Positions 1 through 64,000 of a stretch of 64,000 nt of DNA are shown here, in pieces. Under the pieces are notes generated by a model. The model saw only the letters and a program-made list of their open reading frames with translations, was not told where the DNA came from and made no database searches. Origin of the DNA: a bacterium (GTDB lineage: Bacteria > Zhuqueibacterota > Zhuqueibacteria > Residuimicrobiales > Krinioviventaceae); the NCBI GenBank assembly GCA_963693055.1, contig OY843751.1, forward strand, positions 3,264,001 through 3,328,000. The letters are read 5' to 3'. Positions within the stretch are counted from its first letter, which is position 1; every line of letters begins with the position of its first letter. Made by a program: the position numbers and the translations under genes.

Positions 1-1923
1 ACTTGATGGAAAAACTGTATTATTTTTAATGATATTTACATTATTTTTATTTCTTAAAAATAACTCGTTACAATCCACAATTAAATTATTCTTGACAATA
101 TTTCGATCGTGGTTTGATCTCAAATCACGTAAAACCGGATATTTTTCCTGATACAAAGAAGATCGTATATCAACATCCTGATAAAGCTTGTTTTTTACTA
201 CATCCTTTTCCAGAAATTCAAGCCAGCGTTTTTCTCCCCATGCAGAAAAACTGACAGCAGCATGACATTGATAGAAAAGGTTATTTTCTACGACATTCTC
301 TTTGCCGCCATGTATCTGAACAGCACCAAAAATAACACTGCCACATCGTTCAAAAACATTTCCAAAAATTTGCACTCCAGAAATCATATCATCAAGGCGA
401 ACACCTGCCGCACCATTATGGCCTGTTTTTCCTGCCATATCAGACCACTGATTATATCTGATTACAACTCCCTGGTATGATGGATTAAACCACATATCCA
501 ATCCACCCTGATCGTCTGATTCAGTAACGACATGACTGATTTGGTTATACTCAACAATATAATCATTGCCCTCAAGGCGCATGGCGGATGAGGAAGAATA
601 TCTAAAACGATTATGAGCAATATAATGACCGCATCCCTCGGTATGAATTGCAGGTTGATAAGTACGATTGAGCAGAGAAAAATGTTCAACAATCGTTTCA
701 GTCACAGAATGCCCGGAAGGAGTTAATGTTTTTCGATCTCCCCCTTCAAGATAGATTCCCATGCCACCCAAATGATGAATATAACATCCAGAAATATGAT
801 GTTTAAGACCATTTTCAACACGAATTGCATTTACTCCCAAACGCTCAATTCTGCAATCTTTGACAGAACAATTCTTCCCTTCTTTTATTAATATTCCACT
901 TCCGCGGCTTTCACGAAAAGTTAATCCTTCGAGGATAATATTTTCGCAATTGTCCATTTCCACAATATAGGGTGCATTGAATTCTGTTAAAGTCACAGTT
1001 GCAGAATTGGGTTCAATATCTTTTTGCGGATACCAAAACAACAATCCGCTGTCTTTATCCAAATACCATTCGGTTACAGAATCAATTTCACACAGCATGT
1101 TGTAGCCATAGTAACGTAAACTGTCACGATATCCATAATGATGGTATGGTTGTGATAAAGTCAAAATATTATCAGCGATATTAATATTCTCAACTTTTTG
1201 GTGCTCGTCTTTCCAATCCCAATACCAGTAACCATGCAGCCAGGCATCTTTTTCGTTAATCCACCGGTCCTGATACTCGTTCAGATATTCAAAAACACCT
1301 TGTTCAGTTCCATGTTTTTTGGTATATCTGGGTGGGATTTCGGTGTCACCCAAAGTCAATCCTGCATGTACAAAACCAGAATTGGGCCAACGGGCAAGTG
1401 TTTGCAATTGACCATTACAAATTAAAGAAGGCCGATTATTGGGATTAGTTAAATCGCCATAATCCTGAATTCCATTAGCTTTTAAATCTGCAACATAAAC
1501 AAGGGGTCTTACAAAAGCAGGTAACCGGTGGGTTAAAGTATTATCCTCTATCTTTTTCCAGTGCTTGATTTCTTTACTCCCCGTAAAAATGGGCGCAGCA
1601 TCTTGAAATGCCTTATAGATTACCGGTGCGGATTGGGTACCAGAATCTTTAGTAGAAAAAAGTATGGGGGAATTTAAAAAATAGTTACCTTGCTTGATAA
1701 AAACTGTTACAGCCCCATCAGAATCAGCAATGGATTGTCTGGCTACTTTTTGAGCATGTTCAATTGTAGCAAACGGATGTTCAAAAGAACCGTCATCATT
1801 ATCATTACCATAGGTTGAAACATAAAACGAGTTTTCAGCATACAATAATGCTACGGGTAATAACAAAACTAAAAGATACAATACTAATCTTGAAACTTTA
1901 CGGTATTCTAACAGTAATTTCAT
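1..1923 (-). CDS. Secreted right-handed parallel beta-helix protein (GH141-like/DUF1565 N-terminus), truncated by window edge
   Basis: Not in the ORF track. ATG at 1923 reads MKLLLEYRKVSRLVLYLLVLLLPVALLYA (signal peptide), then YVSTYGNDNDDGSFEHPFATI, LARWPN, WLHGYWYWDW, ESDDQGG and GVRLDDMISG. Frame was open in every stretch checked, down to position 1. Confidence 0.85.
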   Translation of the reverse strand, partial: MKLLLEYRKVSRLVLYLLVLLLPVALLYAENSFYVSTYGNDNDDGSFEHPFATIEHAQKVARQSIADSDGAVTVFIKQGNYFLNSPILFSTKDSGTQSAPVIYKAFQDAAPIFTGSKEIKHWKKIEDNTLTHRLPAFVRPLVYVADLKANGIQDYGDLTNPNNRPSLICNGQLQTLARWPNSGFVHAGLTLGDTEIPPRYTKKHGTEQGVFEYLNEYQDRWINEKDAWLHGYWYWDWKDEHQKVENINIADNILTLSQPYHHYGYRDSLRYYGYNMLCEIDSVTEWYLDKDSGLLFWYPQKDIEPNSATVTLTEFNAPYIVEMDNCENIILEGLTFRESRGSGILIKEGKNCSVKDCRIERLGVNAIRVENGLKHHISGCYIHHLGGMGIYLEGGDRKTLTPSGHSVTETIVEHFSLLNRTYQPAIHTEGCGHYIAHNRFRYSSSSAMRLEGNDYIVEYNQISHVVTESDDQGGLDMWFNPSYQGVVIRYNQWSDMAGKTGHNGAAGVRLDDMISGVQIFGNVFERCGSVIFGAVQIHGGKENVVENNLFYQCHAAVSFSAWGEKRWLEFLEKDVVKNKLYQDVDIRSSLYQEKYPVLRDLRSNHDRNIVKNNLIVDCNELFLRNKNNVNIIKNNTVFPSS

Positions 1924-2059
1924 CTTTAGCACCTGAAAAGAATTAATAATATTTTTAGAATTTAACATAATAAATAGAAGGGGAACACGCAACCAGAAAA
2001 TTGAAAGGATTATAAAACAGCCCAATAAAGACTTTGAACAGAAAATAATCAAAATATCA

Positions 2060-2086
2060 ATGCTCCCACCCACCCGATGGGAGCAT
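2060..2086 (-). terminator. Hairpin after TPR gene, possible terminator
   Basis: ATGCTCCCA...TGGGAGCAT 9-bp inverted repeat just downstream of the stop at 2100; weak U-tract. Confidence 0.45.
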
Positions 2087-2099
2087 GTATACATACTAT

Positions 2100-3545
2100 C
2101 TAGAGTGTAGCTAAAGCAGTAAGTTGAGTTTTAGCCGCTTTTTTATAAAGAACAGAGTAAAAATTCGATGATTTTTGATCAAGAATCTGCTGGTAACACT
2201 TTTGAGCGTGAGTAAAATTGTTCATTTTCTCTACTACTCTTGCTTTCCACATTACAATTTCACAGCTTTGTTCGGCTTGCTCAAAAAGTTCAAGTGCTTT
2301 TGAATATTCATGGTTATGAAAGGCAAGCATACCTCTTAACAACTCGCATGCAGAAAACAGATTTGAATTACTAGTCTGCAATTCGTTGTAATCTTTTAAC
2401 AGAGATTCAACTTTTAGACCATCATCCTGTAACACTGCAATCTGAATTAAATTACAATAGTAATTTGCATACTGTCTGGTTTTGAATTGTTGATTCAAAT
2501 CAGAATTGTTAATAAATTCCATCCAGTCATTATATCCCTGAGCTGCCTTTTCATAATCCTGATGCAGGAAATAAAAATCCGCAATTTTATTATAAACTGT
2601 TGCAGTCATTACCTGGTTATCACGAAGTTTGCATTTATCCAGAAATGCGGATAAGACCAGTGAAGTATTTTCTTTATCACCCATCAATGTATAGCATGTG
2701 GCAATATTCCAATAACACTTCCATCCCAAAGTTTCTTTATCAAGAGATTTCATGATAAATTTAAAATGATCAATTGCTTTTTCTGGTTGATCATTGAACA
2801 AATGATTCTTGCCATAACAGCAATGAAAATTTAAATTATCAGGTTGCTCTTTTAACAGTTTCTCATAAATCGCTACTGATTGAGCATATTGACCAGTATT
2901 GAGATATGCTTGTCCTAGCATATGTTCAAGTGCTACATTGTCAGAGGATTCATTAAGAAACTTTTGAGCATAATCAATGACATGTTTAAAATCACCTTTT
3001 GAATAATAGCTGGATACCAGCCAGTATTTTAGTTCAAAATTGCTTTCTTGATCTGCGCAAGGCAAAAGCAAATCAATAGTCTGAGCGTATTGGTGTTTTG
3101 CGTATTTATTGAGAGCATTAACCAAAATACGTTCATTGTCATCAGGTAATTGATTTTTTAATTCAATATACAACTTTTGTTGAACGGCTAAATTGTTATT
3201 CCATACGGCTTGAACAAATGTTACATAATTTGATTCAATAGTGCCATCTGTTGAGGCATCAACAGCTTTTTGAATCGAATTATCACGTAACTGATCTCGG
3301 CCATTATAAAAATGCAAAACAGCCATGTGATAATTTGCAAAAACATCAAGGGGATGATTTGCAAGCATGCGTTTGGTTAATTTTTCAGCGGTAACAATGT
3401 CACCTTTTTGTAACGACTCTAAAACCATGTTTTTATCAGCATTAGAAGTTGTGGTTTGCCAAAGAGAGGATGCGCTAGAGAAAATCGGAGTCATAAACAC
3501 GGAAAAGAGGACGAGTACGAAAATCGTTTTAAGAAGAGTTTTCAT
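2100..3545 (-). CDS. Tetratricopeptide repeat protein with signal peptide
   Basis: Helical TPR-like repeats (e.g. LEHMLGQAYLNTGQYAQSVAIYEKLL). Probable start MKTLLK at 3545, followed by a hydrophobic signal; the track starts at 3578. Confidence 0.8.
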   Translation of the reverse strand: MKTLLKTIFVLVLFSVFMTPIFSSASSLWQTTTSNADKNMVLESLQKGDIVTAEKLTKRMLANHPLDVFANYHMAVLHFYNGRDQLRDNSIQKAVDASTDGTIESNYVTFVQAVWNNNLAVQQKLYIELKNQLPDDNERILVNALNKYAKHQYAQTIDLLLPCADQESNFELKYWLVSSYYSKGDFKHVIDYAQKFLNESSDNVALEHMLGQAYLNTGQYAQSVAIYEKLLKEQPDNLNFHCCYGKNHLFNDQPEKAIDHFKFIMKSLDKETLGWKCYWNIATCYTLMGDKENTSLVLSAFLDKCKLRDNQVMTATVYNKIADFYFLHQDYEKAAQGYNDWMEFINNSDLNQQFKTRQYANYYCNLIQIAVLQDDGLKVESLLKDYNELQTSNSNLFSACELLRGMLAFHNHEYSKALELFEQAEQSCEIVMWKARVVEKMNNFTHAQKCYQQILDQKSSNFYSVLYKKAAKTQLTALATL

Positions 3546-3808
3546 ATTCCAACCTACCTTTACTACTTGTCTTGACATTTTGTCAAGTAAAAAATGAATT
3601 TATTAGCAAAAAAAATGTATTTTGCTACACAATATTACGAAATTTAAACATTCAAGTCAATAGAAAAATTGAACAATCATTCATATTTTAAAACCCAATC
3701 CTGGATGGAATTTACATTAAAAAGTGGGGGTTAATAAAAATATCAATTGAGCCACAATAAACAATTCCCTATATTTAAAAAGAGTTTACAAAGAAAGGAC
3801 ATTAACAA

Positions 3809-4354
3809 ATGTTTGTTTATCTCGTTGCAATACCCGTCTTGATTGCGCTTTGGGGAATTACCATTTACAACCGACTTGTAAAAAATAGAAATCTCGCTGA
3901 AGAAGGTTGGAGCGGTATTGACGTACAGCTAAAAAGGCGAACTGATCTGTTACCCAATCTTTTAGAAACAGTCAAAGGCTATATGACTCATGAAAAAGAA
4001 TTGCTAAGCAAGGTAACTGAACTGCGCAGTCAAAGCATAAAAGAAGCTAATCCTGCTGAAAAAGGGAAATTGGAAAATGCACTTTCAAAATCTCTTGTAA
4101 ACCTGTTCGCTGTTGCAGAAAACTATCCGGATTTAAAGGCTAATCAGAATTTTCTGGACTTGCAAAACCAGCTATCTGAAATTGAGGATCAGATCCAATT
4201 GGCCCGCCGATATTATAATGGTACCGTTCGGAATTTAAACATTATGATAGAAACTTTTCCCAATAATATCATTGCCGGATATTTTAAATTTGAGAAAAAA
4301 GAATATTTTGAAATGGATGAATCCGAAGGCGCTGTACCCAAAGTATCCTTTTAA
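3809..4354 (+). CDS. lemA: LemA family protein
   Basis: N-terminal TM helix; WSGIDVQLKRRTDLLPNL, AVAENYPDLKANQNF and ARRYYN motifs. Confidence 0.95.
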   Translation: MFVYLVAIPVLIALWGITIYNRLVKNRNLAEEGWSGIDVQLKRRTDLLPNLLETVKGYMTHEKELLSKVTELRSQSIKEANPAEKGKLENALSKSLVNLFAVAENYPDLKANQNFLDLQNQLSEIEDQIQLARRYYNGTVRNLNIMIETFPNNIIAGYFKFEKKEYFEMDESEGAVPKVSF

Positions 4355-4368
4355 ACACGAGTCGTATT

Positions 4369-6276
4369 ATGAAAAAAATCTCACATATCATTTTATGGAT
4401 ACTGTGCATCCTCTCTCCTCTATTTGCCCGTTCAGAGCTGGAAAGAATCATCAGCTTTGATAGTGAAATCCAAATTCAGTCTGATGGATCCATGACTATA
4501 ACAGAAACGATCAAAGTTTACAGCAATGGAAATCAGATTAAACGAGGCATTTACCGAACATTTTTAACAAAATATAAAGATCGAATAGGCAACACGGTTC
4601 GTATTACTTTTGACATACTTGATGTTATGAAGAATGGACAAACAGAACCCTATCATACCGAAAAAATGTCAGACGGAATTAAGATATATTTTGGCAGCAG
4701 CGATGTCTTTCTTGAACCGGGTGAATATACTTATACACTGGTTTATAAAACCCAAAATCAGCTTGGCTTTTTTAAAGACTATGATGAACTCTATTGGAAT
4801 GTTACCGGTAATGATTGGGGGTTCATGATAGAAAACGCAAATGCCACCATTCACCTTCCCCCAAGAGCAGATATAATTCAAAGTGCAGCTTATACTGGCG
4901 CATATGGCTCAACTGAACAAAGCTTTAAAAGTAAAATCAACACTGATGGCAGCATTAGTTTTACTACTACCCAATACCTGAGTCCCTGGGAAGGGCTTAC
5001 TATTGCTGTTGGTTTTACCAAAGGGATTATTCCCGAGCCAACAATGATGGACAAAGGGCGATTGATTGTTCGCAACAATCCTACAACTCTTGTTGCATTA
5101 GCAGGATTTATTTTACTTTTGATCTATTATTCACTAGCCTGGACAATGGTAGGTAAAGATCCTGAAAAAGAGACAATCATACCACAATTTGTACCCCCGG
5201 ATGGATATTCACCAGCCGCCACTCGATTTGTATCAAAAATGGGCTATAGTGACAAAGTGTTTGCAGCAGCAATTGTCAACATGGCTGTCAAGGGTTATAT
5301 CACTATCAAAGAAAACAAGAAAAAATTCACTCTGGTAAAGACCGGTACAAACGAGTCCAAACTGGAAGCTGGAGAAAAACAGATTGCTAAAAAATTGTTT
5401 TCTTCTTCCAATTCCATTGTTTTAACCCAAAGCAACCATGCACGCATACAATCAGCAATCAAGGCACTTAAAACTAGCTTGAAACTGAATTTTGAAACAT
5501 TAAACTTTAAGACTAACAGCAGGTTCATTACACCTGGTATCATCATAACAATCATTACCTTTGCGTTAATTATTCTAACCGCAGCTGACAAAGCAGTGGC
5601 TGCATTTATGGCATTGTGGTTGTCAGGTTGGACGGCAGGCACATTTTTTCTCATGTCAGGAGTCGTGAAAAGCTGGTATGCGTTGCTGACCGGCAAAACC
5701 AGGGACATCAAGGAAAAAGCAGGTATTCTTGGAATTACCTTGTTTGCGTTGCCATTTTTTATAGGCGAATTGGTAGGGCTGTGTGTTTTCACTTACGCAA
5801 CTTCACCCGGTGCCGCATTGTTTCTACTATTGATCGTGATAGCTCATGTGGTTTTTAAAGACCTTTTGAAAGCACCAACAATTTTGGGTAGACAGGTCAT
5901 GGACCATATTGAAGGGTTTAGAATGTATCTAAAAATTGCCGAAGAAGAACGCTTGCAGTTCATGTCCCCTCCCCAAACGCCTGAACAGTTTGAGAGATAT
6001 TTACCTTATGCCATAGCACTGGACGTTGAAACCGAATGGAGTAAAAAATTTGAACACAGTCTTTCACAATCCAGTCAATACAAGGATTATACTCCAACCT
6101 GGTATTCCGGATATCATTACAGTACCTCAAATATAACAACGCTTACGTCGACGCTGGGCTCTTCATTTTCATCAGCGATTACGTCCTCTTCAAGAGCGCC
6201 AAGTTCAAGCTCGGGAAGCAGCGGTGGCGGTTTCTCCGGAGGTGGCGGCGGAGGAGGCGGCGGTGGCGGCTGGTAA
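4369..6276 (+). CDS. DUF2207 predicted membrane protein
   Basis: ELYWNVTGNDW, multiple TM helices, YLPYAIAL and C-terminal GGGFSGGGGGGGGGGGW; typical lemA partner. Confidence 0.9.
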   Translation: MKKISHIILWILCILSPLFARSELERIISFDSEIQIQSDGSMTITETIKVYSNGNQIKRGIYRTFLTKYKDRIGNTVRITFDILDVMKNGQTEPYHTEKMSDGIKIYFGSSDVFLEPGEYTYTLVYKTQNQLGFFKDYDELYWNVTGNDWGFMIENANATIHLPPRADIIQSAAYTGAYGSTEQSFKSKINTDGSISFTTTQYLSPWEGLTIAVGFTKGIIPEPTMMDKGRLIVRNNPTTLVALAGFILLLIYYSLAWTMVGKDPEKETIIPQFVPPDGYSPAATRFVSKMGYSDKVFAAAIVNMAVKGYITIKENKKKFTLVKTGTNESKLEAGEKQIAKKLFSSSNSIVLTQSNHARIQSAIKALKTSLKLNFETLNFKTNSRFITPGIIITIITFALIILTAADKAVAAFMALWLSGWTAGTFFLMSGVVKSWYALLTGKTRDIKEKAGILGITLFALPFFIGELVGLCVFTYATSPGAALFLLLIVIAHVVFKDLLKAPTILGRQVMDHIEGFRMYLKIAEEERLQFMSPPQTPEQFERYLPYAIALDVETEWSKKFEHSLSQSSQYKDYTPTWYSGYHYSTSNITTLTSTLGSSFSSAITSSSRAPSSSSGSSGGGFSGGGGGGGGGGGW

Positions 6277-6284
6277 TGCCACAG

Positions 6285-9200
6285 CTATTTGATCAATAAA
6301 CATTTGCAGGTTTGGGTAAACGTACCGGCATTCAAGCGTATCCAATACAATCCGGATGAGTTTGAATGTGCATCCCATGTCAAAGTATGATATCCGGCCT
6401 GCATCTTGCCCTTCTCGTAATGCATCACCCTAACGCCTTGTATGTTATAAACGGATATGGTAACATTTGAGGATTTTGGAAGTGCATATTGAATGGTAGT
6501 AACGGGATTAAAAGGATTGGGATAATTCTGGTATAATTGAAAATCGTCAGGTATGGGATTTTCTGCACCATCAGCAACTGATGTTGGAAAGTTGGTTTTT
6601 ATAAAATTGGGGTAGGTGATGGAATCTTCTCCCCCCGGTCCTTTAACTGTCAGGCTTATATTAAAAGAATCAACACGATCATAAACATGTACCGGATGCT
6701 GCTGCTCACTAAATGTCCCGTCTCCAAAGTTCCAAAGCCAGTGTTCAATAATACCTTTAGAACTGTCAGTAAACATAACCATCAAAGGCACTGAACCGTG
6801 GGTTACATTGCTGCCAAAGTTTGCAACCGGTGGAGTATCCTGAACATGAATAACCTGCTCCTGTTTTAAAGTATCCACACCACCGGGTCCTGTAACAATC
6901 AGTGTAGCATCATAATCTCCAGATAATTCATACACATGTTCAGGGTTTTGAACGTCACTTGTGTCTCCATCCCCAAACATCCATTTCCAGTTTTCAATCT
7001 CACCTGTTGAGCTGTCAGAAAATTGGACTGTGAGTGGCACAAAACCATTGGCAGGCGTGAACCCAAAATTGGCTGCGGGTGGTGCAGACTGGACAGTTAT
7101 CAGGTTCGTCATTAATAAAGAGTCAGCACCAGACGCTCCCAATACCTTTAATGAAACATTATATTGACCCGGTAGAGTGTAAACATGAATGGGATTATTT
7201 TCATTGGATAGACTTCCATCCCCAAAGTCCCAGTTTATAGAATCAAACTCGCCAGTAGACTGGTTCGTAAACTGGACCAACAATGGCGCAATTCCCTGTC
7301 TGGGTTCAGCACTCAGGGCTGCAACCGGCCGGCTATCTCCCACTTTAATAAATTCCAATTTCACCATTTCATCAGCCGCAATTTTATTTTCAACACGCAA
7401 AGAAACTGTATATATGCCTGTCTGCTCATAGGTATGCACAGGATTATAAACGTTGCTTGTTGACCCATCACCAAAATCCCAAATTGAGCTGTTAACCGTT
7501 CCTGTTGACTGGTTTGTAAATTGCACTTTTAGTGGAGCATTACCGCTTTGCATGTCACTCGTAAATGATGCGGATATTTGTTTAATTCTCAAATCACAAG
7601 GCCGCCCCGCTTGATCAAACTTTATCCAAAGATAGCCATCAGCCGCTTGATAAAACCAACCGGATTCAGCATGTAAAAAATTATTATAGGTTGAGATCTG
7701 TGCTAGTTCGGTACCGTTTAACGTTATGGTATTCACATTCTCATCATATTTTATCCTAAAAAGCAGCTTTTCATTTCCAGCTCCTGTATAAATCTGTCTA
7801 CCAAATTCTTTTTTTACAGAAGTAATTGTAAATGATTCATCGGTATCATAATAGTTAAAGAAAGAAGAATCAGAAGGATAATGTATCAAGGTCAAATAAC
7901 CGGAAGAATATTCGCTGCCATGCCCTGTAACATCATCTACAACATTCATAGGAATGATTGCGCCTTCCCTTATATACACCGGGTATTGTTCATAAGGGAA
8001 ATCTTTATCAACCAGTCTTTCTCCCCCTCTATAGATTTTATTATCATCCCAAAAGTCAATCCAGTTTGATTCTGCTGGAAACTCGACAGTTCTTCGTTTG
8101 GAAGAAAACAATCCATATATTATAGATACAAACAATTCATTTCCCAGGGTATATTGTCTGTCACCAATGGATGGCCTTACAATACTGTTACCTGTTATAG
8201 CTCCATCAACTGCGTAAGAGTATATATACGGGACCAATTCACTGTGCAGTTTGGCAAAGTATCGATACACCTCCAGAGTGGGATCTTGAAACATCCAGGG
8301 GCGGTGCTCATCCTGACCGCCATTAATCATTAATGGACAAAGAGCTCCCAATTGCGCCCAACGAATAAACAATTTATAATTTACATCCGTTTCACCCATA
8401 TATCCGCCAATATCAGAACCAACAACATGATACCCACTGTCTGAAGACATGAATATATTATCAACTGCATTGGGCAGCCCCATATCGCTCCAGTCATGCA
8501 GTTGATCACCTACAAAAAAAGTGTGGGCATAATTGTGAGGGACAAAAATTGAATCGCTTTGCTGCTCATCCATAGATTTTGCATAGATCACAAAATCATT
8601 ATCTGTTTTTTCACGAGTATATTCATAAAAATCCATGTAATACAGTTGACTGTATTCTTTATATGTTATGGTATCATTAAAGCAGGACGCTCCATGTGGG
8701 AAAACACGATTCCCGGAATCTGTTTTCCAACCGTCAATGCCCATATCCATAACATTATCCAGTTGACCATGCCACCAATCAAGCGCATAAGGATTAGTAA
8801 AATCTATAAAGCTCCCTTTTCCTTTCCACCAGGTATAGCTTTCTCCTTCTGCCGTAAAAAAGTTATTTTCAAATGCATAATCATAATTCGTGGCTTTGCC
8901 CCAATAAGCAGCATCAACAGACTCTGTGTTGATGAGTGGCGTGATCCACATGATGACCTTGTATTGCTTATCATGCAGCTCATTGATCATCCCCTGGGGA
9001 TTTTCATAGCGGGTACTGTCAAATATCAATGTGTTATATGATGTTTCCCAGGGACTGTCAATAATGACCACACGCGCAGGTATATCATACGTTCTATAAC
9101 TATTGGCAATTGCAAGCGTACGCCGTTGTGTATTATCATTATCTTCCCACACCCAGGGTTCAAACGCCCATTTTGGTGGTAATGGCAAATTTTCACGCTC

Positions 9201-9506
9201 ATGAGCTTGTATTAATGCATTGCGGGTTATTACAACCGTATCTGCACCCATGACAGTCAAGGTAACAGTATAGTATCCGGGTTTGGTATATACATGTTTG
9301 GGGTTTTTCAAATGAGAAGTTACAGTACCATCACCAAAATCCCATTCATATTGCAAACTGTCATCAGCTTGAGCAGTGAATTGTACATTCAAAGGGATAA
9401 ATCCACTATTTGGGTTAGCAGTAAAATCTACCTGAGCAAAAAGAAGGTTAACGCTCATTAAAAGTAATATAAATATTCTGGTCTTCATCACGTATGCTGT
9501 TTTCAT
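6285..9506 (-). CDS. Secreted GH31 glycoside hydrolase (alpha-xylosidase/glucosidase-like) with 5 PKD domains and T9SS/FlgD-type C-terminal sorting domain
   Basis: LPPKWAF, IDSPWE, IDFTNP, DGWKTD (nucleophile region), GSDIGGY and RWAQLG; WDFGDG PKD repeats; QNYPNPFNP...GLYWIRL tail. Start 9506 or 9488; the track uses 9566. Confidence 0.88.
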   Translation of the reverse strand: MKTAYVMKTRIFILLLMSVNLLFAQVDFTANPNSGFIPLNVQFTAQADDSLQYEWDFGDGTVTSHLKNPKHVYTKPGYYTVTLTVMGADTVVITRNALIQAHERENLPLPPKWAFEPWVWEDNDNTQRRTLAIANSYRTYDIPARVVIIDSPWETSYNTLIFDSTRYENPQGMINELHDKQYKVIMWITPLINTESVDAAYWGKATNYDYAFENNFFTAEGESYTWWKGKGSFIDFTNPYALDWWHGQLDNVMDMGIDGWKTDSGNRVFPHGASCFNDTITYKEYSQLYYMDFYEYTREKTDNDFVIYAKSMDEQQSDSIFVPHNYAHTFFVGDQLHDWSDMGLPNAVDNIFMSSDSGYHVVGSDIGGYMGETDVNYKLFIRWAQLGALCPLMINGGQDEHRPWMFQDPTLEVYRYFAKLHSELVPYIYSYAVDGAITGNSIVRPSIGDRQYTLGNELFVSIIYGLFSSKRRTVEFPAESNWIDFWDDNKIYRGGERLVDKDFPYEQYPVYIREGAIIPMNVVDDVTGHGSEYSSGYLTLIHYPSDSSFFNYYDTDESFTITSVKKEFGRQIYTGAGNEKLLFRIKYDENVNTITLNGTELAQISTYNNFLHAESGWFYQAADGYLWIKFDQAGRPCDLRIKQISASFTSDMQSGNAPLKVQFTNQSTGTVNSSIWDFGDGSTSNVYNPVHTYEQTGIYTVSLRVENKIAADEMVKLEFIKVGDSRPVAALSAEPRQGIAPLLVQFTNQSTGEFDSINWDFGDGSLSNENNPIHVYTLPGQYNVSLKVLGASGADSLLMTNLITVQSAPPAANFGFTPANGFVPLTVQFSDSSTGEIENWKWMFGDGDTSDVQNPEHVYELSGDYDATLIVTGPGGVDTLKQEQVIHVQDTPPVANFGSNVTHGSVPLMVMFTDSSKGIIEHWLWNFGDGTFSEQQHPVHVYDRVDSFNISLTVKGPGGEDSITYPNFIKTNFPTSVADGAENPIPDDFQLYQNYPNPFNPVTTIQYALPKSSNVTISVYNIQGVRVMHYEKGKMQAGYHTLTWDAHSNSSGLYWIRLNAGTFTQTCKCLLIK

Positions 9507-9806
9507 TTTCAGTACCGGTAATTTTTCAAAACAATTTATCAATTTTAAAGCAGTATTACAAAACAATTGACAATAATTATACTTAATAGTTGCTCACCAC
9601 TGATTTTGCAGAACAAATTATGGATTCAAGATAAAGCTCGAAAACTATTATCACTATAAATACGAAATCTTTATATGTGATTAAAACATCAAACAGGATA
9701 ATAAAACAATTATTCAAAAAAACAATTGAATTTAATCATTCCATTATGTAACGTATAATATCATAAATGTGGGGAAAAATGTTACAACCGAATTTAGAGG
9801 TGTAAT

Positions 9807-11063
9807 ATGAAACGGTATACACGCAGAGATTTTCAAAAAAAAGCAATTCTGTCAGCAGGCGCGGCGTTTTTCATGAATTCACTCAGAGGATTTGCAGCCG
9901 ATAGCAATAAAATTGTGGATATGCGCTCTTTTCTTGAATCGATTCTCTACACACAGGATGAAGTAAAACAATGGCTGGCTGGTAAAGCGTTCCCCTTTGC
10001 AAAATATCACAGTGAATTCGGCTGGCTGCTGAACAATGACCGCTATACGGACGGTATTGACGGGGCAGAATGCATTTATACCTATGCGGGCACCGATGGT
10101 GAACGGATCATGATCCAATACAATGATAAACCCTGCCGCATTAACACTTATGGTAACAGCTTTACCCAGTGCCACCAGGTAAGCGATGGCGAAACCTGGC
10201 AGGAAGTGCTGGCCGCGCATTTCCAGGAGCCGGTACGTAATTTTGGTATTGGCGGATGGTCGGTTTATCAGGCCTATTTGCGCATGCTAAAAGAGGAAAA
10301 ACGCACACCTTCAGAATATATCATTTTCAATATATACGATGATGACCACCGCCGCAATCTCGATTCCTGGCGCAACATCAGACGACGCAAACATCCCCGG
10401 TTCATAGAGCCTACACTGCCCTTTGTAACCGTAGACCTGAAATCCGGACAGATCACCGAGCACGCCAACCCCTGTCCTACTCCTGAATCGGTTTACGATC
10501 TATGCGATTTGGATAAAACCTATGCAATATTCCAAAACGATTTTGTAGCCAAGATCATGATTGCACACCTCAATTCGAAACAGGAAAATCCCAACAAGAC
10601 CTATAAAGAAATAACCGATCTGGCAACTACGCATGGTATCAATACCTCGATTGAGGACAATGGCACCCTGGCGACAGTTGCGGAAGAACTGCACCAGAAA
10701 GCGGCGCTTACTGCATCCATGCGGATTGTGGAAAAGGCCGAAGCGTTTGCCAGACAGAATAATAAAAAGATCCTTTGGGTGCTGTCGTTCCCTCCGGGAT
10801 CAGTGGCAAAATACCTGACCGAGGGCAAACGCTGGGACCAGCCTTTTGTGGATTACATGAAATCGAAAAATCTGCCCATGATTGACCTGATGGACGCGCA
10901 TGAACAGGATTATAAACAGTTCAACATCAGCGTAAAGGATTACCTCGCGCGGTATTATATCGGCCATTACAATCCTACCGGCAACATGTTTTGCGCATTC
11001 TCGCTCAAAGACAAACTTGTGGATATGCTTGAGCCCAAACCGCTGCCGTATAAGATGAAATAG
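9807..11063 (+). CDS. Tat-exported SGNH/GDSL hydrolase-like protein
   Basis: TRRDF twin-arginine signal; YGNSFT, NFGIGG and GHYNPTGN blocks resemble the SGNH fold; SD GAGG upstream. Confidence 0.65.
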   Translation: MKRYTRRDFQKKAILSAGAAFFMNSLRGFAADSNKIVDMRSFLESILYTQDEVKQWLAGKAFPFAKYHSEFGWLLNNDRYTDGIDGAECIYTYAGTDGERIMIQYNDKPCRINTYGNSFTQCHQVSDGETWQEVLAAHFQEPVRNFGIGGWSVYQAYLRMLKEEKRTPSEYIIFNIYDDDHRRNLDSWRNIRRRKHPRFIEPTLPFVTVDLKSGQITEHANPCPTPESVYDLCDLDKTYAIFQNDFVAKIMIAHLNSKQENPNKTYKEITDLATTHGINTSIEDNGTLATVAEELHQKAALTASMRIVEKAEAFARQNNKKILWVLSFPPGSVAKYLTEGKRWDQPFVDYMKSKNLPMIDLMDAHEQDYKQFNISVKDYLARYYIGHYNPTGNMFCAFSLKDKLVDMLEPKPLPYKMK

Positions 11064-11197
11064 TAGTAAGCATTTAAAAGGATAGTATAAATTTGAATTT
11101 TGGCTAATATACATACTGCCAACTTTAAGTTTTTCTAAAATCACAACCAGGATAATTATTCTTGTCAATTTTTTAACATGCTTAATGGAGTTAGTTT

Positions 11198-13735
11198 ATG
11201 AAACCAATGAGAAGAATTATTTCAGCCTTGTTAATTTTGTCTAGTGTGTTAATTATCTTGGAAAAAGCAGAAGCACAAAGCAATATCAAAGTTGGTCCTC
11301 AACCCGACGGGAGTATTTTGGTCCCGACTAATCAATTGCTACGCCCTGCCGGATTTCAGGTAACATTTCCGGGAAGACCTGTTGATATTGCACTGATTCC
11401 AGGGAAGAACCTACTCGCAGTAAAAAACAGAAAATCTCTCGATATCATTCGTATAAAAGATCGGACCATTCTACAATCCTTGAATTATAAAAAAAGCGGG
11501 AGTTCATTTACTGGCTTGTGCGTCTCTACAAATGGCAAAAAAGTATTTGTTACCGAGGCAGAAGATCAAATTCTCATTGCTGAATTGGATAAAGATCTAG
11601 TATTACGATGGGAGAACGCAATCAAATTACCATCTCCCCCTATCGGTGGAAACCCTGTTCCCGGAGGCCTGGTACTAGATGAAGAACAAGACAAAATTTA
11701 TGTTACGCTGAGTCGAAACAATACCCTGGGAGTAGTTGATCTGGCAGACACAACAGTGAAAGAAATTCCGGTGGGTATTGCTCCCTACGAGGTTGTTCTT
11801 GGCTCTGATTCAAAGGCTTATGTGAGCAACTGGGGCGGTCGGGTACCACATGAGGGGGAATCCACCTATAACACATCCGGCAGCCAGGTACTGGTCGATC
11901 CTGAAACCGGTATCGCAAATAATGGTTCTGTATCCGTTATTGATTTAACAAAAAATGTTCAGACAAAAAGTATTGATGTAGGATTGCATCCAAGCGGGAT
12001 GGCATTGAACCCGGATAAAACACGGCTATTTGTGGCCTGCGCGAATAGTGATATTATTTCTGTAATCGATACCCATACAGACAAAGTTATTGAAGAAATC
12101 TCTGTACACATGCAAAAGGATCTGCCTTTCGGCAGTGCTCCTAACGCATTAACAGTTTCTCCTGATGGGAAATATCTTTATATAGCAAACGGAACAGACA
12201 ATGCAATTTGTATAGTGGAAATTGGTACACCTAGTAAAATCACGGGATTCATTCCAACAGGCTGGTACCCCGCTTCTGTAATTCTGGATAAAGAATCAAA
12301 TTTTTTATATGTAGCAAATGTTAAAGGAATCGGCTCGAGAAATCAACGTACGGACAGAGGCGGATTTAATTCCCATGATCACATGGGTAGCGTTTCTATT
12401 ATACCCATACCAGATGAAAAAAAATTATCCGAAATGACCGAAACTGTACATGAGAACAATACTTTTGTTCAAAATCTGGTGGCAGTCAAGTCAGATAATA
12501 AATTAAAAAGCAAAGTACCGGTTCCACAGATACCAACCCAGGTCTCACATTTCAAACATGTTGTATATATCATTAAAGAAAATCGAACCTATGACCAGGT
12601 ATTTGGTGATATGCCACAGGGCAATGGCGATATCAATCTTGTACATTTCGGACGAGATGTAACTCCGAATCATCATAAATTAGCAGAAACCTTTGTTTTG
12701 CTGGATAATTTTTATTGCAGTGGTATTCTAAGTGCAGACGGTCATCAATGGACTGACGAAGCCTATGTAACGGATTATCTTGAAAAGTTTTTCGGGGATT
12801 TTACCCGCAGTTATCCATATGATGGTGATGATGCCCTGGCTTATGCAAGCTCTGGTTTTATATGGGACAATGTTCTTAGCCATGGATTGACATTTCGGGA
12901 TTATGGTGAATTTATGGATACAATAGTGAAACCTAAAGACGCAACCTTTGCAGATATTTATCAGGATTACATGGCTGGGACCGGCAAAATAAAAATCCAT
13001 GCCAAAGCCAATCTTGAACAACTTGAACCGTATATGTGCCCCACATTTATAGGATTCACCAACAATATACCCGATGTGTACCGGGCGGATGAATTCATCA
13101 AAGAATTTAAAACTTTTGAAAAGAACAACAATTTCCCCAATTTCATTATTATGTTATTACCCAATGATCATACATCCGGAACACGGCCCGGACGACCTAC
13201 ACCACGCGCTGCCGTAGCAGATAATGATCTGGCACTTGGACGAATCATTGATGCGATATCCCATAGTAAATTCTGGAACGAAACCTGTATTATGGTAACC
13301 GAAGATGATCCGCAGGCTGGCCTGGACCACGTGGACGGACACCGCACAGTAGGACTGGTGATAAGTCCCTACACAAAACGCGGTGAGGTCATTTCGACCT
13401 ATTACTCTCAAATCAATATGGTCCGCACAATGGAAAATATTCTCGGCATTCCTCCCATGAACCAGTTTGATTTGGCCGCCGAGCCCATGACAGACTGCTT
13501 TACCAACACACCGGATTTCACACCCTATACAGTCATGCCAAGCAACATAAAGCTCGGCGAATTGAATCCGCCTCTGGAAACGTTGAACGGAGATGCACTC
13601 TATTGGGCCCAAAAATCGCTTGAACAGGATCTGGATGAGGTTGATCAGATCGATGAAGATACTTTTAACCGAATCATCTGGCATTCAGTTAAAGGTTATG
13701 ATGTTCAATATCCCGTACTAACACAAAAATACTAG
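11198..13735 (+). CDS. YVTN/YncE beta-propeller fused to phosphoesterase (alkaline phosphatase superfamily) domain
   Basis: Signal peptide; VGIAPY/VGLHPS/TGWYP propeller blades; IIKENRTYDQVFGD, SADGHQW, LPNDHT and EDDPQAGLDHVDGHRT. Confidence 0.9.
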   Translation: MKPMRRIISALLILSSVLIILEKAEAQSNIKVGPQPDGSILVPTNQLLRPAGFQVTFPGRPVDIALIPGKNLLAVKNRKSLDIIRIKDRTILQSLNYKKSGSSFTGLCVSTNGKKVFVTEAEDQILIAELDKDLVLRWENAIKLPSPPIGGNPVPGGLVLDEEQDKIYVTLSRNNTLGVVDLADTTVKEIPVGIAPYEVVLGSDSKAYVSNWGGRVPHEGESTYNTSGSQVLVDPETGIANNGSVSVIDLTKNVQTKSIDVGLHPSGMALNPDKTRLFVACANSDIISVIDTHTDKVIEEISVHMQKDLPFGSAPNALTVSPDGKYLYIANGTDNAICIVEIGTPSKITGFIPTGWYPASVILDKESNFLYVANVKGIGSRNQRTDRGGFNSHDHMGSVSIIPIPDEKKLSEMTETVHENNTFVQNLVAVKSDNKLKSKVPVPQIPTQVSHFKHVVYIIKENRTYDQVFGDMPQGNGDINLVHFGRDVTPNHHKLAETFVLLDNFYCSGILSADGHQWTDEAYVTDYLEKFFGDFTRSYPYDGDDALAYASSGFIWDNVLSHGLTFRDYGEFMDTIVKPKDATFADIYQDYMAGTGKIKIHAKANLEQLEPYMCPTFIGFTNNIPDVYRADEFIKEFKTFEKNNNFPNFIIMLLPNDHTSGTRPGRPTPRAAVADNDLALGRIIDAISHSKFWNETCIMVTEDDPQAGLDHVDGHRTVGLVISPYTKRGEVISTYYSQINMVRTMENILGIPPMNQFDLAAEPMTDCFTNTPDFTPYTVMPSNIKLGELNPPLETLNGDALYWAQKSLEQDLDEVDQIDEDTFNRIIWHSVKGYDVQYPVLTQKY

Positions 13736-14157
13736 GTACTTTATAATTAGTAAGCAGTATGAAACAGTCAAAAACCCGCAGGATGCGGTTGCTGATCGTG
13801 AATATTATCTACACTCTTAACTTATTGTATGGCTTTTTTATATATAGTATTTGGCTATTATTAAAGGGAAAAAATAGAAATTCAACTCAGATATAAAACC
13901 GTTTACTGATTTTATATAGATCATATAAAAAGAAGGTATATATTTCATTAAAAAAAAACAATTCGTTAAAATTCTACAAAAACACTTGACAATTTACTGT
14001 ATATTTACTATCTATAATTAACACTGTTTTCAAATATGGGGATATCGGGATAGAAAACAGAAATCTCGAACTATTTTACAATTAAAAGGGTAAATTAAAA
14101 AAAGAATTCAAGCATCAAAAGAGTATTTGCCAGTATGGAGAATTCTTTTAACAATTA

Positions 14158-14916
14158 TTGATGAGGTATATCATGTTTACTTTTGTTAAAAGATTTTGTT
14201 TACAATGCTTTGTAATCATTTTTCATTTCACTTTATGTTTTGCTACATCAAATTCAATTAATTTAGGTACATCTGAAGAAACAGTCTTGTCACAATTGGG
14301 TGAACCAACCAGAACTTCATTTTTATTATCCAAAAATCAAAAGCTATTATATTACAATATTTCTTCAATTACTTTAGACAAAAACGGAAAAGTAATAGCT
14401 TGGTCTAATTTTAACAATCTACCTCTTTTTACAGGGATAAAAGATCCAAACTTTAACAGTCTTGAAATTGGTTATGATAAATCAAGGGTATCAAAGTCAT
14501 TAGGTACACCCACAAGAATTTATTTACTTGGTAACAATGAGGAGAAATGGTGTTATGGACAATCGATAGTATTTTTTAAAAATAATCAAGTATACAATTG
14601 GGAAGATAAAAGTGAAATTGCAAACACATTCGCGCAAAACAGTAAACTGCAAAACAAAACTGACACAATACAAAACATAACTACCCCAATCGTAAAAAAT
14701 TCAACAAATTATAATCCCACTAAACCATTAACAACCTCAACACAAACTTCATCTATATCTAGTGAATCATCTTTTAGTCCCAATGTTGCTGAAAACGGAT
14801 CTTATTATGGAGAAAAAAGCAAAATTACAGGCAGGCCTAAAACTGTCAAAGTTAAAGGGTATTATCGTAAAGATGGAACATATGTAAGAGGACATTATAG
14901 AAGTAAACCACGATAA
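14158..14916 (+). CDS. Exported hypothetical protein with two BamE/SmpA-like repeats and C-terminal GYYRKDGTYV motif
   Basis: LGTSEETVLSQLGEPT and IGYDKSRVSKSLGTPT repeats, Ser/Thr linker, VKGYYRKDGTYVRGHYRS tail; very AT-rich. Start could be 14161 or 14173. Confidence 0.7.
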   Translation: MMRYIMFTFVKRFCLQCFVIIFHFTLCFATSNSINLGTSEETVLSQLGEPTRTSFLLSKNQKLLYYNISSITLDKNGKVIAWSNFNNLPLFTGIKDPNFNSLEIGYDKSRVSKSLGTPTRIYLLGNNEEKWCYGQSIVFFKNNQVYNWEDKSEIANTFAQNSKLQNKTDTIQNITTPIVKNSTNYNPTKPLTTSTQTSSISSESSFSPNVAENGSYYGEKSKITGRPKTVKVKGYYRKDGTYVRGHYRSKPR

Positions 14917-15180
14917 ATTCAAATTGCAAAAGCCAGCGAAATATTGTTACCAATAATTAATTGATTTTACCGTTCTGACAATTGGTGCCAAAACCTGAAA
15001 TTCGTACATCCCCAATCATTAAAAACATTACTTATAGCAGTAACTTGCAGTAATATCAAGCCTATTAACTGGTTTTAGCCAGTTTGATCTTGACAATGGC
15101 GTAAATTTTCACCTTTATATTATATAGACTCGTACAATATTTTTTTGAATTCAAAAAGCAGAGAAAATAAACACTTTTAA

Positions 15181-17425
<2,245 letters not shown>

Positions 17426-17445
17426 GCATAAATAGTATTCTTTTC

Positions 17446-17483
17446 AAAGCCGTTGGAATTGTGTCTTTCAACGGCTTTTTTTT
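17446..17483 (+). terminator. Rho-independent terminator of katG
   Basis: AAAGCCGTTG...CAACGGCTTT stem followed by a T-run. Confidence 0.85.
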
Positions 17484-17527
17484 ATTGAAAGAAAATTATT
17501 TCTCCATCTCTTTAATTAGCCTTGTTA

Positions 17528-18157
17528 TTACAATTCCATCCCAAATAGTAATTCAATTCGTGTTAATTTCCAGGGCTCTCTCATATCTTCTTTTGGCAAA
17601 AAGCTATTATCATTGATTCCTTTCAAGAACCTTAAATCCAATCTGTAATTATTGTGAAAAATATCAAATTGTTTTCCTAACCCTACACAGAAGAAATTAT
17701 CATTCTTTCGCATTTGGGATGTAATATTTCCTTTCGCTTTATATTCCGTCTCTGGAAAGAGACTAGCATATTCCATTCCTACAAGATTATAATTCGATTG
17801 TATACCCAATTGTAGATCGAGTTTCTGTATTAAATTCATTTTGAATAAAATGGGTAAAGAAAGATATTGTTTAGTATATGTACTTTGAACATACATTTCA
17901 TCGGTTGAATAATAAACATACTCATTACGAGAATAATTATATGCAAGCTCAAGGTTTAAGGACAAGCGTGATGTAATTTGTTTCTCACCAAACATACCCA
18001 TAATAAAACCTGGCAGATAATGATATTCTTTGGGTTCAAAATTTTTGTAATCCATTTTTTCAACATTCGTCCCTACTAAAATCCCATATTTTGGGAATGC
18101 AAAACTATTATTTGTAAATATGAAAATAATAATAAATAGAAATAGATACTTTTTCAA
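17528..18157 (-). CDS. Outer membrane beta-barrel protein (PorT/OMP_b-brl_2-like)
   Basis: Signal peptide from TTG 18157 (SD GGGGAG); YLSLPILFK, LDLRFLKGI and C-terminal amphipathic strand. Confidence 0.75.
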   Translation of the reverse strand: MKKYLFLFIIIFIFTNNSFAFPKYGILVGTNVEKMDYKNFEPKEYHYLPGFIMGMFGEKQITSRLSLNLELAYNYSRNEYVYYSTDEMYVQSTYTKQYLSLPILFKMNLIQKLDLQLGIQSNYNLVGMEYASLFPETEYKAKGNITSQMRKNDNFFCVGLGKQFDIFHNNYRLDLRFLKGINDNSFLPKEDMREPWKLTRIELLFGMEL

Positions 18158-18343
18158 AACAACTCCCCTTTCAATACTCAATTGCAATTATATAAATATT
18201 CGGTGGTCTTGGTATTTCCCCTATTAAAAATTTGCCCCTTTAGTAACATTAAAATAATGTTATCTATCCAAATTCATAAAAAAAATTAATATAATATTTT
18301 TGGTTGGGAATAGCAAAAAAATTTCAGGTTGTTTGTGCAGCAT

Positions 18344-18378
18344 AAAAATAAAACGCCGCGGGACATCACCCCCGCGGC
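18344..18378 (-). terminator. Terminator downstream of tRNA-Ala
   Basis: GCCGCGGG-N8-CCCGCGGC stem followed by GTTTTATTTTT on the minus strand. Confidence 0.8.
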
Positions 18379-18412
18379 ACTAACATAAAGGAGAACATCA
18401 TGAAATGGAACG

Positions 18413-18485
18413 TGGAGCTAGGGAGGATCGAACTCCCGACCTTTTGACTGCCAGTCAAACGCTCTCCCAGCTGAGCTATAGCCCC
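18413..18485 (-). tRNA. tRNA-Ala (anticodon GGC)
   Basis: GGGGCTATAGCTCAGCTGGGAGAGCG TTTGA-CTGGCAG-TCAAA AGGTCGGGAGTTCGATCCTCCC TAGCTCCA; G3-U70 pair; CCA not fully encoded. Confidence 0.97.
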
Positions 18486-18502
18486 AGAATTTCATGAGCA
18501 AT

Positions 18503-18531
18503 ATAATACTGAATTTTCTAAAAAATGTCAA
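18503..18531 (-). promoter_or_regulatory. Sigma70 promoter of tRNA-Ala
   Basis: TTGACA (18531-18526), 17 nt, TATTAT (18508-18503), 17 nt before the tRNA. Confidence 0.8.
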
Positions 18532-18653
18532 GGTTTTATTTTTACATTACTTTACATCGCATTGACTCATAAAAAAAGTAACCATGAGAAAATGGGAATA
18601 TAGACGTTGCCTCATAATTTATGTAACTATAGAGTTATTTGGAGACATAAATT

Positions 18654-19805
18654 ATGGGACCCAAATCAAAAAAAGAATATGCAGCCTCAATCAAAATGCG
18701 ATATCAAAAAGCAAGCAAAACAGAGAAACAAAAAATACTGGACGAGTTTTGTGCTGTATGCAAATACAATCGAAAATATGCTATTCGACTCCTCAATGCC
18801 AGGGAGCAATCAACAATCAATGTCACGTATAAAAAACGAGGGCGTAAAGTCAAATACTCTGATCCAGAAATCCTTAAAACACTAGTCTACTTGTGGAAAA
18901 AGACCAACCTTCCCTGTTCTAAAAATTTAAAAGCCATTATACCGATTTGGTTGCCTCATTATCCATTCCCTCTATCCGATAGTGTTAAAATCGATTTGTT
19001 ACAAATATCACCGGCAACCATTGATCGACTTATGAAGCCAAACCGTGCAAAATTTACCAAACAGGGACTGGCCACCACCAAACCAGGTTCAATCCTCAAA
19101 AAGCACATCCCTGTAAAAACCAATCAATGGGATGAGACAACGCCCGGTTATCTCGAAGCGGATACTGTTGCCCATTGCGGCACCTCAGTTGAAGGACAGT
19201 TTGTTTATACTGTCAACACTGTTGATATCGCAACCGGCTGGACCGAACAGCGCGCCATCTGGGGAAAAGGTGAGCGAGGCACATTGCAAGCAATTGATAA
19301 TATTGAGCATACCCTGCCATTTAAACTTCTCGGCTTTGATTGCGACAATGGCTCCGAATTCTTAAACTGGCATCTATACGGGCACTTTGTAAATAGAGAT
19401 AAACCAATCCGCTTTACAAGGTCCCGTGCTTACCAGAAAAATGACAATGCTCATATTGAAGAAAAAAACTGGACACATGTTCGGCAGTATTTAGGCTATG
19501 AGCGTTTTGATAAAATCGAGCTTGTTGATATGATGAACCAACTCTACACCACGGAATGGCGTTTGTATTTTAACTTTTTTATACCATCTGTTAAGCTGCT
19601 CGAAAAAAAACGCGTCGGATCAAAAATTATCAAAAAATATGACAAGCCCAAAACTCCTTACCAGCGGCTTGTTGAATCTGACTTTATTGATCAGAGTACC
19701 AAATCAAAATTAACCAAACAGTTTCACGCACTTGATCCATTCTTTTTGCAAAAAACTATGGTTGAAAAAATTAATCGTATTCAAAGAACAGCTTTACAAA
19801 AATAA
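18654..19805 (+). CDS. DDE integrase-core transposase
   Basis: EADTVAHCG, TVDIATGWT, DCDNGSEF and RSRAYQKNDNAHIEEKN; N-terminal HTH; uninterrupted. Confidence 0.92.
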   Translation: MGPKSKKEYAASIKMRYQKASKTEKQKILDEFCAVCKYNRKYAIRLLNAREQSTINVTYKKRGRKVKYSDPEILKTLVYLWKKTNLPCSKNLKAIIPIWLPHYPFPLSDSVKIDLLQISPATIDRLMKPNRAKFTKQGLATTKPGSILKKHIPVKTNQWDETTPGYLEADTVAHCGTSVEGQFVYTVNTVDIATGWTEQRAIWGKGERGTLQAIDNIEHTLPFKLLGFDCDNGSEFLNWHLYGHFVNRDKPIRFTRSRAYQKNDNAHIEEKNWTHVRQYLGYERFDKIELVDMMNQLYTTEWRLYFNFFIPSVKLLEKKRVGSKIIKKYDKPKTPYQRLVESDFIDQSTKSKLTKQFHALDPFFLQKTMVEKINRIQRTALQK

Positions 19806-19841
19806 TTTATATCGTTTGTTTTATTTTACATTCTTCATATT

Positions 19842-19967
19842 TTATGCAAGGTGGCCTTGGGCTACCCAATTAAAATGGTCTGTAGTTATTAGATATCTTC
19901 GCACTGACAGATAGAAACGGGCGGAGACGTTTTTGGAAGGACAGAGTCTTATGATAGTCTTGTTCAT
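19842..19967 (-). CDS. Possible 41-aa small protein inside the IS
   Basis: GAGAGGAAAAAGGAATA-ATG then MNKTIIRLCPSKNVSARFYLSVRRYLITTDHFNWVAQGHLA*; no recognisable family. Confidence 0.3.
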   Translation of the reverse strand: MNKTIIRLCPSKNVSARFYLSVRRYLITTDHFNWVAQGHLA

Positions 19968-20024
19968 TATTCCTTTTTCCTCTCTAATAACTACGGTTAC
20001 ATTTTATTATGAGGCAACTGGACA

Positions 20025-21203
20025 TTAACTCACTTTTAATTGGGATTTTGCAAACTGCAATGCATCGTTTATCTTTGCAGAATCCGGTCCGCCGCCTTGA
20101 ACAAAATCTGCCGGACCTCCCCCCTTGCCGTTGATCATGGCAATGGATTCACGAAAAACCGAACGCAGATCCAGATCTTTTCGGCTGGTAGCAAACACAA
20201 GAGCAGGATTCTCACCTGTTGTTCCCAACAACAGCGTACCCTGAGCTTGTTTGATCACTGCACTGGCTATGCGTCTTAAAACATCAATCCTGACATCCGG
20301 GTAAATATAATCCACTATTGATTGATCATTCAACTTGGCACATAATTCTTGAATAACCGATTCTTCTTTTTCTTTGTCAATCTGCTGAATGCGTTTGAAA
20401 TAGAGTTTGTTCTCGTCTGCAATTTTTTCAATCTTGGCAGGTATATCTGCAAATCCGGTTGTTAACAGCTTGCCGCTTTCAGATAGAATGGTATGATATT
20501 CCTGAAACAGTCGTACTGTCCTGCCGCCGGCTGCAAAAGTAAAACGAAAGGTCCCTCTCACACGCTCTTTGTTCAAAATTTTAATCACACCTACTTCACC
20601 GGTTGATTTTACATGGGTGCCACCGCATGGGTCCAGATCAAAATCCTCAATCTCCACCAGGCGAACATTTTCATGGATGCCGGGGATCTTGCGTAAACCC
20701 GGATTTTCTAAATCCTTTTCAGTGGCAATAAACGCTTTAACAGATCGATTTTGCCAAATGATCTGATTGGCCAACAATTCAACGGCATTAAACTGATCAT
20801 CAGTAATGTCTTGTGCATCGGTTTCGATTGTAGAAAAATCCTCACCCAAATGCGAAGCAAGCGTCTCTACACCCAACTGGTGTTTAAAACTACCGGCAAG
20901 TATGTGGAAGCCCGTGTGCTGCTGCATAAATTCAAATCGTCGTGACCAATCTATCACTCCTGAAACAGTGCCCTCGGACTTTCCCGAGTCCAGAATATGC
21001 CAGATAGTATCATCCTCTATAATTACATCAGAAACTGTCAATTCACCCAATCTACCGGTATCATGCATCTGCCCACCGGAAGTGGGATAAAACAGGGTTT
21101 TGTCCAGTTGTATCGCGCTTTTCCCCTCAATCTCTTTAACATCCAAAACCTGTGCTTGAAATTCTGTTTGATAGCTGTCATGATAATAAAGTTTTTCAGT
21201 CAC
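20025..21203 (-). CDS. alaX: Alanyl-tRNA editing protein (AlaX-like) with C-terminal DHHA1 domain
   Basis: TEKLYYHDSY start at GTG 21203 (SD AAGGA); FYPTSGGQMHDTG, zinc ligands QQHTGFH and PCGGTH, and GKGGG. Confidence 0.88.
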   Translation of the reverse strand: MTEKLYYHDSYQTEFQAQVLDVKEIEGKSAIQLDKTLFYPTSGGQMHDTGRLGELTVSDVIIEDDTIWHILDSGKSEGTVSGVIDWSRRFEFMQQHTGFHILAGSFKHQLGVETLASHLGEDFSTIETDAQDITDDQFNAVELLANQIIWQNRSVKAFIATEKDLENPGLRKIPGIHENVRLVEIEDFDLDPCGGTHVKSTGEVGVIKILNKERVRGTFRFTFAAGGRTVRLFQEYHTILSESGKLLTTGFADIPAKIEKIADENKLYFKRIQQIDKEKEESVIQELCAKLNDQSIVDYIYPDVRIDVLRRIASAVIKQAQGTLLLGTTGENPALVFATSRKDLDLRSVFRESIAMINGKGGGPADFVQGGGPDSAKINDALQFAKSQLKVS

Positions 21204-22428
21204 GGTCGGTTCCTTTCTCTTTTTTGCCAAGCAATCTCTGCCTGCGGTGTTGCAGCTCTGGTGTGCATTCATGCATCAGTCCACGCAATTCTTCCAGCAC
21301 ACGAACACGTTCCATAGCGCGATCAACAATCTCCAGCGCTTTGATATAATCCTTTATCTGGTGTTCATAATATTTGGCCAATTCAATATAGGCAATGGGC
21401 AAAAATCGCGTTGATCGGGTAATAATCTCCAGCCACAGGGGTTCTGTTTTATCAAAATGCTTTAGACGTTTTAATATAAACGCTTGTTTTATCATCACAT
21501 CTACTGAATTATTTACTCCGGGCAAGGCATTTTGCTCACAAATGGATATTGCAAGGTCAAACAGTTCCAGATCTTCAAACGTTCGCACAACTCCCAATAT
21601 ATCATAACTGTCCACACCTGTGGGGGTCTGAAACGCTTTTGAAATAGCAACGGTAATTGTCACCATGGAGAGTATATCCATCACATTGTGTTTGAATACA
21701 GGAATGAGCGGCTCGTATTCTCCCTGCCGCAGATAATCAAAATAAATCATGGGGATTTCGTAACCCGGCACATCACCGTGGCGTTTGAATCCCAGCAAGT
21801 GTTGTTCAAGGTTTTGCAAGGTACAGGGAACCACCCGGTCCTTCCACAATCGCCGGGATGTGTGTAAAATATCCAGATGCAGATGGTTTTCCCAGGGCAC
21901 CGGTAATCGGTTTAAAATATATCGGGTTGTAAGTGTTGGCAAATCGTACGACTTGCCATTAAAACTGATAATACCATTCCGGCCCCGGAACAGTTGCGCT
22001 AGTCCCTGAAGCATGGCAGGCTCTTCGTGATAATCTCGCATAAAATATTGCTGTACCACATATTCATTGTTGTCAAAAAATCCCGCGCCAATCATAAAGG
22101 GATAGGTGCCAGTCCCTCCTGCGAGTCCTGTGGTTTCGGTATCTAAGAATATAATATTTTCCGGGGACATATCCCGCAAGTCATGGGTTTTGCCAGCATA
22201 TATGAAATCCATTGATCCGAGTTTTAAAAAATCTCCCAAAGCGCTGCCGTGCATGAAATCAAGGGGATAGCGTTTCTCTCTGAGGACAAATTCACCCAAT
22301 TCATTTTGAACAATGCTTGCACTCAACTCGGCAACAAGAGCATCCTTTTTCTCTGAACGGTCCGGTAACGGCGGTGTGACTGACACTGATTTCTGAATAC
22401 CGCGTAATTTATCCTTGATTGAGGCCAC
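21196..22428 (-). CDS. mrfB: RNase H-like (DEDDh) exonuclease YprB/MrfB with C-terminal TPR
   Basis: FLDTETTGLAGGTGT, SFNGKSYD, HLDILH, HNVMDILS and ELAKYYEH; directly downstream of a DUF1998 helicase. Confidence 0.85.
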   Translation of the reverse strand: MASIKDKLRGIQKSVSVTPPLPDRSEKKDALVAELSASIVQNELGEFVLREKRYPLDFMHGSALGDFLKLGSMDFIYAGKTHDLRDMSPENIIFLDTETTGLAGGTGTYPFMIGAGFFDNNEYVVQQYFMRDYHEEPAMLQGLAQLFRGRNGIISFNGKSYDLPTLTTRYILNRLPVPWENHLHLDILHTSRRLWKDRVVPCTLQNLEQHLLGFKRHGDVPGYEIPMIYFDYLRQGEYEPLIPVFKHNVMDILSMVTITVAISKAFQTPTGVDSYDILGVVRTFEDLELFDLAISICEQNALPGVNNSVDVMIKQAFILKRLKHFDKTEPLWLEIITRSTRFLPIAYIELAKYYEHQIKDYIKALEIVDRAMERVRVLEELRGLMHECTPELQHRRQRLLGKKEKGTDRD

Positions 22429-22439
22429 GTTGATCCCGC

Positions 22440-24752
22440 CTATTTCCCGGTTGTGCTCATATATTCAAACAGTTGAATGGACACAGCTTTTCCCTGATCT
22501 CCCACTTCAAGCACCGGCCCAACGCATGCAGGACATCCATTCTCGCATCCGCAATCATTAACCAGACCTATACAAGCTTTGGCAATTTCAGGATAAATGC
22601 TAAACAGCTTTTTGCTGAATCCAACCCCACCGGGATACTGGTCCCAAATAAACAGTGTCGGCTTTTGCCACAACGGCGCTCTGACCATTGGCATGGCGGC
22701 AAAGTCCCGGCGGTCTCCCATTACAAATAACGGCACCACATGGCTCAATACATTAGAAGCCGCTTTTAATCCGTCTCCCAACTGCTGTTTGTCAATTCCC
22801 AGTATTTCATGGACCTCTTCCGGGAAACCATACCAGAAGGCAGTTGTGTGCAGTTCCATTTCCGGTAAATCGATCTTGGCCCAGCCGATATTTTCATGTG
22901 TATTAAACTTGATTTTTTTATACATGGTCACCAGATTGGTTACCACAATCTCACCATAACCCAGCGATCGGGTATCGGTATGGTCTTCATCCGTAATCTC
23001 GATGACTTTGAGATCGCTTTTAAGCTGAGCGTCGGTATAATGATCAACCTTGACCTGATGAACGTATGCTTTGCGCCGTTCCCAATCGAGCTTGTCCACA
23101 TGGAACTGTTGTCCCTCATGGATATAAATGGCTTCGTCATGCACCATCATGGGGGCGGCAAACAGATCAATCTCGCCAATCACTTTTTCCTCGGGAGTGG
23201 TTTTGTCAATAATCACTACATTTTCTTCAGCAGCACTGCGTAGACTGATAGTCTCGGCAGGATACGTTTCTGCCATCCAGTGCCATCTGTCTCCGGCTTT
23301 GTGAATGACCCGTTCTTCTTCAAGGTATTCAAGAATTTCCTGTGTGCTGTCCAGTCCACCATTACCTTTCAGGTCTTCTCCAAATCGCTCGGATGTAGTA
23401 AAAGGCAGTTCAAATGCAGCACATTTGATATGACTGAGCAGAATCACCAGATTATCCGGATCAACAATGCCTGCTTCGGGAGATTTACTGAACAGGTATT
23501 CCGGATGGTTTACAATATACTGGTCCAATGGCGAAGAGGAGGCTATGAGAATCGCCAATGATGATCCACTGCGCCTGCCGGAGCGACCTGCCTGCTGCCA
23601 GGTACTGGCAATGGTGCCAGGGTATCCGGCCATGACGCACACTTGAAGTCTGCCAATATCGATACCCAATTCCAGCGCATTGGTACTCACAACGCCGGTA
23701 ATGCTGCCCGCGCGCAGCCCGCGTTCAATTTCACGTCTTTGCAAAGGAAGGTATCCACCACGATAACCGCGAATAGAGCTGGCAGATTTCTTTTGGTGGC
23801 GCATATGGTCTTTTAAATAAGTGAGCAGCAATTCCACATTCATACGGCTGCGCACAAATACAATGGTCTGCAGCATGTTTTCAATAAATCGCGACGCAAT
23901 ACGCTCGGTTTCCTTGATGTAAGACCGGCGAATACCCAGTTCACGATTAACAACAGGCGGATTATAAAGGATGAAATATTTTTCGCCCTGTGGAGCGCCA
24001 TTGTCATCTACCAGGTTCATAGGTTCGCCGGTGAGTTTTTGTGTCAATTCCACAGGATTTGCAATGGTAGCTGAACAGCAGATAAACACAGGATTGCTGT
24101 TATAAAACCGGCAAATGCGTTTGAGACGTCGCAGCACATTCCCCAAATGACTGCCAAATACTCCACGATAGTGATGGATTTCATCTATTACAATATATTG
24201 CAAATTTTCAAAAAGTTTAACCCAGGTCGTATGATGTGGTAATACACCCGCGTGCATCATATCCGGGTTGGTGACAACAATATGTCCCGAGCTTTTAATC
24301 GCTTTACGTGCAGATACCGGGGTATCTCCATCAAAAGTATAGCTTTTGATATCAAAATCAACAGTTTCACCAAGTAACTCTATAACCGAATGTAATTCCG
24401 AAAGCTGGTCCTGTGCAAGCGCTTTGGTCGGAAACAGATACAACGCCCGTGCCTCACGGGATTTGAGCACGGCATTAAGTACAGGTATATTATAACACAG
24501 GGTTTTGCCTGAAGCAGTAGGCGTAACAATGACCGTATTTTTACCATCCAATGCAGAACCTATAGCCTGTGCCTGGTGTGTATACAATTGCTTGATTCCG
24601 TGCTGCTGTAAAGCCGAAACAATGCGTGGATCCAGTGTATCCGGAAACGGTGCGTACCGTGCTTCCCGTTCTGGCAAATGCTTCCACAAAGTTGCATTGC
24701 TGTTAAATCCGGGATCACGTTTTAGAATATCAATTACCTGGTCAATTGTCAT
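22440..24752 (-). CDS. mrfA: DEAD/DEAH-box helicase YprA/MrfA (Hrq1-like) with DUF1998 domain
   Basis: TPTASGKT, DEIH, SAT, ALELGIDIG, QQAGRSGR and C-terminal CGCENGCPAC. Confidence 0.9.
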   Translation of the reverse strand: MTIDQVIDILKRDPGFNSNATLWKHLPEREARYAPFPDTLDPRIVSALQQHGIKQLYTHQAQAIGSALDGKNTVIVTPTASGKTLCYNIPVLNAVLKSREARALYLFPTKALAQDQLSELHSVIELLGETVDFDIKSYTFDGDTPVSARKAIKSSGHIVVTNPDMMHAGVLPHHTTWVKLFENLQYIVIDEIHHYRGVFGSHLGNVLRRLKRICRFYNSNPVFICCSATIANPVELTQKLTGEPMNLVDDNGAPQGEKYFILYNPPVVNRELGIRRSYIKETERIASRFIENMLQTIVFVRSRMNVELLLTYLKDHMRHQKKSASSIRGYRGGYLPLQRREIERGLRAGSITGVVSTNALELGIDIGRLQVCVMAGYPGTIASTWQQAGRSGRRSGSSLAILIASSSPLDQYIVNHPEYLFSKSPEAGIVDPDNLVILLSHIKCAAFELPFTTSERFGEDLKGNGGLDSTQEILEYLEEERVIHKAGDRWHWMAETYPAETISLRSAAEENVVIIDKTTPEEKVIGEIDLFAAPMMVHDEAIYIHEGQQFHVDKLDWERRKAYVHQVKVDHYTDAQLKSDLKVIEITDEDHTDTRSLGYGEIVVTNLVTMYKKIKFNTHENIGWAKIDLPEMELHTTAFWYGFPEEVHEILGIDKQQLGDGLKAASNVLSHVVPLFVMGDRRDFAAMPMVRAPLWQKPTLFIWDQYPGGVGFSKKLFSIYPEIAKACIGLVNDCGCENGCPACVGPVLEVGDQGKAVSIQLFEYMSTTGK

Positions 24753-24763
24753 AATCTATTTTC

Positions 24764-27103
24764 CTAATTACGAATAATCTCAACAGTACCGGTTTCACCG
24801 TTTATTTCAATCAAATCACCATTTTTAATAAGCTGGGTAGCACTGGCAATTCCCGTTACTGTTGCCAGGCCAAATTCTCGCGCAACTATAGATGCATGAG
24901 AAAGTACGCCTCCGGTTTCCAGCACCATTCCCGAGATGTACGAAAACACCGGTGACCATGCAGGATCCGCAGAATGAGCAACCAATATCTCATCATCGCC
25001 AATCTGTCTGGCCTGGTCCAGAGTACGGGCAACAAACGCTCTGCCTCTGCTGATTCCGCGGCTGACGCCAAATCCCTGCAATCGTTCAAAATCATGCGAT
25101 ACATGGGATTCGGGAAGGGTTTGAGATCCTTGCAGCAGGGATTGATACGCCTGCTTTCTGGACAGAATTTGCTCGTAAGGGATTTTAGAATCAATAAAAG
25201 AATGAATCAATTCAATACGATCCATAAAAAAAACATCATCAGCATGAACAAGCTTGCCAGTTTTGTATAAGAGATTACCATATTCAATTACTACATCCCG
25301 CATTCCAGACAAGATTTTGTGCCACTCGTTGCGCTGGTTTTCGCGAAGCAGGGTAAATTCTCGGGCGTATTTTAATAAGAGGAAAAATAAGCCCTTCAAC
25401 AAAGGACGAATAAATAGGGGCAGATTATTAATTTGCTGAATACAGTTCTGTTCTGCCTGGTTACTACGATTCAATAAATCCGTACGATTATTGGCAAACT
25501 TTTCACCGCCATTATTATTCTTGATCAATATCTCTGGCATATCTTTCCAAACCGGTTGAAAAATATCCAGGCTTTCCGAACGGTGTCCATACAAATCATG
25601 AAAGATCTTGATATCAGCATCTGTTACAATGGCAAGCATAGCACGGTTGGCTTTGACGGTCTCATTCTCTTCAAATCCGGTTAACAAATCCGTCAAAGTT
25701 TCATTGATCTGTTTAATTTTACAGATCTGGAGGCATTTCTTTAACAAGGCATAAAATATATCAGCAAAGGTAATACTCCATCGATGGAGTGATAAAAACT
25801 TGTCTGTGAGTCTTTCCGTTTCCTCAAAAACAGAATACAATTTATCCGGTTGAGACAATTGGGTTTTCAATACCGTCAGCTTTTCTTTGTTTAGATTGGA
25901 AAATTGCCTCCATTTCATCAAATTCACACCGGGTATCCAGTTATAGTCACCGGCAAAGATCAATTGAAACAGATAACGGAAACCACGCCAACTGTTTCTC
26001 AACCAGACATTTCGGTGTCCCAATAACAGTGACGCCTGTTTATCAAGCGAGATAAATTGCAGTGGAATAACTGAATATAGACTCTGAAATACGGATATAC
26101 GGGTAAATGGAAAACCTTTAAACAACCGGGTGATATTTTCGGATGCAGCCAACTTACTATAACCCAATCCCTTCAGGGGATCACGATATGCGTTCTTTTC
26201 CATCCATTTCTGTAAAATGGACCAGCCAAGTGGCGACAGCGGTTTTGTAAAACGCTCTGCAAAAAAGTAATCGGTCCAGATACCACCCTCTTTATCAACG
26301 CGTATGCGCTGTCTGCTGACACTGCTGGTAACGGGACGTGACTGCAAAATCCATACTTTATTGTTCTCGATCGCCCATTCAATATCCTGATTGGCTCCCA
26401 ATATAGATTCTATTTCGAGTCCCAGTTCAAGCAGTGATTTCAGCTGATCTGCAAATCTGGATTGTTGTGACAAGGTTTGCCATAATCCGGTATTACCCGT
26501 AACAGATTTTACCGTTAACCCATTTCGGTTAATGGATATCCGGACCGGGTCCTCTTCACCAGACACCAAGCCTTCACCATATCCCTGAACGATTTCAAGT
26601 AACAACGTATCCGGGTCACCGGTAACCGGATGCCGGGTAAAAAAAACTCCCGCAAAATCAGGATTAATCATTTGCTGCAGCATAACAGCCATGACGGCAT
26701 GCTTATCAGAAAATCCAAATTGTTCCAGATAAGTAGATACATGTGGGGATTCCAGAGATTTCCAGCAATCAGATATCGCATTTACCAGATTTTCCACACC
26801 GGAAACATTTAAAAACGTTTCAAACTGACCGGCCATAGAAAAGGAAGCATGGTCTTCAAATGGAGCCGAAGAACGTACAGCATATTTATTATGGGAATTC
26901 AAGTTGGTTAACGAGTCGAGTTGTCTTTGCAGCTTGAGAGGTTTATTTCTGTATTTTTTAAAAGCACAAGTAGTTACAACATAAAATTCAGGAACAGGTA
27001 TACCCATTTCAGAAAGTATAGATAACCTGCCGGCTTTGGCACCGGTCAGGTTAATATTGGATGCACATGCAGCATCCTTATGTAAAATAGCGTTTATCTT
27101 CAT
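24764..27103 (-). CDS. PEP-utilizing/ATP-grasp kinase of rifampin phosphotransferase/PigC-like architecture
   Basis: GAKA, AVRSSAPFED..SMAGQFETFL and DIEWAI..ILQSRPVT (PPDK_N); helical middle domain; C-terminal swivel GGVLSHASIVAREFG; no pyruvate-binding barrel. Confidence 0.85.
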   Translation of the reverse strand: MKINAILHKDAACASNINLTGAKAGRLSILSEMGIPVPEFYVVTTCAFKKYRNKPLKLQRQLDSLTNLNSHNKYAVRSSAPFEDHASFSMAGQFETFLNVSGVENLVNAISDCWKSLESPHVSTYLEQFGFSDKHAVMAVMLQQMINPDFAGVFFTRHPVTGDPDTLLLEIVQGYGEGLVSGEEDPVRISINRNGLTVKSVTGNTGLWQTLSQQSRFADQLKSLLELGLEIESILGANQDIEWAIENNKVWILQSRPVTSSVSRQRIRVDKEGGIWTDYFFAERFTKPLSPLGWSILQKWMEKNAYRDPLKGLGYSKLAASENITRLFKGFPFTRISVFQSLYSVIPLQFISLDKQASLLLGHRNVWLRNSWRGFRYLFQLIFAGDYNWIPGVNLMKWRQFSNLNKEKLTVLKTQLSQPDKLYSVFEETERLTDKFLSLHRWSITFADIFYALLKKCLQICKIKQINETLTDLLTGFEENETVKANRAMLAIVTDADIKIFHDLYGHRSESLDIFQPVWKDMPEILIKNNNGGEKFANNRTDLLNRSNQAEQNCIQQINNLPLFIRPLLKGLFFLLLKYAREFTLLRENQRNEWHKILSGMRDVVIEYGNLLYKTGKLVHADDVFFMDRIELIHSFIDSKIPYEQILSRKQAYQSLLQGSQTLPESHVSHDFERLQGFGVSRGISRGRAFVARTLDQARQIGDDEILVAHSADPAWSPVFSYISGMVLETGGVLSHASIVAREFGLATVTGIASATQLIKNGDLIEINGETGTVEIIRN

Positions 27104-27116
27104 TCATGTGTCTTGA

Positions 27117-28115
27117 TCAATTCCGGCTTTTTAATTTAACGCTGTTTATTTGATCTAGCTGTAATTTTTCTAATTCTTTGTCAAAATTATCCAGTAATTT
27201 CAACATTTCAAGATCATCTACCATATCTTCTTTTAACGGTAGCTTTTCGCTATTATGATCGAGTATATTCTTTTTACTATCCAATGTCACCGTAAGAATG
27301 CTGCCATACTTGCCCATACTTACAGAAGAGGCTACTATTGCGTCAAATTTATCACGCGGGTTAACAAGATAATATTGCCCGCCCATAATCGCGATATCGA
27401 TATCAGGAACCGTTTCCAAAATATCTTTTAATTTTTTATAATTGCCATTATACAACAATACAACCAGATCCGCCTTTTTATTGACCTTGGGCACCAATTC
27501 TTTTGCTACTTCAATCGGATCTTTGCAATACAGCATGGGCTCTTTTAATCGTTTTGAAAAGAGCATACCTCTGTCATCACATAAACCAATTATGCCCAAA
27601 GAAATAGATTTGAATGGCAATCCATTCTCATCCTTTGCCTTGACAATTTGAATTTGAAAAGGCTCGGTAAATGGTTTATCCGTATCCTGATAAAATGTAT
27701 TGGATGCAAGAAAATTGACATCATTTTCTTTTGCAAGTGTTTTCAAGATCTCACCACCGTTTATAAATTCACGGTGGGCCAGATTTATATTCTTGTATCC
27801 AAAGCCGGACATGGCATGGATAAGATAATCCGTATATAACTGGCTAATCTGATTTGCACCACGACTAAAGCCGCCGGCATCCAGAAAAACATTGAAATTG
27901 TTTTCATTTATATGATCGTTGATAAAAGTAGCCCGCCGGGCTACTCCGCCGTAGCGTGCAGTCTTTCACCCACAGGGGCGAACATAACCCATCAGATCAT
28001 TTGTATGAAATATGCTCAGAGTAGCAGTTGCTGTTGAATCTACTGCTTCAGAAGTACGTCCACAACCTAAAACCAGTATTGCAATAGATACAACAAATTT
28101 CATCATAGTTTTCAT
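27117..28115 (-). CDS. UshA-like (5'-nucleotidase fold) lipoprotein selenoprotein, 332 aa, Sec at codon 50
   Basis: ATG 28115: MKTMMKFVVSIAILVLGC (lipobox)...IFHTNDLMGYVRPCG-TGA(27968-27966)-KTARYGGVARRATF...FLDAGGF, continuing in frame into the track ORF 27117..27812. Confidence 0.85.
27925..27968 (-). promoter_or_regulatory. Candidate bacterial SECIS element
   Basis: TGA followed by the hairpin AGTAGCCC-GGC-GGGCTACT, whose G-starting loop lies 28 nt after the UGA. Confidence 0.7.
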
Positions 28116-28145
28116 AAATAAACCTGTATTAATTTTGCATCAATA

Positions 28146-28174
28146 ATGTTAAGCATTCATTTGATAAAAAGCAA
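28146..28174 (-). promoter_or_regulatory. Sigma70-like promoter of the selenoprotein unit
   Basis: TTGCTT-N17-TAACAT, 30 nt upstream of ATG 28115. Confidence 0.5.
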
Positions 28175-28199
28175 GAATTCATTAGCAAGAATTATATAC

Positions 28200-28225
28200 A
28201 AGCAGGGTCCCCTGTTACCCTGCTT
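28200..28225 (-). terminator. Hairpin after PorV-OmpA gene
   Basis: AAGCAGGGT-N8-ACCCTGCTT inverted repeat; poor U-tract. Confidence 0.5.
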
Positions 28226-28238
28226 GATTAATATTCAA

Positions 28239-30059
28239 TTAATTTCGTTTTATAAATATAAAATTTTCCAGAGCTTGAATTTCTACGTTAACGGGACCTG
28301 TTAAATCCAATACTATTCGGGTAAATGGTCCATCGGGATGGAATCCCAACCGGGCACGTATAAAGGGTCCACGATTCAAGGGAATTTCCTTAATGTCTGA
28401 AAGCATATAAACATTGGGTACATCAATAATTAACCGTTCAGGTGAACTAAATGTACGGCTGGTAAATTCTACTTTGCCATTAAAGATTATTTGAATTACC
28501 TGATCGTTAATGGCTTTGACTGTAATCAATGCAGAGCCATTGGGCATTTCGGGTTTTGAATTATTTGTAAACAATTCAAATTCAACACGTCGGTTACGTT
28601 CTCTTCCCTCTTCAGTCGAATTGGGCGCTACGGGTCGCATTTCACCATATCCAATGGGCATGTAGAATTTCTTGTCAGTAAAATGTTTGGTTTCTTTGAG
28701 ATAATTGATCACACTGGTTATACGTTTTTGAGACAGGCGAATATTATACCAATCGGTACCGATACTGTCAGTATGTCCGGAGACATGTACAACTGAATTG
28801 GGATAATTTGCCAGAATGTCTCCCACCTTATTTACAGTGGACTCGTCCGAATCACGAATGTCTGATTTGTCAAAATCAAAGTTGATACGCATACTTACCA
28901 GAATCTTGTTATCTGTTTTTTGCTCGACTTCAATCTTGCCATCACTGTCAGCGGCAATCTGCTGTGCGCGGGCCAAACGACGGGACATTTCATCTTTCAT
29001 TTTATCCAGTTCCATTCGGGACTGACGTGCAGCTTCCAGTTCACGCTGCAGTAATTCATCATAATTATTTTCTTGTTTTTTCCCAACACCAAAATTCAAA
29101 AGAATAGAAAAACGATGGATATCTGCCTCAAGAGCATCTACCGGAGAATAAGCATAATCGATACGTGTTTCTGAATTGGCCAGCCATTCCATAGGAATAT
29201 TTAAACCAAAACCCGCGGATATAGGAGAAGCCGCAACATCATGCAATTGATACCCGGCACGCAAAAATAATAAATCCGACAATATAATTTCACTACCCAT
29301 ATAATAGCGCAGGTTTTCTTTGAGTGTCCAGGCAACATCACCAGCAAAATTTATATTCAAAGACTCTGATTTACCCAGAGTATAACCGGCGCCTAAACGA
29401 AATGTTGTGGGTAAAGGTGAAGACATGTCTCTGAATTTGGCTTTGGTAAGACCAATATTCTGAATGGTTCCACCAAACATAATATCATAAAGTGTAAACT
29501 GGGTGCCCACATCAACTGCAAGAGCCGAGCTCTGTTCACCGGCAAGAGTCTGGCGTAAAAATTTGACATCCGCACCAACACCAAACACATAATCCCACAA
29601 ACCCAGACGAGTACCAAAACCCAGTGAGGCAAGGATATCATCACCTGTTGCGGTTCCACCGGTTTCTCTGAAATTAACATCCATTTCAGTAATAGAACCT
29701 TCATTAAAATAGGTCAAATCCATTCCTATTACACCGTAACGCATGGGAAATGCAAATGCAAAAGAACCCTGCTGTGTATCATCAATCCAGTTATGAAAGT
29801 TCATAGAAAGCATTTCATTAGATAATTGACCCAAGCCACCAATATTGTAACGCATTAGATTCACATCATCTGCAAATGCAGTAAAGGCTTCACCCATAGC
29901 TACTTGTCGGGCAGCCGGGCTGATCTTGAGAAACGGAGCTCCATGATAGCCTATTCCGGAATTAGATGCGCTAATAGCAGTTTGAGCAAGAAATGATATG
30001 AATACACAAATATGAATGAATATGTGTTTTAAATATTTTTTTTGAAATATGGTTTTCAT
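28239..30059 (-). CDS. PorV/PorQ-family beta-barrel fused to OmpA-like peptidoglycan-binding and AMIN domains
   Basis: GAPFLKISPAARQVAMGEAFTAFADD (PorV/UPF0164), IDYAY..HRFS, coiled coil, INFDFDKS..GHTDSIG..NRRVEF (OmpA), PERLIIDV..RIVLDL (AMIN). Confidence 0.85.
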   Translation of the reverse strand: MKTIFQKKYLKHIFIHICVFISFLAQTAISASNSGIGYHGAPFLKISPAARQVAMGEAFTAFADDVNLMRYNIGGLGQLSNEMLSMNFHNWIDDTQQGSFAFAFPMRYGVIGMDLTYFNEGSITEMDVNFRETGGTATGDDILASLGFGTRLGLWDYVFGVGADVKFLRQTLAGEQSSALAVDVGTQFTLYDIMFGGTIQNIGLTKAKFRDMSSPLPTTFRLGAGYTLGKSESLNINFAGDVAWTLKENLRYYMGSEIILSDLLFLRAGYQLHDVAASPISAGFGLNIPMEWLANSETRIDYAYSPVDALEADIHRFSILLNFGVGKKQENNYDELLQRELEAARQSRMELDKMKDEMSRRLARAQQIAADSDGKIEVEQKTDNKILVSMRINFDFDKSDIRDSDESTVNKVGDILANYPNSVVHVSGHTDSIGTDWYNIRLSQKRITSVINYLKETKHFTDKKFYMPIGYGEMRPVAPNSTEEGRERNRRVEFELFTNNSKPEMPNGSALITVKAINDQVIQIIFNGKVEFTSRTFSSPERLIIDVPNVYMLSDIKEIPLNRGPFIRARLGFHPDGPFTRIVLDLTGPVNVEIQALENFIFIKRN

Positions 30060-30104
30060 TTGATCTCCAATACCGTTAAATCTCTATTCGCAATATTCAT
30101 CTAA

Positions 30105-33017
30105 TTATCGAACAACCATGAACTTGCGAAATATAGCGATTTGTTCGGATTGACCGGATTCATCGGTTATCAAGTCTGCGTGTACTTTGAGCCAATACGT
30201 ACCGCTGCTTACTTTGTGACCGCTGTCATTATATAAATCCCACCAGTAATCTACAACACCGTATTTTTCTTTGGGTACAGTACTTCCCGTATCAAAAGAG
30301 AGTGAATTTCCATCAATTTCTTTAACTTTTTCACCGGCAAGTGAATATACCTCTACTTTGCGTACAATCAAAGAACCCGTTGCAGAAGCGACACGCATAC
30401 GAAAATTTGTAGCCGAGTATTCAAAATATGGATTAGGAGCCACTTCAACAACATAAGGCTCTCCACCCAAATCAATCAATACATTGGGTTCGCTCGGCAC
30501 CAGAACTGACCGTGTTAATATCACATTATCAATATATTCTGCCTGTATGCTTCCACCAAAAGAACTTTGCAGTATACCGTCATTAATATCAATACCATTG
30601 GTATTGTCAGTAATAAGAATGCCCTCTCGGTTGATAAAATTACCTGTATTATAGATTCCCTGATTATCCGGAATCTCATACAGGTAAATATCTTCCCGGT
30701 CGAGAGCTGTATTTTTCAACGTAACCTCTAAAGAATCCTGGGTGATGGGATTCAGGTTTTTGTCCATTTCATCGGTAATCCTCACAAAGATAACCTGATC
30801 AAATTCCACCTGACTTAGAGAAACACCCTGATTGTTTTCAATTGTCATATTACCATTTGTTGCCAAAACAACCAATACAGAATCCATCGAGACATCTGTC
30901 ATATCATTAACATCCTGATATATTACCGCAAGTGTATCTCTGTCTACAACCTCGAGTGTATCATTCCCGGGTGTAAATGTTGAAGAAATGATTATAGGAA
31001 TTCCTTCACTGTTTTGAAAAAAAGATTGTTTCAAGTCCAAAGTAACCATTTCCGAATCGCCACTTATACAGGCAGTTACCGGCACATCAAAACTCTGACG
31101 AATGGATTCAAGATTATTATCATCAAGTCTGATAAGTGCCTGATCCATGGTTTGATCATCATCAGGCTCAGTATTTGATGCTAAATAGCCATATGTTTTT
31201 TCGCCTTCAGTGTCAACAAAACGAATAGAAGATGTTGTTGCCTGCACTTCTTCATACACCAGTTTCCACCGAACCAGTGCAGGAGTAATCGCAGAATTCT
31301 TTGTACTGGGATACGCATTCAGATTAATTGAAGTAATCCCCAAAAGCGCGGGTATATTTTCAAGATTTACTGTATTGACACTCTCATCTGTATTCGCAGA
31401 AAACTCGTAAAGTGTGCGGTATGGAGATGTATTTTCAATAATTCTGAACAACAGATCAATAGCACTTCGTTGTACTGCATTATCCGGCAAATCCAGTTCA
31501 CATTCAAAAGTTTTCCAGTTTGGGATCAAAGAGTCGGCATCAGAAACACCAATTGTAGATGCCCAAAAATATGGCTTTGGAGTTACATTCACATTGGTAT
31601 CATAATAATGATATTTCACTGACACACCTTTTAATACAGGTGTATCTTTTGGAGTATCCGTTTGCAGAAAAGCACGGTATTGATATACACTATGTGCTTT
31701 ATGTTTATCTAAAAACAAACGCATACCTGAACTTGTATAAGTTGTAGTGCTGTCTCCACTGGGTCCAATCCAGTCTTGTCTCTGGATATGGTTTACATCC
31801 GTGCCTGATCTGAATTGCATTTCAAGTGAAGTATTGTCACCTGAATTGGTTTCTGCATCCCAAAAGAGTGAGTCAAAATTCACATCTTTATCCAGAACAT
31901 ATAGATCAGATTCTCGCCAGCCGCTTTCAAAACCTATACGAGCAGGAATGATCTTGTTTGCATCATCATCTCGATGCACAATTAAAAGTTTTTCAGAATC
32001 GGAAGATTGTGAACCAATCTGGTCAACATCTTTGAGGGCTTGTAATTCAAGCTTTAATTCCCAAAAATAATCAGTGTTTTGTGGATCAACTTCAACAATC
32101 CGGTTATTACCCGCATCTGCAATCAATACATGGCCATTTTCAATCATATCCGCATCAACAGGATTCAACAAACCATATGTTGCATCGTCGGCCATAGCTT
32201 CTGATGGATACTGCCAAACAATCTCTTTGGACGCTCGGGAAACCAGTAACACACGATTATGCCCCTGGTCTGTGATCAAAACAAGATCCTGATCGCCCTG
32301 AATATATTCAATATCTACCGGAGAACTGAGAACCGCTGAACCCAATTCCCATACAATACTCTTGTTACTTTTTTCAACAATAATTACCCGGTCATTACCA
32401 CGATCAGCAATGAGGAACTCTGTACTATCATCAATTTTCACAGCATCCGCAGGATTAGATAACTGGTTAGGGCCGTTACCTTCAAGACCATTGGGATCAC
32501 CATAATCCCAATCAATAGATTGTGTTTCTCGTCCAATTTGTAATACACGGTGACTGCCTCTGTCAGTAATCAAAACACGGTATTGTTCATTTTCCAAAAA
32601 CTCGAATGCATCAACAGGTAGTACTAGCTCTCCACCGGTATACTCCCAGGTAATCCTTTTCGTTACAGGATTATAAATAAACACTTTGGAACCGCTGCGC
32701 AAGGGATCAGTGACCAGATAAAGATCCTGGTCATCTATTGTTCGCACATCTATATCTTCAACCGCGCCCAAAGGAATCGTTTCATCCGGCCAGGTCCAGT
32801 CAAAACCGCCCAGGGTAAAATTTTCCAACTGGATATCATTACCATCCTCTTCCCATATGGGAGTTAATGTAATTAATGAATCTTTTTGGACACCTTGCTG
32901 CACGATTGTTTTTGGAAATGGTGCGGAATCCTGCCAGGTTATTTCCTTTTGCGCAAAAATTTTGCCTGTAACTGTAGTAAACAAAAAAATAGCAATATAC
33001 AGATAATATTTTTTCAT
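30105..33017 (-). CDS. Large secreted beta-propeller (NHL/ASST-like repeats) surface protein with T9SS/FlgD-type C-terminal domain
   Basis: Signal peptide; repeats NPADA..LIADRGNDRV and NPVDAD..LIADAGNNRIVEV; tail APNPY..YSLAGEKV..WDLYNDSGHKVSSGTY. Confidence 0.75.
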   Translation of the reverse strand: MKKYYLYIAIFLFTTVTGKIFAQKEITWQDSAPFPKTIVQQGVQKDSLITLTPIWEEDGNDIQLENFTLGGFDWTWPDETIPLGAVEDIDVRTIDDQDLYLVTDPLRSGSKVFIYNPVTKRITWEYTGGELVLPVDAFEFLENEQYRVLITDRGSHRVLQIGRETQSIDWDYGDPNGLEGNGPNQLSNPADAVKIDDSTEFLIADRGNDRVIIVEKSNKSIVWELGSAVLSSPVDIEYIQGDQDLVLITDQGHNRVLLVSRASKEIVWQYPSEAMADDATYGLLNPVDADMIENGHVLIADAGNNRIVEVDPQNTDYFWELKLELQALKDVDQIGSQSSDSEKLLIVHRDDDANKIIPARIGFESGWRESDLYVLDKDVNFDSLFWDAETNSGDNTSLEMQFRSGTDVNHIQRQDWIGPSGDSTTTYTSSGMRLFLDKHKAHSVYQYRAFLQTDTPKDTPVLKGVSVKYHYYDTNVNVTPKPYFWASTIGVSDADSLIPNWKTFECELDLPDNAVQRSAIDLLFRIIENTSPYRTLYEFSANTDESVNTVNLENIPALLGITSINLNAYPSTKNSAITPALVRWKLVYEEVQATTSSIRFVDTEGEKTYGYLASNTEPDDDQTMDQALIRLDDNNLESIRQSFDVPVTACISGDSEMVTLDLKQSFFQNSEGIPIIISSTFTPGNDTLEVVDRDTLAVIYQDVNDMTDVSMDSVLVVLATNGNMTIENNQGVSLSQVEFDQVIFVRITDEMDKNLNPITQDSLEVTLKNTALDREDIYLYEIPDNQGIYNTGNFINREGILITDNTNGIDINDGILQSSFGGSIQAEYIDNVILTRSVLVPSEPNVLIDLGGEPYVVEVAPNPYFEYSATNFRMRVASATGSLIVRKVEVYSLAGEKVKEIDGNSLSFDTGSTVPKEKYGVVDYWWDLYNDSGHKVSSGTYWLKVHADLITDESGQSEQIAIFRKFMVVR

Positions 33018-33071
33018 TATATTTTCCGTTTGGTTAGTCGGATTAAAACAAATCTCCGATTATACATATTC

Positions 33072-33986
33072 CTAAAGTTCATCCCAGGAACTGATACTTG
33101 AACCAATTGCAATAGAATAAAACTTTGTCAATTCAGAATCAGCTCTCGATGTCATAATAATAGGAACTTTGGCTCCCAAAACAATACCTGCCGTTTTGGT
33201 ATCCGCGAAATAACTTAGTGCTTTATAGAAAACATTGCCCGATTCGATATTGGGCATGATCAAGATATCAGCATCACCACCAACAGGACTATCAATCCCT
33301 TTTGTTTCACAAGCGCTCTTGCTGATTGCATTATCAAGCGCCATGGGACCATCAATAATACAGTTATTTATCTGTCCACGGTGGTTCATTTTAGTCAATA
33401 CAGCCGCATCAATGGTACACGGCATAGATTTATAATTTACTTTTTCTATAGCAGCAATCAAAGCCACTTTGGGTGTTTCAATACCAAGCATTTGGGCACA
33501 GGCTACCGAATTGTCAATAATACCAACTTTGGCATCCAGATCCGGATAAATATTCATACCACCATCAGACATAAATATCAGCTTGTGATATTTAGGTATC
33601 TGCAATACTGCACAATGCGATAACAGCTTACCGGTCCTTACATCATGTTGCTTGTCTAATACACCCTTTAACAAGGTTGCGGAAGAACAACGTCCTTTCA
33701 TAAGTGTATCTGCAAGACGTTCCCGAACAAGCTGTATAGCACGTACAACAGATTGATTTTCATTGTCTGCCTGAACTATATCAAACTGTGTAGCATCAAC
33801 ATTTATTTCCTTACCTGTACGGATGATACTTTCTTTATCTCCCACTAAAACGGCATCTACAATTCCTTCATAGTGGGCATGTGAAATAGCAGCTAGTACC
33901 TCATGTTCATCTGCCATTGCTACAGCTATAGTTTTTTTGGGTTTCTTTTTAACTTCTATCAATAACTCATCAAACGTTGTGATCAT
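33072..33986 (-). CDS. ptb: Phosphate butyryltransferase / PTA-PTB family
   Basis: LMKG, DGGMNIYP, DGPMALDNA, PNIESGN and TSRADS; start MITTFD at 33986; adjacent to buk. Confidence 0.9.
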   Translation of the reverse strand: MITTFDELLIEVKKKPKKTIAVAMADEHEVLAAISHAHYEGIVDAVLVGDKESIIRTGKEINVDATQFDIVQADNENQSVVRAIQLVRERLADTLMKGRCSSATLLKGVLDKQHDVRTGKLLSHCAVLQIPKYHKLIFMSDGGMNIYPDLDAKVGIIDNSVACAQMLGIETPKVALIAAIEKVNYKSMPCTIDAAVLTKMNHRGQINNCIIDGPMALDNAISKSACETKGIDSPVGGDADILIMPNIESGNVFYKALSYFADTKTAGIVLGAKVPIIMTSRADSELTKFYSIAIGSSISSWDEL

Positions 33987-35061
33987 AGCTAACCGCCTCT
34001 TGTGCATAGATTTTAGGTTCTTCTTGTCCTGTTAATACACGTAGCGCCCCCAGAGCCAAAGCCTCCATCTCTTCCTCACCGGGAAATTTTAATACTTGTG
34101 CTATAAAATCAATCCGTTTTTCTATTTTTTCAATAATCTCATTACTAAATGCAATGCCACCGGTAAGGACTATTGCATCCACTTTACCGGCAAGCACAGC
34201 AGCCATTGCAGCAATTTCTTTTGATATTTGATATGTCATTGCTTCAATAGCTACATTGATGTCATTTGCAGACGATGTTTTTAATAATTGTTGAATATTA
34301 TTTGATCCGGTATAGGCAACCAAACCACCTTTGCCGGTCAACATTTTCAAGATCTGCTTTTCCTGAGGTTTACCAGAAAAACAGAATCTCACCAAATCAC
34401 CAGCAGGTATAGTACCAGCTCTTTCAGGGGAAAAAGGGCCATCTCCGTCAAGGGCATTATTAACATCCACCACTCTACCCTGCTTATGTGCGGCTACAGA
34501 AATACCACCGCCAAGATGGGCGATTATGAGATTTAAATCCTCATACTTTTTTTGCAATGATTCCGCTGCTTTTCTTCCAACGGCTTTATGATTTAACGCA
34601 TGAAAAATACTTTTACGTTTAAATTGAGGATGCCCTGATAATCTTGCAACGCTATCAAACTCATCTACAACAACGGGATCAACAATAAAAGCAGGCGTTT
34701 TACAAATACCTGCGAATTTGGCCGCCAGCACACCACCCAGGTTGGACGCATGCTGACCTTGCACCCCTTTGGTTAAATCCTGAATCATCTCGGCATCTAC
34801 CGCATAAGTTCCACTCGGAATAGGATTTAATAACCCGCCTCTTCCAACATAGGCATCCATATCATTACAATCAATACCTTTATTGGTAAATACATTTTGA
34901 ATCAGTTCAAAACGATAATCAAGCTGGTCCATTATCGTACTAAACTGTGCCAGTTCATCAACAGAGTGATGTACTGACTCGGAAAATACCGGTTCGGTAT
35001 TTTTATAAAGCGCTAATTTTGTAGAGGTGGAACCGGGATTGATAACAAAAATATTAGACAT
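33970..35061 (-). CDS. buk: Butyrate (branched-chain carboxylate) kinase
   Basis: INPGSTSTK, GRGGLL, HASNLG, HALNHKA, AHLGGGIS and GPFSPER. Confidence 0.95.
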   Translation of the reverse strand: MSNIFVINPGSTSTKLALYKNTEPVFSESVHHSVDELAQFSTIMDQLDYRFELIQNVFTNKGIDCNDMDAYVGRGGLLNPIPSGTYAVDAEMIQDLTKGVQGQHASNLGGVLAAKFAGICKTPAFIVDPVVVDEFDSVARLSGHPQFKRKSIFHALNHKAVGRKAAESLQKKYEDLNLIIAHLGGGISVAAHKQGRVVDVNNALDGDGPFSPERAGTIPAGDLVRFCFSGKPQEKQILKMLTGKGGLVAYTGSNNIQQLLKTSSANDINVAIEAMTYQISKEIAAMAAVLAGKVDAIVLTGGIAFSNEIIEKIEKRIDFIAQVLKFPGEEEMEALALGALRVLTGQEEPKIYAQEAVSYDHNV

Positions 35062-35116
35062 TCAACCTCCGGAAAATCAGTTTCAATAGGATTATAATTT
35101 TAAAAGCGCTTTTTAT

Positions 35117-35145
35117 AGTTTAATGAAACAAAGCATAAAAAGCAA
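35117..35145 (-). promoter_or_regulatory. Sigma70-like promoter of buk-ptb
   Basis: TTGCTT-N17-TAAACT. Confidence 0.55.
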
Positions 35146-35164
35146 GAATTCTTGTAAAATAATG

Positions 35165-35689
35165 TCATTCAGCTGATACATGAACCAGTGATTCTACACG
35201 ATATTCACCCAACTTTTCACGACCTTTTAAAAAATCAAGTTCTACAAGAAAGCAACATCCTACAACAATGCCACCCAATCGCTCTACCAGGTTGGTAGTT
35301 GCTTTTATTGTTCCTCCGGTTGCCAAAAGATCATCAATTACCAGTACTTTTTGGTCTTTTTTAATTGCATCCATATGGATCTCGAGCGAATCCGTACCAT
35401 ATTCCAATTCATAGGTTTCCTGAATTGTATTTGATGGTAGTTTGCCCGGTTTTCTTACAGGTACGAATGCAATACCCCACTTGTATGCAAGAATAGAGGC
35501 AAATATAAATCCCCGGGATTCAATTCCCACAACCACATCAATCTCTTCATTTTTGAAATGATCTTCCATTTGTTTTATAGATTCCTGAAAAGCTTTGGGA
35601 TCATCAAGCAGGGTGGTAATATCAATAAAATTAATTCCAGGCTTGGGAAAATCCTTTACCCGTCTCAAAGTTGCATCCAAATCCATCAA
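35165..35689 (-). CDS. apt: Adenine phosphoribosyltransferase
   Basis: DFPKPGINFIDIT, ESRGF, RKPGKLP, LEYGTD and IDDLLATGGT. Confidence 0.96.
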   Translation of the reverse strand: MMDLDATLRRVKDFPKPGINFIDITTLLDDPKAFQESIKQMEDHFKNEEIDVVVGIESRGFIFASILAYKWGIAFVPVRKPGKLPSNTIQETYELEYGTDSLEIHMDAIKKDQKVLVIDDLLATGGTIKATTNLVERLGGIVVGCCFLVELDFLKGREKLGEYRVESLVHVSAE

Positions 35690-35699
35690 TTGTTTTCCT

Positions 35700-35975
35700 T
35701 TATCGTTCTATACTAAAATTTTTGTATTTATTTTCGCAGGACTGCCAGCTTACATTCACATGTGTAACATCAGAAAACCGGGGTCCTCTCTCAAGAGCAC
35801 TAATATATGCTTCAATATAGGGTCTTTGGCCTTCAGCAAAGCTTTCAACACTACCATCCACCCTGTTACGTACGTATCCGGTTATTCCCAAGGTCTGGGC
35901 TTCCCGTAACGCATAGTAACGAAAGCCCACTCCCTGGACTTCACCGCTCACAATAATATGTGCTGCAGTTTTCAT
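35700..35975 (-). CDS. acyP: Acylphosphatase
   Basis: SGEVQGVGFRY and GYVRNRVDGSVE. Confidence 0.93.
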   Translation of the reverse strand: MKTAAHIIVSGEVQGVGFRYYALREAQTLGITGYVRNRVDGSVESFAEGQRPYIEAYISALERGPRFSDVTHVNVSWQSCENKYKNFSIER

Positions 35976-35995
35976 TTATAATATTACCTTGTTTA

Positions 35996-37291
35996 TTACG
36001 GATACAAACGATACAACATTCTTGGAAATGGTATAGTTTCGCGAACATGTTGTCTTCCGCATAACCAGGCAACAGTTCTTTCAATACCCAATCCAAAACC
36101 TGCGTGAGGTACACTTCCATAACGGCGTACATCCAAATACCATTTAAAATTTTCCATAGGAAGTTCATGCGCTTCAATCTTTTTCATCAATGTATCGTAA
36201 TCATCTTCACGCTGACCGCCACCAATGATCTCTCCATAACCTTCAGGTGCAATCATATCCACACATAATGCACGATCAGGACGTTCAGGATCATTTTTCA
36301 TATAGAAGGCTTTAATGTTTGCCGGGTAATGTGTGATCATCACCGGTTTGTCATATTTACCAGAGATGATGGTTTCATCAGCACCGCCAAAATCATCACC
36401 ATAGACGAATTCAGCATTTGCTTCTTTCAGGATATTGGCAGCATCATCATAATCAATTCTGGGGAAAGGTTTAACGACTTTTTCCAAAGGAGCAATATCA
36501 CGCTCTAAAATATCGAGTTCATCACGACGGTTTTCTAAAACCCGTTCTACAATATAACTTACCAGCCCTTCAGCCATATCCATATCCTGATACAGATCAC
36601 AATAGGCCATTTCAGGTTCAACCATCCAAAACTCGGTCAAATGACGACGGGTTTTAGATTTTTCCGCGCGAAATGTGGGACCAAAACAGTAAGCTTTACC
36701 AAATGCAGAGGCAGCTGGTTCCATATATAACTGACCGCTCTGGGTTAGATAGGCTTTTTCATCAAAATAATTTACTTCAAAAAGATTCGTAGTGCCTTCA
36801 CAGGCTGAAGGTGTAAAAATGGGTGCATCTACCAGGGTAAAACCATTATTGTCAAAATAGTCCCGGCATGATTTTATAATTTCATGACGCACTTTGATAA
36901 TCGCATGCTGTTGAGAAGAACGCAGCCACAAATCACGATGCTCCATTAAAAATTCCACACCATGTTCTTTTGGAGAAATCGGGTATTCTTCGGCTTTGTG
37001 AACAATTTTTACCGAACTGACCTGGATCTCACATCCTCCCTTTGCACGCTTGTCTTCCGCTACAGTTCCGGTAACATGCAATGCGCTTTCCTGCGAAAGA
37101 TGCTGACATTGCTCAAACGTTTCTTCATCTACATTACCTTTAAAGACAACTGCCTGTACCAACCCTGTTCCGTCTCGCATCATTAAAAAAGCAAGTTTAC
37201 CTTTACCGGTTTTGTTGTATAACCAACCAGAGATAGTAACTTCTTTACCAATGTACGATTGCAGTTCTGAAATAAATACTTTTTCAGCCAT
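35996..37291 (-). CDS. asnS: Asparagine--tRNA ligase
   Basis: OB-fold, [35 protein letters not shown] and GFGLGIER. Confidence 0.95.
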
Positions 37292-37322
37292 GAACCTGAT
37301 TCCTTTCTTCTACTGATTATCA

Positions 37323-38159
37323 CTACCGTGCCAGCATGACATGGCAGTTTGAATGTCTTAAAATGTGTTCTGTATTACTGCCTAACAGCATCTCACGGAG
37401 CTTGGAATGACCATAAGCGCCTATAGCTATTAAATCTACTTTATTCTCTTTGGCATACTTTACAATTTCTTTGTCCGGTGTTCCGGGTAAAACAATATGC
37501 TCTAGTTCTATATTATAATTTTTTAAATAATCTCGGGCTTCGTTGATATAGTGCTGACCTATTTTTTCATCATCTGTTACTGAAATAAGCGTTACACAAG
37601 AGTGTAACTTTTCAGCCAAGTGACCTGAAAACTGTAAAGCCTGGTTGGCATTGGGGCTGCCATCATAACCAATTAGGATATGATTAATAGACCGGCTCTC
37701 TTTATCCGTTACCAATACGGGTTTGTGTATATTACGACTTACAATTTGTATAGTAGCACCCAACCGTTGTTGGTCCCAGCGGGAAAATTCGCCGCATTTT
37801 CCCAAGACTATTAAATCAGATAGATGAGAACGCTCCAGAATTGCATTTGCCGGAGATGCTACCTTCTTTTCTGTCTCAAACAAAACCCGGTTTTCATTCA
37901 AAATCTGTGAAGATTTTTCAAGCACCTTATCACATTTTTCTTCAAGCAAACGCATGGATTCTTTTTGGTAAAGACCTGTAGGAGCTATTGGCACAAAACC
38001 ATCAGAACCAATTGCAGTAGCCCATTCAAATACGCGTATATCCGCTACAGACAATACTCTCAAATAACTGTTAAAAGCGCGGGCCAAATCAATACCCATA
38101 GATAAAACAGGATCCGTATAAGTAGATCCGTCAACGGCAAGCATGATATTTTTAAACAT
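37323..38159 (-). CDS. Tandem-domain universal stress protein
   Basis: NIMLAVDGS, ILIGYDGS and GAYGHSKLREMLLGS. Confidence 0.92.
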   Translation of the reverse strand: MFKNIMLAVDGSTYTDPVLSMGIDLARAFNSYLRVLSVADIRVFEWATAIGSDGFVPIAPTGLYQKESMRLLEEKCDKVLEKSSQILNENRVLFETEKKVASPANAILERSHLSDLIVLGKCGEFSRWDQQRLGATIQIVSRNIHKPVLVTDKESRSINHILIGYDGSPNANQALQFSGHLAEKLHSCVTLISVTDDEKIGQHYINEARDYLKNYNIELEHIVLPGTPDKEIVKYAKENKVDLIAIGAYGHSKLREMLLGSNTEHILRHSNCHVMLAR

Positions 38160-38175
38160 ATCGCGTACCTCTCGT

Positions 38176-39192
38176 TTAAAACCAAACCTCAGGTTTTACA
38201 TCCCGGGTCATTAAATCCTGCAGAGCCATTCTGGGTTCCTTGTTTGCAAAAAGAACATTATACACTTCAAAGCAGATAGGCATTTCAACATCCAGTTTCT
38301 TTGCCAGCTCAACCGTAGAGCGGCAGGTTTTTACACCTTCCGCAACCATGGTCATATTACCCAATACATCGTCAAGAGACAAACCACTACCAATCTTCTC
38401 GCCGACATGACGGTTACGACTGTGACGACTCATACAGGTTACAATTAAATCACCCATACCAGATAGTCCTGAAAATGTGTGAGGATCAGCATCAAACTTG
38501 CGGCCCAACCTGATGATCTCAGCAAGGCCGCGCGGTTGTAAAGCTGCCTTTGTATTATCTCCAAAACCAGCACCATCACAAATTCCCGCAGCAATAGCAA
38601 TTACATTTTTCAAAGCACCACCCAGTTCTACACCGGCAACATCCACACTGGTGTAAATTCGGAACGTGGGTGTATTTACAGCTTCCTGAATTTGCAATGC
38701 GTTTTTTTCATCCGTTGAAGCTACAACCACAGCTGTTGGAATGTTGCGGCTTACTTCTTCCGCATGACTGGGCCCAGAAAGCACAGCAAACTTCTCTACG
38801 GGATGAGCGGGCAATTCTTCACGAAAAATTTCCGAGATCCGCATCAAAGAATCATTTTCAATACCTTTGACACAACTGACAACTATTGTATTGCTGTCAA
38901 TTTCATTTTTGGCAAGCTCTTTTAATACATTGCGAGTTACATGCGATGGGGTAATAAGAAAAATAATATTGGCACTTTTTACCGCATCTGTTAAACAATT
39001 GGTAACATGAATAGTATCATTGAGAATTGCAGCTTTTAATACACTTTCACGCATACGGGTGCGCTGCAAAGATTCTGCTGCTTCTTTATCAAACTCCCAC
39101 AATCTTACTCGGTGGCCATTACTCGCACAAACATTGGCGATTGCAAACCCCCAACTTCCTGCACCCAATATTGCTATATCTAAATTTGGCAT
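38176..39192 (-). CDS. gpsA: NAD(P)H-dependent glycerol-3-phosphate dehydrogenase
   Basis: GAGSWG, SGPSHAEEV, GALKNVIAI and GDLIVTC..SRN. Confidence 0.96.
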   Translation of the reverse strand: MPNLDIAILGAGSWGFAIANVCASNGHRVRLWEFDKEAAESLQRTRMRESVLKAAILNDTIHVTNCLTDAVKSANIIFLITPSHVTRNVLKELAKNEIDSNTIVVSCVKGIENDSLMRISEIFREELPAHPVEKFAVLSGPSHAEEVSRNIPTAVVVASTDEKNALQIQEAVNTPTFRIYTSVDVAGVELGGALKNVIAIAAGICDGAGFGDNTKAALQPRGLAEIIRLGRKFDADPHTFSGLSGMGDLIVTCMSRHSRNRHVGEKIGSGLSLDDVLGNMTMVAEGVKTCRSTVELAKKLDVEMPICFEVYNVLFANKEPRMALQDLMTRDVKPEVWF

Positions 39193-39202
39193 TCATTTTC
39201 TC

Positions 39203-40207
39203 TTAGTTTATTTTACCGATAACAACCGGTTCTTCATCCACTGCCTTTAACGCATCTGATACTTTGGAAACAGCATCTTGTTCTACAACAAAAACCAAAC
39301 CAATACCCAAATTAAATGTTTTTCTCATTTCTTCATCAGTTACGTTTCCAAACTGTTGAATTAATTTGAATTCGGGTAACACCGTCCAGCTATTCCAATC
39401 TATATCCATTGAAAGATTTTCACGAAGTAAACGCTTGGTATTGCCTTCAATTCCTCCACCGGTAATATGGCTAATGCCATTAATTTCCGGCATGCGTCTT
39501 ACAGCTTTAATAGCATTGGCATAACTTTTATGGACTCTTAGTAATGTATCTCCCCAGCTCATACCACCCAGTTCATCGACAGGCGCTTTCAGATCCACTT
39601 TTTTATGATCAAGCAAAACTTTTCTGGCCATAGAATAACCATTGGTATGTAAACCATTTGAAGCAAGGCCAAGCAACACATTGCCGGGAGCTATTTTGCT
39701 GCCGTCAATAATATCGGGTCTATTAATAACACCAACAATTGAACCAACCAGGTCATATTCACCTGCAGCATAAAAACCCGGCATTTCTGCAGTTTCTCCG
39801 CCTACAAGAGCACAACCATTGAGTTTGCAGCCATCAGACATACCTTTAACAATCTGTTCTGCTTTTTCCGGTTTCAAATCCAAAGTGCCTATATAATCAA
39901 GAAAAAACAGGGGATCTGAACCACAAACCATAATATCATTCACACAATGGTTAACCAGATCTTGGCCAACCGAATCATGCCGGTCCATGGAAAATGCAAT
40001 TTTCAATTTAGTACCCACACCATCAACACTGGATACAATAATAGGCTCGGGATATTTTTTTATATCCAGTGAATAAAATCCTGAAAACAATCCAATACCT
40101 TTTAACACATTATCATTAAAAGTGGATTTTGCCAGGGCGGAAATCTTTTTCGTAGAGGCTTCTGCTGCCTGCAGGTCTACGCCTGAATCTTTGTAACTAA
40201 TGGACAA
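39203..40207 (-). CDS. purM: Phosphoribosylformylglycinamidine cyclo-ligase
   Basis: YKDSGVD, DGVGTK, GGETAEMP, GLHTNGYS, HITGGG and TFNLG. Confidence 0.96.
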   Translation of the reverse strand: MSISYKDSGVDLQAAEASTKKISALAKSTFNDNVLKGIGLFSGFYSLDIKKYPEPIIVSSVDGVGTKLKIAFSMDRHDSVGQDLVNHCVNDIMVCGSDPLFFLDYIGTLDLKPEKAEQIVKGMSDGCKLNGCALVGGETAEMPGFYAAGEYDLVGSIVGVINRPDIIDGSKIAPGNVLLGLASNGLHTNGYSMARKVLLDHKKVDLKAPVDELGGMSWGDTLLRVHKSYANAIKAVRRMPEINGISHITGGGIEGNTKRLLRENLSMDIDWNSWTVLPEFKLIQQFGNVTDEEMRKTFNLGIGLVFVVEQDAVSKVSDALKAVDEEPVVIGKIN

Positions 40208-40210
40208 TGA

Positions 40211-40741
40211 CTATTCTCCCTTTTGTATATTTTCAAAGTATTTATTTCTAGCTTTAACAAAAAACTGTAAATTCTCTTTATCGTAATAATCCGGATAAGT
40301 CCATGGATTGGCCTGAAAGGTACCTCCCTGCCAGAAAAGTTGAACATCACCATAAATACCATTACCAATATAGATACGGTGACTAAAATTCTTTGTGGTT
40401 GCCAACACCAGTTTTGGCACTTCAATATATCCGGGATCCAGATTGATTCTTCGGTTGTTATCGTCGCTTAATTCTTCTTCAATAGAATTTGTTTCAATTT
40501 TTGTATTTACAATATCTGAAGGATCAATATAATTTTGAAATGTTACATAATATTTTTTCAAATCATTACCCATCTCTTCAGCATAGTAATTGGTATGACT
40601 AAAATCAAAAATATTGCTTTTTTCATCTATCGGACCGTACAAAGTAATCAAACCTTCTTCAGCAATTTTTCTATCTTGCTCATTTTTATAACATATTGCA
40701 CATAACAACAATACAGGTTGTGTATTTTTAATTTGGCCCAT
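40211..40741 (-). CDS. DUF4416 family protein
   Basis: YYAEEMG, RRINLDPGY, LATTKNFSHRIY and WTYPDY; start MGQIK at 40741. Confidence 0.85.
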   Translation of the reverse strand: MGQIKNTQPVLLLCAICYKNEQDRKIAEEGLITLYGPIDEKSNIFDFSHTNYYAEEMGNDLKKYYVTFQNYIDPSDIVNTKIETNSIEEELSDDNNRRINLDPGYIEVPKLVLATTKNFSHRIYIGNGIYGDVQLFWQGGTFQANPWTYPDYYDKENLQFFVKARNKYFENIQKGE

Positions 40742-40758
40742 AATAAATTCTCTCTCTA

Positions 40759-41385
40759 TTAATTGATATTTACAGGATTCAAAGTACCGCCACAAAAAGG
40801 GCAAAACTTCCACTCGGAATTATTAAACACATGTTCCGAATGCTGTGAACACTGAAGTACTGTTTTATTACAATCGACCCTGACAGTTTTTCCATTTTCC
40901 TGATCGATTTGAAGTAAAAGATTACCACGTCTTGTCTGACCCACAAGAAAAACATCAGACATCTCGGGCCTTTTTAGCCGAGAATGAATTAAATTCCCAA
41001 GATTATCCATTACTGCACAATCGACTTCAATTTCGCTCCAGTATCGGTATCCATCATTTTCTATATCATTATAATTTCTGCGATCTTGCGCTACGATATA
41101 TTTCTTCCAGGTTACCCGAATACCTTTGAACGTAACCCATTGAATTATATCGAACCGGATATTCTCACCGGTTTCAAGTGGCAAAAAGTCCACTTGAGGA
41201 TAATCAGATTTCAGATATGTACCCTCACCATTAAATCTAAAATCTATCATAAAACTGTCTACGTTGATTGATTTTTCACCAATATCCGGCATAACCAATA
41301 CGCTTGCAACTTTATGACCTTCGTCCATAGCGTATATCAAAACAACCGGAATCAAGACAGTCATTAATATTATATGCCTAAACAT
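40759..41385 (-). CDS. Exported hypothetical protein with C-terminal zinc-ribbon-like motif
   Basis: SD GGGAG before MFRHII (41385), signal peptide, WKFCPFCGG tail. Confidence 0.65.
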   Translation of the reverse strand: MFRHIILMTVLIPVVLIYAMDEGHKVASVLVMPDIGEKSINVDSFMIDFRFNGEGTYLKSDYPQVDFLPLETGENIRFDIIQWVTFKGIRVTWKKYIVAQDRRNYNDIENDGYRYWSEIEVDCAVMDNLGNLIHSRLKRPEMSDVFLVGQTRRGNLLLQIDQENGKTVRVDCNKTVLQCSQHSEHVFNNSEWKFCPFCGGTLNPVNIN

Positions 41386-41470
41386 GGTTTTCTCCCAAAT
41401 GTTTTTTATATAAACACACAAGCGAGAGAATTAAATCCCATCAGGCAACAAACAACTTACAAAGCAAAAT

Positions 41471-41508
41471 AAAAAAAAACAAGCCCAAAGTCAAACTTTG
41501 GGCTTGTT
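41471..41508 (-). terminator. Terminator of xylA
   Basis: AACAAGCCCAAAGT-CAA-ACTTTGGGCTTGTT perfect stem, followed by a T-run on the minus strand. Confidence 0.88.
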
Positions 41509-41512
41509 AAAT

Positions 41513-42844
41513 TTAAATAATAAACTGGTTTACAATCCGTTCATAGAGTTCCTGCTTGCCGCTTTTCGTTTTTGGTTCACCAATACTTGCGGCAATGGTT
41601 GCAAGATCATCGAGTTCAAGCTCTCCTCGCTTAAATTTAGCGCCCATACCAGCATCATAACTGGAATAACGTTCTTTTTTCATGGCAAGGTAATCAGTTT
41701 CCGTAATAATTTTATCCGCAATCAACAGCGCTTTAGCGATTGTATCAATAGAGTTGATATGCGATATAAAAATATCTTCAAGATCTGTAGAACTACGTCT
41801 GGTTTTAGCGTCAAAATTCATTCCACCGTTTCCCAAACCTCCAGCTGGTAACAAAACCAGCATGGTTTCTACCGCATCCTGAATTGAATGCCAGAACTCG
41901 TCAGTATCCCATCCATTATGAGGATCACCCTGGTTTACATCCAGACTGCCCAACATATTGGCATTAGCAGCAACTTGTAATTCATGCGCAAAAGTATGAC
42001 CTGCCAGAGTAGCATGGTTGTTCTCAATATTGATTTTAAAATCTTTATCAAGTCCATACTGACGTAAAAATCCAATCACCGTAGCAGTATCAAAATCGTA
42101 TTGGTGTTTGGTGGGTTCCATCGGCTTTGGTTCAATTAAAAAAGTACCGCTAAACCCGATTTTTCGTCCATACTCTTTAGCTTTTGTCAGAAACATTGCC
42201 AGATGTTCCAGCTCACGTTTCATATCTGTATTCAGGAGACTAAAATATCCTTCCCTTCCACCCCAAAACACATAATTGGAACCACCCAGCTCAACCGTAG
42301 CTTCAAGCGCAGCTTTGACCTGTGCGGCAGCATGGGTCAATACCTCGAAATCAGGATTTGTTGCAGCGCCATTCATATACCGAGGATGCGAAAAGACGTT
42401 GGCGGTTCCCCACAACAGTTGAATGCCAGATTCCTGTTGTTTCAATTTTGCCAGTGCGGTTAGTTCCTGCAAATTCTTTTCAGATTCAGAAACCGTACTG
42501 CCTTCGGGGGCCAGATCGCGATCATGAAAACAATAATATGGTAATCCCAGTTTTGAAATAAATTCAAAAGCTGCATCCAGCTTGTCTTTAGCAGCCTGTA
42601 CGGGGTCAGTGTTGACTGCCCAGGGGAAATCTTGGGTACCGGGACCAAAAGGGTCCTCACCCGTTCCACAAAAGGTATGCCAGTATGCAACAGCAAAACG
42701 AAAATGCTCTTTCATTGTTTTGCCTGCAATCACCTTGTTTTCATCATAAAACCTGAATGCCAAGGGATTTCGGGATTCAGGACCTTCGTATTCAATTTTA
42801 CCAATTCCTTTAAAATATTCCTGATTACCGATTGTAACTTTCAT
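41513..42844 (-). CDS. xylA: Xylose isomerase (class II)
   Basis: [31 protein letters not shown] and GWDTD; start MKVTIG with SD AGGAG. Confidence 0.97.
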
Positions 42845-42866
42845 AAAATCTCCTGTAAAATATCTA

Positions 42867-44126
42867 TTATGGAAAAATGCCGCGTGCTTCAACTGCTTTG
42901 GCAACCCGCTGCACAGCGATCATCATAGCAGCATTTCTCAAATCTGTTTTTTCCTGTTGCGATAATTTCCAAACAGCATCAAAACTTTGTACCATAACCC
43001 TGCGTAAATTCTGGTTTACTTCATCTTCATCCCAGAAAAAGGATTGGATACTCTGCACCCACTCAAAATAGGATACAACAACACCACCGCTATTAGCTAA
43101 AATATCCGGAACTACATACTTTCCTTTTTCTACAAGATATCTTTCAGCTTCGGGGGTTGTCGGACCGTTAGCGCCTTCAACAATAGCATAGGCCTTGATC
43201 TTTTCACAATTATCAATTGTGATTTGCTTTTCCAACGCCGCAGGTACAATAACATCTACATCAAGTTCAAAAATCTCAGACGGGTCAATTTTACTCACAC
43301 CCGGTGCTGTAAAGCCTTCCAGGTGATGATGGCGATTTTTCTGACAATGTTCAATCATATCAGAAATTGGCAATCCCTCCGGACAATAATATGCACCCGT
43401 TACATCACTAACCGCATGCACTTTACATCCTTCTTTTGCCAACAGGTCTGCACTAACTGAACCTACATTACCAAAACCCTGAATGGCGACACTTGTTTGT
43501 TTAGGATCTTTATCCAGTCGATTCAAGAGTTCAAGAGTATTAAACATAACACCACGACCGGTTGCCTCACGTCTTCCCAATGAGCCTCCCAGTTCAATGG
43601 ATTTGCCTGTCACAATATCAAGAACTGTGGAACCGTGAAACATACTGACAGTATCCATAATATAACCCATTGTTTCGGCATTCGTGCCAACATCGGGAGC
43701 GGGGATATCCTGATGGGGACCAATAATAGGCATAATAGCAACGGTATAACGTCTTGTTAGCCTGCGTAGTTCATCAGGAGATAATTGTGTAGGATCTACC
43801 TGCACACCACCTTTACCACCACCATAAGGTATATTTACCACCGCACATTTCCAGGTCATCCACATTGCCAGCGCTTTCACCTCGTCAAGATTTACACCCT
43901 GATGAAATCGGATACCGCCCTTACAGGGACCACGCGCATGGGAATGTTGAACCCGGTAACCACAAAACACTTCAATCCGGCCGTCATCCATAACTACCGG
44001 AAGAGCGACGGTCAAAGCCCTTTCCGGAAAGCTAAGCACACCTAACGTGCTTGGGCTGAGGTTGAGTTTTGTTGCAGCAGACTCTAACTGCTCAAGAGCC
44101 ATGTCGAACACACTGGAATTTGGCAT
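42867..44126 (-). CDS. gdhA: Glu/Leu/Phe/Val dehydrogenase (glutamate dehydrogenase-like)
   Basis: [37 protein letters not shown] and VSYFEWVQ. Confidence 0.92.
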
Positions 44127-44938
44127 CACGCCCTCCCATTTTTGTGTGGTTTTTGGATTATATAATACGCAGACATGGTTACAAAATCCCTGATATAAGG
44201 CAAACGGGATATGAAACCATTCTGCAGCCTTGGCTTCATATTGAATTTATATTTATAAATCGGTGCAACAAAATAAAATAACCGTTTGATGAGTTTGTAT
44301 TGATTTCTTTTTAAAATACGTTCAAAACGCTCTATTGATATTCCTGTTTCTTTTATTTCTAATAATGCCTCAATTTTATCCTCGGTTTCCCCAAAACCTT
44401 TTAAAGCTAACCTGTACATAAATTGGGGTAAAAGATGATAATAAGGAAGTTTGGCAGCTAACCGGTTTACGCAGATTTGCTGATGTCCGCCAAAGGGCAT
44501 GGCAAAAGGTGGAAAGCCAAAAAACACAAATCCACCCGGATTCAGAAAATCTAGCAAACGAGCCATAAAGCGTTCCTGGTCATGAATATGTTCTATTACA
44601 TCTTTAAGAATAACGAGATCAAACTTTGTTTCAATTTCAGTATCAAAATCCACATCATATATATTTTTAGAAAAAAACCTTACCTGCCCTGATTCGTATT
44701 CTGCTTTGGTAAATTGCTTGGCAAGCTCAACCCGACTGGGAGAGAGTTCAACGCCAACGCACTGACAACCAAAATCCAAAAAGGATTTCAACACACCGGC
44801 TTCTGCACAGCCTATTTCTAGAACATGGGTTTTATTATTCAGATTTAAATATGGAGAAATAAATGGGATTATTGAATCACGAGAGTTGTTATACTGCATT
44901 TCAAAATAGTGCTTTTTATCGGAATGAAAATCGTACAT
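44126..44938 (-). CDS. Class I SAM-dependent methyltransferase
   Basis: VLEIGCAEAG, FDLVILKDVIEH and LNPGG. Confidence 0.88.
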   Translation of the reverse strand: MYDFHSDKKHYFEMQYNNSRDSIIPFISPYLNLNNKTHVLEIGCAEAGVLKSFLDFGCQCVGVELSPSRVELAKQFTKAEYESGQVRFFSKNIYDVDFDTEIETKFDLVILKDVIEHIHDQERFMARLLDFLNPGGFVFFGFPPFAMPFGGHQQICVNRLAAKLPYYHLLPQFMYRLALKGFGETEDKIEALLEIKETGISIERFERILKRNQYKLIKRLFYFVAPIYKYKFNMKPRLQNGFISRLPYIRDFVTMSAYYIIQKPHKNGRA

Positions 44939-44950
44939 AAAGTTCGGGTC

Positions 44951-45388
44951 CTAACTCATCCATGATAATGGATCATTCTTAACCTTGTCCATCTTGCGGC
45001 GTTCCTTTTTGGTTGGCCGGCCTTTGTATTTGGGTTTCAACTGTTTTGTAGATTTATAGTGAAGACCAATTAGCTCTTTAGCCTCATCAGATAATTCCAG
45101 TTCCTCCTTGACATACATTTCTCGGGCATCTTTTGCAGACACATTTTTATGCGCAAGCCCGGATATTGTATAGTTGATATACTGACCACCTTTTTGCTTG
45201 ATTGTCAATACATCTCCAATATGTATCATCTTTGAGGGCTTGGCAACCTCATTATTGACCTTGACTTTACGGTCATCACAGGCACGGGTAGCCTGGGCCC
45301 GCGTTTTAAACAAGCAGGAAATATTCAGCCATTTATCAAGACGCTGCTGTTCGGCTTTATCAAAAATAATTTTATCTTCAATGCTCAT
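44951..45388 (-). CDS. hslR: S4-domain RNA-binding protein (Hsp15-like)
   Basis: RLDKWL..FKTRAQA and GRPTKKERR. Confidence 0.88.
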   Translation of the reverse strand: MSIEDKIIFDKAEQQRLDKWLNISCLFKTRAQATRACDDRKVKVNNEVAKPSKMIHIGDVLTIKQKGGQYINYTISGLAHKNVSAKDAREMYVKEELELSDEAKELIGLHYKSTKQLKPKYKGRPTKKERRKMDKVKNDPLSWMS

Positions 45389-45390
45389 GT

Positions 45391-46359
45391 CTAAAAAATT
45401 TCAACCTTTAGGTAGCGTTGTGGATTTTTACGAACATCTTTGACCAAACTGTCAAGTTCCGTGGTTATGCGGGTCATATCATTATACAAATCTTCATTAC
45501 TTATAGCCTTACCTACAGAACCCTCACCCTTTTCAATTTTTGTAATGATTGAATTCAGTTTAGAGACCGATGTATCAATCTTGTTATACATCTCAGGATC
45601 AGAAATTAATCGAGCAGCTGTTCCCTGTCCGGTTTTCAAACTGTCTGATAATTCCTTCATATTTTTAACAGACTCTGCAATATTGATGGCAAAAGTAGAG
45701 TCCGTAAGCAGCATATTTAAAGTACCTTCACTGTTTGCAACCTGCGAGCCAATCAGCTCAACCAGATTCAATAGACGGTCAAGACTAAAATAAATACGTG
45801 GATCATTAACAATCAAACCCAGCGTACCTTTACCGGAATTGATTTTACCACTAATTTCTTCAATTTCTTTGGTAGCACGTTTAAGTCCATTTACAACATT
45901 TACACCTTCATCAATGATTTTTTCAACATCTATTGGGTCAGAACTTTTCAATAATTCATTATTTTGTAATACAGGTTGATCGAGTGAACCCATGGTCAGG
46001 CCAATAAATTTGTCTCCCAACAGGCCCAGGGTACCAATATGCGCTTCAGAATCCTGACGAATACGATTCTGTACTGTTTTATCGATTTCCAGTACAACTT
46101 CAATCTTTTGGTCTTCCAGATCGCTTGAAAAGTCAACCCCAACAACACTACCCACTCTAACACCAGCAAGTCGAACAGGAGCTCCGGACTGTAGACCATT
46201 TACCCGAGACATTAAAACCCGTAATTGATAACGGTCACTCAAAAGTCCTTGTTGGTTCCCCACAGACATAATGGCAAATATTATAATTGCTATTCCAACA
46301 AGTATTGTAATGCCCACTTTAATTTCATGCCGTTTTTCGGCTTGTTCTCTATTACTCAT
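45391..46359 (-). CDS. mlaD: MlaD/MCE family protein
   Basis: N-terminal TM, GLQSGAPVRLAGVRVGSV, GLLGDKFI and GTLG helical repeats. Confidence 0.9.
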   Translation of the reverse strand: MSNREQAEKRHEIKVGITILVGIAIIIFAIMSVGNQQGLLSDRYQLRVLMSRVNGLQSGAPVRLAGVRVGSVVGVDFSSDLEDQKIEVVLEIDKTVQNRIRQDSEAHIGTLGLLGDKFIGLTMGSLDQPVLQNNELLKSSDPIDVEKIIDEGVNVVNGLKRATKEIEEISGKINSGKGTLGLIVNDPRIYFSLDRLLNLVELIGSQVANSEGTLNMLLTDSTFAINIAESVKNMKELSDSLKTGQGTAARLISDPEMYNKIDTSVSKLNSIITKIEKGEGSVGKAISNEDLYNDMTRITTELDSLVKDVRKNPQRYLKVEIF

Positions 46360-47105
46360 TTTGGACCCGCTATAAATCGTTGAACAAATTCATTTTGACT
46401 TGATTTAATTTCCGCAATAGTACCTATTTCAATAATTGCGCCATCATTAATAACCGCAACCCGGTCAGCTACACTAAACCCACTATCCAACTCGTGGGTT
46501 ACTACTATGGATGTAACACCCAGTTCTTTTTGAGTTTTTCGAATCAATGCATTAATAGTAGTAGCCGTAATCGGATCCAATCCGGTTGTAGGCTCATCAT
46601 ATAACATAATCTGTGGCTGACTTGCCATAGCACGCGCAAGGGCTGCTCTTTTTTTCATCCCGCCTGATAAACTGGCAGGCATTAATTTTTCTGTACCTTT
46701 AAGATCTACAAATTCCAGATTTCTTTTTACAATTTCTTCTATTTGTGCCGGTTTCATTTTGGTGTGTTCTTTTAAAGAATAGCCAACATTGTCACCCACA
46801 GTTAATGAGTCAAACAATGCCGCACCTTGAAAGAGCATGCCAATTTTTTGACGTATAGGAAACAATGCGTTTTCCTGTAATTCTGTGATCTCGTCGCCAT
46901 CAACATATACCTGCCCGGAATCCGCAGGCAATAAACCGAGTAAAATTTTCAGCATTACACTCTTGCCACATCCGCTACGTCCCAAAATTACCAGAGTTTC
47001 ACCACGATATATGGAAAGATTTAATCCCTGTAATACATGTTTATCACCAAAGGATTTGTAAACATTCTGAAAATCAATTATGTAATCTCGGTTTTCTATC
47101 ATCAA
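46356..47105 (-). CDS. mlaF: MlaF-type ABC transporter ATPase
   Basis: GRSGCGKS, FQGAALFDS, LSGGMKKR and YDEPTTGLDP. Confidence 0.92.
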   Translation of the reverse strand: MMIENRDYIIDFQNVYKSFGDKHVLQGLNLSIYRGETLVILGRSGCGKSVMLKILLGLLPADSGQVYVDGDEITELQENALFPIRQKIGMLFQGAALFDSLTVGDNVGYSLKEHTKMKPAQIEEIVKRNLEFVDLKGTEKLMPASLSGGMKKRAALARAMASQPQIMLYDEPTTGLDPITATTINALIRKTQKELGVTSIVVTHELDSGFSVADRVAVINDGAIIEIGTIAEIKSSQNEFVQRFIAGPK

Positions 47106-47108
47106 ATT

Positions 47109-47882
47109 CTACATCCAGGAAATGGACAAAATCAGCTTTGTTATAAAAAAGTCTAATACAAATATTAAAATTGAAGAAACAACAACAGATTGCGTAGTAG
47201 CTTCACCCACACCCTTGGTACCACCTTGCGCATTAAAGCCCATATAACAGCTAACAATTGCTATGGTAATGCCAAACACAAAAGGTTTGATCATGCCGGT
47301 TATTAAATCACCAAAACCCAAAGCACGGGTTACCGTTTTCCAATAAAATGAGGAACTGATTCCTAACGAACTGGTGGCTATTAAAAGACCACCTAAAATT
47401 CCAACCATATCACCAATTACGGTCAAAACAGGCAGCATTATAGCCAAAGCTTTTAATCGGGTTGATGCAAGTTTTCGGATAGGATTGGTTCCCAGGGCCT
47501 TCATCGCATCCAGCTGTTCGGTTACTTTCATTGATCCTAGCTCTGCAGCAATACCAGCCCCAACACGACCGGCAACCACCAATGAGACCAAGACTGGTCC
47601 CAGTTCACGAACCAGTGAAACACTGACCAATGTACCTACATACATTTTAGCGCCATAAACAGCCATTTCATAGCCGGACTGTAGCGTTAAAACCATCCCT
47701 GTAAACCCGGAAGTCATTAATATAATTAATAATGACCGTACACCTATACTGTGCATTTGATCAAATGTGTCTTTGATATAAAATGGTCGGCTAAAAATAT
47801 TGTAGGTAGCCCTGCCAAATAATTCAGCAAGTCCATGCAGGTGCACAAGAAATTCTATAAAAGTATGATATGCTCGTTTCAA
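47109..47882 (-). CDS. mlaE: MlaE-type ABC permease
   Basis: RELGPVL..AGRVGAGIAAELGSMKVTEQLDAM and GVGEATT. Confidence 0.93.
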   Translation of the reverse strand: MKRAYHTFIEFLVHLHGLAELFGRATYNIFSRPFYIKDTFDQMHSIGVRSLLIILMTSGFTGMVLTLQSGYEMAVYGAKMYVGTLVSVSLVRELGPVLVSLVVAGRVGAGIAAELGSMKVTEQLDAMKALGTNPIRKLASTRLKALAIMLPVLTVIGDMVGILGGLLIATSSLGISSSFYWKTVTRALGFGDLITGMIKPFVFGITIAIVSCYMGFNAQGGTKGVGEATTQSVVVSSILIFVLDFFITKLILSISWM

Positions 47883-47987
47883 ATTAAATTTACTTTAATT
47901 TTTTTATTAAAATCCATAAAAAACAATGTGATAAAAAAAAAGGTATTTTGCAAATATTTCTTGAAAAATCTTTATTATAAAACACTG

Positions 47988-48728
47988 CTAATCCTCTAAT
48001 GTTCCATTTACAAGGGGTACATTTTTTCTAATCAACACGGTTATACCAGCCATTAGCAAATATATCAATATTAAATTATGAATAGGATTTTTCAAAAGAA
48101 CAATATGCATCTTGAACAACAAGAAAATAAAACCAGACATTATTAAAAACAATAAAGCAGAAATATTGGCAAAAAAGGTAAATCCAAGATTCCCATCCTG
48201 AAAAGCATCAATCATAAATCCAATACCACCGCCAATTACAACAATAATCAATAAAAACACAAAACAAGCCAGAGAAATGACTATACTTGTCAAAATCATC
48301 AAAGATTTTGAATATTTATGAATAAAACTGCTAACTTTTAAAGGTTCAATTACAATAGGTTCATCCGAATCTAGCTCAAGTTCACTGATTTTGAAGGATT
48401 CTATATCATTATTTGTTTTTATAACCAGCAAACTTTCAGAAATTAATACAGAGTTTTGAACGGTAGATTCAAAATAATCCAGATCGGGTTCTTTTTCACA
48501 AATAATCTCTACCGAATTACCGACTGTCAATTTAACAGGAACAGGATCAAGAAAAACAAGTTTATGATCATCCAGCTCTATTCTGGGAAAAGGCTCAACA
48601 AAAGCTTGCCTGTAAAGTGAGATATATTCCATTCCCCTGTTAAACAATGGAACAATTACCAACAATGCAAATAATACCGTGTTGGCCAAAACAATTAAAA
48701 AATAATATTTCTTGTTAATCACATGCAA
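47988..48728 (-). CDS. Hypothetical membrane protein (DUF1189-like topology)
   Basis: N-terminal TM, extracytoplasmic segment, about 3-4 C-terminal TM helices; AT-rich. Confidence 0.6.
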   Translation of the reverse strand: MHVINKKYYFLIVLANTVLFALLVIVPLFNRGMEYISLYRQAFVEPFPRIELDDHKLVFLDPVPVKLTVGNSVEIICEKEPDLDYFESTVQNSVLISESLLVIKTNNDIESFKISELELDSDEPIVIEPLKVSSFIHKYSKSLMILTSIVISLACFVFLLIIVVIGGGIGFMIDAFQDGNLGFTFFANISALLFLIMSGFIFLLFKMHIVLLKNPIHNLILIYLLMAGITVLIRKNVPLVNGTLED

Positions 48729-48735
48729 ACCTGAT

Positions 48736-49809
48736 TCAATACTCTCTCAACTCTTCCTGACCATTTAACACTCGCAAAACACCCTGCGCCATTGCATCCA
48801 TTTCCAACTCGCCGGGAAAAACAAAGACAGGAGCAATAAACATAATACGTCCGGTAACTTCGGTAATTAATCGATTTGAATTTGCAAGTCCACCAGTCAA
48901 GACAATAGCCTTAACATCACCATTAACAACAGTTGCCATTGCGCCTATTTCTTTGGCAATCTGATAGCACATGGCAAAAAAGACATTCTTTGCCAATTCG
49001 TCACCATCCTGAATGCGTTGCTCTATAACCTGCATATCTTTGGTGCCAAGGTATGCCTTTAGACCACCTTTGCTCATGACCATTTCTTTCATGTCATGAT
49101 TGCCGTATTTGCCTGAGAAACACATATCAATAAAGGGCATAAGTGGTAATGCACCGGTGCGTTCAGGTGAAAAAGGTCCCGCGCTTGAAGCATCGTTCAC
49201 ATCAATCACCCTGCCATTTCGCACAGGAGCAATTGAGATACCTCCACCCAAATGTGCAACAATAAAGTTATTTTTACTGGCATCAATATCCAGCTTTTCA
49301 GCAGCCCAGTATGTAGCTGCACGCAAGTTTAAAGAATGTGACAATGAACGTCTTTCCATTAACGGATGTCCGGAATACCTGGCAACAGGTTCAAACTCAT
49401 CAACGGATACAGGATCAACAGTATACGCAGGACAACTAAATTTTGTTGCAATTTTATCTGCAAGAGCACATCCTAAATTGGATACATGTGCACCCCGGTG
49501 CCCTTCGCGGGCGTCTTTTATCATCTGCTGATCAACTTTATAGGTGCCCCGTTTGAGTGGTTTGAGAATTCCACCACGCCCAACTACAGCATCAAGGGGA
49601 TCCGTTAATTCCTGATCTGCAAGAAAATCTTCAATTGCATTAGTACGATATTCAAACTGGCTCCAAAGAGAATTAAACCTGCCAAGTTCTCGCTCATCAT
49701 GTTTAATGTTCTCTGAAGCTATCACTTTTTTACCTGCATACAATGCAACTTTGGTTGAAGTAGAGCCAGGATTTATTACAAGAATTAAAGCTTTATCATT
49801 TTGGGTCAA
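48736..49809 (-). CDS. buk: Second butyrate kinase
   Basis: INPGSTSTK, GRGGIL, HVSNLG, AHLGGGIS and GPFSPER; TTG start with SD AGGAG. Confidence 0.93.
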   Translation of the reverse strand: MTQNDKALILVINPGSTSTKVALYAGKKVIASENIKHDERELGRFNSLWSQFEYRTNAIEDFLADQELTDPLDAVVGRGGILKPLKRGTYKVDQQMIKDAREGHRGAHVSNLGCALADKIATKFSCPAYTVDPVSVDEFEPVARYSGHPLMERRSLSHSLNLRAATYWAAEKLDIDASKNNFIVAHLGGGISIAPVRNGRVIDVNDASSAGPFSPERTGALPLMPFIDMCFSGKYGNHDMKEMVMSKGGLKAYLGTKDMQVIEQRIQDGDELAKNVFFAMCYQIAKEIGAMATVVNGDVKAIVLTGGLANSNRLITEVTGRIMFIAPVFVFPGELEMDAMAQGVLRVLNGQEELREY

Positions 49810-49891
49810 TTCTTTACTCCTTTAATTGGATATTTTATGGAATTTTCCCTGGTTTTTGCACAATATATAAAAAGGTTCTGTTACAAACAAG

Positions 49892-49922
49892 AAAAAAGGG
49901 AAAGGCTAAAGCCTTTCCCTTT
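49892..49922 (-). terminator. Terminator after hydA1
   Basis: AAAGGGAAAGGC-TTTA-GCCTTTCCCTTT stem plus T-run on the minus strand. Confidence 0.88.
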
Positions 49923-49926
49923 GCAA

Positions 49927-51666
49927 TTATGCTGCGTTTTCTTTATAGATGCTTTTTTTATCATAATGTGTATGAAGCAGTTCATGTGCTTTGTGACCAT
50001 TAGGTTCACCCAGCCATTCTTCATACAATTTCATAACAGCAGGATTCTCATGAGATTTACGGATCTCCATTTTACGGTCTTGCAGATAAATAGCTTCAGC
50101 GCGTTTCTTGCGGATTTCTTCAGAAGTGGGGATCGGTTGACCACCACCACCAATACAACCACCGGGACAAGCCATAATTTCAATAAAATGATATTCAGCT
50201 TCACCGGCTGCAATTTTGTCTAACAATTTACGTGCATTTGCTAAACCGTTAGAAACAGCAGCTTTAACTTTTAAACCGTTCAGGTCTATTTCTGCTTCTT
50301 TAATACCTTCTAAACCTCGAACATCTTTGATCTCTACATCATCAAGTGTCTTTTCGGTAACAATTTCATAAACGGTACGTAATGCAGCTTCCATTACACC
50401 ACCGGTATTACCAAAAATAACAGCAGCACCTGTAGAGATACCCAATGGATCATCGTACTCTTCTTCATGCAGATCAGGTAAATTGATACCAACCTGTTTC
50501 ATCATTACAGCTGCTTCACGTGTGGTCAATACAGCGTCCACATCCTGAAAACCGCTGTCATTCATTTCCGGACGTCCACATTCATATTTCTTGGCAGTAC
50601 AAGGCATGATGGATACACAATAAATATCTTTAGGATCAATGCCATTCTTTTCAGCATAATATGTTTTTGCCAAAGCGCCAAACATCTGCTGTGGAGATTT
50701 ACATGAAGATACATGCGGCAACAAATCAGGATAAAAATGTTCAATAAAATTTATCCAGCCGGGGCTACATGAAGTTAACAATGGCAAAGTGCCGCCATTC
50801 TTTACACGACCCAACAGCTCTGTACCTTCTTCCATAATGGTTAAATCTGCGGTAAAGTCTGTATCAAAAACTTTATCGAATCCCAACATTCTCAAACCAG
50901 TAACAAACTGATTGGTAACCAGAGAACCGGCAGGCATACCAAACATTTCGCCAATTGACGCGCGAACTGCGGGTGCAGTTTGAACAACAACATGTTTTGT
51001 AGGATCATCCAAAGCTGCCCAAACGCGTGCTGTATGATCATTTTCATACAATGCACCAACAGGACAACGATCGATACATTGACCACAGGAAACACAGGCA
51101 ACATCGCCAATGCCTTTACCAAATGGAGTATCAACCCAAACTTCGTATCCACGGCCTTCAAGACCAATTGCGCTAACACTCTGTACCAGTTCACAAGTCT
51201 GGATACAACGGCGGCACAAGATACATTTGGAAGGATCACGAACGATAGCCGCACTGGAAAGGTCCAGTTCACCCTTACGTTCATGATATTCAAAACGATT
51301 TTCACGCAAACCCAATTGTTCTGCGGCATCCTGCAATTCACAGAAATTATTGCGAACACATTCAGTACATTTCATGGGATGACGAGACAATAACAATTCG
51401 AGTGCCATTTTGCGAGAGTCGCGAACTGATTGGGTGCGTGTTGAAACATTCATCCCCTCCTTACATTGCCATGAGCAAGCAGTGCGTAACAAACGATCAC
51501 CTTCAACCTCTACAACACATAAACGACATGCAGATACCGGCGGTAAATCTGGATGATAGCATAAACGGGGGATTTTGATATTTAATTTTTCTGCTGCTTC
51601 TAGAACAGTCGTACCCTTGGGTACTGTTACTGTTTTACCATCTATTGTTAATGTGATATTTTCCAC
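49927..51666 (-). CDS. hydA: [FeFe]-hydrogenase catalytic subunit (group A, HndD/HydA-like), copy 1
   Basis: 2Fe-2S, HxxxCxxC and 2x[4Fe-4S] F-clusters; H-cluster motifs TSCSPGW, MPCTAKKYE and EIMACPGGCIGGGGQP; SHENP small-subunit tail. Confidence 0.96.
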   Translation of the reverse strand: MENITLTIDGKTVTVPKGTTVLEAAEKLNIKIPRLCYHPDLPPVSACRLCVVEVEGDRLLRTACSWQCKEGMNVSTRTQSVRDSRKMALELLLSRHPMKCTECVRNNFCELQDAAEQLGLRENRFEYHERKGELDLSSAAIVRDPSKCILCRRCIQTCELVQSVSAIGLEGRGYEVWVDTPFGKGIGDVACVSCGQCIDRCPVGALYENDHTARVWAALDDPTKHVVVQTAPAVRASIGEMFGMPAGSLVTNQFVTGLRMLGFDKVFDTDFTADLTIMEEGTELLGRVKNGGTLPLLTSCSPGWINFIEHFYPDLLPHVSSCKSPQQMFGALAKTYYAEKNGIDPKDIYCVSIMPCTAKKYECGRPEMNDSGFQDVDAVLTTREAAVMMKQVGINLPDLHEEEYDDPLGISTGAAVIFGNTGGVMEAALRTVYEIVTEKTLDDVEIKDVRGLEGIKEAEIDLNGLKVKAAVSNGLANARKLLDKIAAGEAEYHFIEIMACPGGCIGGGGQPIPTSEEIRKKRAEAIYLQDRKMEIRKSHENPAVMKLYEEWLGEPNGHKAHELLHTHYDKKSIYKENAA

Positions 51667-51718
51667 ATTTAACCTCCATTGTGCGTATTATAACGTTAAA
51701 CTCAACATACATTATTTG

Positions 51719-53308
51719 TTAAGCCACAGCTTCCGGTTGTTTTACCAATTTTTCGAATTCAGGGCGGAAATGTTTCAGCGTTCCCAGAATAGGTACAGGA
51801 GCAGCCTGACCTAATCCACAGAACGCACCCTTCATCATGACTACTGCAAGTTCTTCAATCATATCGATGTCTTTGATCTCGCCTTTACCACTGCTCAATT
51901 TTTCAAGACGCTCCAATAAACGGCCTGTTCCTTCACGGCAAAGTGTACATTTACCACAAGATTCATGATTAAAGAATTCTACAAAATTGGTTACCAGATC
52001 AACAATTTCCTGATCTTCATCAACAACCAGTAAAGCACCTGAACCCAAACCTGAGCCAATTTCGCGCAAGTTTTCAACTGCCAATGGCAGGTCCAGATGT
52101 TCGGAGGTTAAAATACCACCAGTAGTTCCACCCATTTGGGCGAGTTTAAAGCCTTTACCATTGGGAATGCCCTGACCGATATCATAAATAATTTCTCGCA
52201 GGGTAATGCCCATGGGAACTTCAATAAGGCCGGGATTATTAATATTGCCAACCATGGTAAATACCTTAGTGCCCGGGCTTTTTTCGGTGCCCAGTGACTT
52301 GTACCACTCGGCGCCTTTTAAAACAATCTGAGGAATATTAGCAAGTGTTTCCACGTTATTTACGATTGTCGGTTTTCCCCACAGACCTTCGGAAGGTGGA
52401 AACGGTGGTTTATCACGTGGTTCTCCGCGTTTTCCTTCAATGGATTCTATCAATGCGGTCTCCTCACCACAGATATAAGCGCCGGCCCCTTCACGAATTT
52501 CAAGATCAAATGAAAAATCTGTACCAAACAGATTATCACCCAGTAATCCGTTTTCTTTAGCCTGATCGATAGCGCGCTGCATCCGATCGATGGACATGCG
52601 GTATTCACCACGAATATAAACATAACCTTTGGTTGCACCCACTGCAAAACCTGCAAGTGCCATTCCCTCAATAACTGCATGTGGATCGCCTTCAAGGATC
52701 AGACGGTCTTTAAATGTACCCGGCTCACCTTCGTCAGCATTACATACAATGTATTTTTGCTCAGCGGTTTCTTTGGCAGCAAAATCCCATTTCAAGCCAG
52801 TTGGGAAAAATGCACCACCACGTCCCTGCAGGCCGGATTCTTTAACGGTACTGCGTACAGCATCGGGGTCCATTTCGGTTAATGCTTTACCAAATGCTTC
52901 ATATCCGTCATGAGCAATGTATTCATCAATGTTATCAGGATCAATAACACCGGCATTTTTCAATACTACCCGTATTTGTTTTCCAAAACGAGGTGCAGGT
53001 ACACCTGCGGTCTCTGTTTCAGGAATATCAGTATATTGTAAACGATCAACTTTACGACCTTTGATCAGGTGTTCAGAGATGATTTCAGAAACATCTTCAA
53101 CCTTGACACCGGCATAATATACCGCGTCAGGGAAAACAACCATAACAACACCTTTATTATAAATTCCCAAACTACCAGTTTCAACAACACGGACTTCATC
53201 GGCAAGCGCTGCCATTTTCAGTTCGCGCTCCAATGCGTCTTTGACAGAACGGGCGCCCTGGGCAATTGTATGTCCATCCATTGCAATAAGTATGTGAATC
53301 CTATGCAT
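51719..53308 (-). CDS. hydB: NuoF-like diaphorase subunit (HndC/HydB), non-bifurcating type
   Basis: GRGGAFFP, ADEGEPGTFKD, GAGAYICGEET, MGGTTGG and ESCGKCTLCREG; lacks the C-terminal 2x[4Fe-4S] domain; N-terminal Trx-like domain has no Cys. Confidence 0.92.
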   Translation of the reverse strand: MHRIHILIAMDGHTIAQGARSVKDALERELKMAALADEVRVVETGSLGIYNKGVVMVVFPDAVYYAGVKVEDVSEIISEHLIKGRKVDRLQYTDIPETETAGVPAPRFGKQIRVVLKNAGVIDPDNIDEYIAHDGYEAFGKALTEMDPDAVRSTVKESGLQGRGGAFFPTGLKWDFAAKETAEQKYIVCNADEGEPGTFKDRLILEGDPHAVIEGMALAGFAVGATKGYVYIRGEYRMSIDRMQRAIDQAKENGLLGDNLFGTDFSFDLEIREGAGAYICGEETALIESIEGKRGEPRDKPPFPPSEGLWGKPTIVNNVETLANIPQIVLKGAEWYKSLGTEKSPGTKVFTMVGNINNPGLIEVPMGITLREIIYDIGQGIPNGKGFKLAQMGGTTGGILTSEHLDLPLAVENLREIGSGLGSGALLVVDEDQEIVDLVTNFVEFFNHESCGKCTLCREGTGRLLERLEKLSSGKGEIKDIDMIEELAVVMMKGAFCGLGQAAPVPILGTLKHFRPEFEKLVKQPEAVA

Positions 53309-53777
53309 TTGCCTGTCCTTTCATTTTATAGTCTTTTAATATTGCCACTGCTTTTTCCGGAGTAAGATTACCATAAACCTCATCATTGATCATCATAACC
53401 GGTGCAACCGCACAAAGTCCCAAACAGCTTGTAAATTCCAGAGTAAAAAGATTATCGGGAGTGGTTTCATTCATATCAAGACCCAGATATTCTTTAATTT
53501 TTTCCAGAACATCTTTGGAACCTTTAACATGGCAGGGTGCATTGTTGCAGCAACGTACAATATATTTACCTTTATCTTCTGTATTGAACAGACTATAAAA
53601 AGTAGCTACACCATAAATATCTGAAAGTGGTAATTTGGTAGCTTTTGCAACTTGAGTAAGTACGGGTTCAGAGAGGGAACCATACTCTTTTTGAACATCT
53701 TTTAAAATATAAATAAGTGGTGTTTTTGTGTCAGCATAATTTTTGACAATAACATCCACCTTGGTTAAATCTTGCAT
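53301..53777 (-). CDS. hydC: NuoE-like [2Fe-2S] subunit (HndA/HydC)
   Basis: GVATFYSLF, CCNNAPC and SCLGLCAVAP; SD GGAGG before ATG 53777. Confidence 0.93.
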   Translation of the reverse strand: MQDLTKVDVIVKNYADTKTPLIYILKDVQKEYGSLSEPVLTQVAKATKLPLSDIYGVATFYSLFNTEDKGKYIVRCCNNAPCHVKGSKDVLEKIKEYLGLDMNETTPDNLFTLEFTSCLGLCAVAPVMMINDEVYGNLTPEKAVAILKDYKMKGQANA

Positions 53778-53820
53778 TCTCAACCTCCATAGATTGATTT
53801 TCCAGCGTTGCGGGTATCGT

Positions 53821-54183
53821 CTAGTTTAAATTAAATACATATTCCGAAACTACAGTATTGTTCACAATATGTTCTGCAATAATTTTACGAGCTATTTCAG
53901 CATTTACTTTACCATATGTAACGGTAGGTTTGTCTGCCTGAGCAATCTGCAGCATGGGTTCATTATCACAGTAACCCAAACAACCTGTTTGTGTAACAAC
54001 AGCGTCTTTGATACCACGCTTTTCAATTTCATCTAAAATCGCTGACATTGTGTCACGTGAACCTGCGGCGATTCCGCATGTTCCCATGGAAACAATAATG
54101 CGATATTTTGCATCGCTTTCCCGTGCAGCCATCTGAGATTTTGCCTTCTCCTTGATAGCACGGAGATCTGCTAATGTTTTCAC
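53821..54183 (-). CDS. Thioredoxin-like [2Fe-2S] ferredoxin (HndB/HydD-like)
   Basis: SMGTCGIAAG and TGCLGYCDNEP; GTG start with SD AGGAGG. Confidence 0.9.
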   Translation of the reverse strand: MKTLADLRAIKEKAKSQMAARESDAKYRIIVSMGTCGIAAGSRDTMSAILDEIEKRGIKDAVVTQTGCLGYCDNEPMLQIAQADKPTVTYGKVNAEIARKIIAEHIVNNTVVSEYVFNLN

Positions 54184-54220
54184 TGCTTTACCTCCTGTTT
54201 GTTTTGTTTATGTTAAATAC

Positions 54221-54345
54221 GAATTAATTCTCATTCTTTTCCCGTTTCGTGTGAATTAATCCAGTTTACTTTCCCGAACAGTGTAACATTTTACTTTTTT
54301 TTTAGAATTGATTCTCTTTCTTTTCCCTAAAAATTGAATCAATTC
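54221..54345. repeat. Tandem imperfect repeat / paired inverted repeats upstream of hydrogenase module 1
   Basis: GAATTAATTCTCATTCTTTTCCC (54221) and GAATTGATTCTCTTTCTTTTCCC (54305), each followed 31-32 bp from its start by a complementary GAAT(T/C)AAT(C/T)C (54253, 54336). Confidence 0.7.
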
Positions 54346-54421
54346 CCTTTTATCTTACAGTGTTTATATTCATTTGTTCACTTTTTTTTACCATCTCCCT
54401 TACTATTTATTATTTACATTA

Positions 54422-54985
54422 TTAATCTAATAAAACTTTACTTTTCACTTGAATACGTTTCAATTCAGATTTGATATGTTTTTTTGCCGGAACAACCATA
54501 TCAAAAAAATCACAATCCTGTTCTGCCATTCTTGCCAAAAGCCAGTATGAATCAAAACATAAAAGTCCCTTGTCCGTACGATGAAGGTAGCAAAAATGCA
54601 CATCAACCGCACCCATTACCAGGTTTACAACTGTACCGGCAATATCTCCCAAAGGTGCCAGGTTTAAGCTATTGAGTTTGAAATCAGCGGTAACAGTTGT
54701 GCCTTTACCCAATTTCGATTTCAAAACCATGCGCCCACCGGCTTCATTTGCTGCCTGGTTCCAGAATGGTAATCCCATTCCTACTGAACGTGTGGTTCTT
54801 GAGGTAACAAAGGGATCAATAACTCTGGCCTGAGTAACGTCATCCATACCTCTGCCATTATCACGTATTGTAACCGCGAGCCTGTTTTGTTTTTGAGATT
54901 CATCAATAAACAAAATCACGCGTGAAGCCTCTGCTTCAATGGAATTTGTAACAATATCCAAAATATTTAATGATAATTCACGCAT
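54422..54985 (-). CDS. Stand-alone HATPase_c (GHKL kinase-like) protein, hydrogenase-associated
   Basis: MRELSLNILDIVTNSIEA, DNGRGM, DPFVTSRTTRSVGMGL and PLGDI; no HisKA. Confidence 0.88.
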   Translation of the reverse strand: MRELSLNILDIVTNSIEAEASRVILFIDESQKQNRLAVTIRDNGRGMDDVTQARVIDPFVTSRTTRSVGMGLPFWNQAANEAGGRMVLKSKLGKGTTVTADFKLNSLNLAPLGDIAGTVVNLVMGAVDVHFCYLHRTDKGLLCFDSYWLLARMAEQDCDFFDMVVPAKKHIKSELKRIQVKSKVLLD

Positions 54986-55747
54986 CTAGCTCATCTCCTC
55001 CGGGAGTTCAAGAGAGGTTTTACGTCCATCTTGCTTTTTGAGTGCTTTACGGATCTCTTCAAAATCCGGTTTTTCGATATAAAACCAGGTATATTTTGAA
55101 CCCAACATACTTATATCGTGGGCATCAGAAGCTGTAATGATACTTTTGGTAGTATTGAGTAAAAAACGATGATTTTTTGAAACATTCTCAAATGGTTGTG
55201 CAATTTCAAGCGCATCGAAAGGCAAGTTGTCGGGAATGAATCCCAAAGAGCGTAACAAACTGTATGATTTCCTATCAATATGCGCAGGATAAATGATACC
55301 ATTCAAATCTACAACCGTACTGGCAACTTTGTAAATATTCAGGCTTACCGGCAGAGCAAACATACGTTTACTTTCCTCAATAATATTTTCCTGAAAATCG
55401 CAAACATATTGTGGACCAAACATGGATGCATCATATTCACCAGGCATCAAATGTTCATATATATAGTTTTGGAAATGCCCGGCAGCATCCAGGTCTGGAA
55501 ATAAACATATAGAGTGCGCATCTTCACGTGTATAGACTTCCATACCAGGAATGACAAAGAGTTTTTTATTTTCAGCGGCCTTAACAACAGCCTGTGTATT
55601 TTCTGCAGAGTTGTGATCCGTAATTGCCAGGATATCCAGTTCATGTTGCAGGGCTGTTTTAACAATATCAACTGGCCCCATTGTCAATTCAGCACAAGGC
55701 GAAAGGACCGTATGAACATGCAAATCCGCTTTGTACCATTGCAGCAT
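54986..55747 (-). CDS. PHP-domain phosphoesterase
   Basis: DLHVHTVLSPC, AITDHN, PAHIDR and SDAH. Confidence 0.92.
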   Translation of the reverse strand: MLQWYKADLHVHTVLSPCAELTMGPVDIVKTALQHELDILAITDHNSAENTQAVVKAAENKKLFVIPGMEVYTREDAHSICLFPDLDAAGHFQNYIYEHLMPGEYDASMFGPQYVCDFQENIIEESKRMFALPVSLNIYKVASTVVDLNGIIYPAHIDRKSYSLLRSLGFIPDNLPFDALEIAQPFENVSKNHRFLLNTTKSIITASDAHDISMLGSKYTWFYIEKPDFEEIRKALKKQDGRKTSLELPEEMS

Positions 55748-55751
55748 TCAC

Positions 55752-56093
55752 CTATCTCCCCCGTAAACCAAAATCGTAAAGTTGGCCTGCGACATCAAAG
55801 GCAGACAGGGTTGTGCTGAAAACAGGTATATTTTTTTCATTGGCTTTTTCAAGGGCTGAATCGTCAGGAACCAATCCTTCGGGAAAGATAACTCCGGCAA
55901 GAGACTTGAAAAATACAATGGCAATAACGTTTTCATGTGTTTGATTGGTGATCCACAATGACCCTTTTAATGCATTGGCCATTGCATCACTAAGGATATC
56001 AGACAAGTAACCAAAATCTACTTCTTTGTTCAGATTTTGTTCACCGCTGAGAACTTTTAAATCTAACTTTTTTACAATCTCTTGCAACACCAT
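55752..56093 (-). CDS. DRTGG-domain protein (HPr kinase N-terminal-like)
   Basis: EIVKKLDL, GYLSDILSDAM and LWITNQTHENVIA. Confidence 0.85.
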   Translation of the reverse strand: MVLQEIVKKLDLKVLSGEQNLNKEVDFGYLSDILSDAMANALKGSLWITNQTHENVIAIVFFKSLAGVIFPEGLVPDDSALEKANEKNIPVFSTTLSAFDVAGQLYDFGLRGR

Positions 56094-56135
56094 GGGATCT
56101 CCCTTCCTCCAAAAAATTCGAACCCATATTATGAA

Positions 56136-57614
56136 TTATTCCATTTTTGAAGCCGGCAGGAACACTGAAAAAGTTGTTCCTTTTTCATACTCGCTTTCAA
56201 TTTCGATCTTGCCGGCATATGCATCTACAATTTTTTTAACAATTGTTAGACCCAATCCGGTACCGGTTATTTCTCGGGTGTGTTCATTCTTGGCCCTGAA
56301 AAAATCTTCAAACAAGCGTTCTTTATCTTCAGGACGCATCCCTATTCCGGTATCGGTAACATCAATTCGAATATAATGACCGTTACGACTGCCGTTTATG
56401 GTTATGGAACCGTTATCACGATTGTATTGAATTGCATTGGATATGACTTGAGTAAATAAACGTTGAAGATCTATCTGGTCAGCATCTACAAACAAATGTT
56501 CAGTAACGCTAATACGAACTTCTAGATTGTGTTCCTTGATGTCATTTTTCATGAAATTGAGTCGTTCTGACAATAGCTCTGAAATATCCTGTCTGTTTAT
56601 TTCGCGTCTTACCTTGCCAGCTTCCAGACGGGTGACATTTAGCAAATCATTGATCAGATTGACAAGTGACTTTGTACGATCTAATGATCTCTTTAAATAA
56701 TTCTCATACAAGTCCGGATCATCGCCCAGAGTCTTGTCTACAACCAGCTCAAGATAGCCTTGTACAGCAGACAATGGTGATTTTAATTCATGTGCAGCCA
56801 TATCTACAAATTGAGAGCGCATGATATCAATTTTTTTCAATTCTGAAATATCACGCAAGACAGACACAACGCCCAACAATTCACCCTTGTCTATGATAGG
56901 TGTTGTATTGGCCATTATCACCAGTTTTGCCGGCGGATGTATAATGATCTCTTGCTGTATCGCTTTAACCTGTTCTTTTTTGCTAAAAATCTCTCGCAGC
57001 TGTTTGTTCAACTCGTCTGGCAGAAACTGCCAAACTTTGTCACCAATTTCAATCTTGCTTTCAACGTTTAATAATTTTATAAACCCGGGATTAAAAAGTA
57101 CAACCTGCCCTTCCTGGTTAATAACCATAATACCATCATCCAAAGAATTGATAATGGTGCGCATGCGCGATTGCTCATGAGCAACCTGCAGCAATCTTCT
57201 TTCCTGCTCTTCACGTAATCTTCTGGCTTCTAAAATATACCAGCGACGTTCAAGAGCACGGTTTACCAGGATTTGCAGTTCATCTGGTTCAAAAGGTTTG
57301 GGTATATACTGGTAGGCACCCAGTCGTGTGGTTTCCACAGCAGTTTCAATAGATGCATATGCAGTAACAATCACACAAATGGCTTCGGGATATACCAGCT
57401 TGATCTCACGTAATACCTGCGTGCCCTCCACATCCGGCATACGTAAATCAATAAAGTACAGATCATACTCGTTGGCAATACCCTTTTCAATACCTTCTGT
57501 ACCGTTTGAGGCCGTATCTACATTATGACCGTACAACTCGAGGATGCGTCTAATGCCTTCACGCATCCCCAATTCATCATCTACGACCAGTATTTTACCT
57601 TGTTCAATCCTCAA
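56136..57614 (-). CDS. Hybrid REC-PAS-histidine kinase
   Basis: ILVVDDE..IDLRMP..YIPKPF; PAS (SLDDGIMVINQEG); AAHELKSPL; DTGIGM and GTGLGL. Confidence 0.93.
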   Translation of the reverse strand: MRIEQGKILVVDDELGMREGIRRILELYGHNVDTASNGTEGIEKGIANEYDLYFIDLRMPDVEGTQVLREIKLVYPEAICVIVTAYASIETAVETTRLGAYQYIPKPFEPDELQILVNRALERRWYILEARRLREEQERRLLQVAHEQSRMRTIINSLDDGIMVINQEGQVVLFNPGFIKLLNVESKIEIGDKVWQFLPDELNKQLREIFSKKEQVKAIQQEIIIHPPAKLVIMANTTPIIDKGELLGVVSVLRDISELKKIDIMRSQFVDMAAHELKSPLSAVQGYLELVVDKTLGDDPDLYENYLKRSLDRTKSLVNLINDLLNVTRLEAGKVRREINRQDISELLSERLNFMKNDIKEHNLEVRISVTEHLFVDADQIDLQRLFTQVISNAIQYNRDNGSITINGSRNGHYIRIDVTDTGIGMRPEDKERLFEDFFRAKNEHTREITGTGLGLTIVKKIVDAYAGKIEIESEYEKGTTFSVFLPASKME

Positions 57615-58008
57615 GTTCTTTAAATATCTTTTCGCTTAAATATTGTACCAAATCTCTGGGAGAAATGGGTTTTTCCAAATAATCATCTGCCTTGATCCAG
57701 TTTTTTTCTTCATCTGTATCGGTAGAAAAACGGATACCGGTATCGTGACCGGCTGAAGTCATGATGATTACACGAACGTTTTCAGTATTGGGCTGTTGTT
57801 TGATTCTGTGGCAAAGTACAAAACCAGAATCAAAATGCTCCATTGCAAGGTCAACAACAACAACAGGCGGATTAAATGCTTTGAATTTTTCCAAACCTTC
57901 CACACTGTCATATGCAGTTTCTACAGTATAGCCTTCTTTTTCTAAAACGGGTTTATAAATATTGATCAAATCTGTATCGTCATCAACCATTAAAATCTTT
58001 TTATCCAT
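57604..58008 (-). CDS. Single-domain response regulator
   Basis: ILMVDDD, VVDLAME and YLEKP; no output domain. Confidence 0.92.
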   Translation of the reverse strand: MDKKILMVDDDTDLINIYKPVLEKEGYTVETAYDSVEGLEKFKAFNPPVVVVDLAMEHFDSGFVLCHRIKQQPNTENVRVIIMTSAGHDTGIRFSTDTDEEKNWIKADDYLEKPISPRDLVQYLSEKIFKELED

Positions 58009-58022
58009 GCGAACATTTTCCT

Positions 58023-58415
58023 TTAATTCTTGGTTTTCAACATTTCAATTACTTTATCATACAACTGTGTATGTGTAACGGGTTTTTCCATAAAGTCATC
58101 TACCGGGTTCCAATTATCATCCGGGCCAATGGTGAGATTAAAATTGTGTTCCTGATTGACACTGGTCATCATCAGGATCAATGTATCGTTAATAGCATCA
58201 TCTTTACGAATCTCACGGGCAACTTCAAAGCCTTCACCCACTTCGGTCATCATGACATCGAGTATTACCAAATCCGGTTTTTCGGATCTAACCAGTTTCA
58301 GTCCATCTGAACCGTTATAGGCCTTGCATACATGAAAACCCTTTGATGTAAAAAAGGCACGGTTCATTTCGACTAGATCAACATCATCATCAATTATTAA
58401 TAATTTATAACTCAT
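58023..58415 (-). CDS. Single-domain response regulator
   Basis: LLIIDDD, ILDVMM and FMEKP; no output domain. Confidence 0.92.
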   Translation of the reverse strand: MSYKLLIIDDDVDLVEMNRAFFTSKGFHVCKAYNGSDGLKLVRSEKPDLVILDVMMTEVGEGFEVAREIRKDDAINDTLILMMTSVNQEHNFNLTIGPDDNWNPVDDFMEKPVTHTQLYDKVIEMLKTKN

Positions 58416-58429
58416 CTTTCCTCTAGAGT

Positions 58430-60442
58430 TTATTGACCTGTTACCGCTTGAACAGTTTCAAGTGCCATTGGTAAATCAATTAAAAAATTGGTTCCATAAC
58501 CGGGTGTGCTCTGCACTTTAATATTACCCTTGTGCATTTTCAAAATTCCATAAGCTATAGGAAGACCTAAACCGGTTCCTTTGCCAATTTGCTTGGTCGT
58601 AAAAAAGGGTGTAAACAGTTTTGCAACATTTTCCTGAGCTATTCCAACTCCAGTGTCTTTAAATTCAAGGCATACACGACTTGCTTCATAATCTGTATTT
58701 GCCGAGATTGTTAACACACCACCATCGGGCATAGCTTCTGCGGCGTTTATTGCAAGATTTAAAAAGACCTGGTAAATCTGATCTCCATCAATATCAACCA
58801 GTGGCAGATTCGGATCAAAATTCACTTTAATCTCTATATTTTGAAATAATTGTTGTTTCTCTATTACAGAAATCATCTTGCCAATTAATTCGGAAAGGTT
58901 ATGCTTTTTCAGCTTTAACTTTCCTTGTCTGGAAAAGTTTAACAATCCGGAAACAATTTTTTGACAGCGTTTTGTCTCTTCCATAATAAACCGCATGTCT
59001 TTGGCCTGAGGATCAGTATCTTCCATTTTTTGCAAAACCAGATGCGCGTAAAGTAAAATGGATCCCAAGGGATTGTTTACTTCGTGAGCCACACCTGCTG
59101 CAAGCTGACCAATGGATGCCAACTTTTCATGCTGGATGAGTTGTTCCTGCGTTTCAGCGAGTTGTTCCAATGAATTTTTCAACTCTTGCTGCATACGCTG
59201 CTGTTTTTCAATAATAAACGGCAAACACATGGCATCTTCTGCAATCCCTTGATAAACAGCAATGGCGTATTCTCTACAACTATCATAACCACAGGATCTG
59301 CAATTGAGCTCGTCAGACGGATCAAATTTTTCAATCTTTTCCAGAATTGAGCGAATCTCTTTGTCCGAGGGTAATGGCATTTTGCATGGTCGTGCTTTAA
59401 ACGTTCTAAACACATCCACATCACGACATTGCTCAAGAGTACTTTTCCATGACATATAATTGGTAGATTGCCGGTGTGATGCTGTATACTGAACAATTTT
59501 TTGTTTTCGTGTAAAATAATTGACCGACTTGTTCATAAAGGGTCCATTTATACACCCTTCACAAAACAACACATCAACCAGACTGGCTTTGATTTCTTGG
59601 TTTTTAAGACAATCAAACAGTTTGAGAATTTGTTGCTTACCTTCGGTCAAAATGACTTCCTTGTTCATAATATCAAGCGGTAAACCAGCGCTGCGCAAAA
59701 AACCTCCGGAAATGGGATACAAACTGCCCAAATACGGATGCGGCGGATCGAAATCCTTCCAAGTACAATTCTCAGGATCAACACCCAGTTTTCTCCAAAG
59801 TTCTTCCAGTTCCTGAAAGGTCAAAACTTCGTCTACTGCATCTTTAACTTCGGCATCTCGTATTTCTGTTTTTTTCGCAGTACAGGGGCCAATAAATACC
59901 GTTTTTACATTGGCACCATATATTTTTTTTACAACCCTGCCCATAGCAATCATGGGTGATACTACCGGGGCAAGGTCGTTAATTAATTCGGGTACATACA
60001 TTTGAATATATGAAAAAATTGCAGGACAAGAGCTTGTTATAAAGGGCCTTTCTTTCTGGTTATTTTTTTCATTAACCAGGTTTAAATAAGCGCGATTTAT
60101 AAGATCAGCGCCAAAGGCCACTTCAACAACATGAGAAAAACCACAAGCGCGTAACGCACCTACCAGCTTGCCGGTTTCCATTTTAGGGTATGCCGCAGGA
60201 AACGATGGCGCCAGCATGGCTACTGTATTCTCTTGCTTGAGTAATTCCAAAGCATTGTCAACTCCATCCAGAACTGCTTTTGCCTTTTGTGTACAAACAG
60301 TAACACAATGACCACAGCTAAGACAGCGTTCTACAATGACTTTGGCTTGCCCGTTTTCAACCTTGATTGCTTTTGCCGGGCATTCCCGAATACAGGAATA
60401 ACAGCGCTTGCATTTTTCTTCTATTGTCCAAACAACTGGCAT
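58430..60442 (-). CDS. hydS: Sensory [FeFe]-hydrogenase (group C, HydS) fused to histidine kinase
   Basis: 2x[4Fe-4S] N-terminus; altered H-cluster motifs TSSCP, GPCTAKKTE and DVLFCEGCING; FeS domain CRSCGYDSC..C; HisKA AHEVNNPL; FTTKQIGKGTGLGL. Confidence 0.9.
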   Translation of the reverse strand: MPVVWTIEEKCKRCYSCIRECPAKAIKVENGQAKVIVERCLSCGHCVTVCTQKAKAVLDGVDNALELLKQENTVAMLAPSFPAAYPKMETGKLVGALRACGFSHVVEVAFGADLINRAYLNLVNEKNNQKERPFITSSCPAIFSYIQMYVPELINDLAPVVSPMIAMGRVVKKIYGANVKTVFIGPCTAKKTEIRDAEVKDAVDEVLTFQELEELWRKLGVDPENCTWKDFDPPHPYLGSLYPISGGFLRSAGLPLDIMNKEVILTEGKQQILKLFDCLKNQEIKASLVDVLFCEGCINGPFMNKSVNYFTRKQKIVQYTASHRQSTNYMSWKSTLEQCRDVDVFRTFKARPCKMPLPSDKEIRSILEKIEKFDPSDELNCRSCGYDSCREYAIAVYQGIAEDAMCLPFIIEKQQRMQQELKNSLEQLAETQEQLIQHEKLASIGQLAAGVAHEVNNPLGSILLYAHLVLQKMEDTDPQAKDMRFIMEETKRCQKIVSGLLNFSRQGKLKLKKHNLSELIGKMISVIEKQQLFQNIEIKVNFDPNLPLVDIDGDQIYQVFLNLAINAAEAMPDGGVLTISANTDYEASRVCLEFKDTGVGIAQENVAKLFTPFFTTKQIGKGTGLGLPIAYGILKMHKGNIKVQSTPGYGTNFLIDLPMALETVQAVTGQ

Positions 60443-60443
60443 A

Positions 60444-62156
60444 TTATTCTACATCTCTTCTCACATAGTGTGTATGCAAGAGCTCATGGGCCTTATGACT
60501 GTTGGGCTCGCCAAGGAACTCTTTATACAATTTCTGAACTGATTCATTCTGATGTGAACAACGCATGGGCAGTTCTTTATCGATCTTGTAAATAGCCTGC
60601 ATACGCTTTTCAGTTTTTTCAGGATCAGAAGGCAATGGCTGACCACCACCATTAATACAACCACCGGGGCATGCCATAACTTCAATAAAGTGATATGGAG
60701 AAGTTCCTTCCTGCATCTGGTCCAGGAAATGGTTTATGTTTTTCAATCCGTTAATAGCGGCAACTTTAAGTTCAATATCATTAATCGTTACAACAGCTTC
60801 TTTAACACCACTCAAGCCACGGATTGGACGAAAATCGATATCATCCATTTCTTTACCCGTAAGTGTAAAATATGCTGTACGCAAAGCGGCTTCCATAACA
60901 CCACCGGCACTACCAAAAATAACCGCAGCACCCGTTGATTCACCCAATGGATCATCAAAGTGTTCTTCTGCCAGGCGGGTAAAATCAATACCTGCGTTTT
61001 TGATCATTCTTGCAAGTTCGCGTGTGGTAACTACTGCATCAACATCCGGGTATTTATCACCCAGTTCAGGACGTTGAGCTTCAAATTTCTTTGCAGTACA
61101 TGGCATTACAGATACTACAAATATATCTTTGGGATCAATACCCATCTTTTGCGCATAAAAAGATTTTACAAGCGCTCCCTGCATTTCATGTGGTGATTTA
61201 CAGGTTGAGAGATTGCCCAACAGATCGGGATAAAAATGTTCAATATATTTAATCCAACCCGGACTACAAGAAGTAATCATGGGAACAGTACCATTATTGG
61301 TTAAACGACCCAACAATTCAGTTGCTTCTTCCATAATGGTAAGATCAGCACTAAAGTTGGTGTCAAAAACAGTGTCAAAGCCCATTGCGCGAAGTGCTGA
61401 AACCATTTGACCTGTAACAATAGTGCCAACCGGCATCCCAAATTCTTCACCCAGTGCAACACGTACAGCCGGTGCAACTTGAACAACAACATGTTTTTCT
61501 TTATTATTAATGGCATCCCAAACAACTTTTTCCTGGCTCTTTTCTTTCAAAGCACCAACTGGACAGTTAACAATACACTGACCACAGTAAACACAAGGAA
61601 CTGTGTTCAAACTGTTATCAAATGCAGGGGTAACATAAGTCTGGAAACCACGGTTTGCAAAATCAATTGCGCCTACATTTTGTACTTCATGACAAACACG
61701 GATACAGCGACCGCAGAGAATACATTTATCGGGATCACGTTCCATTGATGGACTTGCAACATCCTGTTTGTTTGAACGTTTTTCACCTTCATAGCGCAGG
61801 CTGCGAACACCATATTCCGCAGCAAGGGTCTGTAATTCACAATTTCCATTGCGAACACATTGCAAACAATCAGCCGGGTGGTTGGCAATCAACAACTCGA
61901 TGATGGTTTTTCTTGCACGTCTTACCTTGGGTGAATTGGTTTGCACCTTCATTCCGTCAGCTACCGGAAATGCACAGGAAGGTACAAGATTGCGCTGTCC
62001 TTCTACTTCAACAACACATATACGGCATGAACCGGTTGGGCTAAATCCTTTCAGGTAACACAATGTTGGTATTTTAATACCTTCACGGTCAGCTACGGTA
62101 AGGATCGTTTCACCCGGATTGGCCCAGCACTCTTTATCATTTATTATAATTCGCAT
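60444..62156 (-). CDS. hydA: [FeFe]-hydrogenase catalytic subunit (group A3), copy 2
   Basis: F-clusters plus TSCSPGW, MPCTAKKFE and EVMACPGGCINGGGQP. Confidence 0.96.
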   Translation of the reverse strand: MRIIINDKECWANPGETILTVADREGIKIPTLCYLKGFSPTGSCRICVVEVEGQRNLVPSCAFPVADGMKVQTNSPKVRRARKTIIELLIANHPADCLQCVRNGNCELQTLAAEYGVRSLRYEGEKRSNKQDVASPSMERDPDKCILCGRCIRVCHEVQNVGAIDFANRGFQTYVTPAFDNSLNTVPCVYCGQCIVNCPVGALKEKSQEKVVWDAINNKEKHVVVQVAPAVRVALGEEFGMPVGTIVTGQMVSALRAMGFDTVFDTNFSADLTIMEEATELLGRLTNNGTVPMITSCSPGWIKYIEHFYPDLLGNLSTCKSPHEMQGALVKSFYAQKMGIDPKDIFVVSVMPCTAKKFEAQRPELGDKYPDVDAVVTTRELARMIKNAGIDFTRLAEEHFDDPLGESTGAAVIFGSAGGVMEAALRTAYFTLTGKEMDDIDFRPIRGLSGVKEAVVTINDIELKVAAINGLKNINHFLDQMQEGTSPYHFIEVMACPGGCINGGGQPLPSDPEKTEKRMQAIYKIDKELPMRCSHQNESVQKLYKEFLGEPNSHKAHELLHTHYVRRDVE

Positions 62157-62171
62157 ATCTTCCTCAGTTTA

Positions 62172-64000
62172 TTATTCCACATAAATGGCATCAAATTTAC
62201 AATTGGCTCTACACTGATCACAGCGTATACATTTATCATCAATAATGTAATGTGCTTTTTTACGTTCGCCCAGAATAGCATTTTCAGGACATTTTCTAGC
62301 ACAAACTGTACAACCGGTACATTTATCTGTATCAATCTTATATGTCAACAGGTCTCTACAAACACCAGCGCGGCATTTACGATCGTACAAGTGTTCTTCG
62401 TATTCTTCACGGAAATAACGTATTGTGCTCAATACGGGGTTCGCGGCAGTTTGTCCCAATCCACACAACGAAGTATTAATGATCACTTCTGACAGACGTT
62501 CAAGGTATACCATACCCTGGAAACGCAGCAGTGAATCTTCGGCAGATTTTTCAGCACGATGGCTTGATGACAAACGTTCCAGAATTTCCAACAACCGCTT
62601 TGTACCCTCACGACAAGGAATACATTTACCACATGATTCAGACTGGATAAAGGTCATAAAGTATTTGGCCAAATCAACCATACAGGTTGTTTCATCCATT
62701 ACCACCAGACCACCGGAACCCATCATGGCGCCAATGCTTTTGAGTGATTCATAATCTACAGGAGTATCGATAACTGAATCCGGTAATGCACCACCAGAAG
62801 GACCACCAATCTGTACAGCCTTGAATTCTTTACCATCAGGAATACCACCACCAATATCAAAAACGATTTCACGCAGTGTAACACCCATGGGAACTTCAAC
62901 CAGACCTACATTTTTCACTTTACCGGAAAGAGCAAAGATCTTGGTACCTTTAGAATTTTCTGTACCAATCTTTGAATACCAGTCTGCACCATTACGCAAG
63001 AGTACCGGTACATTTGCAAAAGTTTCAACGTTATTAATAATGGTTGGTTTACCAAACAATCCTGCATCTGAAGGATATGGTGGTTTAGGACGCGGCATTC
63101 CGCGTTTACCTTCAATTGAATTCAACAATGCGGTTTCTTCACCACAAACAAATGCGCCCGCACCTTTTTTAATTTTCAGGTTAAAGCTAAATCCTGTTCC
63201 CAGAATATTCTCACCCAACAGGCCATAGGCTTTAGCGTCTTTGATCGTTTTTTCAAGTCTAGCAATTGCAAGTGGATATTCAGCACGGCAGTAAACATAA
63301 CCTTCATCTGCACCAATAGCAAAAGCGGCAATAGCCATACCTTCTACCATCAAATGAGGATCACCTTCCATTACCGCACGATCCATAAATGCACCAGGAT
63401 CGCCTTCATCTGCATTACAAACAACATATTTTTTATCGCCTTTTGACTGGGCAGCCAGTTTCCACTTTAAACCTGTTGGAAAACCACCGCCGCCACGACC
63501 ACGAAGTCCGCCGTCTAAAACTTCTTTAACCACTTTTTCGGAATCCATTTGGGTCAAAGCTTTGGTCAAAGCCTGGTAACCACCATTTGAAATATATTGA
63601 TCAATACTTTCCGGATCAATTACACCACAATTGGCTAAAACTACTTTTTTCTGTTTCTTAAAGAATGGAATATCTTCCATTTTATCAACACTTGACCAAT
63701 CACCTGCATGACCATTTTTATCATATACACCCAGTGTTTTTCCTACAATCACTTGTTTATTAATAATGGTCTGTTCCACAATTTCAGGAACATCCTCAAC
63801 TGTAACTTCACAATAACTGATTCTCGGATAATTGGGTAATTTAATATCAACAATAACTTCACGTGCGCAATATCCAACACAACCAGTAGAGATCAGCTTT
63901 GCATTAATATTTTTTTCATTCAATAATGTTTTAAAAGCATCATATATTTTTTGTGCACCATTTGCTAAACCACAGGTACCCATACCCAGCAGGATAACAG
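62172..64000 (-). CDS. hydB: NuoF-like HydB subunit, electron-bifurcating type (5' end beyond window)
   Basis: GRGGGGFP, ADEGDPGAFMD, GAGAFVCGEET, GGPSGG and C-terminal 2x[4Fe-4S] (CTGCTVCARKCP, CIRCDQCRANC); frame is open past the track's Met (..VILLGMGTCG). Confidence 0.93.
   Translation of the reverse strand, partial: VILLGMGTCGLANGAQKIYDAFKTLLNEKNINAKLISTGCVGYCAREVIVDIKLPNYPRISYCEVTVEDVPEIVEQTIINKQVIVGKTLGVYDKNGHAGDWSSVDKMEDIPFFKKQKKVVLANCGVIDPESIDQYISNGGYQALTKALTQMDSEKVVKEVLDGGLRGRGGGGFPTGLKWKLAAQSKGDKKYVVCNADEGDPGAFMDRAVMEGDPHLMVEGMAIAAFAIGADEGYVYCRAEYPLAIARLEKTIKDAKAYGLLGENILGTGFSFNLKIKKGAGAFVCGEETALLNSIEGKRGMPRPKPPYPSDAGLFGKPTIINNVETFANVPVLLRNGADWYSKIGTENSKGTKIFALSGKVKNVGLVEVPMGVTLREIVFDIGGGIPDGKEFKAVQIGGPSGGALPDSVIDTPVDYESLKSIGAMMGSGGLVVMDETTCMVDLAKYFMTFIQSESCGKCIPCREGTKRLLEILERLSSSHRAEKSAEDSLLRFQGMVYLERLSEVIINTSLCGLGQTAANPVLSTIRYFREEYEEHLYDRKCRAGVCRDLLTYKIDTDKCTGCTVCARKCPENAILGERKKAHYIIDDKCIRCDQCRANCKFDAIYVE

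Follow-up and report, generated by a model that had tools for sequence, protein, structure and literature searches.

The gene described here lies within a window of 64,000 nucleotides, by which we mean the whole stretch of DNA that was analysed, and encodes a UshA-like protein of 332 aa when its single internal TGA is read through. The features of the locus are collected in Table 1. The TGA is codon 50 and stands in the context RPCG-U-KTARYGGVARR. A preliminary description of this DNA had proposed that the frame runs through the TGA from an ATG at 28115, and that the open reading frame at 27117..27812 is merely its 3' part. Translation bore this out, since the plain table-11 ORF comprises just the last 231 of the 332 residues. 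The frame closes with a stop at residue 333 and includes no CxxCH motif. Gene callers split it at the TGA, and the database entry for the gene is a truncated product. The assembled contigs of two runs, X1 and X3, were identical to the stretch and may be its own source. The lipobox VLGC, which had been noted upstream of the TGA, was read at residues 15–18 after a hydrophobic signal, with the Cys18 codon at 28064-28062; a loose form of the pattern is present in about half (16/29) of the orthologues from the same order. The protein is predicted from these signals to be exported and lipid-anchored. A promoter scan performed at chance level (6 found, 6.2 expected).

Table 1. Features of the UshA-like locus, in coordinates of the window
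Feature	Position	Strand	Basis
Whole gene, haem-less UshA-like CxU protein, 332 aa, Sec at residue 50	27117..28115	(-)	Translation, family model match, order-level loci
Signal peptide and lipobox VLG-C18 (predicted lipoprotein)	28062..28115	(-)	Sequence; N-terminal helix 2-18 in structure model
Cys48-Gly49-Sec50 motif, TGA 27968-27966	27966..27974	(-)	Sequence, orthologue alignment
Predicted bacterial SECIS hairpin, 8-bp stem, GGC triloop	27927..27945	(-)	Folding, covariation, genome-wide chance count
N-terminal fold of the 5'-nucleotidase/UshA type (metallophosphoesterase), about residues 31-315; of the dimetal site only Asp40 remains	27171..28025	(-)	Profile, model, Foldseek, alignment
Intergenic 10-bp inverted repeat, terminator-like, between upstream PorV/OmpA gene and UshA-like gene	28199..28226	(.)	Sequence; context only

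In 17-18 of the 21 order-level loci clustered, the gene is preceded by a PorV/OmpA gene and a gene for a protein with a secretion tail; in 13-15 of the 21 it is followed by genes for a PEP-utilising enzyme, a helicase and a nuclease-like protein. In the window, the upstream pair occupies 28239-33017 (-) and comprises a PorV-like/OmpA/AMIN fusion (NF033709, above its cut-off) together with a repeat protein of 970 aa that has a FlgD-Ig tail. The retention of this pair within the order suggests type IX-like secretion. Its association with the UshA-like gene is confined to the order; none of 40 class-level loci showed it. The downstream 779-aa protein with PPDK_N and PEP-utiliser domains (24764-27103, (-)) begins 14 nt past the UshA-like gene and adjoins it in 13/21 order-level loci; it resembles the models of PEP synthase, PigC/RedH and rifamycin phosphotransferase, all far below cut-off. 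Beyond it, tightly spaced on the same strand (20025-24752, (-)), lie a DEAD/DEAH-type helicase, an exonuclease-like and an alanyl-tRNA editing-like gene, which from their translations may be YprA, YprB and AlaX. By eye, a 383-aa ORF at 18654-19805 (+) resembles an insertion-sequence transposase, and a gene near it, at 15242-17425, resembles a catalase-peroxidase.

The preliminary description had read the gene as a selenoprotein and had expected the organism to encode selABCD. In the closed genome (100% complete), selA, selB and selD each exceeded their model cut-offs, and a tRNA with a TCA anticodon scored as tRNA-Sec (68 bits against a cut-off of 47). The same genome has a separate tRNA-Trp(CCA), and 1391 of its long ORFs end in TGA. 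Its selD carries a TGA of its own, and the 8-bp stem behind it, capped by a GGA triloop, is a hairpin of the same style as that of the UshA-like gene. To count the gene in other genomes, a profile was built from 29 order-level orthologues and applied at E<=1e-25; by this measure the gene is present in 39/43 genomes of the order and in 86/167 of the phylum, all but one of them in the same class. A TGA follows xCG in every one of the 30 best order-level loci, the window's own included. Weaker profile matches gave 40 further loci, of which one (G022) was mis-parsed and dropped; among the 39 counted, 37 have TGA, one TGC and one TGT (the Cys codons of G100 and G118), bringing the TGA loci to 67.

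Homologues with Cys at the TGA position, for which the preliminary description had suggested a search, were also frequent among database sequences. Among the 150 best of 1.8 billion database representatives, 75 have an intact CxC, 16 lack it, and 59 are without the N-terminal motif region altogether; the gene is shortened in databases, which is a matter for annotation. Both Cys columns are invariant across 77 Cys homologues, a set chosen for possessing these residues. Trp stands at the Sec position in three database homologues. The relative G100 (96% complete) gave no match to selA, selB or selD and no convincing tRNA-Sec, and its orthologue has TGC. Thus, where the Sec machinery was lost, the residue turned into Cys and not into something else. 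The pattern is not entirely clean: five drafts with TGA in the gene gave no selA match (G012, G103, G109, G110 and G133; 74-94% complete), and two of these, G012 and G110, do carry other Sec genes.

The perfect 8-bp hairpin reported just past the TGA was recovered as the stem AGTAGCCC/GGGCTACT closed by a GGC loop. It extends from +21 to +39, and the loop begins 29 nt past the TGA. According to PMC13188914, the bacterial SECIS model has a loop of 3-9 nt with G first, a stem of 4-16 bp and a loop located 16-37 nt past the TGA; the hairpin falls within all of these ranges. The stretch folds at -18 kcal/mol, with z = -2.2 to -2.7 relative to shuffled sequences, and as an estimate of chance a comparable hairpin follows only 6 of the 1391 long ORFs of this genome that stop at TGA. 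In the alignment of 30 sequences, 84.6% of alignment cells pair, compared with 30-43% in slid controls. One pair joins two synonymous third positions, and is U-A in 19 and C-G in 11 of the 30 sequences, never broken; over the 67 TGA loci it is T-A in 45, C-G in 18, T-G in 3 and mismatched in 1, counts that, coming from related sequences, do not represent independent events. Of the 67 TGA loci, 66 have a stem of 4 bp or more, and the Arg codon that forms the loop is CGG in 64 of the 67, against a usage of 12.7% in this genome. In G100, which has TGC and no selABD, no triloop hairpin was found; in G101, of the same family, the hairpin is intact. Judged by these alignments, the hairpin is under selection.

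A nonsense pseudogene, a sequencing error or a code in which TGA specifies Trp would each account for a frame that gene callers split, and Trp in three database homologues is in keeping with the last. Against them stand the TGA at the same codon in 30/30 and 37/39 loci, the covarying hairpin and the Sec machinery; a code with TGA as Trp is further opposed by the high-scoring tRNA-Sec, the separate tRNA-Trp(CCA) and the many long ORFs that stop at TGA. The preliminary description had reserved a nonsense pseudogene or sequencing error for a genome without Sec machinery whose homologues have neither Cys nor TGA; here the machinery is present, and both TGA and Cys are seen. We give these readings next to no credence and regard them as effectively refuted. 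In conclusion, the internal TGA almost certainly encodes selenocysteine, whose insertion is deduced from comparison of genomes.

Four other candidate selenoproteins were noted on contig C1 of the same genome. The TGA at 6394718 (-) belongs to a Sec peroxiredoxin, PrxU, with the motif PGDFTFV-U (NF040737, 367.7 bits, over cut-off). That at 1143314 (+) lies in GDAGEG-U-GGEVAP and marks a probable hidden multihaem lipoprotein selenoprotein, which has nine CxxCH motifs past the TGA and one before it, is located within a multihaem cluster and has no NCBIfam match at 1e-5. The TGA at 4811754 (-), in DTDC-U-SWW, interrupts a 275-aa exported protein with a secretion-type C-terminal tail; the coding score extends to both sides of the TGA and no selenoprotein model matched, so that the gene is a candidate CU selenoprotein or carries a nonsense change. 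The TGA at 5135530 (-), in GFG-U-GG, belongs to a HesB/IscA-like protein that matched Se-type HesB models below their cut-offs.

Next, we compared the protein with its closest family model. The best NCBIfam match was NF041198, UshA_like_PCGU (135.5 bits against a cut-off of 275, E 2e-39), over profile positions 3-296 of 519. In full-length homologues the last third of this model is a c554-like tetrahaem domain with four CxxCH motifs, and the protein falls under the cut-off because this C-terminal cytochrome is missing. Two full-length haem-bearing Cys homologues also fell under it, at 240 bits; thus the cut-off is strict. At its present level, NCBIfam misses the gene. The missing tetrahaem domain is an addition to the preliminary description and the feature that sets this protein apart. 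All 30 order-level proteins end 262-317 residues past Sec, without a tetrahaem domain, while among the 39 further loci the set of four haem motifs is present in 15 and lacking in 24. In one family, f9, the two forms are flanked by the same genes, and no cytochrome gene is left alongside the short forms. The trees of the shared domain, unrooted and obtained by quick searches, require 3-6 changes of state, and monophyly of the 11 haem-bearing rows was rejected (AU p 3e-59; LG+G4 on 35 of the 71 rows, excluding long branches). On these trees the haem state changed more than once, and we infer repeated loss of the haem module, with Sec and SECIS retained. Among the database representatives, short CxC proteins without haems number 31 and haem-bearing ones 35; by this count, haem-less forms are not peculiar to this lineage. 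Retention of the haem-less form in 39/43 genomes of the order suggests a use for the Sec domain even when no cytochrome is attached.

The best match in this genome to the lost domain (E 1.6e-12) is a stand-alone 184-aa tetrahaem c554-like gene (L009; C1:2680539-2681108, (-)), which is conserved and divergent from a gene with 20 haem motifs. The idea that it is the detached haem half of a split gene was rejected. It is present in 95/125 genomes of the class, haem-bearing ones included, and in 17/19 of family f15, where the UshA-like gene was not found, and it is missing from several short-form genomes (f6 0/4, f3 2/8). No split-off cytochrome partner was found for the haem-less form.

The fold of the protein is that of a nucleotidase from which most of the active site has disappeared. 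The structure model has a pLDDT of 91.8 overall and of 75-79 across the CGU loop region. Foldseek matched it to 5'-nucleotidases, CD73 and UshA among them, whose N-terminal domain has the same fold (TM about 0.7; lowest E 3e-20), and profile comparison to E. coli UshA gave E 6.5e-16. The degenerate motifs already noted (NDLMG, DAGG and AHRE) were confirmed: the metallophosphoesterase fold is present, the dimetal ligand set DxH, GD, GNH, H, HxH is not, and against the genome's own canonical nucleotidase seven of eight metal/catalytic positions are lost, Asp40 alone being kept. The ligand columns are conserved at 84-100% in 25 canonical domains, and vary in 82 CxC domains, where the His of DxH is present in 12% and the Asn and His of GNH fall outside the top three residues. 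The 5'-nucleotidase C-terminal domain (PF02872, 5_nucleotid_C), described earlier as missing, was absent from the Pfam scan of this protein, and was found in 0/77 CxC or CxxC homologues and in 12/12 canonical controls. Thus, the CxC/U motif and nucleotidase function are mutually exclusive in the sample examined. The earlier proposal that the protein is not a nucleotidase is supported by the loss of the metal ligands and of the substrate-binding domain.

Two readings start from this remodelled site. A remodelled hydrolase or transferase, SoxB-like or a phosphoesterase, could attack a sulfur or phosphate ester with Sec as its covalent nucleophile, and the shared fold, together with matches of the homologues to the SoxB model at scores far below its cut-off, is in keeping with this. 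SoxB and nucleotidases need a dimetal centre and a second domain, however, and both are absent here, so we consider such an enzyme improbable. Alternatively, Cys48, Sec50 and Asp40 could make up a new site for soft metals (Cu, Hg, Ni, As), which the protein would bind, reduce or deliver. The scaffold is that of a former metalloenzyme, Asp40 is invariant in the 29 order-level sequences, and Arg61, conserved in 78% of CxC homologues but not in canonical proteins, could suit an oxyanion. Yet Asp40 is conserved in only 39% of CxC homologues, no conserved extra His or Cys ligand was seen, and no metal-transport domain occurs among the 24 Pfam families matched by 77 homologues. Metal or metalloid handling therefore appears rather unlikely to us.

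We next examined the domains fused to homologues, 28 selected proteins being scanned singly and 77 as a set. Cytochrome c554 is fused in 36/77, and thioredoxin-fold domains in 11/77 (E<=1e-3; about 7 of the 11 would count at the stricter E of 1e-5 at which the small set of 12 canonical controls was scanned). The 11 comprise four TlpA/AhpC-type, five DsbA-type and two others, and eight of them have no haems; all come from distant homologues, none from this lineage. Two haem-less homologues, one of which is also counted among the 11, have CxxC domains and a membrane domain that weakly resembles the genome's CcdA-like protein (best E 2.7e-4) and gave no Pfam match. The non-redox partners among the 77 were DUF1573 in three and LysM in one. 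By this survey, fusion partners are mostly redox modules, and their two kinds suggest that a single catalytic CxU/CxC loop can draw electrons from either of two exchangeable sources.

The closed genome itself encodes DsbD and has 15 redoxin matches, with no match to DsbB, VKOR or Thioredoxin_4/DsbA-like domains; its detectable envelope thiol wiring is thus reductive. Across the phylum, DsbB was found in 1/167 and VKOR in 12/167 genomes, and most genomes have no recognised disulfide-forming oxidant. This scarcity raises the possibility that the protein serves oxidative folding: as a stand-in for DsbB, the CxU would draw electrons from protein thiols or DsbA-like domains and pass them to cytochromes, the short form working with a free cytochrome. 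The order CxC domain, DsbA-like domains, CxC domain, c554 in three homologues (P0033, P0044, P0081) would suit such a path, as would the 20 ORFs with three or more CxxCH motifs in this genome. The predicted complementary pattern with DsbB/VKOR was not seen, however: 10 of the 12 VKOR genomes also have the UshA-like gene, and families without the gene are mostly without DsbB and VKOR too. In addition, this genome has no DsbA-like match, and the stand-alone tetrahaem gene that best matches the lost domain fails to track the short form. We regard oxidative folding as unlikely, if the least unlikely of these alternatives.

The fusion partners and the genome's redox set favour a reductase over these readings. 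The preliminary description had envisaged a periplasm-facing redox or metal-handling protein; the cytochrome and thioredoxin fusions point to the redox half of that proposal, and metal handling is the less favoured half. In the mechanism that we propose, the Cys-Gly-Sec loop would be a redox centre on a nucleotidase fold stripped of its metal-binding residues. The selenolate would attack a periplasmic substrate at an oxidised sulfur or oxygen, candidates being a disulfide, a persulfide or polysulfide, or a peroxide. Cys48 would then resolve the adduct to leave a selenenylsulfide, whose reduction would be the task of a TlpA-type redoxin supplied by DsbD. Since the protein carries no haems, recharging by a DsbD/thioredoxin relay is likely; the fused tetrahaem domain would take over this role in relatives with haems. 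Against a reductase, the conserved neighbours in the 21 order-level and 39 class-level loci clustered include no redox gene and look like housekeeping genes; moreover, the thioredoxin fusions come from distant homologues, and a CxC/CxU pair can bind metals too. On balance, we give about even credence to a periplasmic CxU reductase recharged through DsbD and a TlpA-type thioredoxin.

A broader proposal, which we hold tentatively and at a little under even confidence, is that the dead-nucleotidase domain with its CxU acts by itself as a thiol/selenol oxidoreductase, one built on a phosphoesterase rather than a thioredoxin fold. It would accept interchangeable electron supplies, either a fused tetrahaem cytochrome or a thioredoxin/DsbD relay; with the haem repeatedly shed and Sec and SECIS kept, the short form would represent the minimal catalytic unit of the family. 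The haem-less form is also the easiest version to test, having one domain, no need of cytochrome maturation and natural Cys orthologues (G100, P0019).

The preliminary description had placed the protein among UshA-like CxU predicted selenoproteins of unknown function. This family is indeed catalogued: "UshA-like, COG0737, CxU" has been listed as a predicted selenoprotein family since an ocean survey of 2008 and recurs in later tables (PMC9312934, PMC13188914). In that survey it is among the more abundant marine selenoprotein families and one of the few major ones outside the class with Cys-based redox motifs (PMC2398784). The literature searched gave catalogue entries only; no functional study of the family was found in it, and the search found no paper joining nucleotidase, cytochrome c554 and selenocysteine.

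Compared with the calcineurin-like metallophosphoesterases UshA, CD73, CpdB and SoxB, the protein has the N-terminal fold in common but keeps only Asp40 of the eight positions and is without 5_nucleotid_C. A multihaem selenoenzyme of Geobacter, MccSep/ExtKL, offers a functional analogy, and no more than that, for the haem-bearing relatives, which speaks for the reductase: there, a haem-fed Sec/Cys pair reduces polysulfide, so that periplasmic Sec and Cys chemistry acts on chalcogen-chalcogen bonds, but the fold is unrelated and the active site there includes a Cys-ligated haem, whereas there is no haem here (PMC13510729). The short model NF049981, "UshA-like (seleno)protein family 2" (262 positions), matches weakly over the Sec region (28.9 bits against a cut-off of 140), and its motif is CxxU, as listed in PMC13188914, rather than CxU. 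With NF041198, "UshA-like (seleno)protein", the protein shares PCG-U, the export signal and the degenerate UshA N-terminal domain; the tetrahaem c554-like tail of that model is absent here and in all 30 best order-level loci. The UshA-like CxU family was already known, and this case is set apart by a haem-less form at the same locus as its haem-bearing orthologues.

Follow-up and report, generated by a model that had tools for sequence, protein, structure and literature searches.

Seventeen genes on one strand in an uncultured KSB1 bacterium likely form a single sigma-54 operon that encodes both a predicted bifurcating and a predicted non-bifurcating [FeFe]-hydrogenase, and the signalling relay encoded with them likely co-induces both enzymes via an adjacent NtrC-type activator and does not choose between them. 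We give this reading a probability of about 0.5. The individual parts are already known; what is new is a variation in how they are put together. The locus lies at the end of the window, a stretch of 64,000 nucleotides (GCA_963693055.1 OY843751.1:3264001-3328000) from a single-contig genome rated 100% complete (G000). It runs from RRa through hydA2, and the activator gene adjoins it (Table 1). Two hydA/hydB pairs had been claimed on one strand, and both are on the minus strand where the original prediction had put them. The upstream hydB was located correctly as well, except that its true start is past the window end. Farther upstream on the same strand, also past the window end, are the hydC of module 1 and four further regulatory genes. 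The seven signalling genes said to separate the modules are present (sensor-kinase fusion, two receivers, receiver-PAS-kinase, DRTGG, PHP and HATPase), the last three being signalling genes by their domains only. The hydD and hydC of module 2 come after these seven.

Table 1. Features of the locus in the order of reading. L002 coordinates are window coordinates minus 64000 and describe the head of the locus, past the window end.
Feature	Position	Strand	Remarks
NtrC-family sigma-54 activator, 439 aa	L002 3130-4449	-	REC-AAA+-HTH
Conserved double palindrome, predicted enhancer	L002 3088-3129	-	
Predicted sigma-54 promoter	L002 2980-2994	-	
RRa, atypical receiver	L002 2573-2944	-	
RRb, receiver	L002 2140-2556	-	
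REC-PAS-histidine kinase 1	L002 674-2143	-	
HydC1	L002 195-647	-	
HydB1, bifurcating-type flavoprotein subunit, 666 aa	62172..64000 + 172 bases past window end (start L002 172)	-	
HydA1, group A3 catalytic subunit, H-cluster motifs intact	60444..62156	-	NF040763 912 bits, cut-off 765
Sensor-type H-cluster domain fused to HisKA/HATPase histidine kinase, group C3-like, 670 aa	58430..60442	-	
RRc, stand-alone receiver	58023..58415	-	
RRd, stand-alone receiver	57604..58008	-	
REC-PAS-histidine kinase 2, 492 aa	56136..57614	-	
DRTGG-domain protein	55752..56093	-	
PHP-family phosphoesterase	54986..55747	-	
HATPase_c protein, stand-alone, 187 aa	54422..54985	-	
HydD, thioredoxin-like, three Cys	53821..54183	-	
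HydC2, NuoE-like	53301..53783	-	
HydB2, non-bifurcating-type flavoprotein subunit, 529 aa, without ferredoxin-branch ligands	51719..53308	-	
HydA2, group A3 catalytic subunit, H-cluster motifs intact	49927..51666	-	NF040763 899 bits
Predicted intrinsic terminator, 12-bp stem and U run, directly 3' of hydA2	49895..49922	-	

The assignment of the two enzymes follows from their flavoprotein subunits. HydB1 carries the whole motif set described for it beforehand (DPGAFM, GAGAFVC, GGPSG, N-terminal Cys and a C-terminal 2x[4Fe-4S] domain), with PGAFM at position 259, GAFVC at 339 and GGPSG at 456. All ligands of the ferredoxin branch are in place: Cys67/98/102 of the N-terminal [2Fe-2S] cluster, spaced identically to the 8OH5 and 9N5U chains; Cys497, the His within EHLYDRKC, Cys600 and Cys605 of the Zn/[2Fe-2S] site; and two CxxCxxCxxxC motifs for the two C-terminal [4Fe-4S] clusters. 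Bifurcating HydB proteins are recognised by A/E232 and M234, F near FMN, and GGPSG in T. maritima numbering (Losey 2020, PMC7311640), and HydB1 and 20 of 20 module-1 orthologs have every one of these. Completed by HydC and by a group A3 HydA with intact H-cluster motifs, module 1 is a predicted ferredoxin-plus-NADH (bifurcating) [FeFe]-hydrogenase, in agreement with the type first proposed for it. It resembles HydABC/BfuABC of T. maritima (7P5H), A. woodii (7Q4V) and T. kivui (8A6T; Schut 2022, PMC9304861; Katsyv 2023, PMC10021017) in its HydC-HydB-HydA composition, in AFM/F/GGPSG and in the N-terminal, Zn/[2Fe-2S]-site and B3/B4 ligands, and the TSCSPGW motif of its HydA is that of the active A. 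woodii HydA. It differs from them in sharing a predicted operon with a second, non-bifurcating enzyme in a genome without detectable hydEFG.

HydB2 also bears out its description (EPGTFK, GAGAYIC, GGTTG, neither N-terminal Cys nor C-terminal ferredoxin domain). Its motifs PGTFK, GAYIC and GGTTG are at 196, 276 and 393, its N-terminal thioredoxin-like domain is Cys-less, and its only six Cys (189, 280, 451, 454, 457, 497) are the four B1 ligands plus Cys189 and Cys280. Clusters B2-B5 are thus absent and B1 is kept, leaving predicted sites for FMN, NAD and one [4Fe-4S]. Non-bifurcating HydB proteins have T/S232 and K/S/A234, Y near FMN and no GGPSG (Losey 2020, PMC7311640); HydB2 fits this pattern and lacks every bifurcating feature, as the original prediction held. 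The motifs recur in 27 of 27 module-2 orthologs (GGTTG in 26 of 26, one row stopping short), and since the contrast is kept in 20 of 20 against 27 of 27 orthologs it is not due to chance. The missing C-terminal domain is not diagnostic by itself, because cyanobacterial HoxF bifurcates without it, though with AFM/F/GGPSG and an N-terminal cluster (preprint 10.64898/2026.06.25.734504), and ligands of the Zn/[2Fe-2S] site are still retained in 11 of 26 module-2 orthologs. Owing to an altered Gly-rich flavin loop (GRGGAFFP), NAD and NADP are both possible partners of HydB2; its CGEET motif is retained. We regard module 2 as a predicted NADH-type (non-bifurcating) [FeFe]-hydrogenase.

The label 'Syntrophomonas/Syntrophus type' given to this enzyme holds for its motifs (T/K, Y and the absence of GGPSG are shared with S. 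wolfei and S. aciditrophicus) but not for its architecture. That architecture is a short HydB of ~410 aa or a HydC-HydB fusion, without hydD: HydB of S. wolfei is 43.9 kDa and that of S. aciditrophicus a C-B fusion, whereas HydB2 has 529 aa, a Cys-less thioredoxin-like domain and a separate hydD. In an unrooted tree, built without the named S. wolfei and S. aciditrophicus sequences, HydB2 groups with neither the 415-aa nor the fused 582-aa rows. By length class, gene set and T/K/Y motifs, module 2 is of the long, four-gene, Cloacimonas-like type. The entry for HydB of Ca. Cloacimonas acidaminovorans in Table S2 of Losey 2020 (YP_001741249, 520 aa) gives the same length class, a tetrameric gene set and T/K/Y motifs, and calls it non-bifurcating by prediction; the likeness is one of description, and kinship is a lead only.

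Regarding expression, a sigma-54 motif (-24/-12) was found upstream of RRa in 17 of 18 loci, with a near variant in the eighteenth, and in 0 of 289 regions upstream of the other 16 genes, the start of module 2 included. The promoter pattern was relaxed after a first scan and only then counted; shuffled controls gave a mean of 0.05 and a maximum of 2 of 18. The enhancer scores 54.8 at the locus and 11.6 at the next best place in the genome, which makes it unique. With rpoN present in G000, all parts of a sigma-54/NtrC system are there: the motif, the palindromic enhancer upstream, the REC-AAA+-HTH activator and rpoN itself. At the other end, hydA2 is followed by the terminator fold (z = -3.85, equalled in 0 of 200 shuffles); the search of the coding strand gave no other intergenic terminator, including none between the modules. 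In G000, genes from RRa to hydA2 are at most 52 nt apart or overlap, save for 238 nt ahead of hydD. The corresponding gap was measured in 23 other loci: 21 fall within 33-144 nt, the closest locus has 234 nt, and in one the genes overlap. In two loci of family f3, 360-471 nt precede the DRTGG gene. Internal sigma-70 promoters are possible in the 238-nt gap and in front of DRTGG in these two relatives, and the count of sigma-70-like promoters (65 observed, 57.6 +/- 8.3 expected) is uninformative. Control by Rex was considered and rejected: the two Rex genes lie elsewhere and none of the best 40 intergenic Rex-like sites is at the locus. From spacing and terminator we infer one transcript over 17 kb that would take in both modules. 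Since they share a conserved sigma-54-type promoter with an adjacent NtrC-type activator, and a terminator follows the last hydA, both enzymes are likely co-expressed.

The protein between the modules combines 2x[4Fe-4S], an H domain, an extra Fe-S motif, HisKA and HATPase in one chain, and the H-box His and G boxes of the kinase are retained in 20 of 20. The H-cluster Cys are kept, and the proton-transfer Cys and pocket Met residues are replaced as in TmHydS (TSSCPA, GPCTAKK and LFCEGC against A131/G177/S267, motif positions being read by eye). It is likely a hydrogen-sensing histidine kinase of group C3 type, so that a predicted sensor of the claimed H2-sensing phosphorelay does lie between the modules; the sensory role of group C enzymes has been called putative (PMC8924675).

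If both enzymes are made together, the H-cluster kinase would read H2 or redox state and signal via the receivers and REC-PAS kinases to the activator. The operon would regulate itself, because the relay output would reach the operon's own activator. H2 pressure would then divide the work between the two enzymes. Below ~60-100 Pa H2, module 2 could vent surplus NADH as H2; above it, module 2 would reverse and take up H2 into the NAD(P) pool, and module 1 would still make H2 from NADH and reduced ferredoxin. With the pair, the cell would no longer be tied to the 1:1 NADH:ferredoxin ratio that a bifurcating enzyme fixes, and finer on/off control, if any, would take place at the protein level. 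The idea that H2 level governs their use where a genome has both types was already put forward in Losey 2020 (PMC7311640), and passages of PMC7382037 report that a KSB1 species in digesters expressed H2-sensitive and H2-tolerant amino-acid pathways together.

The H2-pressure switch of the original prediction survives in its two enzyme types, the sensor between them and the conserved layout; its either/or expression finds little room at a locus with one promoter and enhancer for both modules, no sigma-54 promoter before module 2 or the inner genes, and the sole intergenic terminator found after hydA2. We therefore consider it very improbable that the relay turns on module 1 when H2 is high and module 2 when it is very low, even though the sensor sits between the modules, Losey 2020 suggests H2-dependent use where both types coexist, and the wider gaps before hydD in G000 and before DRTGG in the two family-f3 loci could be taken in its favour; in most relatives only a short gap precedes hydD. 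The switch could also act on proteins: both modules would be made, and binding or phosphorylation by receivers or HATPase/PHP/DRTGG would silence module 2 when H2 is high (or module 1 when it is low). At equilibrium via an NADH-only enzyme, the computed NADH/NAD ratio rises from 0.15 at 10 Pa through 1.5 at 100 Pa and ~15 at 1 kPa to 150 at 10 kPa, and the last two values, to which an ungated enzyme would drive the pool, are a reason to gate it. The four stand-alone receivers carry no DNA-binding domain, and a kinase-like ATPase and a phosphoesterase lie immediately before module 2 in 19 of 19 tandem loci. However, the DRTGG-PHP-HATPase set, whole or partial, is not specific to the non-bifurcating enzyme: among 20 other KSB1 stretches, 8 have it next to a bifurcating-type HydB gene (all three genes in 7). 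No receiver fused to an enzyme subunit was found among 292 candidates, a weak test, given no weight here, in which longer proteins were searched with RRd. On balance we find such a protein-level switch unlikely.

Module 2 could, on another view, serve mainly for uptake (H2 to NADH or NADPH), recycling H2 from module 1, a membrane NiFe enzyme or nitrogenase, with no syntrophic vent. Thermodynamics favour uptake above ~60-100 Pa, HydB2 has its altered flavin loop, the ORF starts read in G000 include Rnf-like, Nfn-like, cytochrome bd-like and nif genes, and Losey 2020 (PMC7311640) warns that non-bifurcating enzymes alone do not signal syntrophy. But the characterised S. aciditrophicus enzyme takes NAD, not NADP, and works in both directions, CGEET is retained in HydB2, and nifK is rare in the phylum (3 of 167 genomes), unlike module 2 in the order (42 of 43). 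A mainly uptake role thus appears quite improbable.

Every H2-dependent step needs explaining, because no hydEFG was found in the genome. Searches of G000 gave no match for hydG or hydE at E 0.001, and 21 of 21 hydF candidates fell below the cut-off; two control genomes were above cut-off in each search. The HydE search covered G000, and those for HydF and HydG the whole phylum. Tblastn of G000 with maturases of relatives returned generic GTPase matches only. Just 1 of 19 tandem-bearing genomes has hydF and hydG, and in 55 of 65 HydA-bearing genomes of the phylum neither HydF nor HydG is above cut-off. These absences, together with split reading frames in hydA2 of L004 and hydA1/hydB2 of L041, could mean that the products remain apo-proteins, the operon being either a relic or a diaphorase/electron-transfer system whose 'sensor' reads redox through its Fe-S clusters and not H2. 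The cofactor pocket speaks against this: 24 of 24 positions are invariant in HydA2 (21 rows) and 21 of 24 in HydA1 (17 rows) of genomes without hydG/hydF matches, against 54% and 45% of the whole H domain, among proteins only 68-70% identical at the extremes. G000 retains seven H-cluster-domain genes, and maturase-less archaea, Giardia and Entamoeba are reported, in passages of PMC11216029 (presumably Greening 2024), to have or make active enzymes. We hold the apo-protein reading to be highly improbable. Those organisms, too, have intact H-cluster proteins without hydEFG, closed genomes included. The present case differs in that the organisms are bacteria of one order, the enzymes are large and multimeric, a sensor-activator circuit is dedicated to them, and some close relatives, a minority, do have hydF and hydG.

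Because hydE, hydF and hydG were not found and yet the pockets are kept, the di-iron cofactor would need a route besides HydEFG, by uptake or by unrecognised enzymes. Several importer candidates were set aside. The sole NMT1 match reads as a histidine-biosynthesis gene by its neighbours. Among families recurring in at least 3 of 20 flanking stretches, the transporter-like ones are an Mla-like ABC set and a membrane symporter-like protein (names by eye); they occur in 3 of 20 each, and the genome that has maturases carries both as well. Present in only 2 of 167 genomes, the FecCD importer next to nif is not an order-wide route. It is possible, though we hold it only tentatively, that throughout this KSB1 order a sigma-54 activator is under the control of the H-cluster histidine kinase and induces both hydrogenases together as a two-valve redox buffer, all of these proteins, sensor included, being loaded with a di-iron cofactor not built by HydEFG. 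In such a self-regulating circuit the sensor could report cofactor supply from neighbours besides H2.

Synteny agrees with a conserved unit: of 43 genomes of the order, 19 have both HydB genes on a single contig and arranged as here, and gene order is identical in all 19 tandem loci examined. A sensor ortholog is found in 30 of 43. These counts are over related genomes, which are not independent samples. In four genomes (G097, G090, G088, G118) head elements (activator, RRa, or enhancer with promoter) run directly into the module 2 cassette, and G077 has a sensor remnant only. It is likely that the bifurcating-plus-sensor block is an optional insert into an older non-bifurcating operon, behind its promoter. 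Origin by tandem duplication was rejected: HydB1/HydB2 are 47.6% and HydA1/HydA2 54.6% identical and fall in separate clades, HydB1 and HydB2 doing so in an unrooted tree even with the diagnostic columns dropped. There is no signal of recent horizontal arrival (GC3 of 10 genes 0.25-0.38; genome mean 0.363, sd 0.075).

In R. albus, a ferredoxin-only enzyme is paired with a bifurcating one, the sensors are of PAS type and the genes are regulated separately. The present locus, by contrast, has a histidine kinase as its sensor and a single predicted sigma-54 promoter for the two enzymes. Common to both cases is a putative sensor hydrogenase tied to H2-dependent use of different hydrogenases, as described for Ruminococcus albus HydS and Thermoanaerobacterium hfs (PMC8924675; Losey 2020). 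The order C-B-A followed by a group C3-type H-cluster kinase matches sub-type V BfuABC with the downstream kinase sensor 'BfuT' of Hydrogenedentota and Caldithrix abyssi (PMC11406978, which we take to be Zheng 2024), and it recurs in Bacteroidota loci. Passages of that paper report bifurcating and non-bifurcating sub-types coexisting in a genome; parts 2-4 of its main text describe no joint operon, and a term search of the main text gave no mention of maturases, sigma factors or KSB1. A mostly open-access literature search, extending to part of the Losey 2020 supplement, brought up no joint operon, sigma-54 control of such a locus or maturase-less KSB1 hydrogenases; tandem cases may be listed in further supplements of Losey 2020 and in those of PMC11406978.

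The locus brings together, as one reconstitutable unit, a sensor kinase, the DNA-binding protein that is likely its output, a predicted promoter with a predicted enhancer, and the two types of enzyme. The graded loss of ferredoxin branch and clusters among HydB2 relatives is a natural series for asking which clusters bifurcation needs, and the order, with close relatives that have and lack maturases, is a bacterial test case for H-cluster supply without HydEFG. The locus predicts co-expression, not alternation, which changes the reading of such tandem loci and bears on how anaerobes fit H2 output to H2 pressure and on whether group C hydrogenases truly signal.

Both hydA/hydB pairs and every motif quoted in the original prediction were found in the window sequence, which belongs to an assembly of one contig (6.54 Mb, completeness rating 100%, zero N). 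HydB1 has 666 residues and its start lies 172 bases past the window end, so that the window truncates the gene. On the same strand, hydC1, a REC-PAS kinase, two receivers and an NtrC-family activator lie 5' of hydB1. The genes between the two hydrogenases encode the sensor (an H-cluster protein-histidine kinase fusion), two receivers, a second REC-PAS kinase and DRTGG, PHP and HATPase proteins; hydD and hydC2 follow. HydA1 and HydA2 both score above the NCBIfam cut-off as NADH-dependent group A enzymes. We refer to hydC1-hydB1-hydA1 as module 1 (predicted bifurcating) and to hydD-hydC2-hydB2-hydA2 as module 2 (predicted non-bifurcating). The genome also carries POR-like enzymes, small ferredoxins and Rnf-like and Nfn-like genes, named from motifs or ORF starts, and downstream of the locus a butyrate kinase-like gene is present in 8/10 and a glutamate dehydrogenase-like gene in 7/10 stretches. 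Elsewhere in the genome, a HydC-HydB fusion of 781 aa carries bifurcating motifs, and after it comes a GltD-like subunit of 521 aa that lacks an H domain; this pair is a predicted Bfu/Nfn-like complex.

Three features, A/M rather than T/K, F rather than Y and the GGPSG motif, have been used to tell bifurcating from non-bifurcating beta subunits (Losey 2020, PMC7311640). HydB1 has the A/M, F, GGPSG pattern together with a full set of ferredoxin-branch ligands, while HydB2 has the non-bifurcating T/K, Y pattern and six cysteines only. The contrast, as originally proposed, holds in all 20 module 1 and all 27 module 2 orthologs. The clusters absent from HydB2 are those linked to bifurcation in PMC9304861 and PMC10021017. 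Cyanobacterial HoxF is described, in a 2026 preprint, as bifurcating despite having no C-terminal domain, with the three motifs and the N-terminal cluster kept; HydB2, in contrast, lacks both, and its classification therefore depends on all features jointly. For a fungal enzyme with non-bifurcating features, ferredoxin-independence has been demonstrated (PMC13556243). The Gly-rich flavin loop of HydB2 reads GRGGAFFP instead of GRGGAGFP. The final Gly of GRGGAG is replaced by Phe in all order-level orthologs read and by Tyr in one row of a further alignment, and this loop may influence nucleotide choice. Ligand loss is graded: Bacillota-type rows retain the cysteines of the N-terminus as well as the one at the Zn/[2Fe-2S] site, 11/26 KSB1 orthologs retain the Zn/[2Fe-2S] site alone, and the source genome retains neither. 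An ortholog from G110 is an example with the Zn/[2Fe-2S]-site ligands retained. In Bacteroidota loci (L011-L035), 15/21 rows show a sensor-kinase-adjacent HydB with degenerate flavin/NAD motifs (SYM, ARAFVC, GINSG) that still has the Fe-S ligands of its core and C-terminus, possibly a non-catalytic or altered module.

HydB2 was originally assigned to the Syntrophomonas/Syntrophus type. Its Cys-free N-terminal thioredoxin-like domain and the hydD gene argue against that architecture. In an unrooted tree of 188 HydB/NuoF cores (15/203 rows removed for short matches; no named Syntrophomonas sequence included), HydB2 groups with proteins of 538-560 aa, Firmicutes/Bacillota where named, separately from the rows of 415 aa and the fused rows of 582 aa; HydB1 is placed among bifurcating rows. 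When the diagnostic columns were dropped from a 38-row unrooted tree, likewise with no named Syntrophomonas sequence, the 16 bifurcating rows formed a 100% branch with HydB2 outside it, and the link of HydB2 to Bacillota was no longer settled. In size, HydB2 has its published counterpart in the 520-aa tetrameric subunit predicted for Ca. Cloacimonas.

An ortholog of HydB2 (at least 75% identity) is present in 42 of the 43 genomes of the order, four of these being clearly partial. The predicted conservation of the layout was borne out: both HydB genes lie on a single contig, 10.5-12 kb apart, in 19/43 genomes from three families, most of the remaining assemblies being broken within the locus. 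Gene order is identical in 19/19 loci read, except that RRb (the second stand-alone receiver) and kinase 1 are optional and that one family has a Mur-ligase-like gene. A sensor ortholog in only 30/43 genomes counts against a universal layout, and G077 has no more than a remnant of the sensor. In three relatives (G097, G090, G088) the head of the locus runs directly into the module 2 cassette, and G118, which belongs to another order, likewise has the enhancer and promoter of the locus ahead of this cassette, with module 1 absent. The simplest reading is that a non-bifurcating operon would have received hydC1-hydB1-hydA1-sensor-RRc-RRd-kinase 2 as an insertion 3' of its promoter. The block corresponds to sub-type V of PMC11406978, and a block of this kind is also found alone in Bacteroidota loci. 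In two genomes from other KSB1 families (L104 of G137, L105 of G124), a bifurcating module with a sensor kinase adjoins a short non-bifurcating module (415-417 aa) of A-C-B order on the opposite strand, a second, independent pairing of both enzyme types. Reading frames are split, through assembly error or decay, in hydA2 of L004 and, in L041, in hydA1 as well as at the end of hydB2. The Mur-ligase-like gene, with middle and C-terminal domains only, lies within the accessory cassette of family f4 and some others.

Coordinates of features in the window, in the source genome (G000, contig C1) and in loci of relatives (L numbers)
Feature	Location	Remark
hydB2	window 51719-53308	GRGGAFFP at residues 162-169
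HydC-HydB fusion and GltD-like subunit	G000:C1:2743626-2747536	
nif locus (L133)	G000:C1:313201-325956	
Further H-cluster genes	G000:C1:4390229-4395747; 2480741-2495596; 814390-816549	maturase-less genome
Mur-ligase-like gene	L044:12072-13235; L053:13447-14724; L136, L146, L148	genomes with and without maturases

The original prediction had the two modules used alternately, as an H2-partial-pressure switch. Our results speak against alternate expression: one predicted sigma-54-type promoter stands ahead of both modules and none ahead of the other 16 genes. Specifically, with a pattern loosened following a first scan, the motif is found no more than 150 nt from RRa, the first receiver gene, in 17/18 loci (50-60 nt upstream in 16), the 18th locus having a near variant; of 289 regions upstream of the remaining 16 genes, none contains it (shuffle mean 0.05). 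The same motif with C/A/T after TTG precedes 52 genes of the source genome, including chaperone- and flagellar-like ORFs named by eye. From RRa to hydA2 the intergenic gaps are at most 52 nt, save for 238 nt ahead of hydD, where most relatives have a short gap, and hydA2 is directly followed by a hairpin with a 12-bp stem and a U run (z = -3.85). A conserved double palindrome about 130 nt further upstream of the promoter is single-copy in the genome (54.8 versus 11.6 bits, with a matrix that omits its own genus). It adjoins the NtrC-type gene, and rpoN is in the genome; together with the promoter, these elements give the relay a plausible DNA-binding output, which would cover both modules. The DRTGG, PHP and HATPase genes are not specific to module 2, since all three adjoin bifurcating-type HydB genes in 7/20 other stretches. 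An additional protein-level switch may act above co-expression.

The sensor retains the H-cluster cysteines, with the Cys for proton transfer and the Met residues of the pocket substituted as in TmHydS. We infer that phosphate from the sensor would pass to the receivers and kinases and on to the activator, raising the whole operon. Both enzymes would then be present together and thermodynamics would set their roles. The computed equilibrium NADH/NAD of an NADH-only enzyme is 0.15 at 10 Pa H2, 1.5 at 100 Pa and 150 at 10 kPa, and confurcation could reach about 15 kPa with potentials from the abstract of PMC9304861. Module 2 could thus vent NADH only while partners hold H2 low, and would otherwise take up H2; module 1 would be active in both regimes given reduced ferredoxin. 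A digester KSB1 species has been reported to express H2-sensitive and H2-tolerant amino-acid pathways simultaneously (PMC7382037).

The source genome has seven H-cluster-domain genes. Profile searches of it gave no match to HydG or HydE and no HydF above the cut-off, which two control genomes exceeded in each search; tblastn with the maturases of four relatives gave generic GTPase matches only. None of 27 radical-SAM-like ORFs lies in a HydE/HydG context, judged by HydE and HydG motifs, and no substitute for HydEFG was found in this analysis. Group A HydA occurs in 65/167 genomes of the phylum, with HydG in 10 of these, HydF in 9 and neither in 55, the HydF counts covering the top 10 candidates of each genome and many genomes being incomplete; one of the 19 tandem genomes (G084) has HydG/HydF. 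In related rows from genomes without HydG/HydF matches, the 24 positions chosen to represent the H-cluster pocket are invariant at 24/24 in 21 HydA2 rows and at 21/24 in 17 HydA1 rows, compared with 54% and 45% of H-domain columns. The active HydA of A. woodii has the same Ser in TSCSPGW. Intact hydrogenases without maturases have been reported as a like puzzle for archaea and for some eukaryotes (PMC11216029). HydG is fragmented in G116 (contig C162), by assembly error or decay.

Other H-cluster genes of the source genome include an hfs-like run (Rex, small Fe-S, sensor, phosphatase-like, group B-like), a second sensor kinase ahead of a group 4 (membrane) NiFe cluster that has two Rex-like sites, and a fusion of sensor and chemoreceptor downstream of a sigma-54 motif. 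Hyp-like NiFe maturation genes were found as well. The nif locus runs nifA-like activator, nifH, two PII genes, nifD, nifK and ferredoxin, and directly after these come genes for a putative lipoprotein, a TonB receptor and an ABC importer of the FecCD type. Neither a nifB match nor a nifE/nifN paralog was found in the genome. The binding protein of this importer occurs in the source genome and G085 only, both with nifK; G137 has nifK and a paralog and no match to it. The importer is a candidate for uptake of nitrogenase cofactor or a molybdenum complex.

Based on these results, the two-hydrogenase locus is real and conserved. H2-dependent use of both types inside one genome was already put forward in Losey 2020, and no published report of a joint sigma-54 operon of both types was found in literature listings and in passages of two reviews (PMC8924675, PMC6288185). 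Cofactor supply is the gap that the co-induction model leaves unexplained. The parts are known; what changes is the proposed mechanism, co-induction of the two hydrogenases in place of alternation.

Follow-up and report, generated by a model that had tools for sequence, protein, structure and literature searches.

Four adjacent genes on the minus strand of the window (the whole 64,000 nt stretch of DNA analysed, which begins at position 3264001 of contig C1 of genome G000) encode HydS-kinase 1 (HK1; 58430..60442, 670 aa), the insert-receivers REC1 (58023..58415, 130 aa) and REC2 (57604..58008, 134 aa), and a REC-PAS-HisKA-HATPase hybrid (56136..57614, 492 aa), in agreement with the initial annotation. 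The HK1 gene starts 1 bp past a hydA stop codon, as had been noted, the neighbour in this analysis being hydA1 (60444..62156, minus strand), which specifies a group A3-type catalytic subunit whose H-cluster motifs, TSCSPGW among them, are intact. The TSCSP motif is not a sign of decay, as A. woodii HydA1 has the same sequence. The cluster runs on along the minus strand beyond the window end, which cuts hydB1 (62172..64000; start at G000:C1 3328217), and continues outside the window with hydC1 (3328195-3328647), a second REC-PAS-kinase gene (3328674-3330143), a third insert-receiver, REC0 (3330140-3330556), and a pseudo-receiver (3330573-3330944). On the other side of the four genes, and on the same strand, are DRTGG, PHP phosphoesterase and stand-alone HATPase genes (54422..56093; gaps of 42, 4 and 0 bp) and a second hydrogenase set, hydD-C2-B2-A2 (49927..54183). 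An internal promoter before hydD was rejected, as no sigma-54 or Rex-type match was found in this gap in 19 regions (here and in 18 relatives). The gene order from hydC1 to the hybrid is kept in all 20 relative loci, counts among these kin not being independent of one another.

HK1 comprises 2x[4Fe-4S], a sensory H-domain (Fe_hyd_lg_C, PF02906, E 1e-52), an FeS domain (PF04060), a helical linker, and HisKA and HATPase domains. The kinase part is nearest to AtoS/ZraS and is of the NtrB-type HisKA class (H453). A domain search of the 670 aa gave no PAS match, confirming that the H-domain is joined via the FeS domain to the kinase with no PAS between them. The sensor-type motifs reported earlier also held up on alignment with HydA: TSSCP (136-140) places Ser138 at the proton-transfer Cys, followed by GPC (185-187) and DVLFCEGC (290-297), and S138, G185 and L292 correspond to loss of C299, M353 and M497 of HydA1. 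Across 53 homologues, the H-cluster cysteines (C139, C187, C294 and C297) are invariant, as are C381, C384, C389 and C406 of an exact Cx2Cx4Cx16C motif (381-406); the AP/SP/GPC motifs and K190 of the H-domain are retained, and the proton-relay position is occupied by S (28), P (16), T (5) or A (4). The P3 ligands are spaced Cx2C, not Cx3C, a spacing for which no description was found in literature searches. The pocket motifs of maturase-less kin and of genome G004 read alike.

The H-domain with its four Cys, the loss of C299, M353 and M497, and the Cx2Cx4Cx16C motif place HK1 among the group C/D putative sensory [FeFe]-hydrogenases, and the C-terminal PAS of the M2f/TmHydS type is missing. As in TmHydS (group C, M2f) and TamHydS (group D, M2e), described in PMC8163306, there is an N-terminal 2x[4Fe-4S], the Cx2Cx4Cx16C motif and loss of C299; M353 is replaced by Gly as in TmHydS and M497 by Leu as in TamHydS, and the gene is encoded with a group A hydrogenase. 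Unlike these two proteins (PMC8163306), HK1 has no PAS, carries the kinase in the same chain and has Cx2C-spaced P3 ligands. It matches the kinase-fused 'BfuT' of PMC11406978, a group C H-domain with a histidine kinase domain, found in sub-type V BfuABC clusters of Hydrogenedentota and Caldithrix abyssi and there predicted only in function; in both cases the gene comes immediately after bfuA/hydA of a group A3 hydrogenase. HK1 also resembles the HydDB groups C1 ('histidine kinase-linked (putative)') and C3, which Table 1 of PMC5037454 lists as putative H2 sensors of undetermined role, in that it too would signal H2 through a histidine kinase. PMC11406978 gives kinase-fused BfuT a C3 best hit, so the C1 label is not assured for HK1. 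HydS-kinase fusions as such are widespread and have been catalogued before, as 'BfuT' and in HydDB group C. The main text of PMC11406978 does not contain 'response regulator', 'maturase' or 'KSB1', and so appears not to describe the receivers or the lack of maturases seen with the present locus. How putative sensory [FeFe]-hydrogenases transmit their signal is given as an open question in PMC8163306; literature searches found no biochemistry of kinase-fused HydS and no published account of the circuit. There was no group C/D sensor structure among the PDB matches, and fold searches matched nothing beyond catalytic hydrogenases and generic kinases or receivers. Together, the evidence supports HK1 as a kinase-fused group C sensory H-domain feeding the adjoining receivers.

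The hybrid, confirmed by domain search to follow the receivers, joins an NtrC-class receiver (D56) to a PhoR/WalK-class kinase (H275) with H, N, G1 and G2 boxes and a full ATP-binding domain. Its receiver ranks first of 112 on a docking-helix (alpha1) profile built from 51 outside partners, and that of the upstream hybrid fifth, a ranking that partly reflects homology because the profile was trained on homologues of the hybrid. The hybrid receiver is the predicted first substrate of HK1, the best supported of the proposed steps, and its rank favours a cascade of two kinase tiers over an HPt relay. The multi-step (His-Asp-His-Asp) phosphorelay proposed initially was not upheld: neither an HPt nor a dead phosphotransferase stands between the receivers, the cluster lacks an HPt gene (the genome has four HPt matches elsewhere), and the hybrid has its own ATP-binding domain. 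A closer parallel is LvrB, described in PMC13269768 as a Rec-controlled histidine kinase of Leptospira in which receiver phosphorylation switches the autokinase. The hybrid likewise has an N-terminal receiver with an intact phospho-site on a complete DHp-CA kinase, and PAS-less hybrids have the same layout at similar length (~370-395 aa); it differs from LvrB (PMC13269768) in having a PAS between receiver and DHp, in its PhoR/WalK-class kinase, and in its partners, which are receiver-only proteins and not an anti-sigma factor. In a partial Mantel analysis of 76 cassettes, the HydS-kinase DHp and hybrid receiver gave r 0.14 (8/500), the hybrid DHp and insert-receiver r 0.09 (59/500), and the HydS-kinase DHp and insert-receiver r 0.01 (218/500), compared with r 0.17 (1/500) for a pair with no expected contact.

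REC1 (subtype B, 'PVD' motif, single domain) and REC2 (subtype A, the type found directly before the REC-kinase in most phyla) both have D53, the Thr/Ser and the KP. Their shared insert and NWxxxDDxxEKP motif were verified. The Asp-to-Lys spacings are 58 and 60, compared with 50 in the receivers of the hybrid and the activator, and the only features invariant throughout 51 members of the family are DDDxD, D53, G62 and K113. The best sequence and fold matches are PhoP/YycF and the single-domain RR468 of T. maritima, with all catalytic residues present, from which the insert-receivers differ by ~7 extra residues before beta5 (seen against PhoP), one extra residue after D53 and a conserved GF motif. 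In REC2, alpha4 is predicted as two short helices. The PDB matches listed share 23-31% identity, no close relative standing out, and literature searches found no description of the family. A representative-protein search was swamped by multi-receiver proteins. Among the 120 matches listed, the longer proteins proved to be receivers in tandem, fusions with a pseudo-receiver and a single HycI fusion; none joins an insert-receiver to HydA/B/C. Complex prediction for a subtype-B insert-receiver with HydC and HydB of locus L045, using 13-row alignments, scored 0.03 against a mark of 0.32, which speaks neither for nor against a complex.

About 7 kb upstream of the four genes, on the same strand, is a gene for a sigma-54 activator (REC-AAA+-HTH, G000:C1 3331130-3332449), preceding a -24/-12 element, TGGCAC-N5-TTGA (3330980-3330994, minus strand). 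An enhancer palindrome (3331112-3331130) is the top match of the genome; with a matrix trained without it, this site scores 29.2 bits versus 18.8 for the next match. The genome has rpoN, and the activator loop is GSFTGA (GAFTGA-type), completing the features of a sigma-54 activator-dependent operon. The -12 variant TTGA is enriched between genes of the genome (20/51, versus 2/39 for TTGG). The activator has an orthologue in 15 of 20 relative loci, and 22 of 25 upstream regions carry the sigma-54 motif, in 18 cases at -75..-40 (expected 0.02). At least 12 of 16 enhancer positions match in 23 of 27 regions (expected 0.17), the consensus having been picked from the same regions in which it was counted. 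The relatives sharing activator, enhancer and promoter are probably KSB1. No description of the promoter and enhancer was found in literature searches. These cis elements are present in the DNA, and the activator, predicted to bind the palindrome, would drive the cluster from one enhancer. The initial view that the system has no DNA-binding output is contradicted by these features, and arose because the window edge cut off the activator end of the cluster. The receiver-only branch has no DNA-binding domain.

The cassette of HydS-kinase, insert-receiver and REC-kinase recurs in many phyla. Among 56 full-length HydS-kinase loci of other phyla, a REC-kinase-type gene follows in 51 and an insert-receiver in 42, and hydA is directly upstream in 38. 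The HydS-kinases of loci L073 (Calditrichaeota) and L074 (Hydrogenedentales) are directly downstream of hydA and show 41-43% identity.

The preferred reading (probability about 0.55) is that the cassette, lying in a hydrogenase cluster that has a sigma-54 promoter, enhancer and activator at its head, forms a two-tier kinase cascade reporting H2 via a slow H-cluster; the cell likely uses HK1, the receivers and the second kinase to tune its hydrogenases. H2 would alter the H-cluster redox state, a change that would reach the NtrB-type kinase by way of the Cx2Cx4Cx16C cluster and the helical linker. Phosphoryl transfer from H453 to D56 of the hybrid receiver would then, by analogy with LvrB, switch the hybrid's own ATP-dependent kinase. 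More tentatively, the PhoR-class hybrid could phosphorylate the PhoP-like insert-receivers, whose remodelled alpha4-beta5 face might bind a protein; a component of the co-encoded hydrogenase complexes is the most plausible partner. In the same reading, the activator is most likely fed by the paralogue HK2 (G000:C1:2480741), with cross-talk from HK1 possible; in G004 and G022, an orthologue of the activator directly follows a HydS-kinase. This layout invites comparison with HoxBC-HoxJ-HoxA and HupUV-HupT-HupR, in which a regulatory hydrogenase, a kinase and an NtrC-family activator control hydrogenase genes. The locus shares these three elements with [NiFe] group 2b (listed in Table 1 of PMC5037454), and differs in its [FeFe] sensor fused to the kinase, its extra kinase tier and its receiver-only branch.

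Cofactor supply bears on what is sensed. Searches found no HydE, HydF or HydG in G000, a one-contig genome that is 100% complete; neither HydG nor HydF was found in 19 of the 20 kin that carry the cluster. Without these maturases, the cell would need to import the diiron cofactor, and H2 sensing is conditional on a supply from outside or by some other route; the cofactor pocket is conserved, but HK1 may exist in the apo form. The candidate importer is a TonB receptor beside a TM1266 regulator: it is present in 20/20 cluster-bearing kin versus 1/8 HydG+HydF genomes, and it follows TM1266 in G000 and seven kin, whereas in five maturase-bearing kin hydG takes its place. No NMT1-type ABC importer was found as a route with the query used, the one weak match lying in a gene with a HisG-like sequence. 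Ignavibacterium album was excluded as a maturase-less case, since it has hydEFG (PMC3362086). The missing maturases and the TM1266 arrangement would also suit an H-domain that reports cofactor loading (apo versus holo) or Fe-S redox instead of H2, with the hydrogenase built and switched on only with scavenged cofactor, as would the variable proton-relay position and shortened P3 spacing. This is considered unlikely, given that 32 of 50 HydS-kinase genomes from other phyla combine this sensor type with HydG above the cut-off, and there cofactor would not be limiting, that the top 40 enhancer matrix matches include none near the TonB receptor, and that TmHydS and TamHydS turn over H2 with similar substitutions (PMC8163306).

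Two further readings compete with the two-tier cascade. An NtrB-class kinase and an NtrC-class activator in one cluster could mean that HK1 phosphorylates the activator directly in a HoxJ/HoxA-like autoregulation, leaving the hybrids and insert-receivers mainly as sinks or timers. In two Clostridia loci an NtrC gene directly follows the HydS-kinase, three loci show a HydS-AAA+ fusion pattern, and alpha1 of family f2 activators often has the R-x-G-x-x-R signature of the hybrids. The paralogue HK2, which has its own insert-receiver and REC-PAS-kinase cassette in most kin examined, is a competitor. On a profile of six activator-adjacent kinases, HK2 scores 100 and HK1 97 bits, versus 47 for the next of 36 kinases, a ranking that partly reflects homology because two of the six are HK2 orthologues; at surface positions HK2 is favoured (27.8 versus 18.0). 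The activator alpha1 ranks only 65/112 on the partner profile, although that of G004 is about equally low beside a HydS-kinase. Outside the lineage, an NtrC-type gene is within 10 kb in only 4 of 33 full-flank loci (29 without), and the insert-receivers keep a distinctive surface not obviously needed by a pure sink. Direct phosphorylation by HK1 as the main output is quite doubtful. The relay first envisaged, with no transcriptional output, a second input through PAS, and transfer from HK1 to the single receivers and from the hybrid kinase to its own receiver, is very improbable. The insert-receiver gene directly follows the HydS-kinase in most loci, the four genes have no output domain, and 40 loci of other phyla showed no KSB1-type enhancer ahead of hydC (sigma-54-like site in 5/40). 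Against this stand the activator, enhancer and promoter present here, and the rank of the insert-receivers on the partner profile (79-91/112). The second input is unsupported because, of 51 homologues of the hybrid, 29 have no PAS; the conservation of PAS is 0.50 versus 0.60-0.61 for other domains, and only structural residues are kept, with no conserved Cys or His.

A broader and rather speculative scheme would have KSB1-type bacteria, unable to make the [FeFe]-cofactor, sense imported diiron cofactor plus H2 with their HydS-kinases, one licensing sigma-54 transcription of the 17-kb double-hydrogenase operon and the second, encoded within it, driving the Rec-kinase and insert-receivers that would switch the electron-bifurcating enzyme post-translationally, CheY-style. 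The locus offers a circuit that is complete, soluble and testable: the sensor shares a chain with its kinase, a first substrate has been ranked, a second kinase and a hydrogenase-linked receiver family are included, and its single-target activator has a defined enhancer and promoter that can be placed before a reporter. With a one-contig, 100% complete genome and a named candidate importer, this bacterial lineage joins those organisms whose [FeFe]-hydrogenases stay intact in the absence of HydEFG, how they do so being an open question (PMC11216029). In a tree of H-domains, the kinase-fused forms make up a clade apart from PAS-length HydS proteins (support 0.95), and a separate HydS-PAS gene lies near G000:C1:4393 kb.

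All four of the minus-strand reading frames in the initial annotation were recovered where it had placed them. The sensor kinase gene, HK1 (58430–60442 of the window, minus strand), begins 1 bp past the hydA stop and encodes two [4Fe-4S] domains, an [FeFe]-hydrogenase-type H-domain, PF04060, HisKA and HATPase, with no PAS domain. The sensor-type substitutions described in its H-domain are borne out by alignment to the neighbouring catalytic HydA: Ser138 aligns with the proton-transfer Cys, Gly185 with M353 and Leu292 with M497 (CpI numbering and the proton-transfer Cys positions as given in PMC8163306). The nearest matches of the kinase part are AtoS and ZraS. In the AlphaFold model (mean pLDDT 84), helices 407–429 and 436–471 join the FeS domain to the DHp, and residues 428–450 are poorly resolved. 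The two receivers, REC1 and REC2, have intact phospho-sites and do share an unusual insert, with an Asp-to-Lys spacing of 58 and 60 compared to 50 in the hybrid and activator.

What had been observed was right apart from the headline claim that the system has no DNA-binding output, which is not supported for this locus. Past base 64000 of the window, on the same strand, are hydB1, hydC1, a second REC-PAS-kinase (the upstream hybrid), a third insert-receiver (REC0), a pseudo-receiver, and the gene for a sigma-54 activator of 439 aa (REC-AAA+-HTH; contig OY843751.1, hereafter C1, 3331130–3332449, minus strand). No gap between the pseudo-receiver and the HATPase gene exceeds 42 bp. The order hydC-B-A, HK1, REC1, REC2, hybrid is kept in 20/20 relative loci, which were selected from the 28 relatives with E <1e-48 for a strong REC2 match and a usable contig. 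An activator orthologue is found at the cluster head in 15 of the 20, and two of the other five stop at a contig edge. Within the window, a butyrate-kinase-like gene follows hydA2 (48736–49809), and 42867–47882 carries what we take, from sequence, to be an Mla-type ABC transporter and then a glutamate dehydrogenase-like gene.

Below the activator, a 185-bp gap contains a palindrome, a weaker second site and the sequence TGGCAC-N5-TTGA, along with a presumed IHF-like box, spotted by eye. Of 25 upstream regions, 22 carry a sigma-54 motif, which in 18 lies at −75 to −40, compared to 0.02 expected from base shuffles; all of these 18 have TTGA or TTGT as the −12 element. Across the source genome, 8.5% of which is non-coding by the ORF call used here, the intergenic share is 28/38 for TTGC, 20/51 for TTGA and 16/55 for TTGT, against 2/39 for the control TTGG, and rpoN is present. 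Sites of the TTGA/TTGT type precede genes that are presumably glnB-, fliM- and clpC-like, as named from sequence. The dps- and Hsp20-like genes are likewise preceded by sigma-54-type sites with TTGA/TTGT at −12, and a nifH-like gene near C1:315 kb has a canonical site. In 23 of the 27 regions searched for it, the palindrome is matched at no fewer than 12 of its 16 positions, compared to 0.17 expected, with a consensus chosen from the same regions. It is kept in three relatives (G003, G008, G011) whose activator gene is on a different contig, and is the top genome match of a matrix trained without its own site (29.2 bits, the next being 18.8). We infer that the activator binds this palindrome.

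Kinase-receiver pairing was assessed with an alpha1 profile built on partner receivers of other lineages (n = 51) and applied to the 112 receivers of the source genome. The downstream hybrid ranks first (17.9, compared to 3.2 for the next), which partly reflects homology; the upstream hybrid is 5th, the activator 65th, and the insert-receivers 79th, 80th and 91st. Activator orthologues lie directly after a HydS-kinase in two genomes (G004, G022), are separated from one by a single receiver gene in two more (G044, G059), and follow a membrane kinase in four others. A profile of six kinases encoded immediately next to the activator, two of which are orthologues of HK2 (the paralogous HydS-kinase elsewhere in the genome), gives 100 bits for HK2 and 97 for HK1, with 47 for the next ORF, while its surface positions score HK2 at 27.8 and HK1 at 18.0 among 36 pattern-caught kinases.

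The nearest relatives of the insert-receivers are PhoP/YycF receivers and RR468. Kinases of the PhoR/WalK class pair with PhoP/YycF-class receivers, consistent with phosphorylation of the insert-receivers by the hybrid, itself of the PhoR/WalK class. All phosphotransfer assignments in the cluster are putative: HK1 is predicted to act on D56 of the downstream hybrid, HK2 on the activator and the upstream hybrid, and the two hybrids on the insert-receivers. An HPt was sought in the cluster and none was found, making cascade a better name than the phosphorelay of the initial annotation; its manner can be likened to that of the Rec-controlled kinase LvrB.

All three insert-receivers of the source genome are in the hydrogenase cluster, and score 155–165 bits compared to 92 for the next match. 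A tree of 158 sequences separates subtype A, found before a REC-kinase (n = 55, support 0.97, including REC2), from subtype B, most members of which have a PVD motif (n = 49, support 0.92, including REC1). In the REC2 model (pLDDT 94), alpha4 is broken into two short helices. One subtype B subclade sits before hydC in 15 of 16 loci, from Ignavibacteria, Thermoleophilia and Myxococcota. Gene neighbourhood points to a hydrogenase as the candidate target of the insert-receivers; most of these hydC-preceding loci carry a further kinase after hydA, which could be the subtype B partner instead. P0218 combines an insert-receiver and a HycI-type hydrogenase maturation protease in one fusion, tying the family to [NiFe]-hydrogenases. 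The pseudo-receiver (L001:4573–4944) is the first gene past the promoter in nearly all kin, and P0209 and P0222 have a similar domain in fusion with a subtype B insert-receiver; the pseudo-receiver is possibly a modulator of the activator or a partner of the insert-receivers.

Among the best 80 of 643 GTDB loci, 56 have a full-length HydS-kinase, which is followed by a REC-kinase-type gene in 51 and an insert-receiver in 42, and has hydA immediately upstream in 38. Of the 33 loci with full flanks, 4 have an NtrC-type gene within 10 kb. By His position and ORF length, 21 of the hybrids have a PAS domain, 29 lack one and one is split. Across 64 PAS-bearing hybrids, conservation is lowest in the PAS domain, where no Cys or His is conserved. 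In seven family-f2 loci (L037, L039–L044), a Mur-ligase-like gene of ~390–410 aa, in which Pfam recognises the middle and C-terminal domains, is inserted between the hybrid gene and DRTGG.

In the source genome, the operon that now follows HK2 (C1:2480741–2482816) encodes a membrane complex and no receivers. In most of 20 HK2-type loci of kin, HK2 is followed by one or more insert-receivers, a REC-PAS-kinase and DRTGG, and these cassette genes match REC0 and the upstream hybrid of the hydrogenase cluster. Each HydS-kinase therefore owns a separate cassette, and in the source genome that of HK2 heads the hydrogenase cluster. At the HK2 locus (L003:8742–19854; C1:2480741–2491853), the genes after the kinase are a sulfhydrogenase-beta/gamma-like pair and those of the membrane-bound complex, one subunit of which is NuoD/NiFe-like, and the 525-bp gap holds two Rex-box-like palindromes. 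A third HydS-kinase, whose DHp hairpin is longer, occurs together with a short receiver in some kin (L171, L174, L177, L181, L186, L188), downstream of a membrane complex and arranged in tandem with HK2.

Across 53 homologues, the sensor pocket shows no variation at the four H-cluster Cys, A78-P79, S162-P163, G185-P186 or K190; the proton-relay position is variable. The P3 motif is C-x-G-C in 106/106 kinase-fused H-domains of the set analysed (89 matched the pattern and 17 were read directly), some with an extra Cys just ahead of it, compared to Cx3C in HydA and 14 of 15 pattern-matched other HydS proteins. Seven H-domain genes are present in the source genome, which is 100% complete in one contig, yet it has no HydG, HydE or HydF over the cut-off, and tblastn of it with a relative's HydG and HydE gave nothing at E 0.01. 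Both HydG and HydF are over the cut-off in 8 of 61 genomes, including one of the 20 cluster-bearing kin, most kin genomes being incomplete and non-independent; maturase-less kin retain the catalytic motifs of HydA1. In other phyla, HydG is over the cut-off in 32 of 50 HydS-kinase genomes (50 of 56 searched). A FeoA-like gene, a TM1266 regulator and a 790-aa TonB-dependent receptor lie together on the minus strand (L141:9878–12842; C1 about 2767.9–2770.8 kb). TM1266 precedes this receptor in the source genome and seven kin, and precedes hydG in five maturase-bearing kin. Subject to the same incompleteness and non-independence, the receptor occurs in 32 of 61 genomes: 20/20 cluster-bearing kin versus 1/8 with HydG and HydF. 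It is a candidate for importing the diiron cofactor. Some archaea and protists are known to have hydrogenases without the maturases, which PMC11216029 describes as an open problem.

HK1 belongs to a known putative sensor class, of which the variant described here has wiring and cis elements that can be spelled out. The kinase fusion is the 'BfuT' of sub-type V clusters, with HydDB C3 as best match, in PMC11406978, the supplements of which may include the receiver genes; kinase-linked C1 is of 'undetermined role' in the HydDB paper (PMC5037454). The cascade, enhancer, insert-receiver family and TonB route were not found in searches of the openly accessible literature.

The source genome has four sensory-type H-domains: HydS-MCP, HydS-PAS and the two HydS-kinases. 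In the first (L004:8391–10550; C1:814390–816549), the H-domain is fused to an MCP signalling domain, and a canonical sigma-54 site lies upstream (C1:814174). The HydS-PAS gene lies within L002:8230–13748 (C1:4390229–4395747) among what are presumably a rex-like gene, a SpoIIE-type phosphatase and a 489-aa monomeric hydrogenase, in a Thermotoga-like arrangement. Three loci of Bacillota (L082, L100, L113) have a HydS H-domain followed within one region by a sigma-54 AAA+ domain without a receiver, a one-component pattern; among these, the fused reading frame is confirmed for L082 only.
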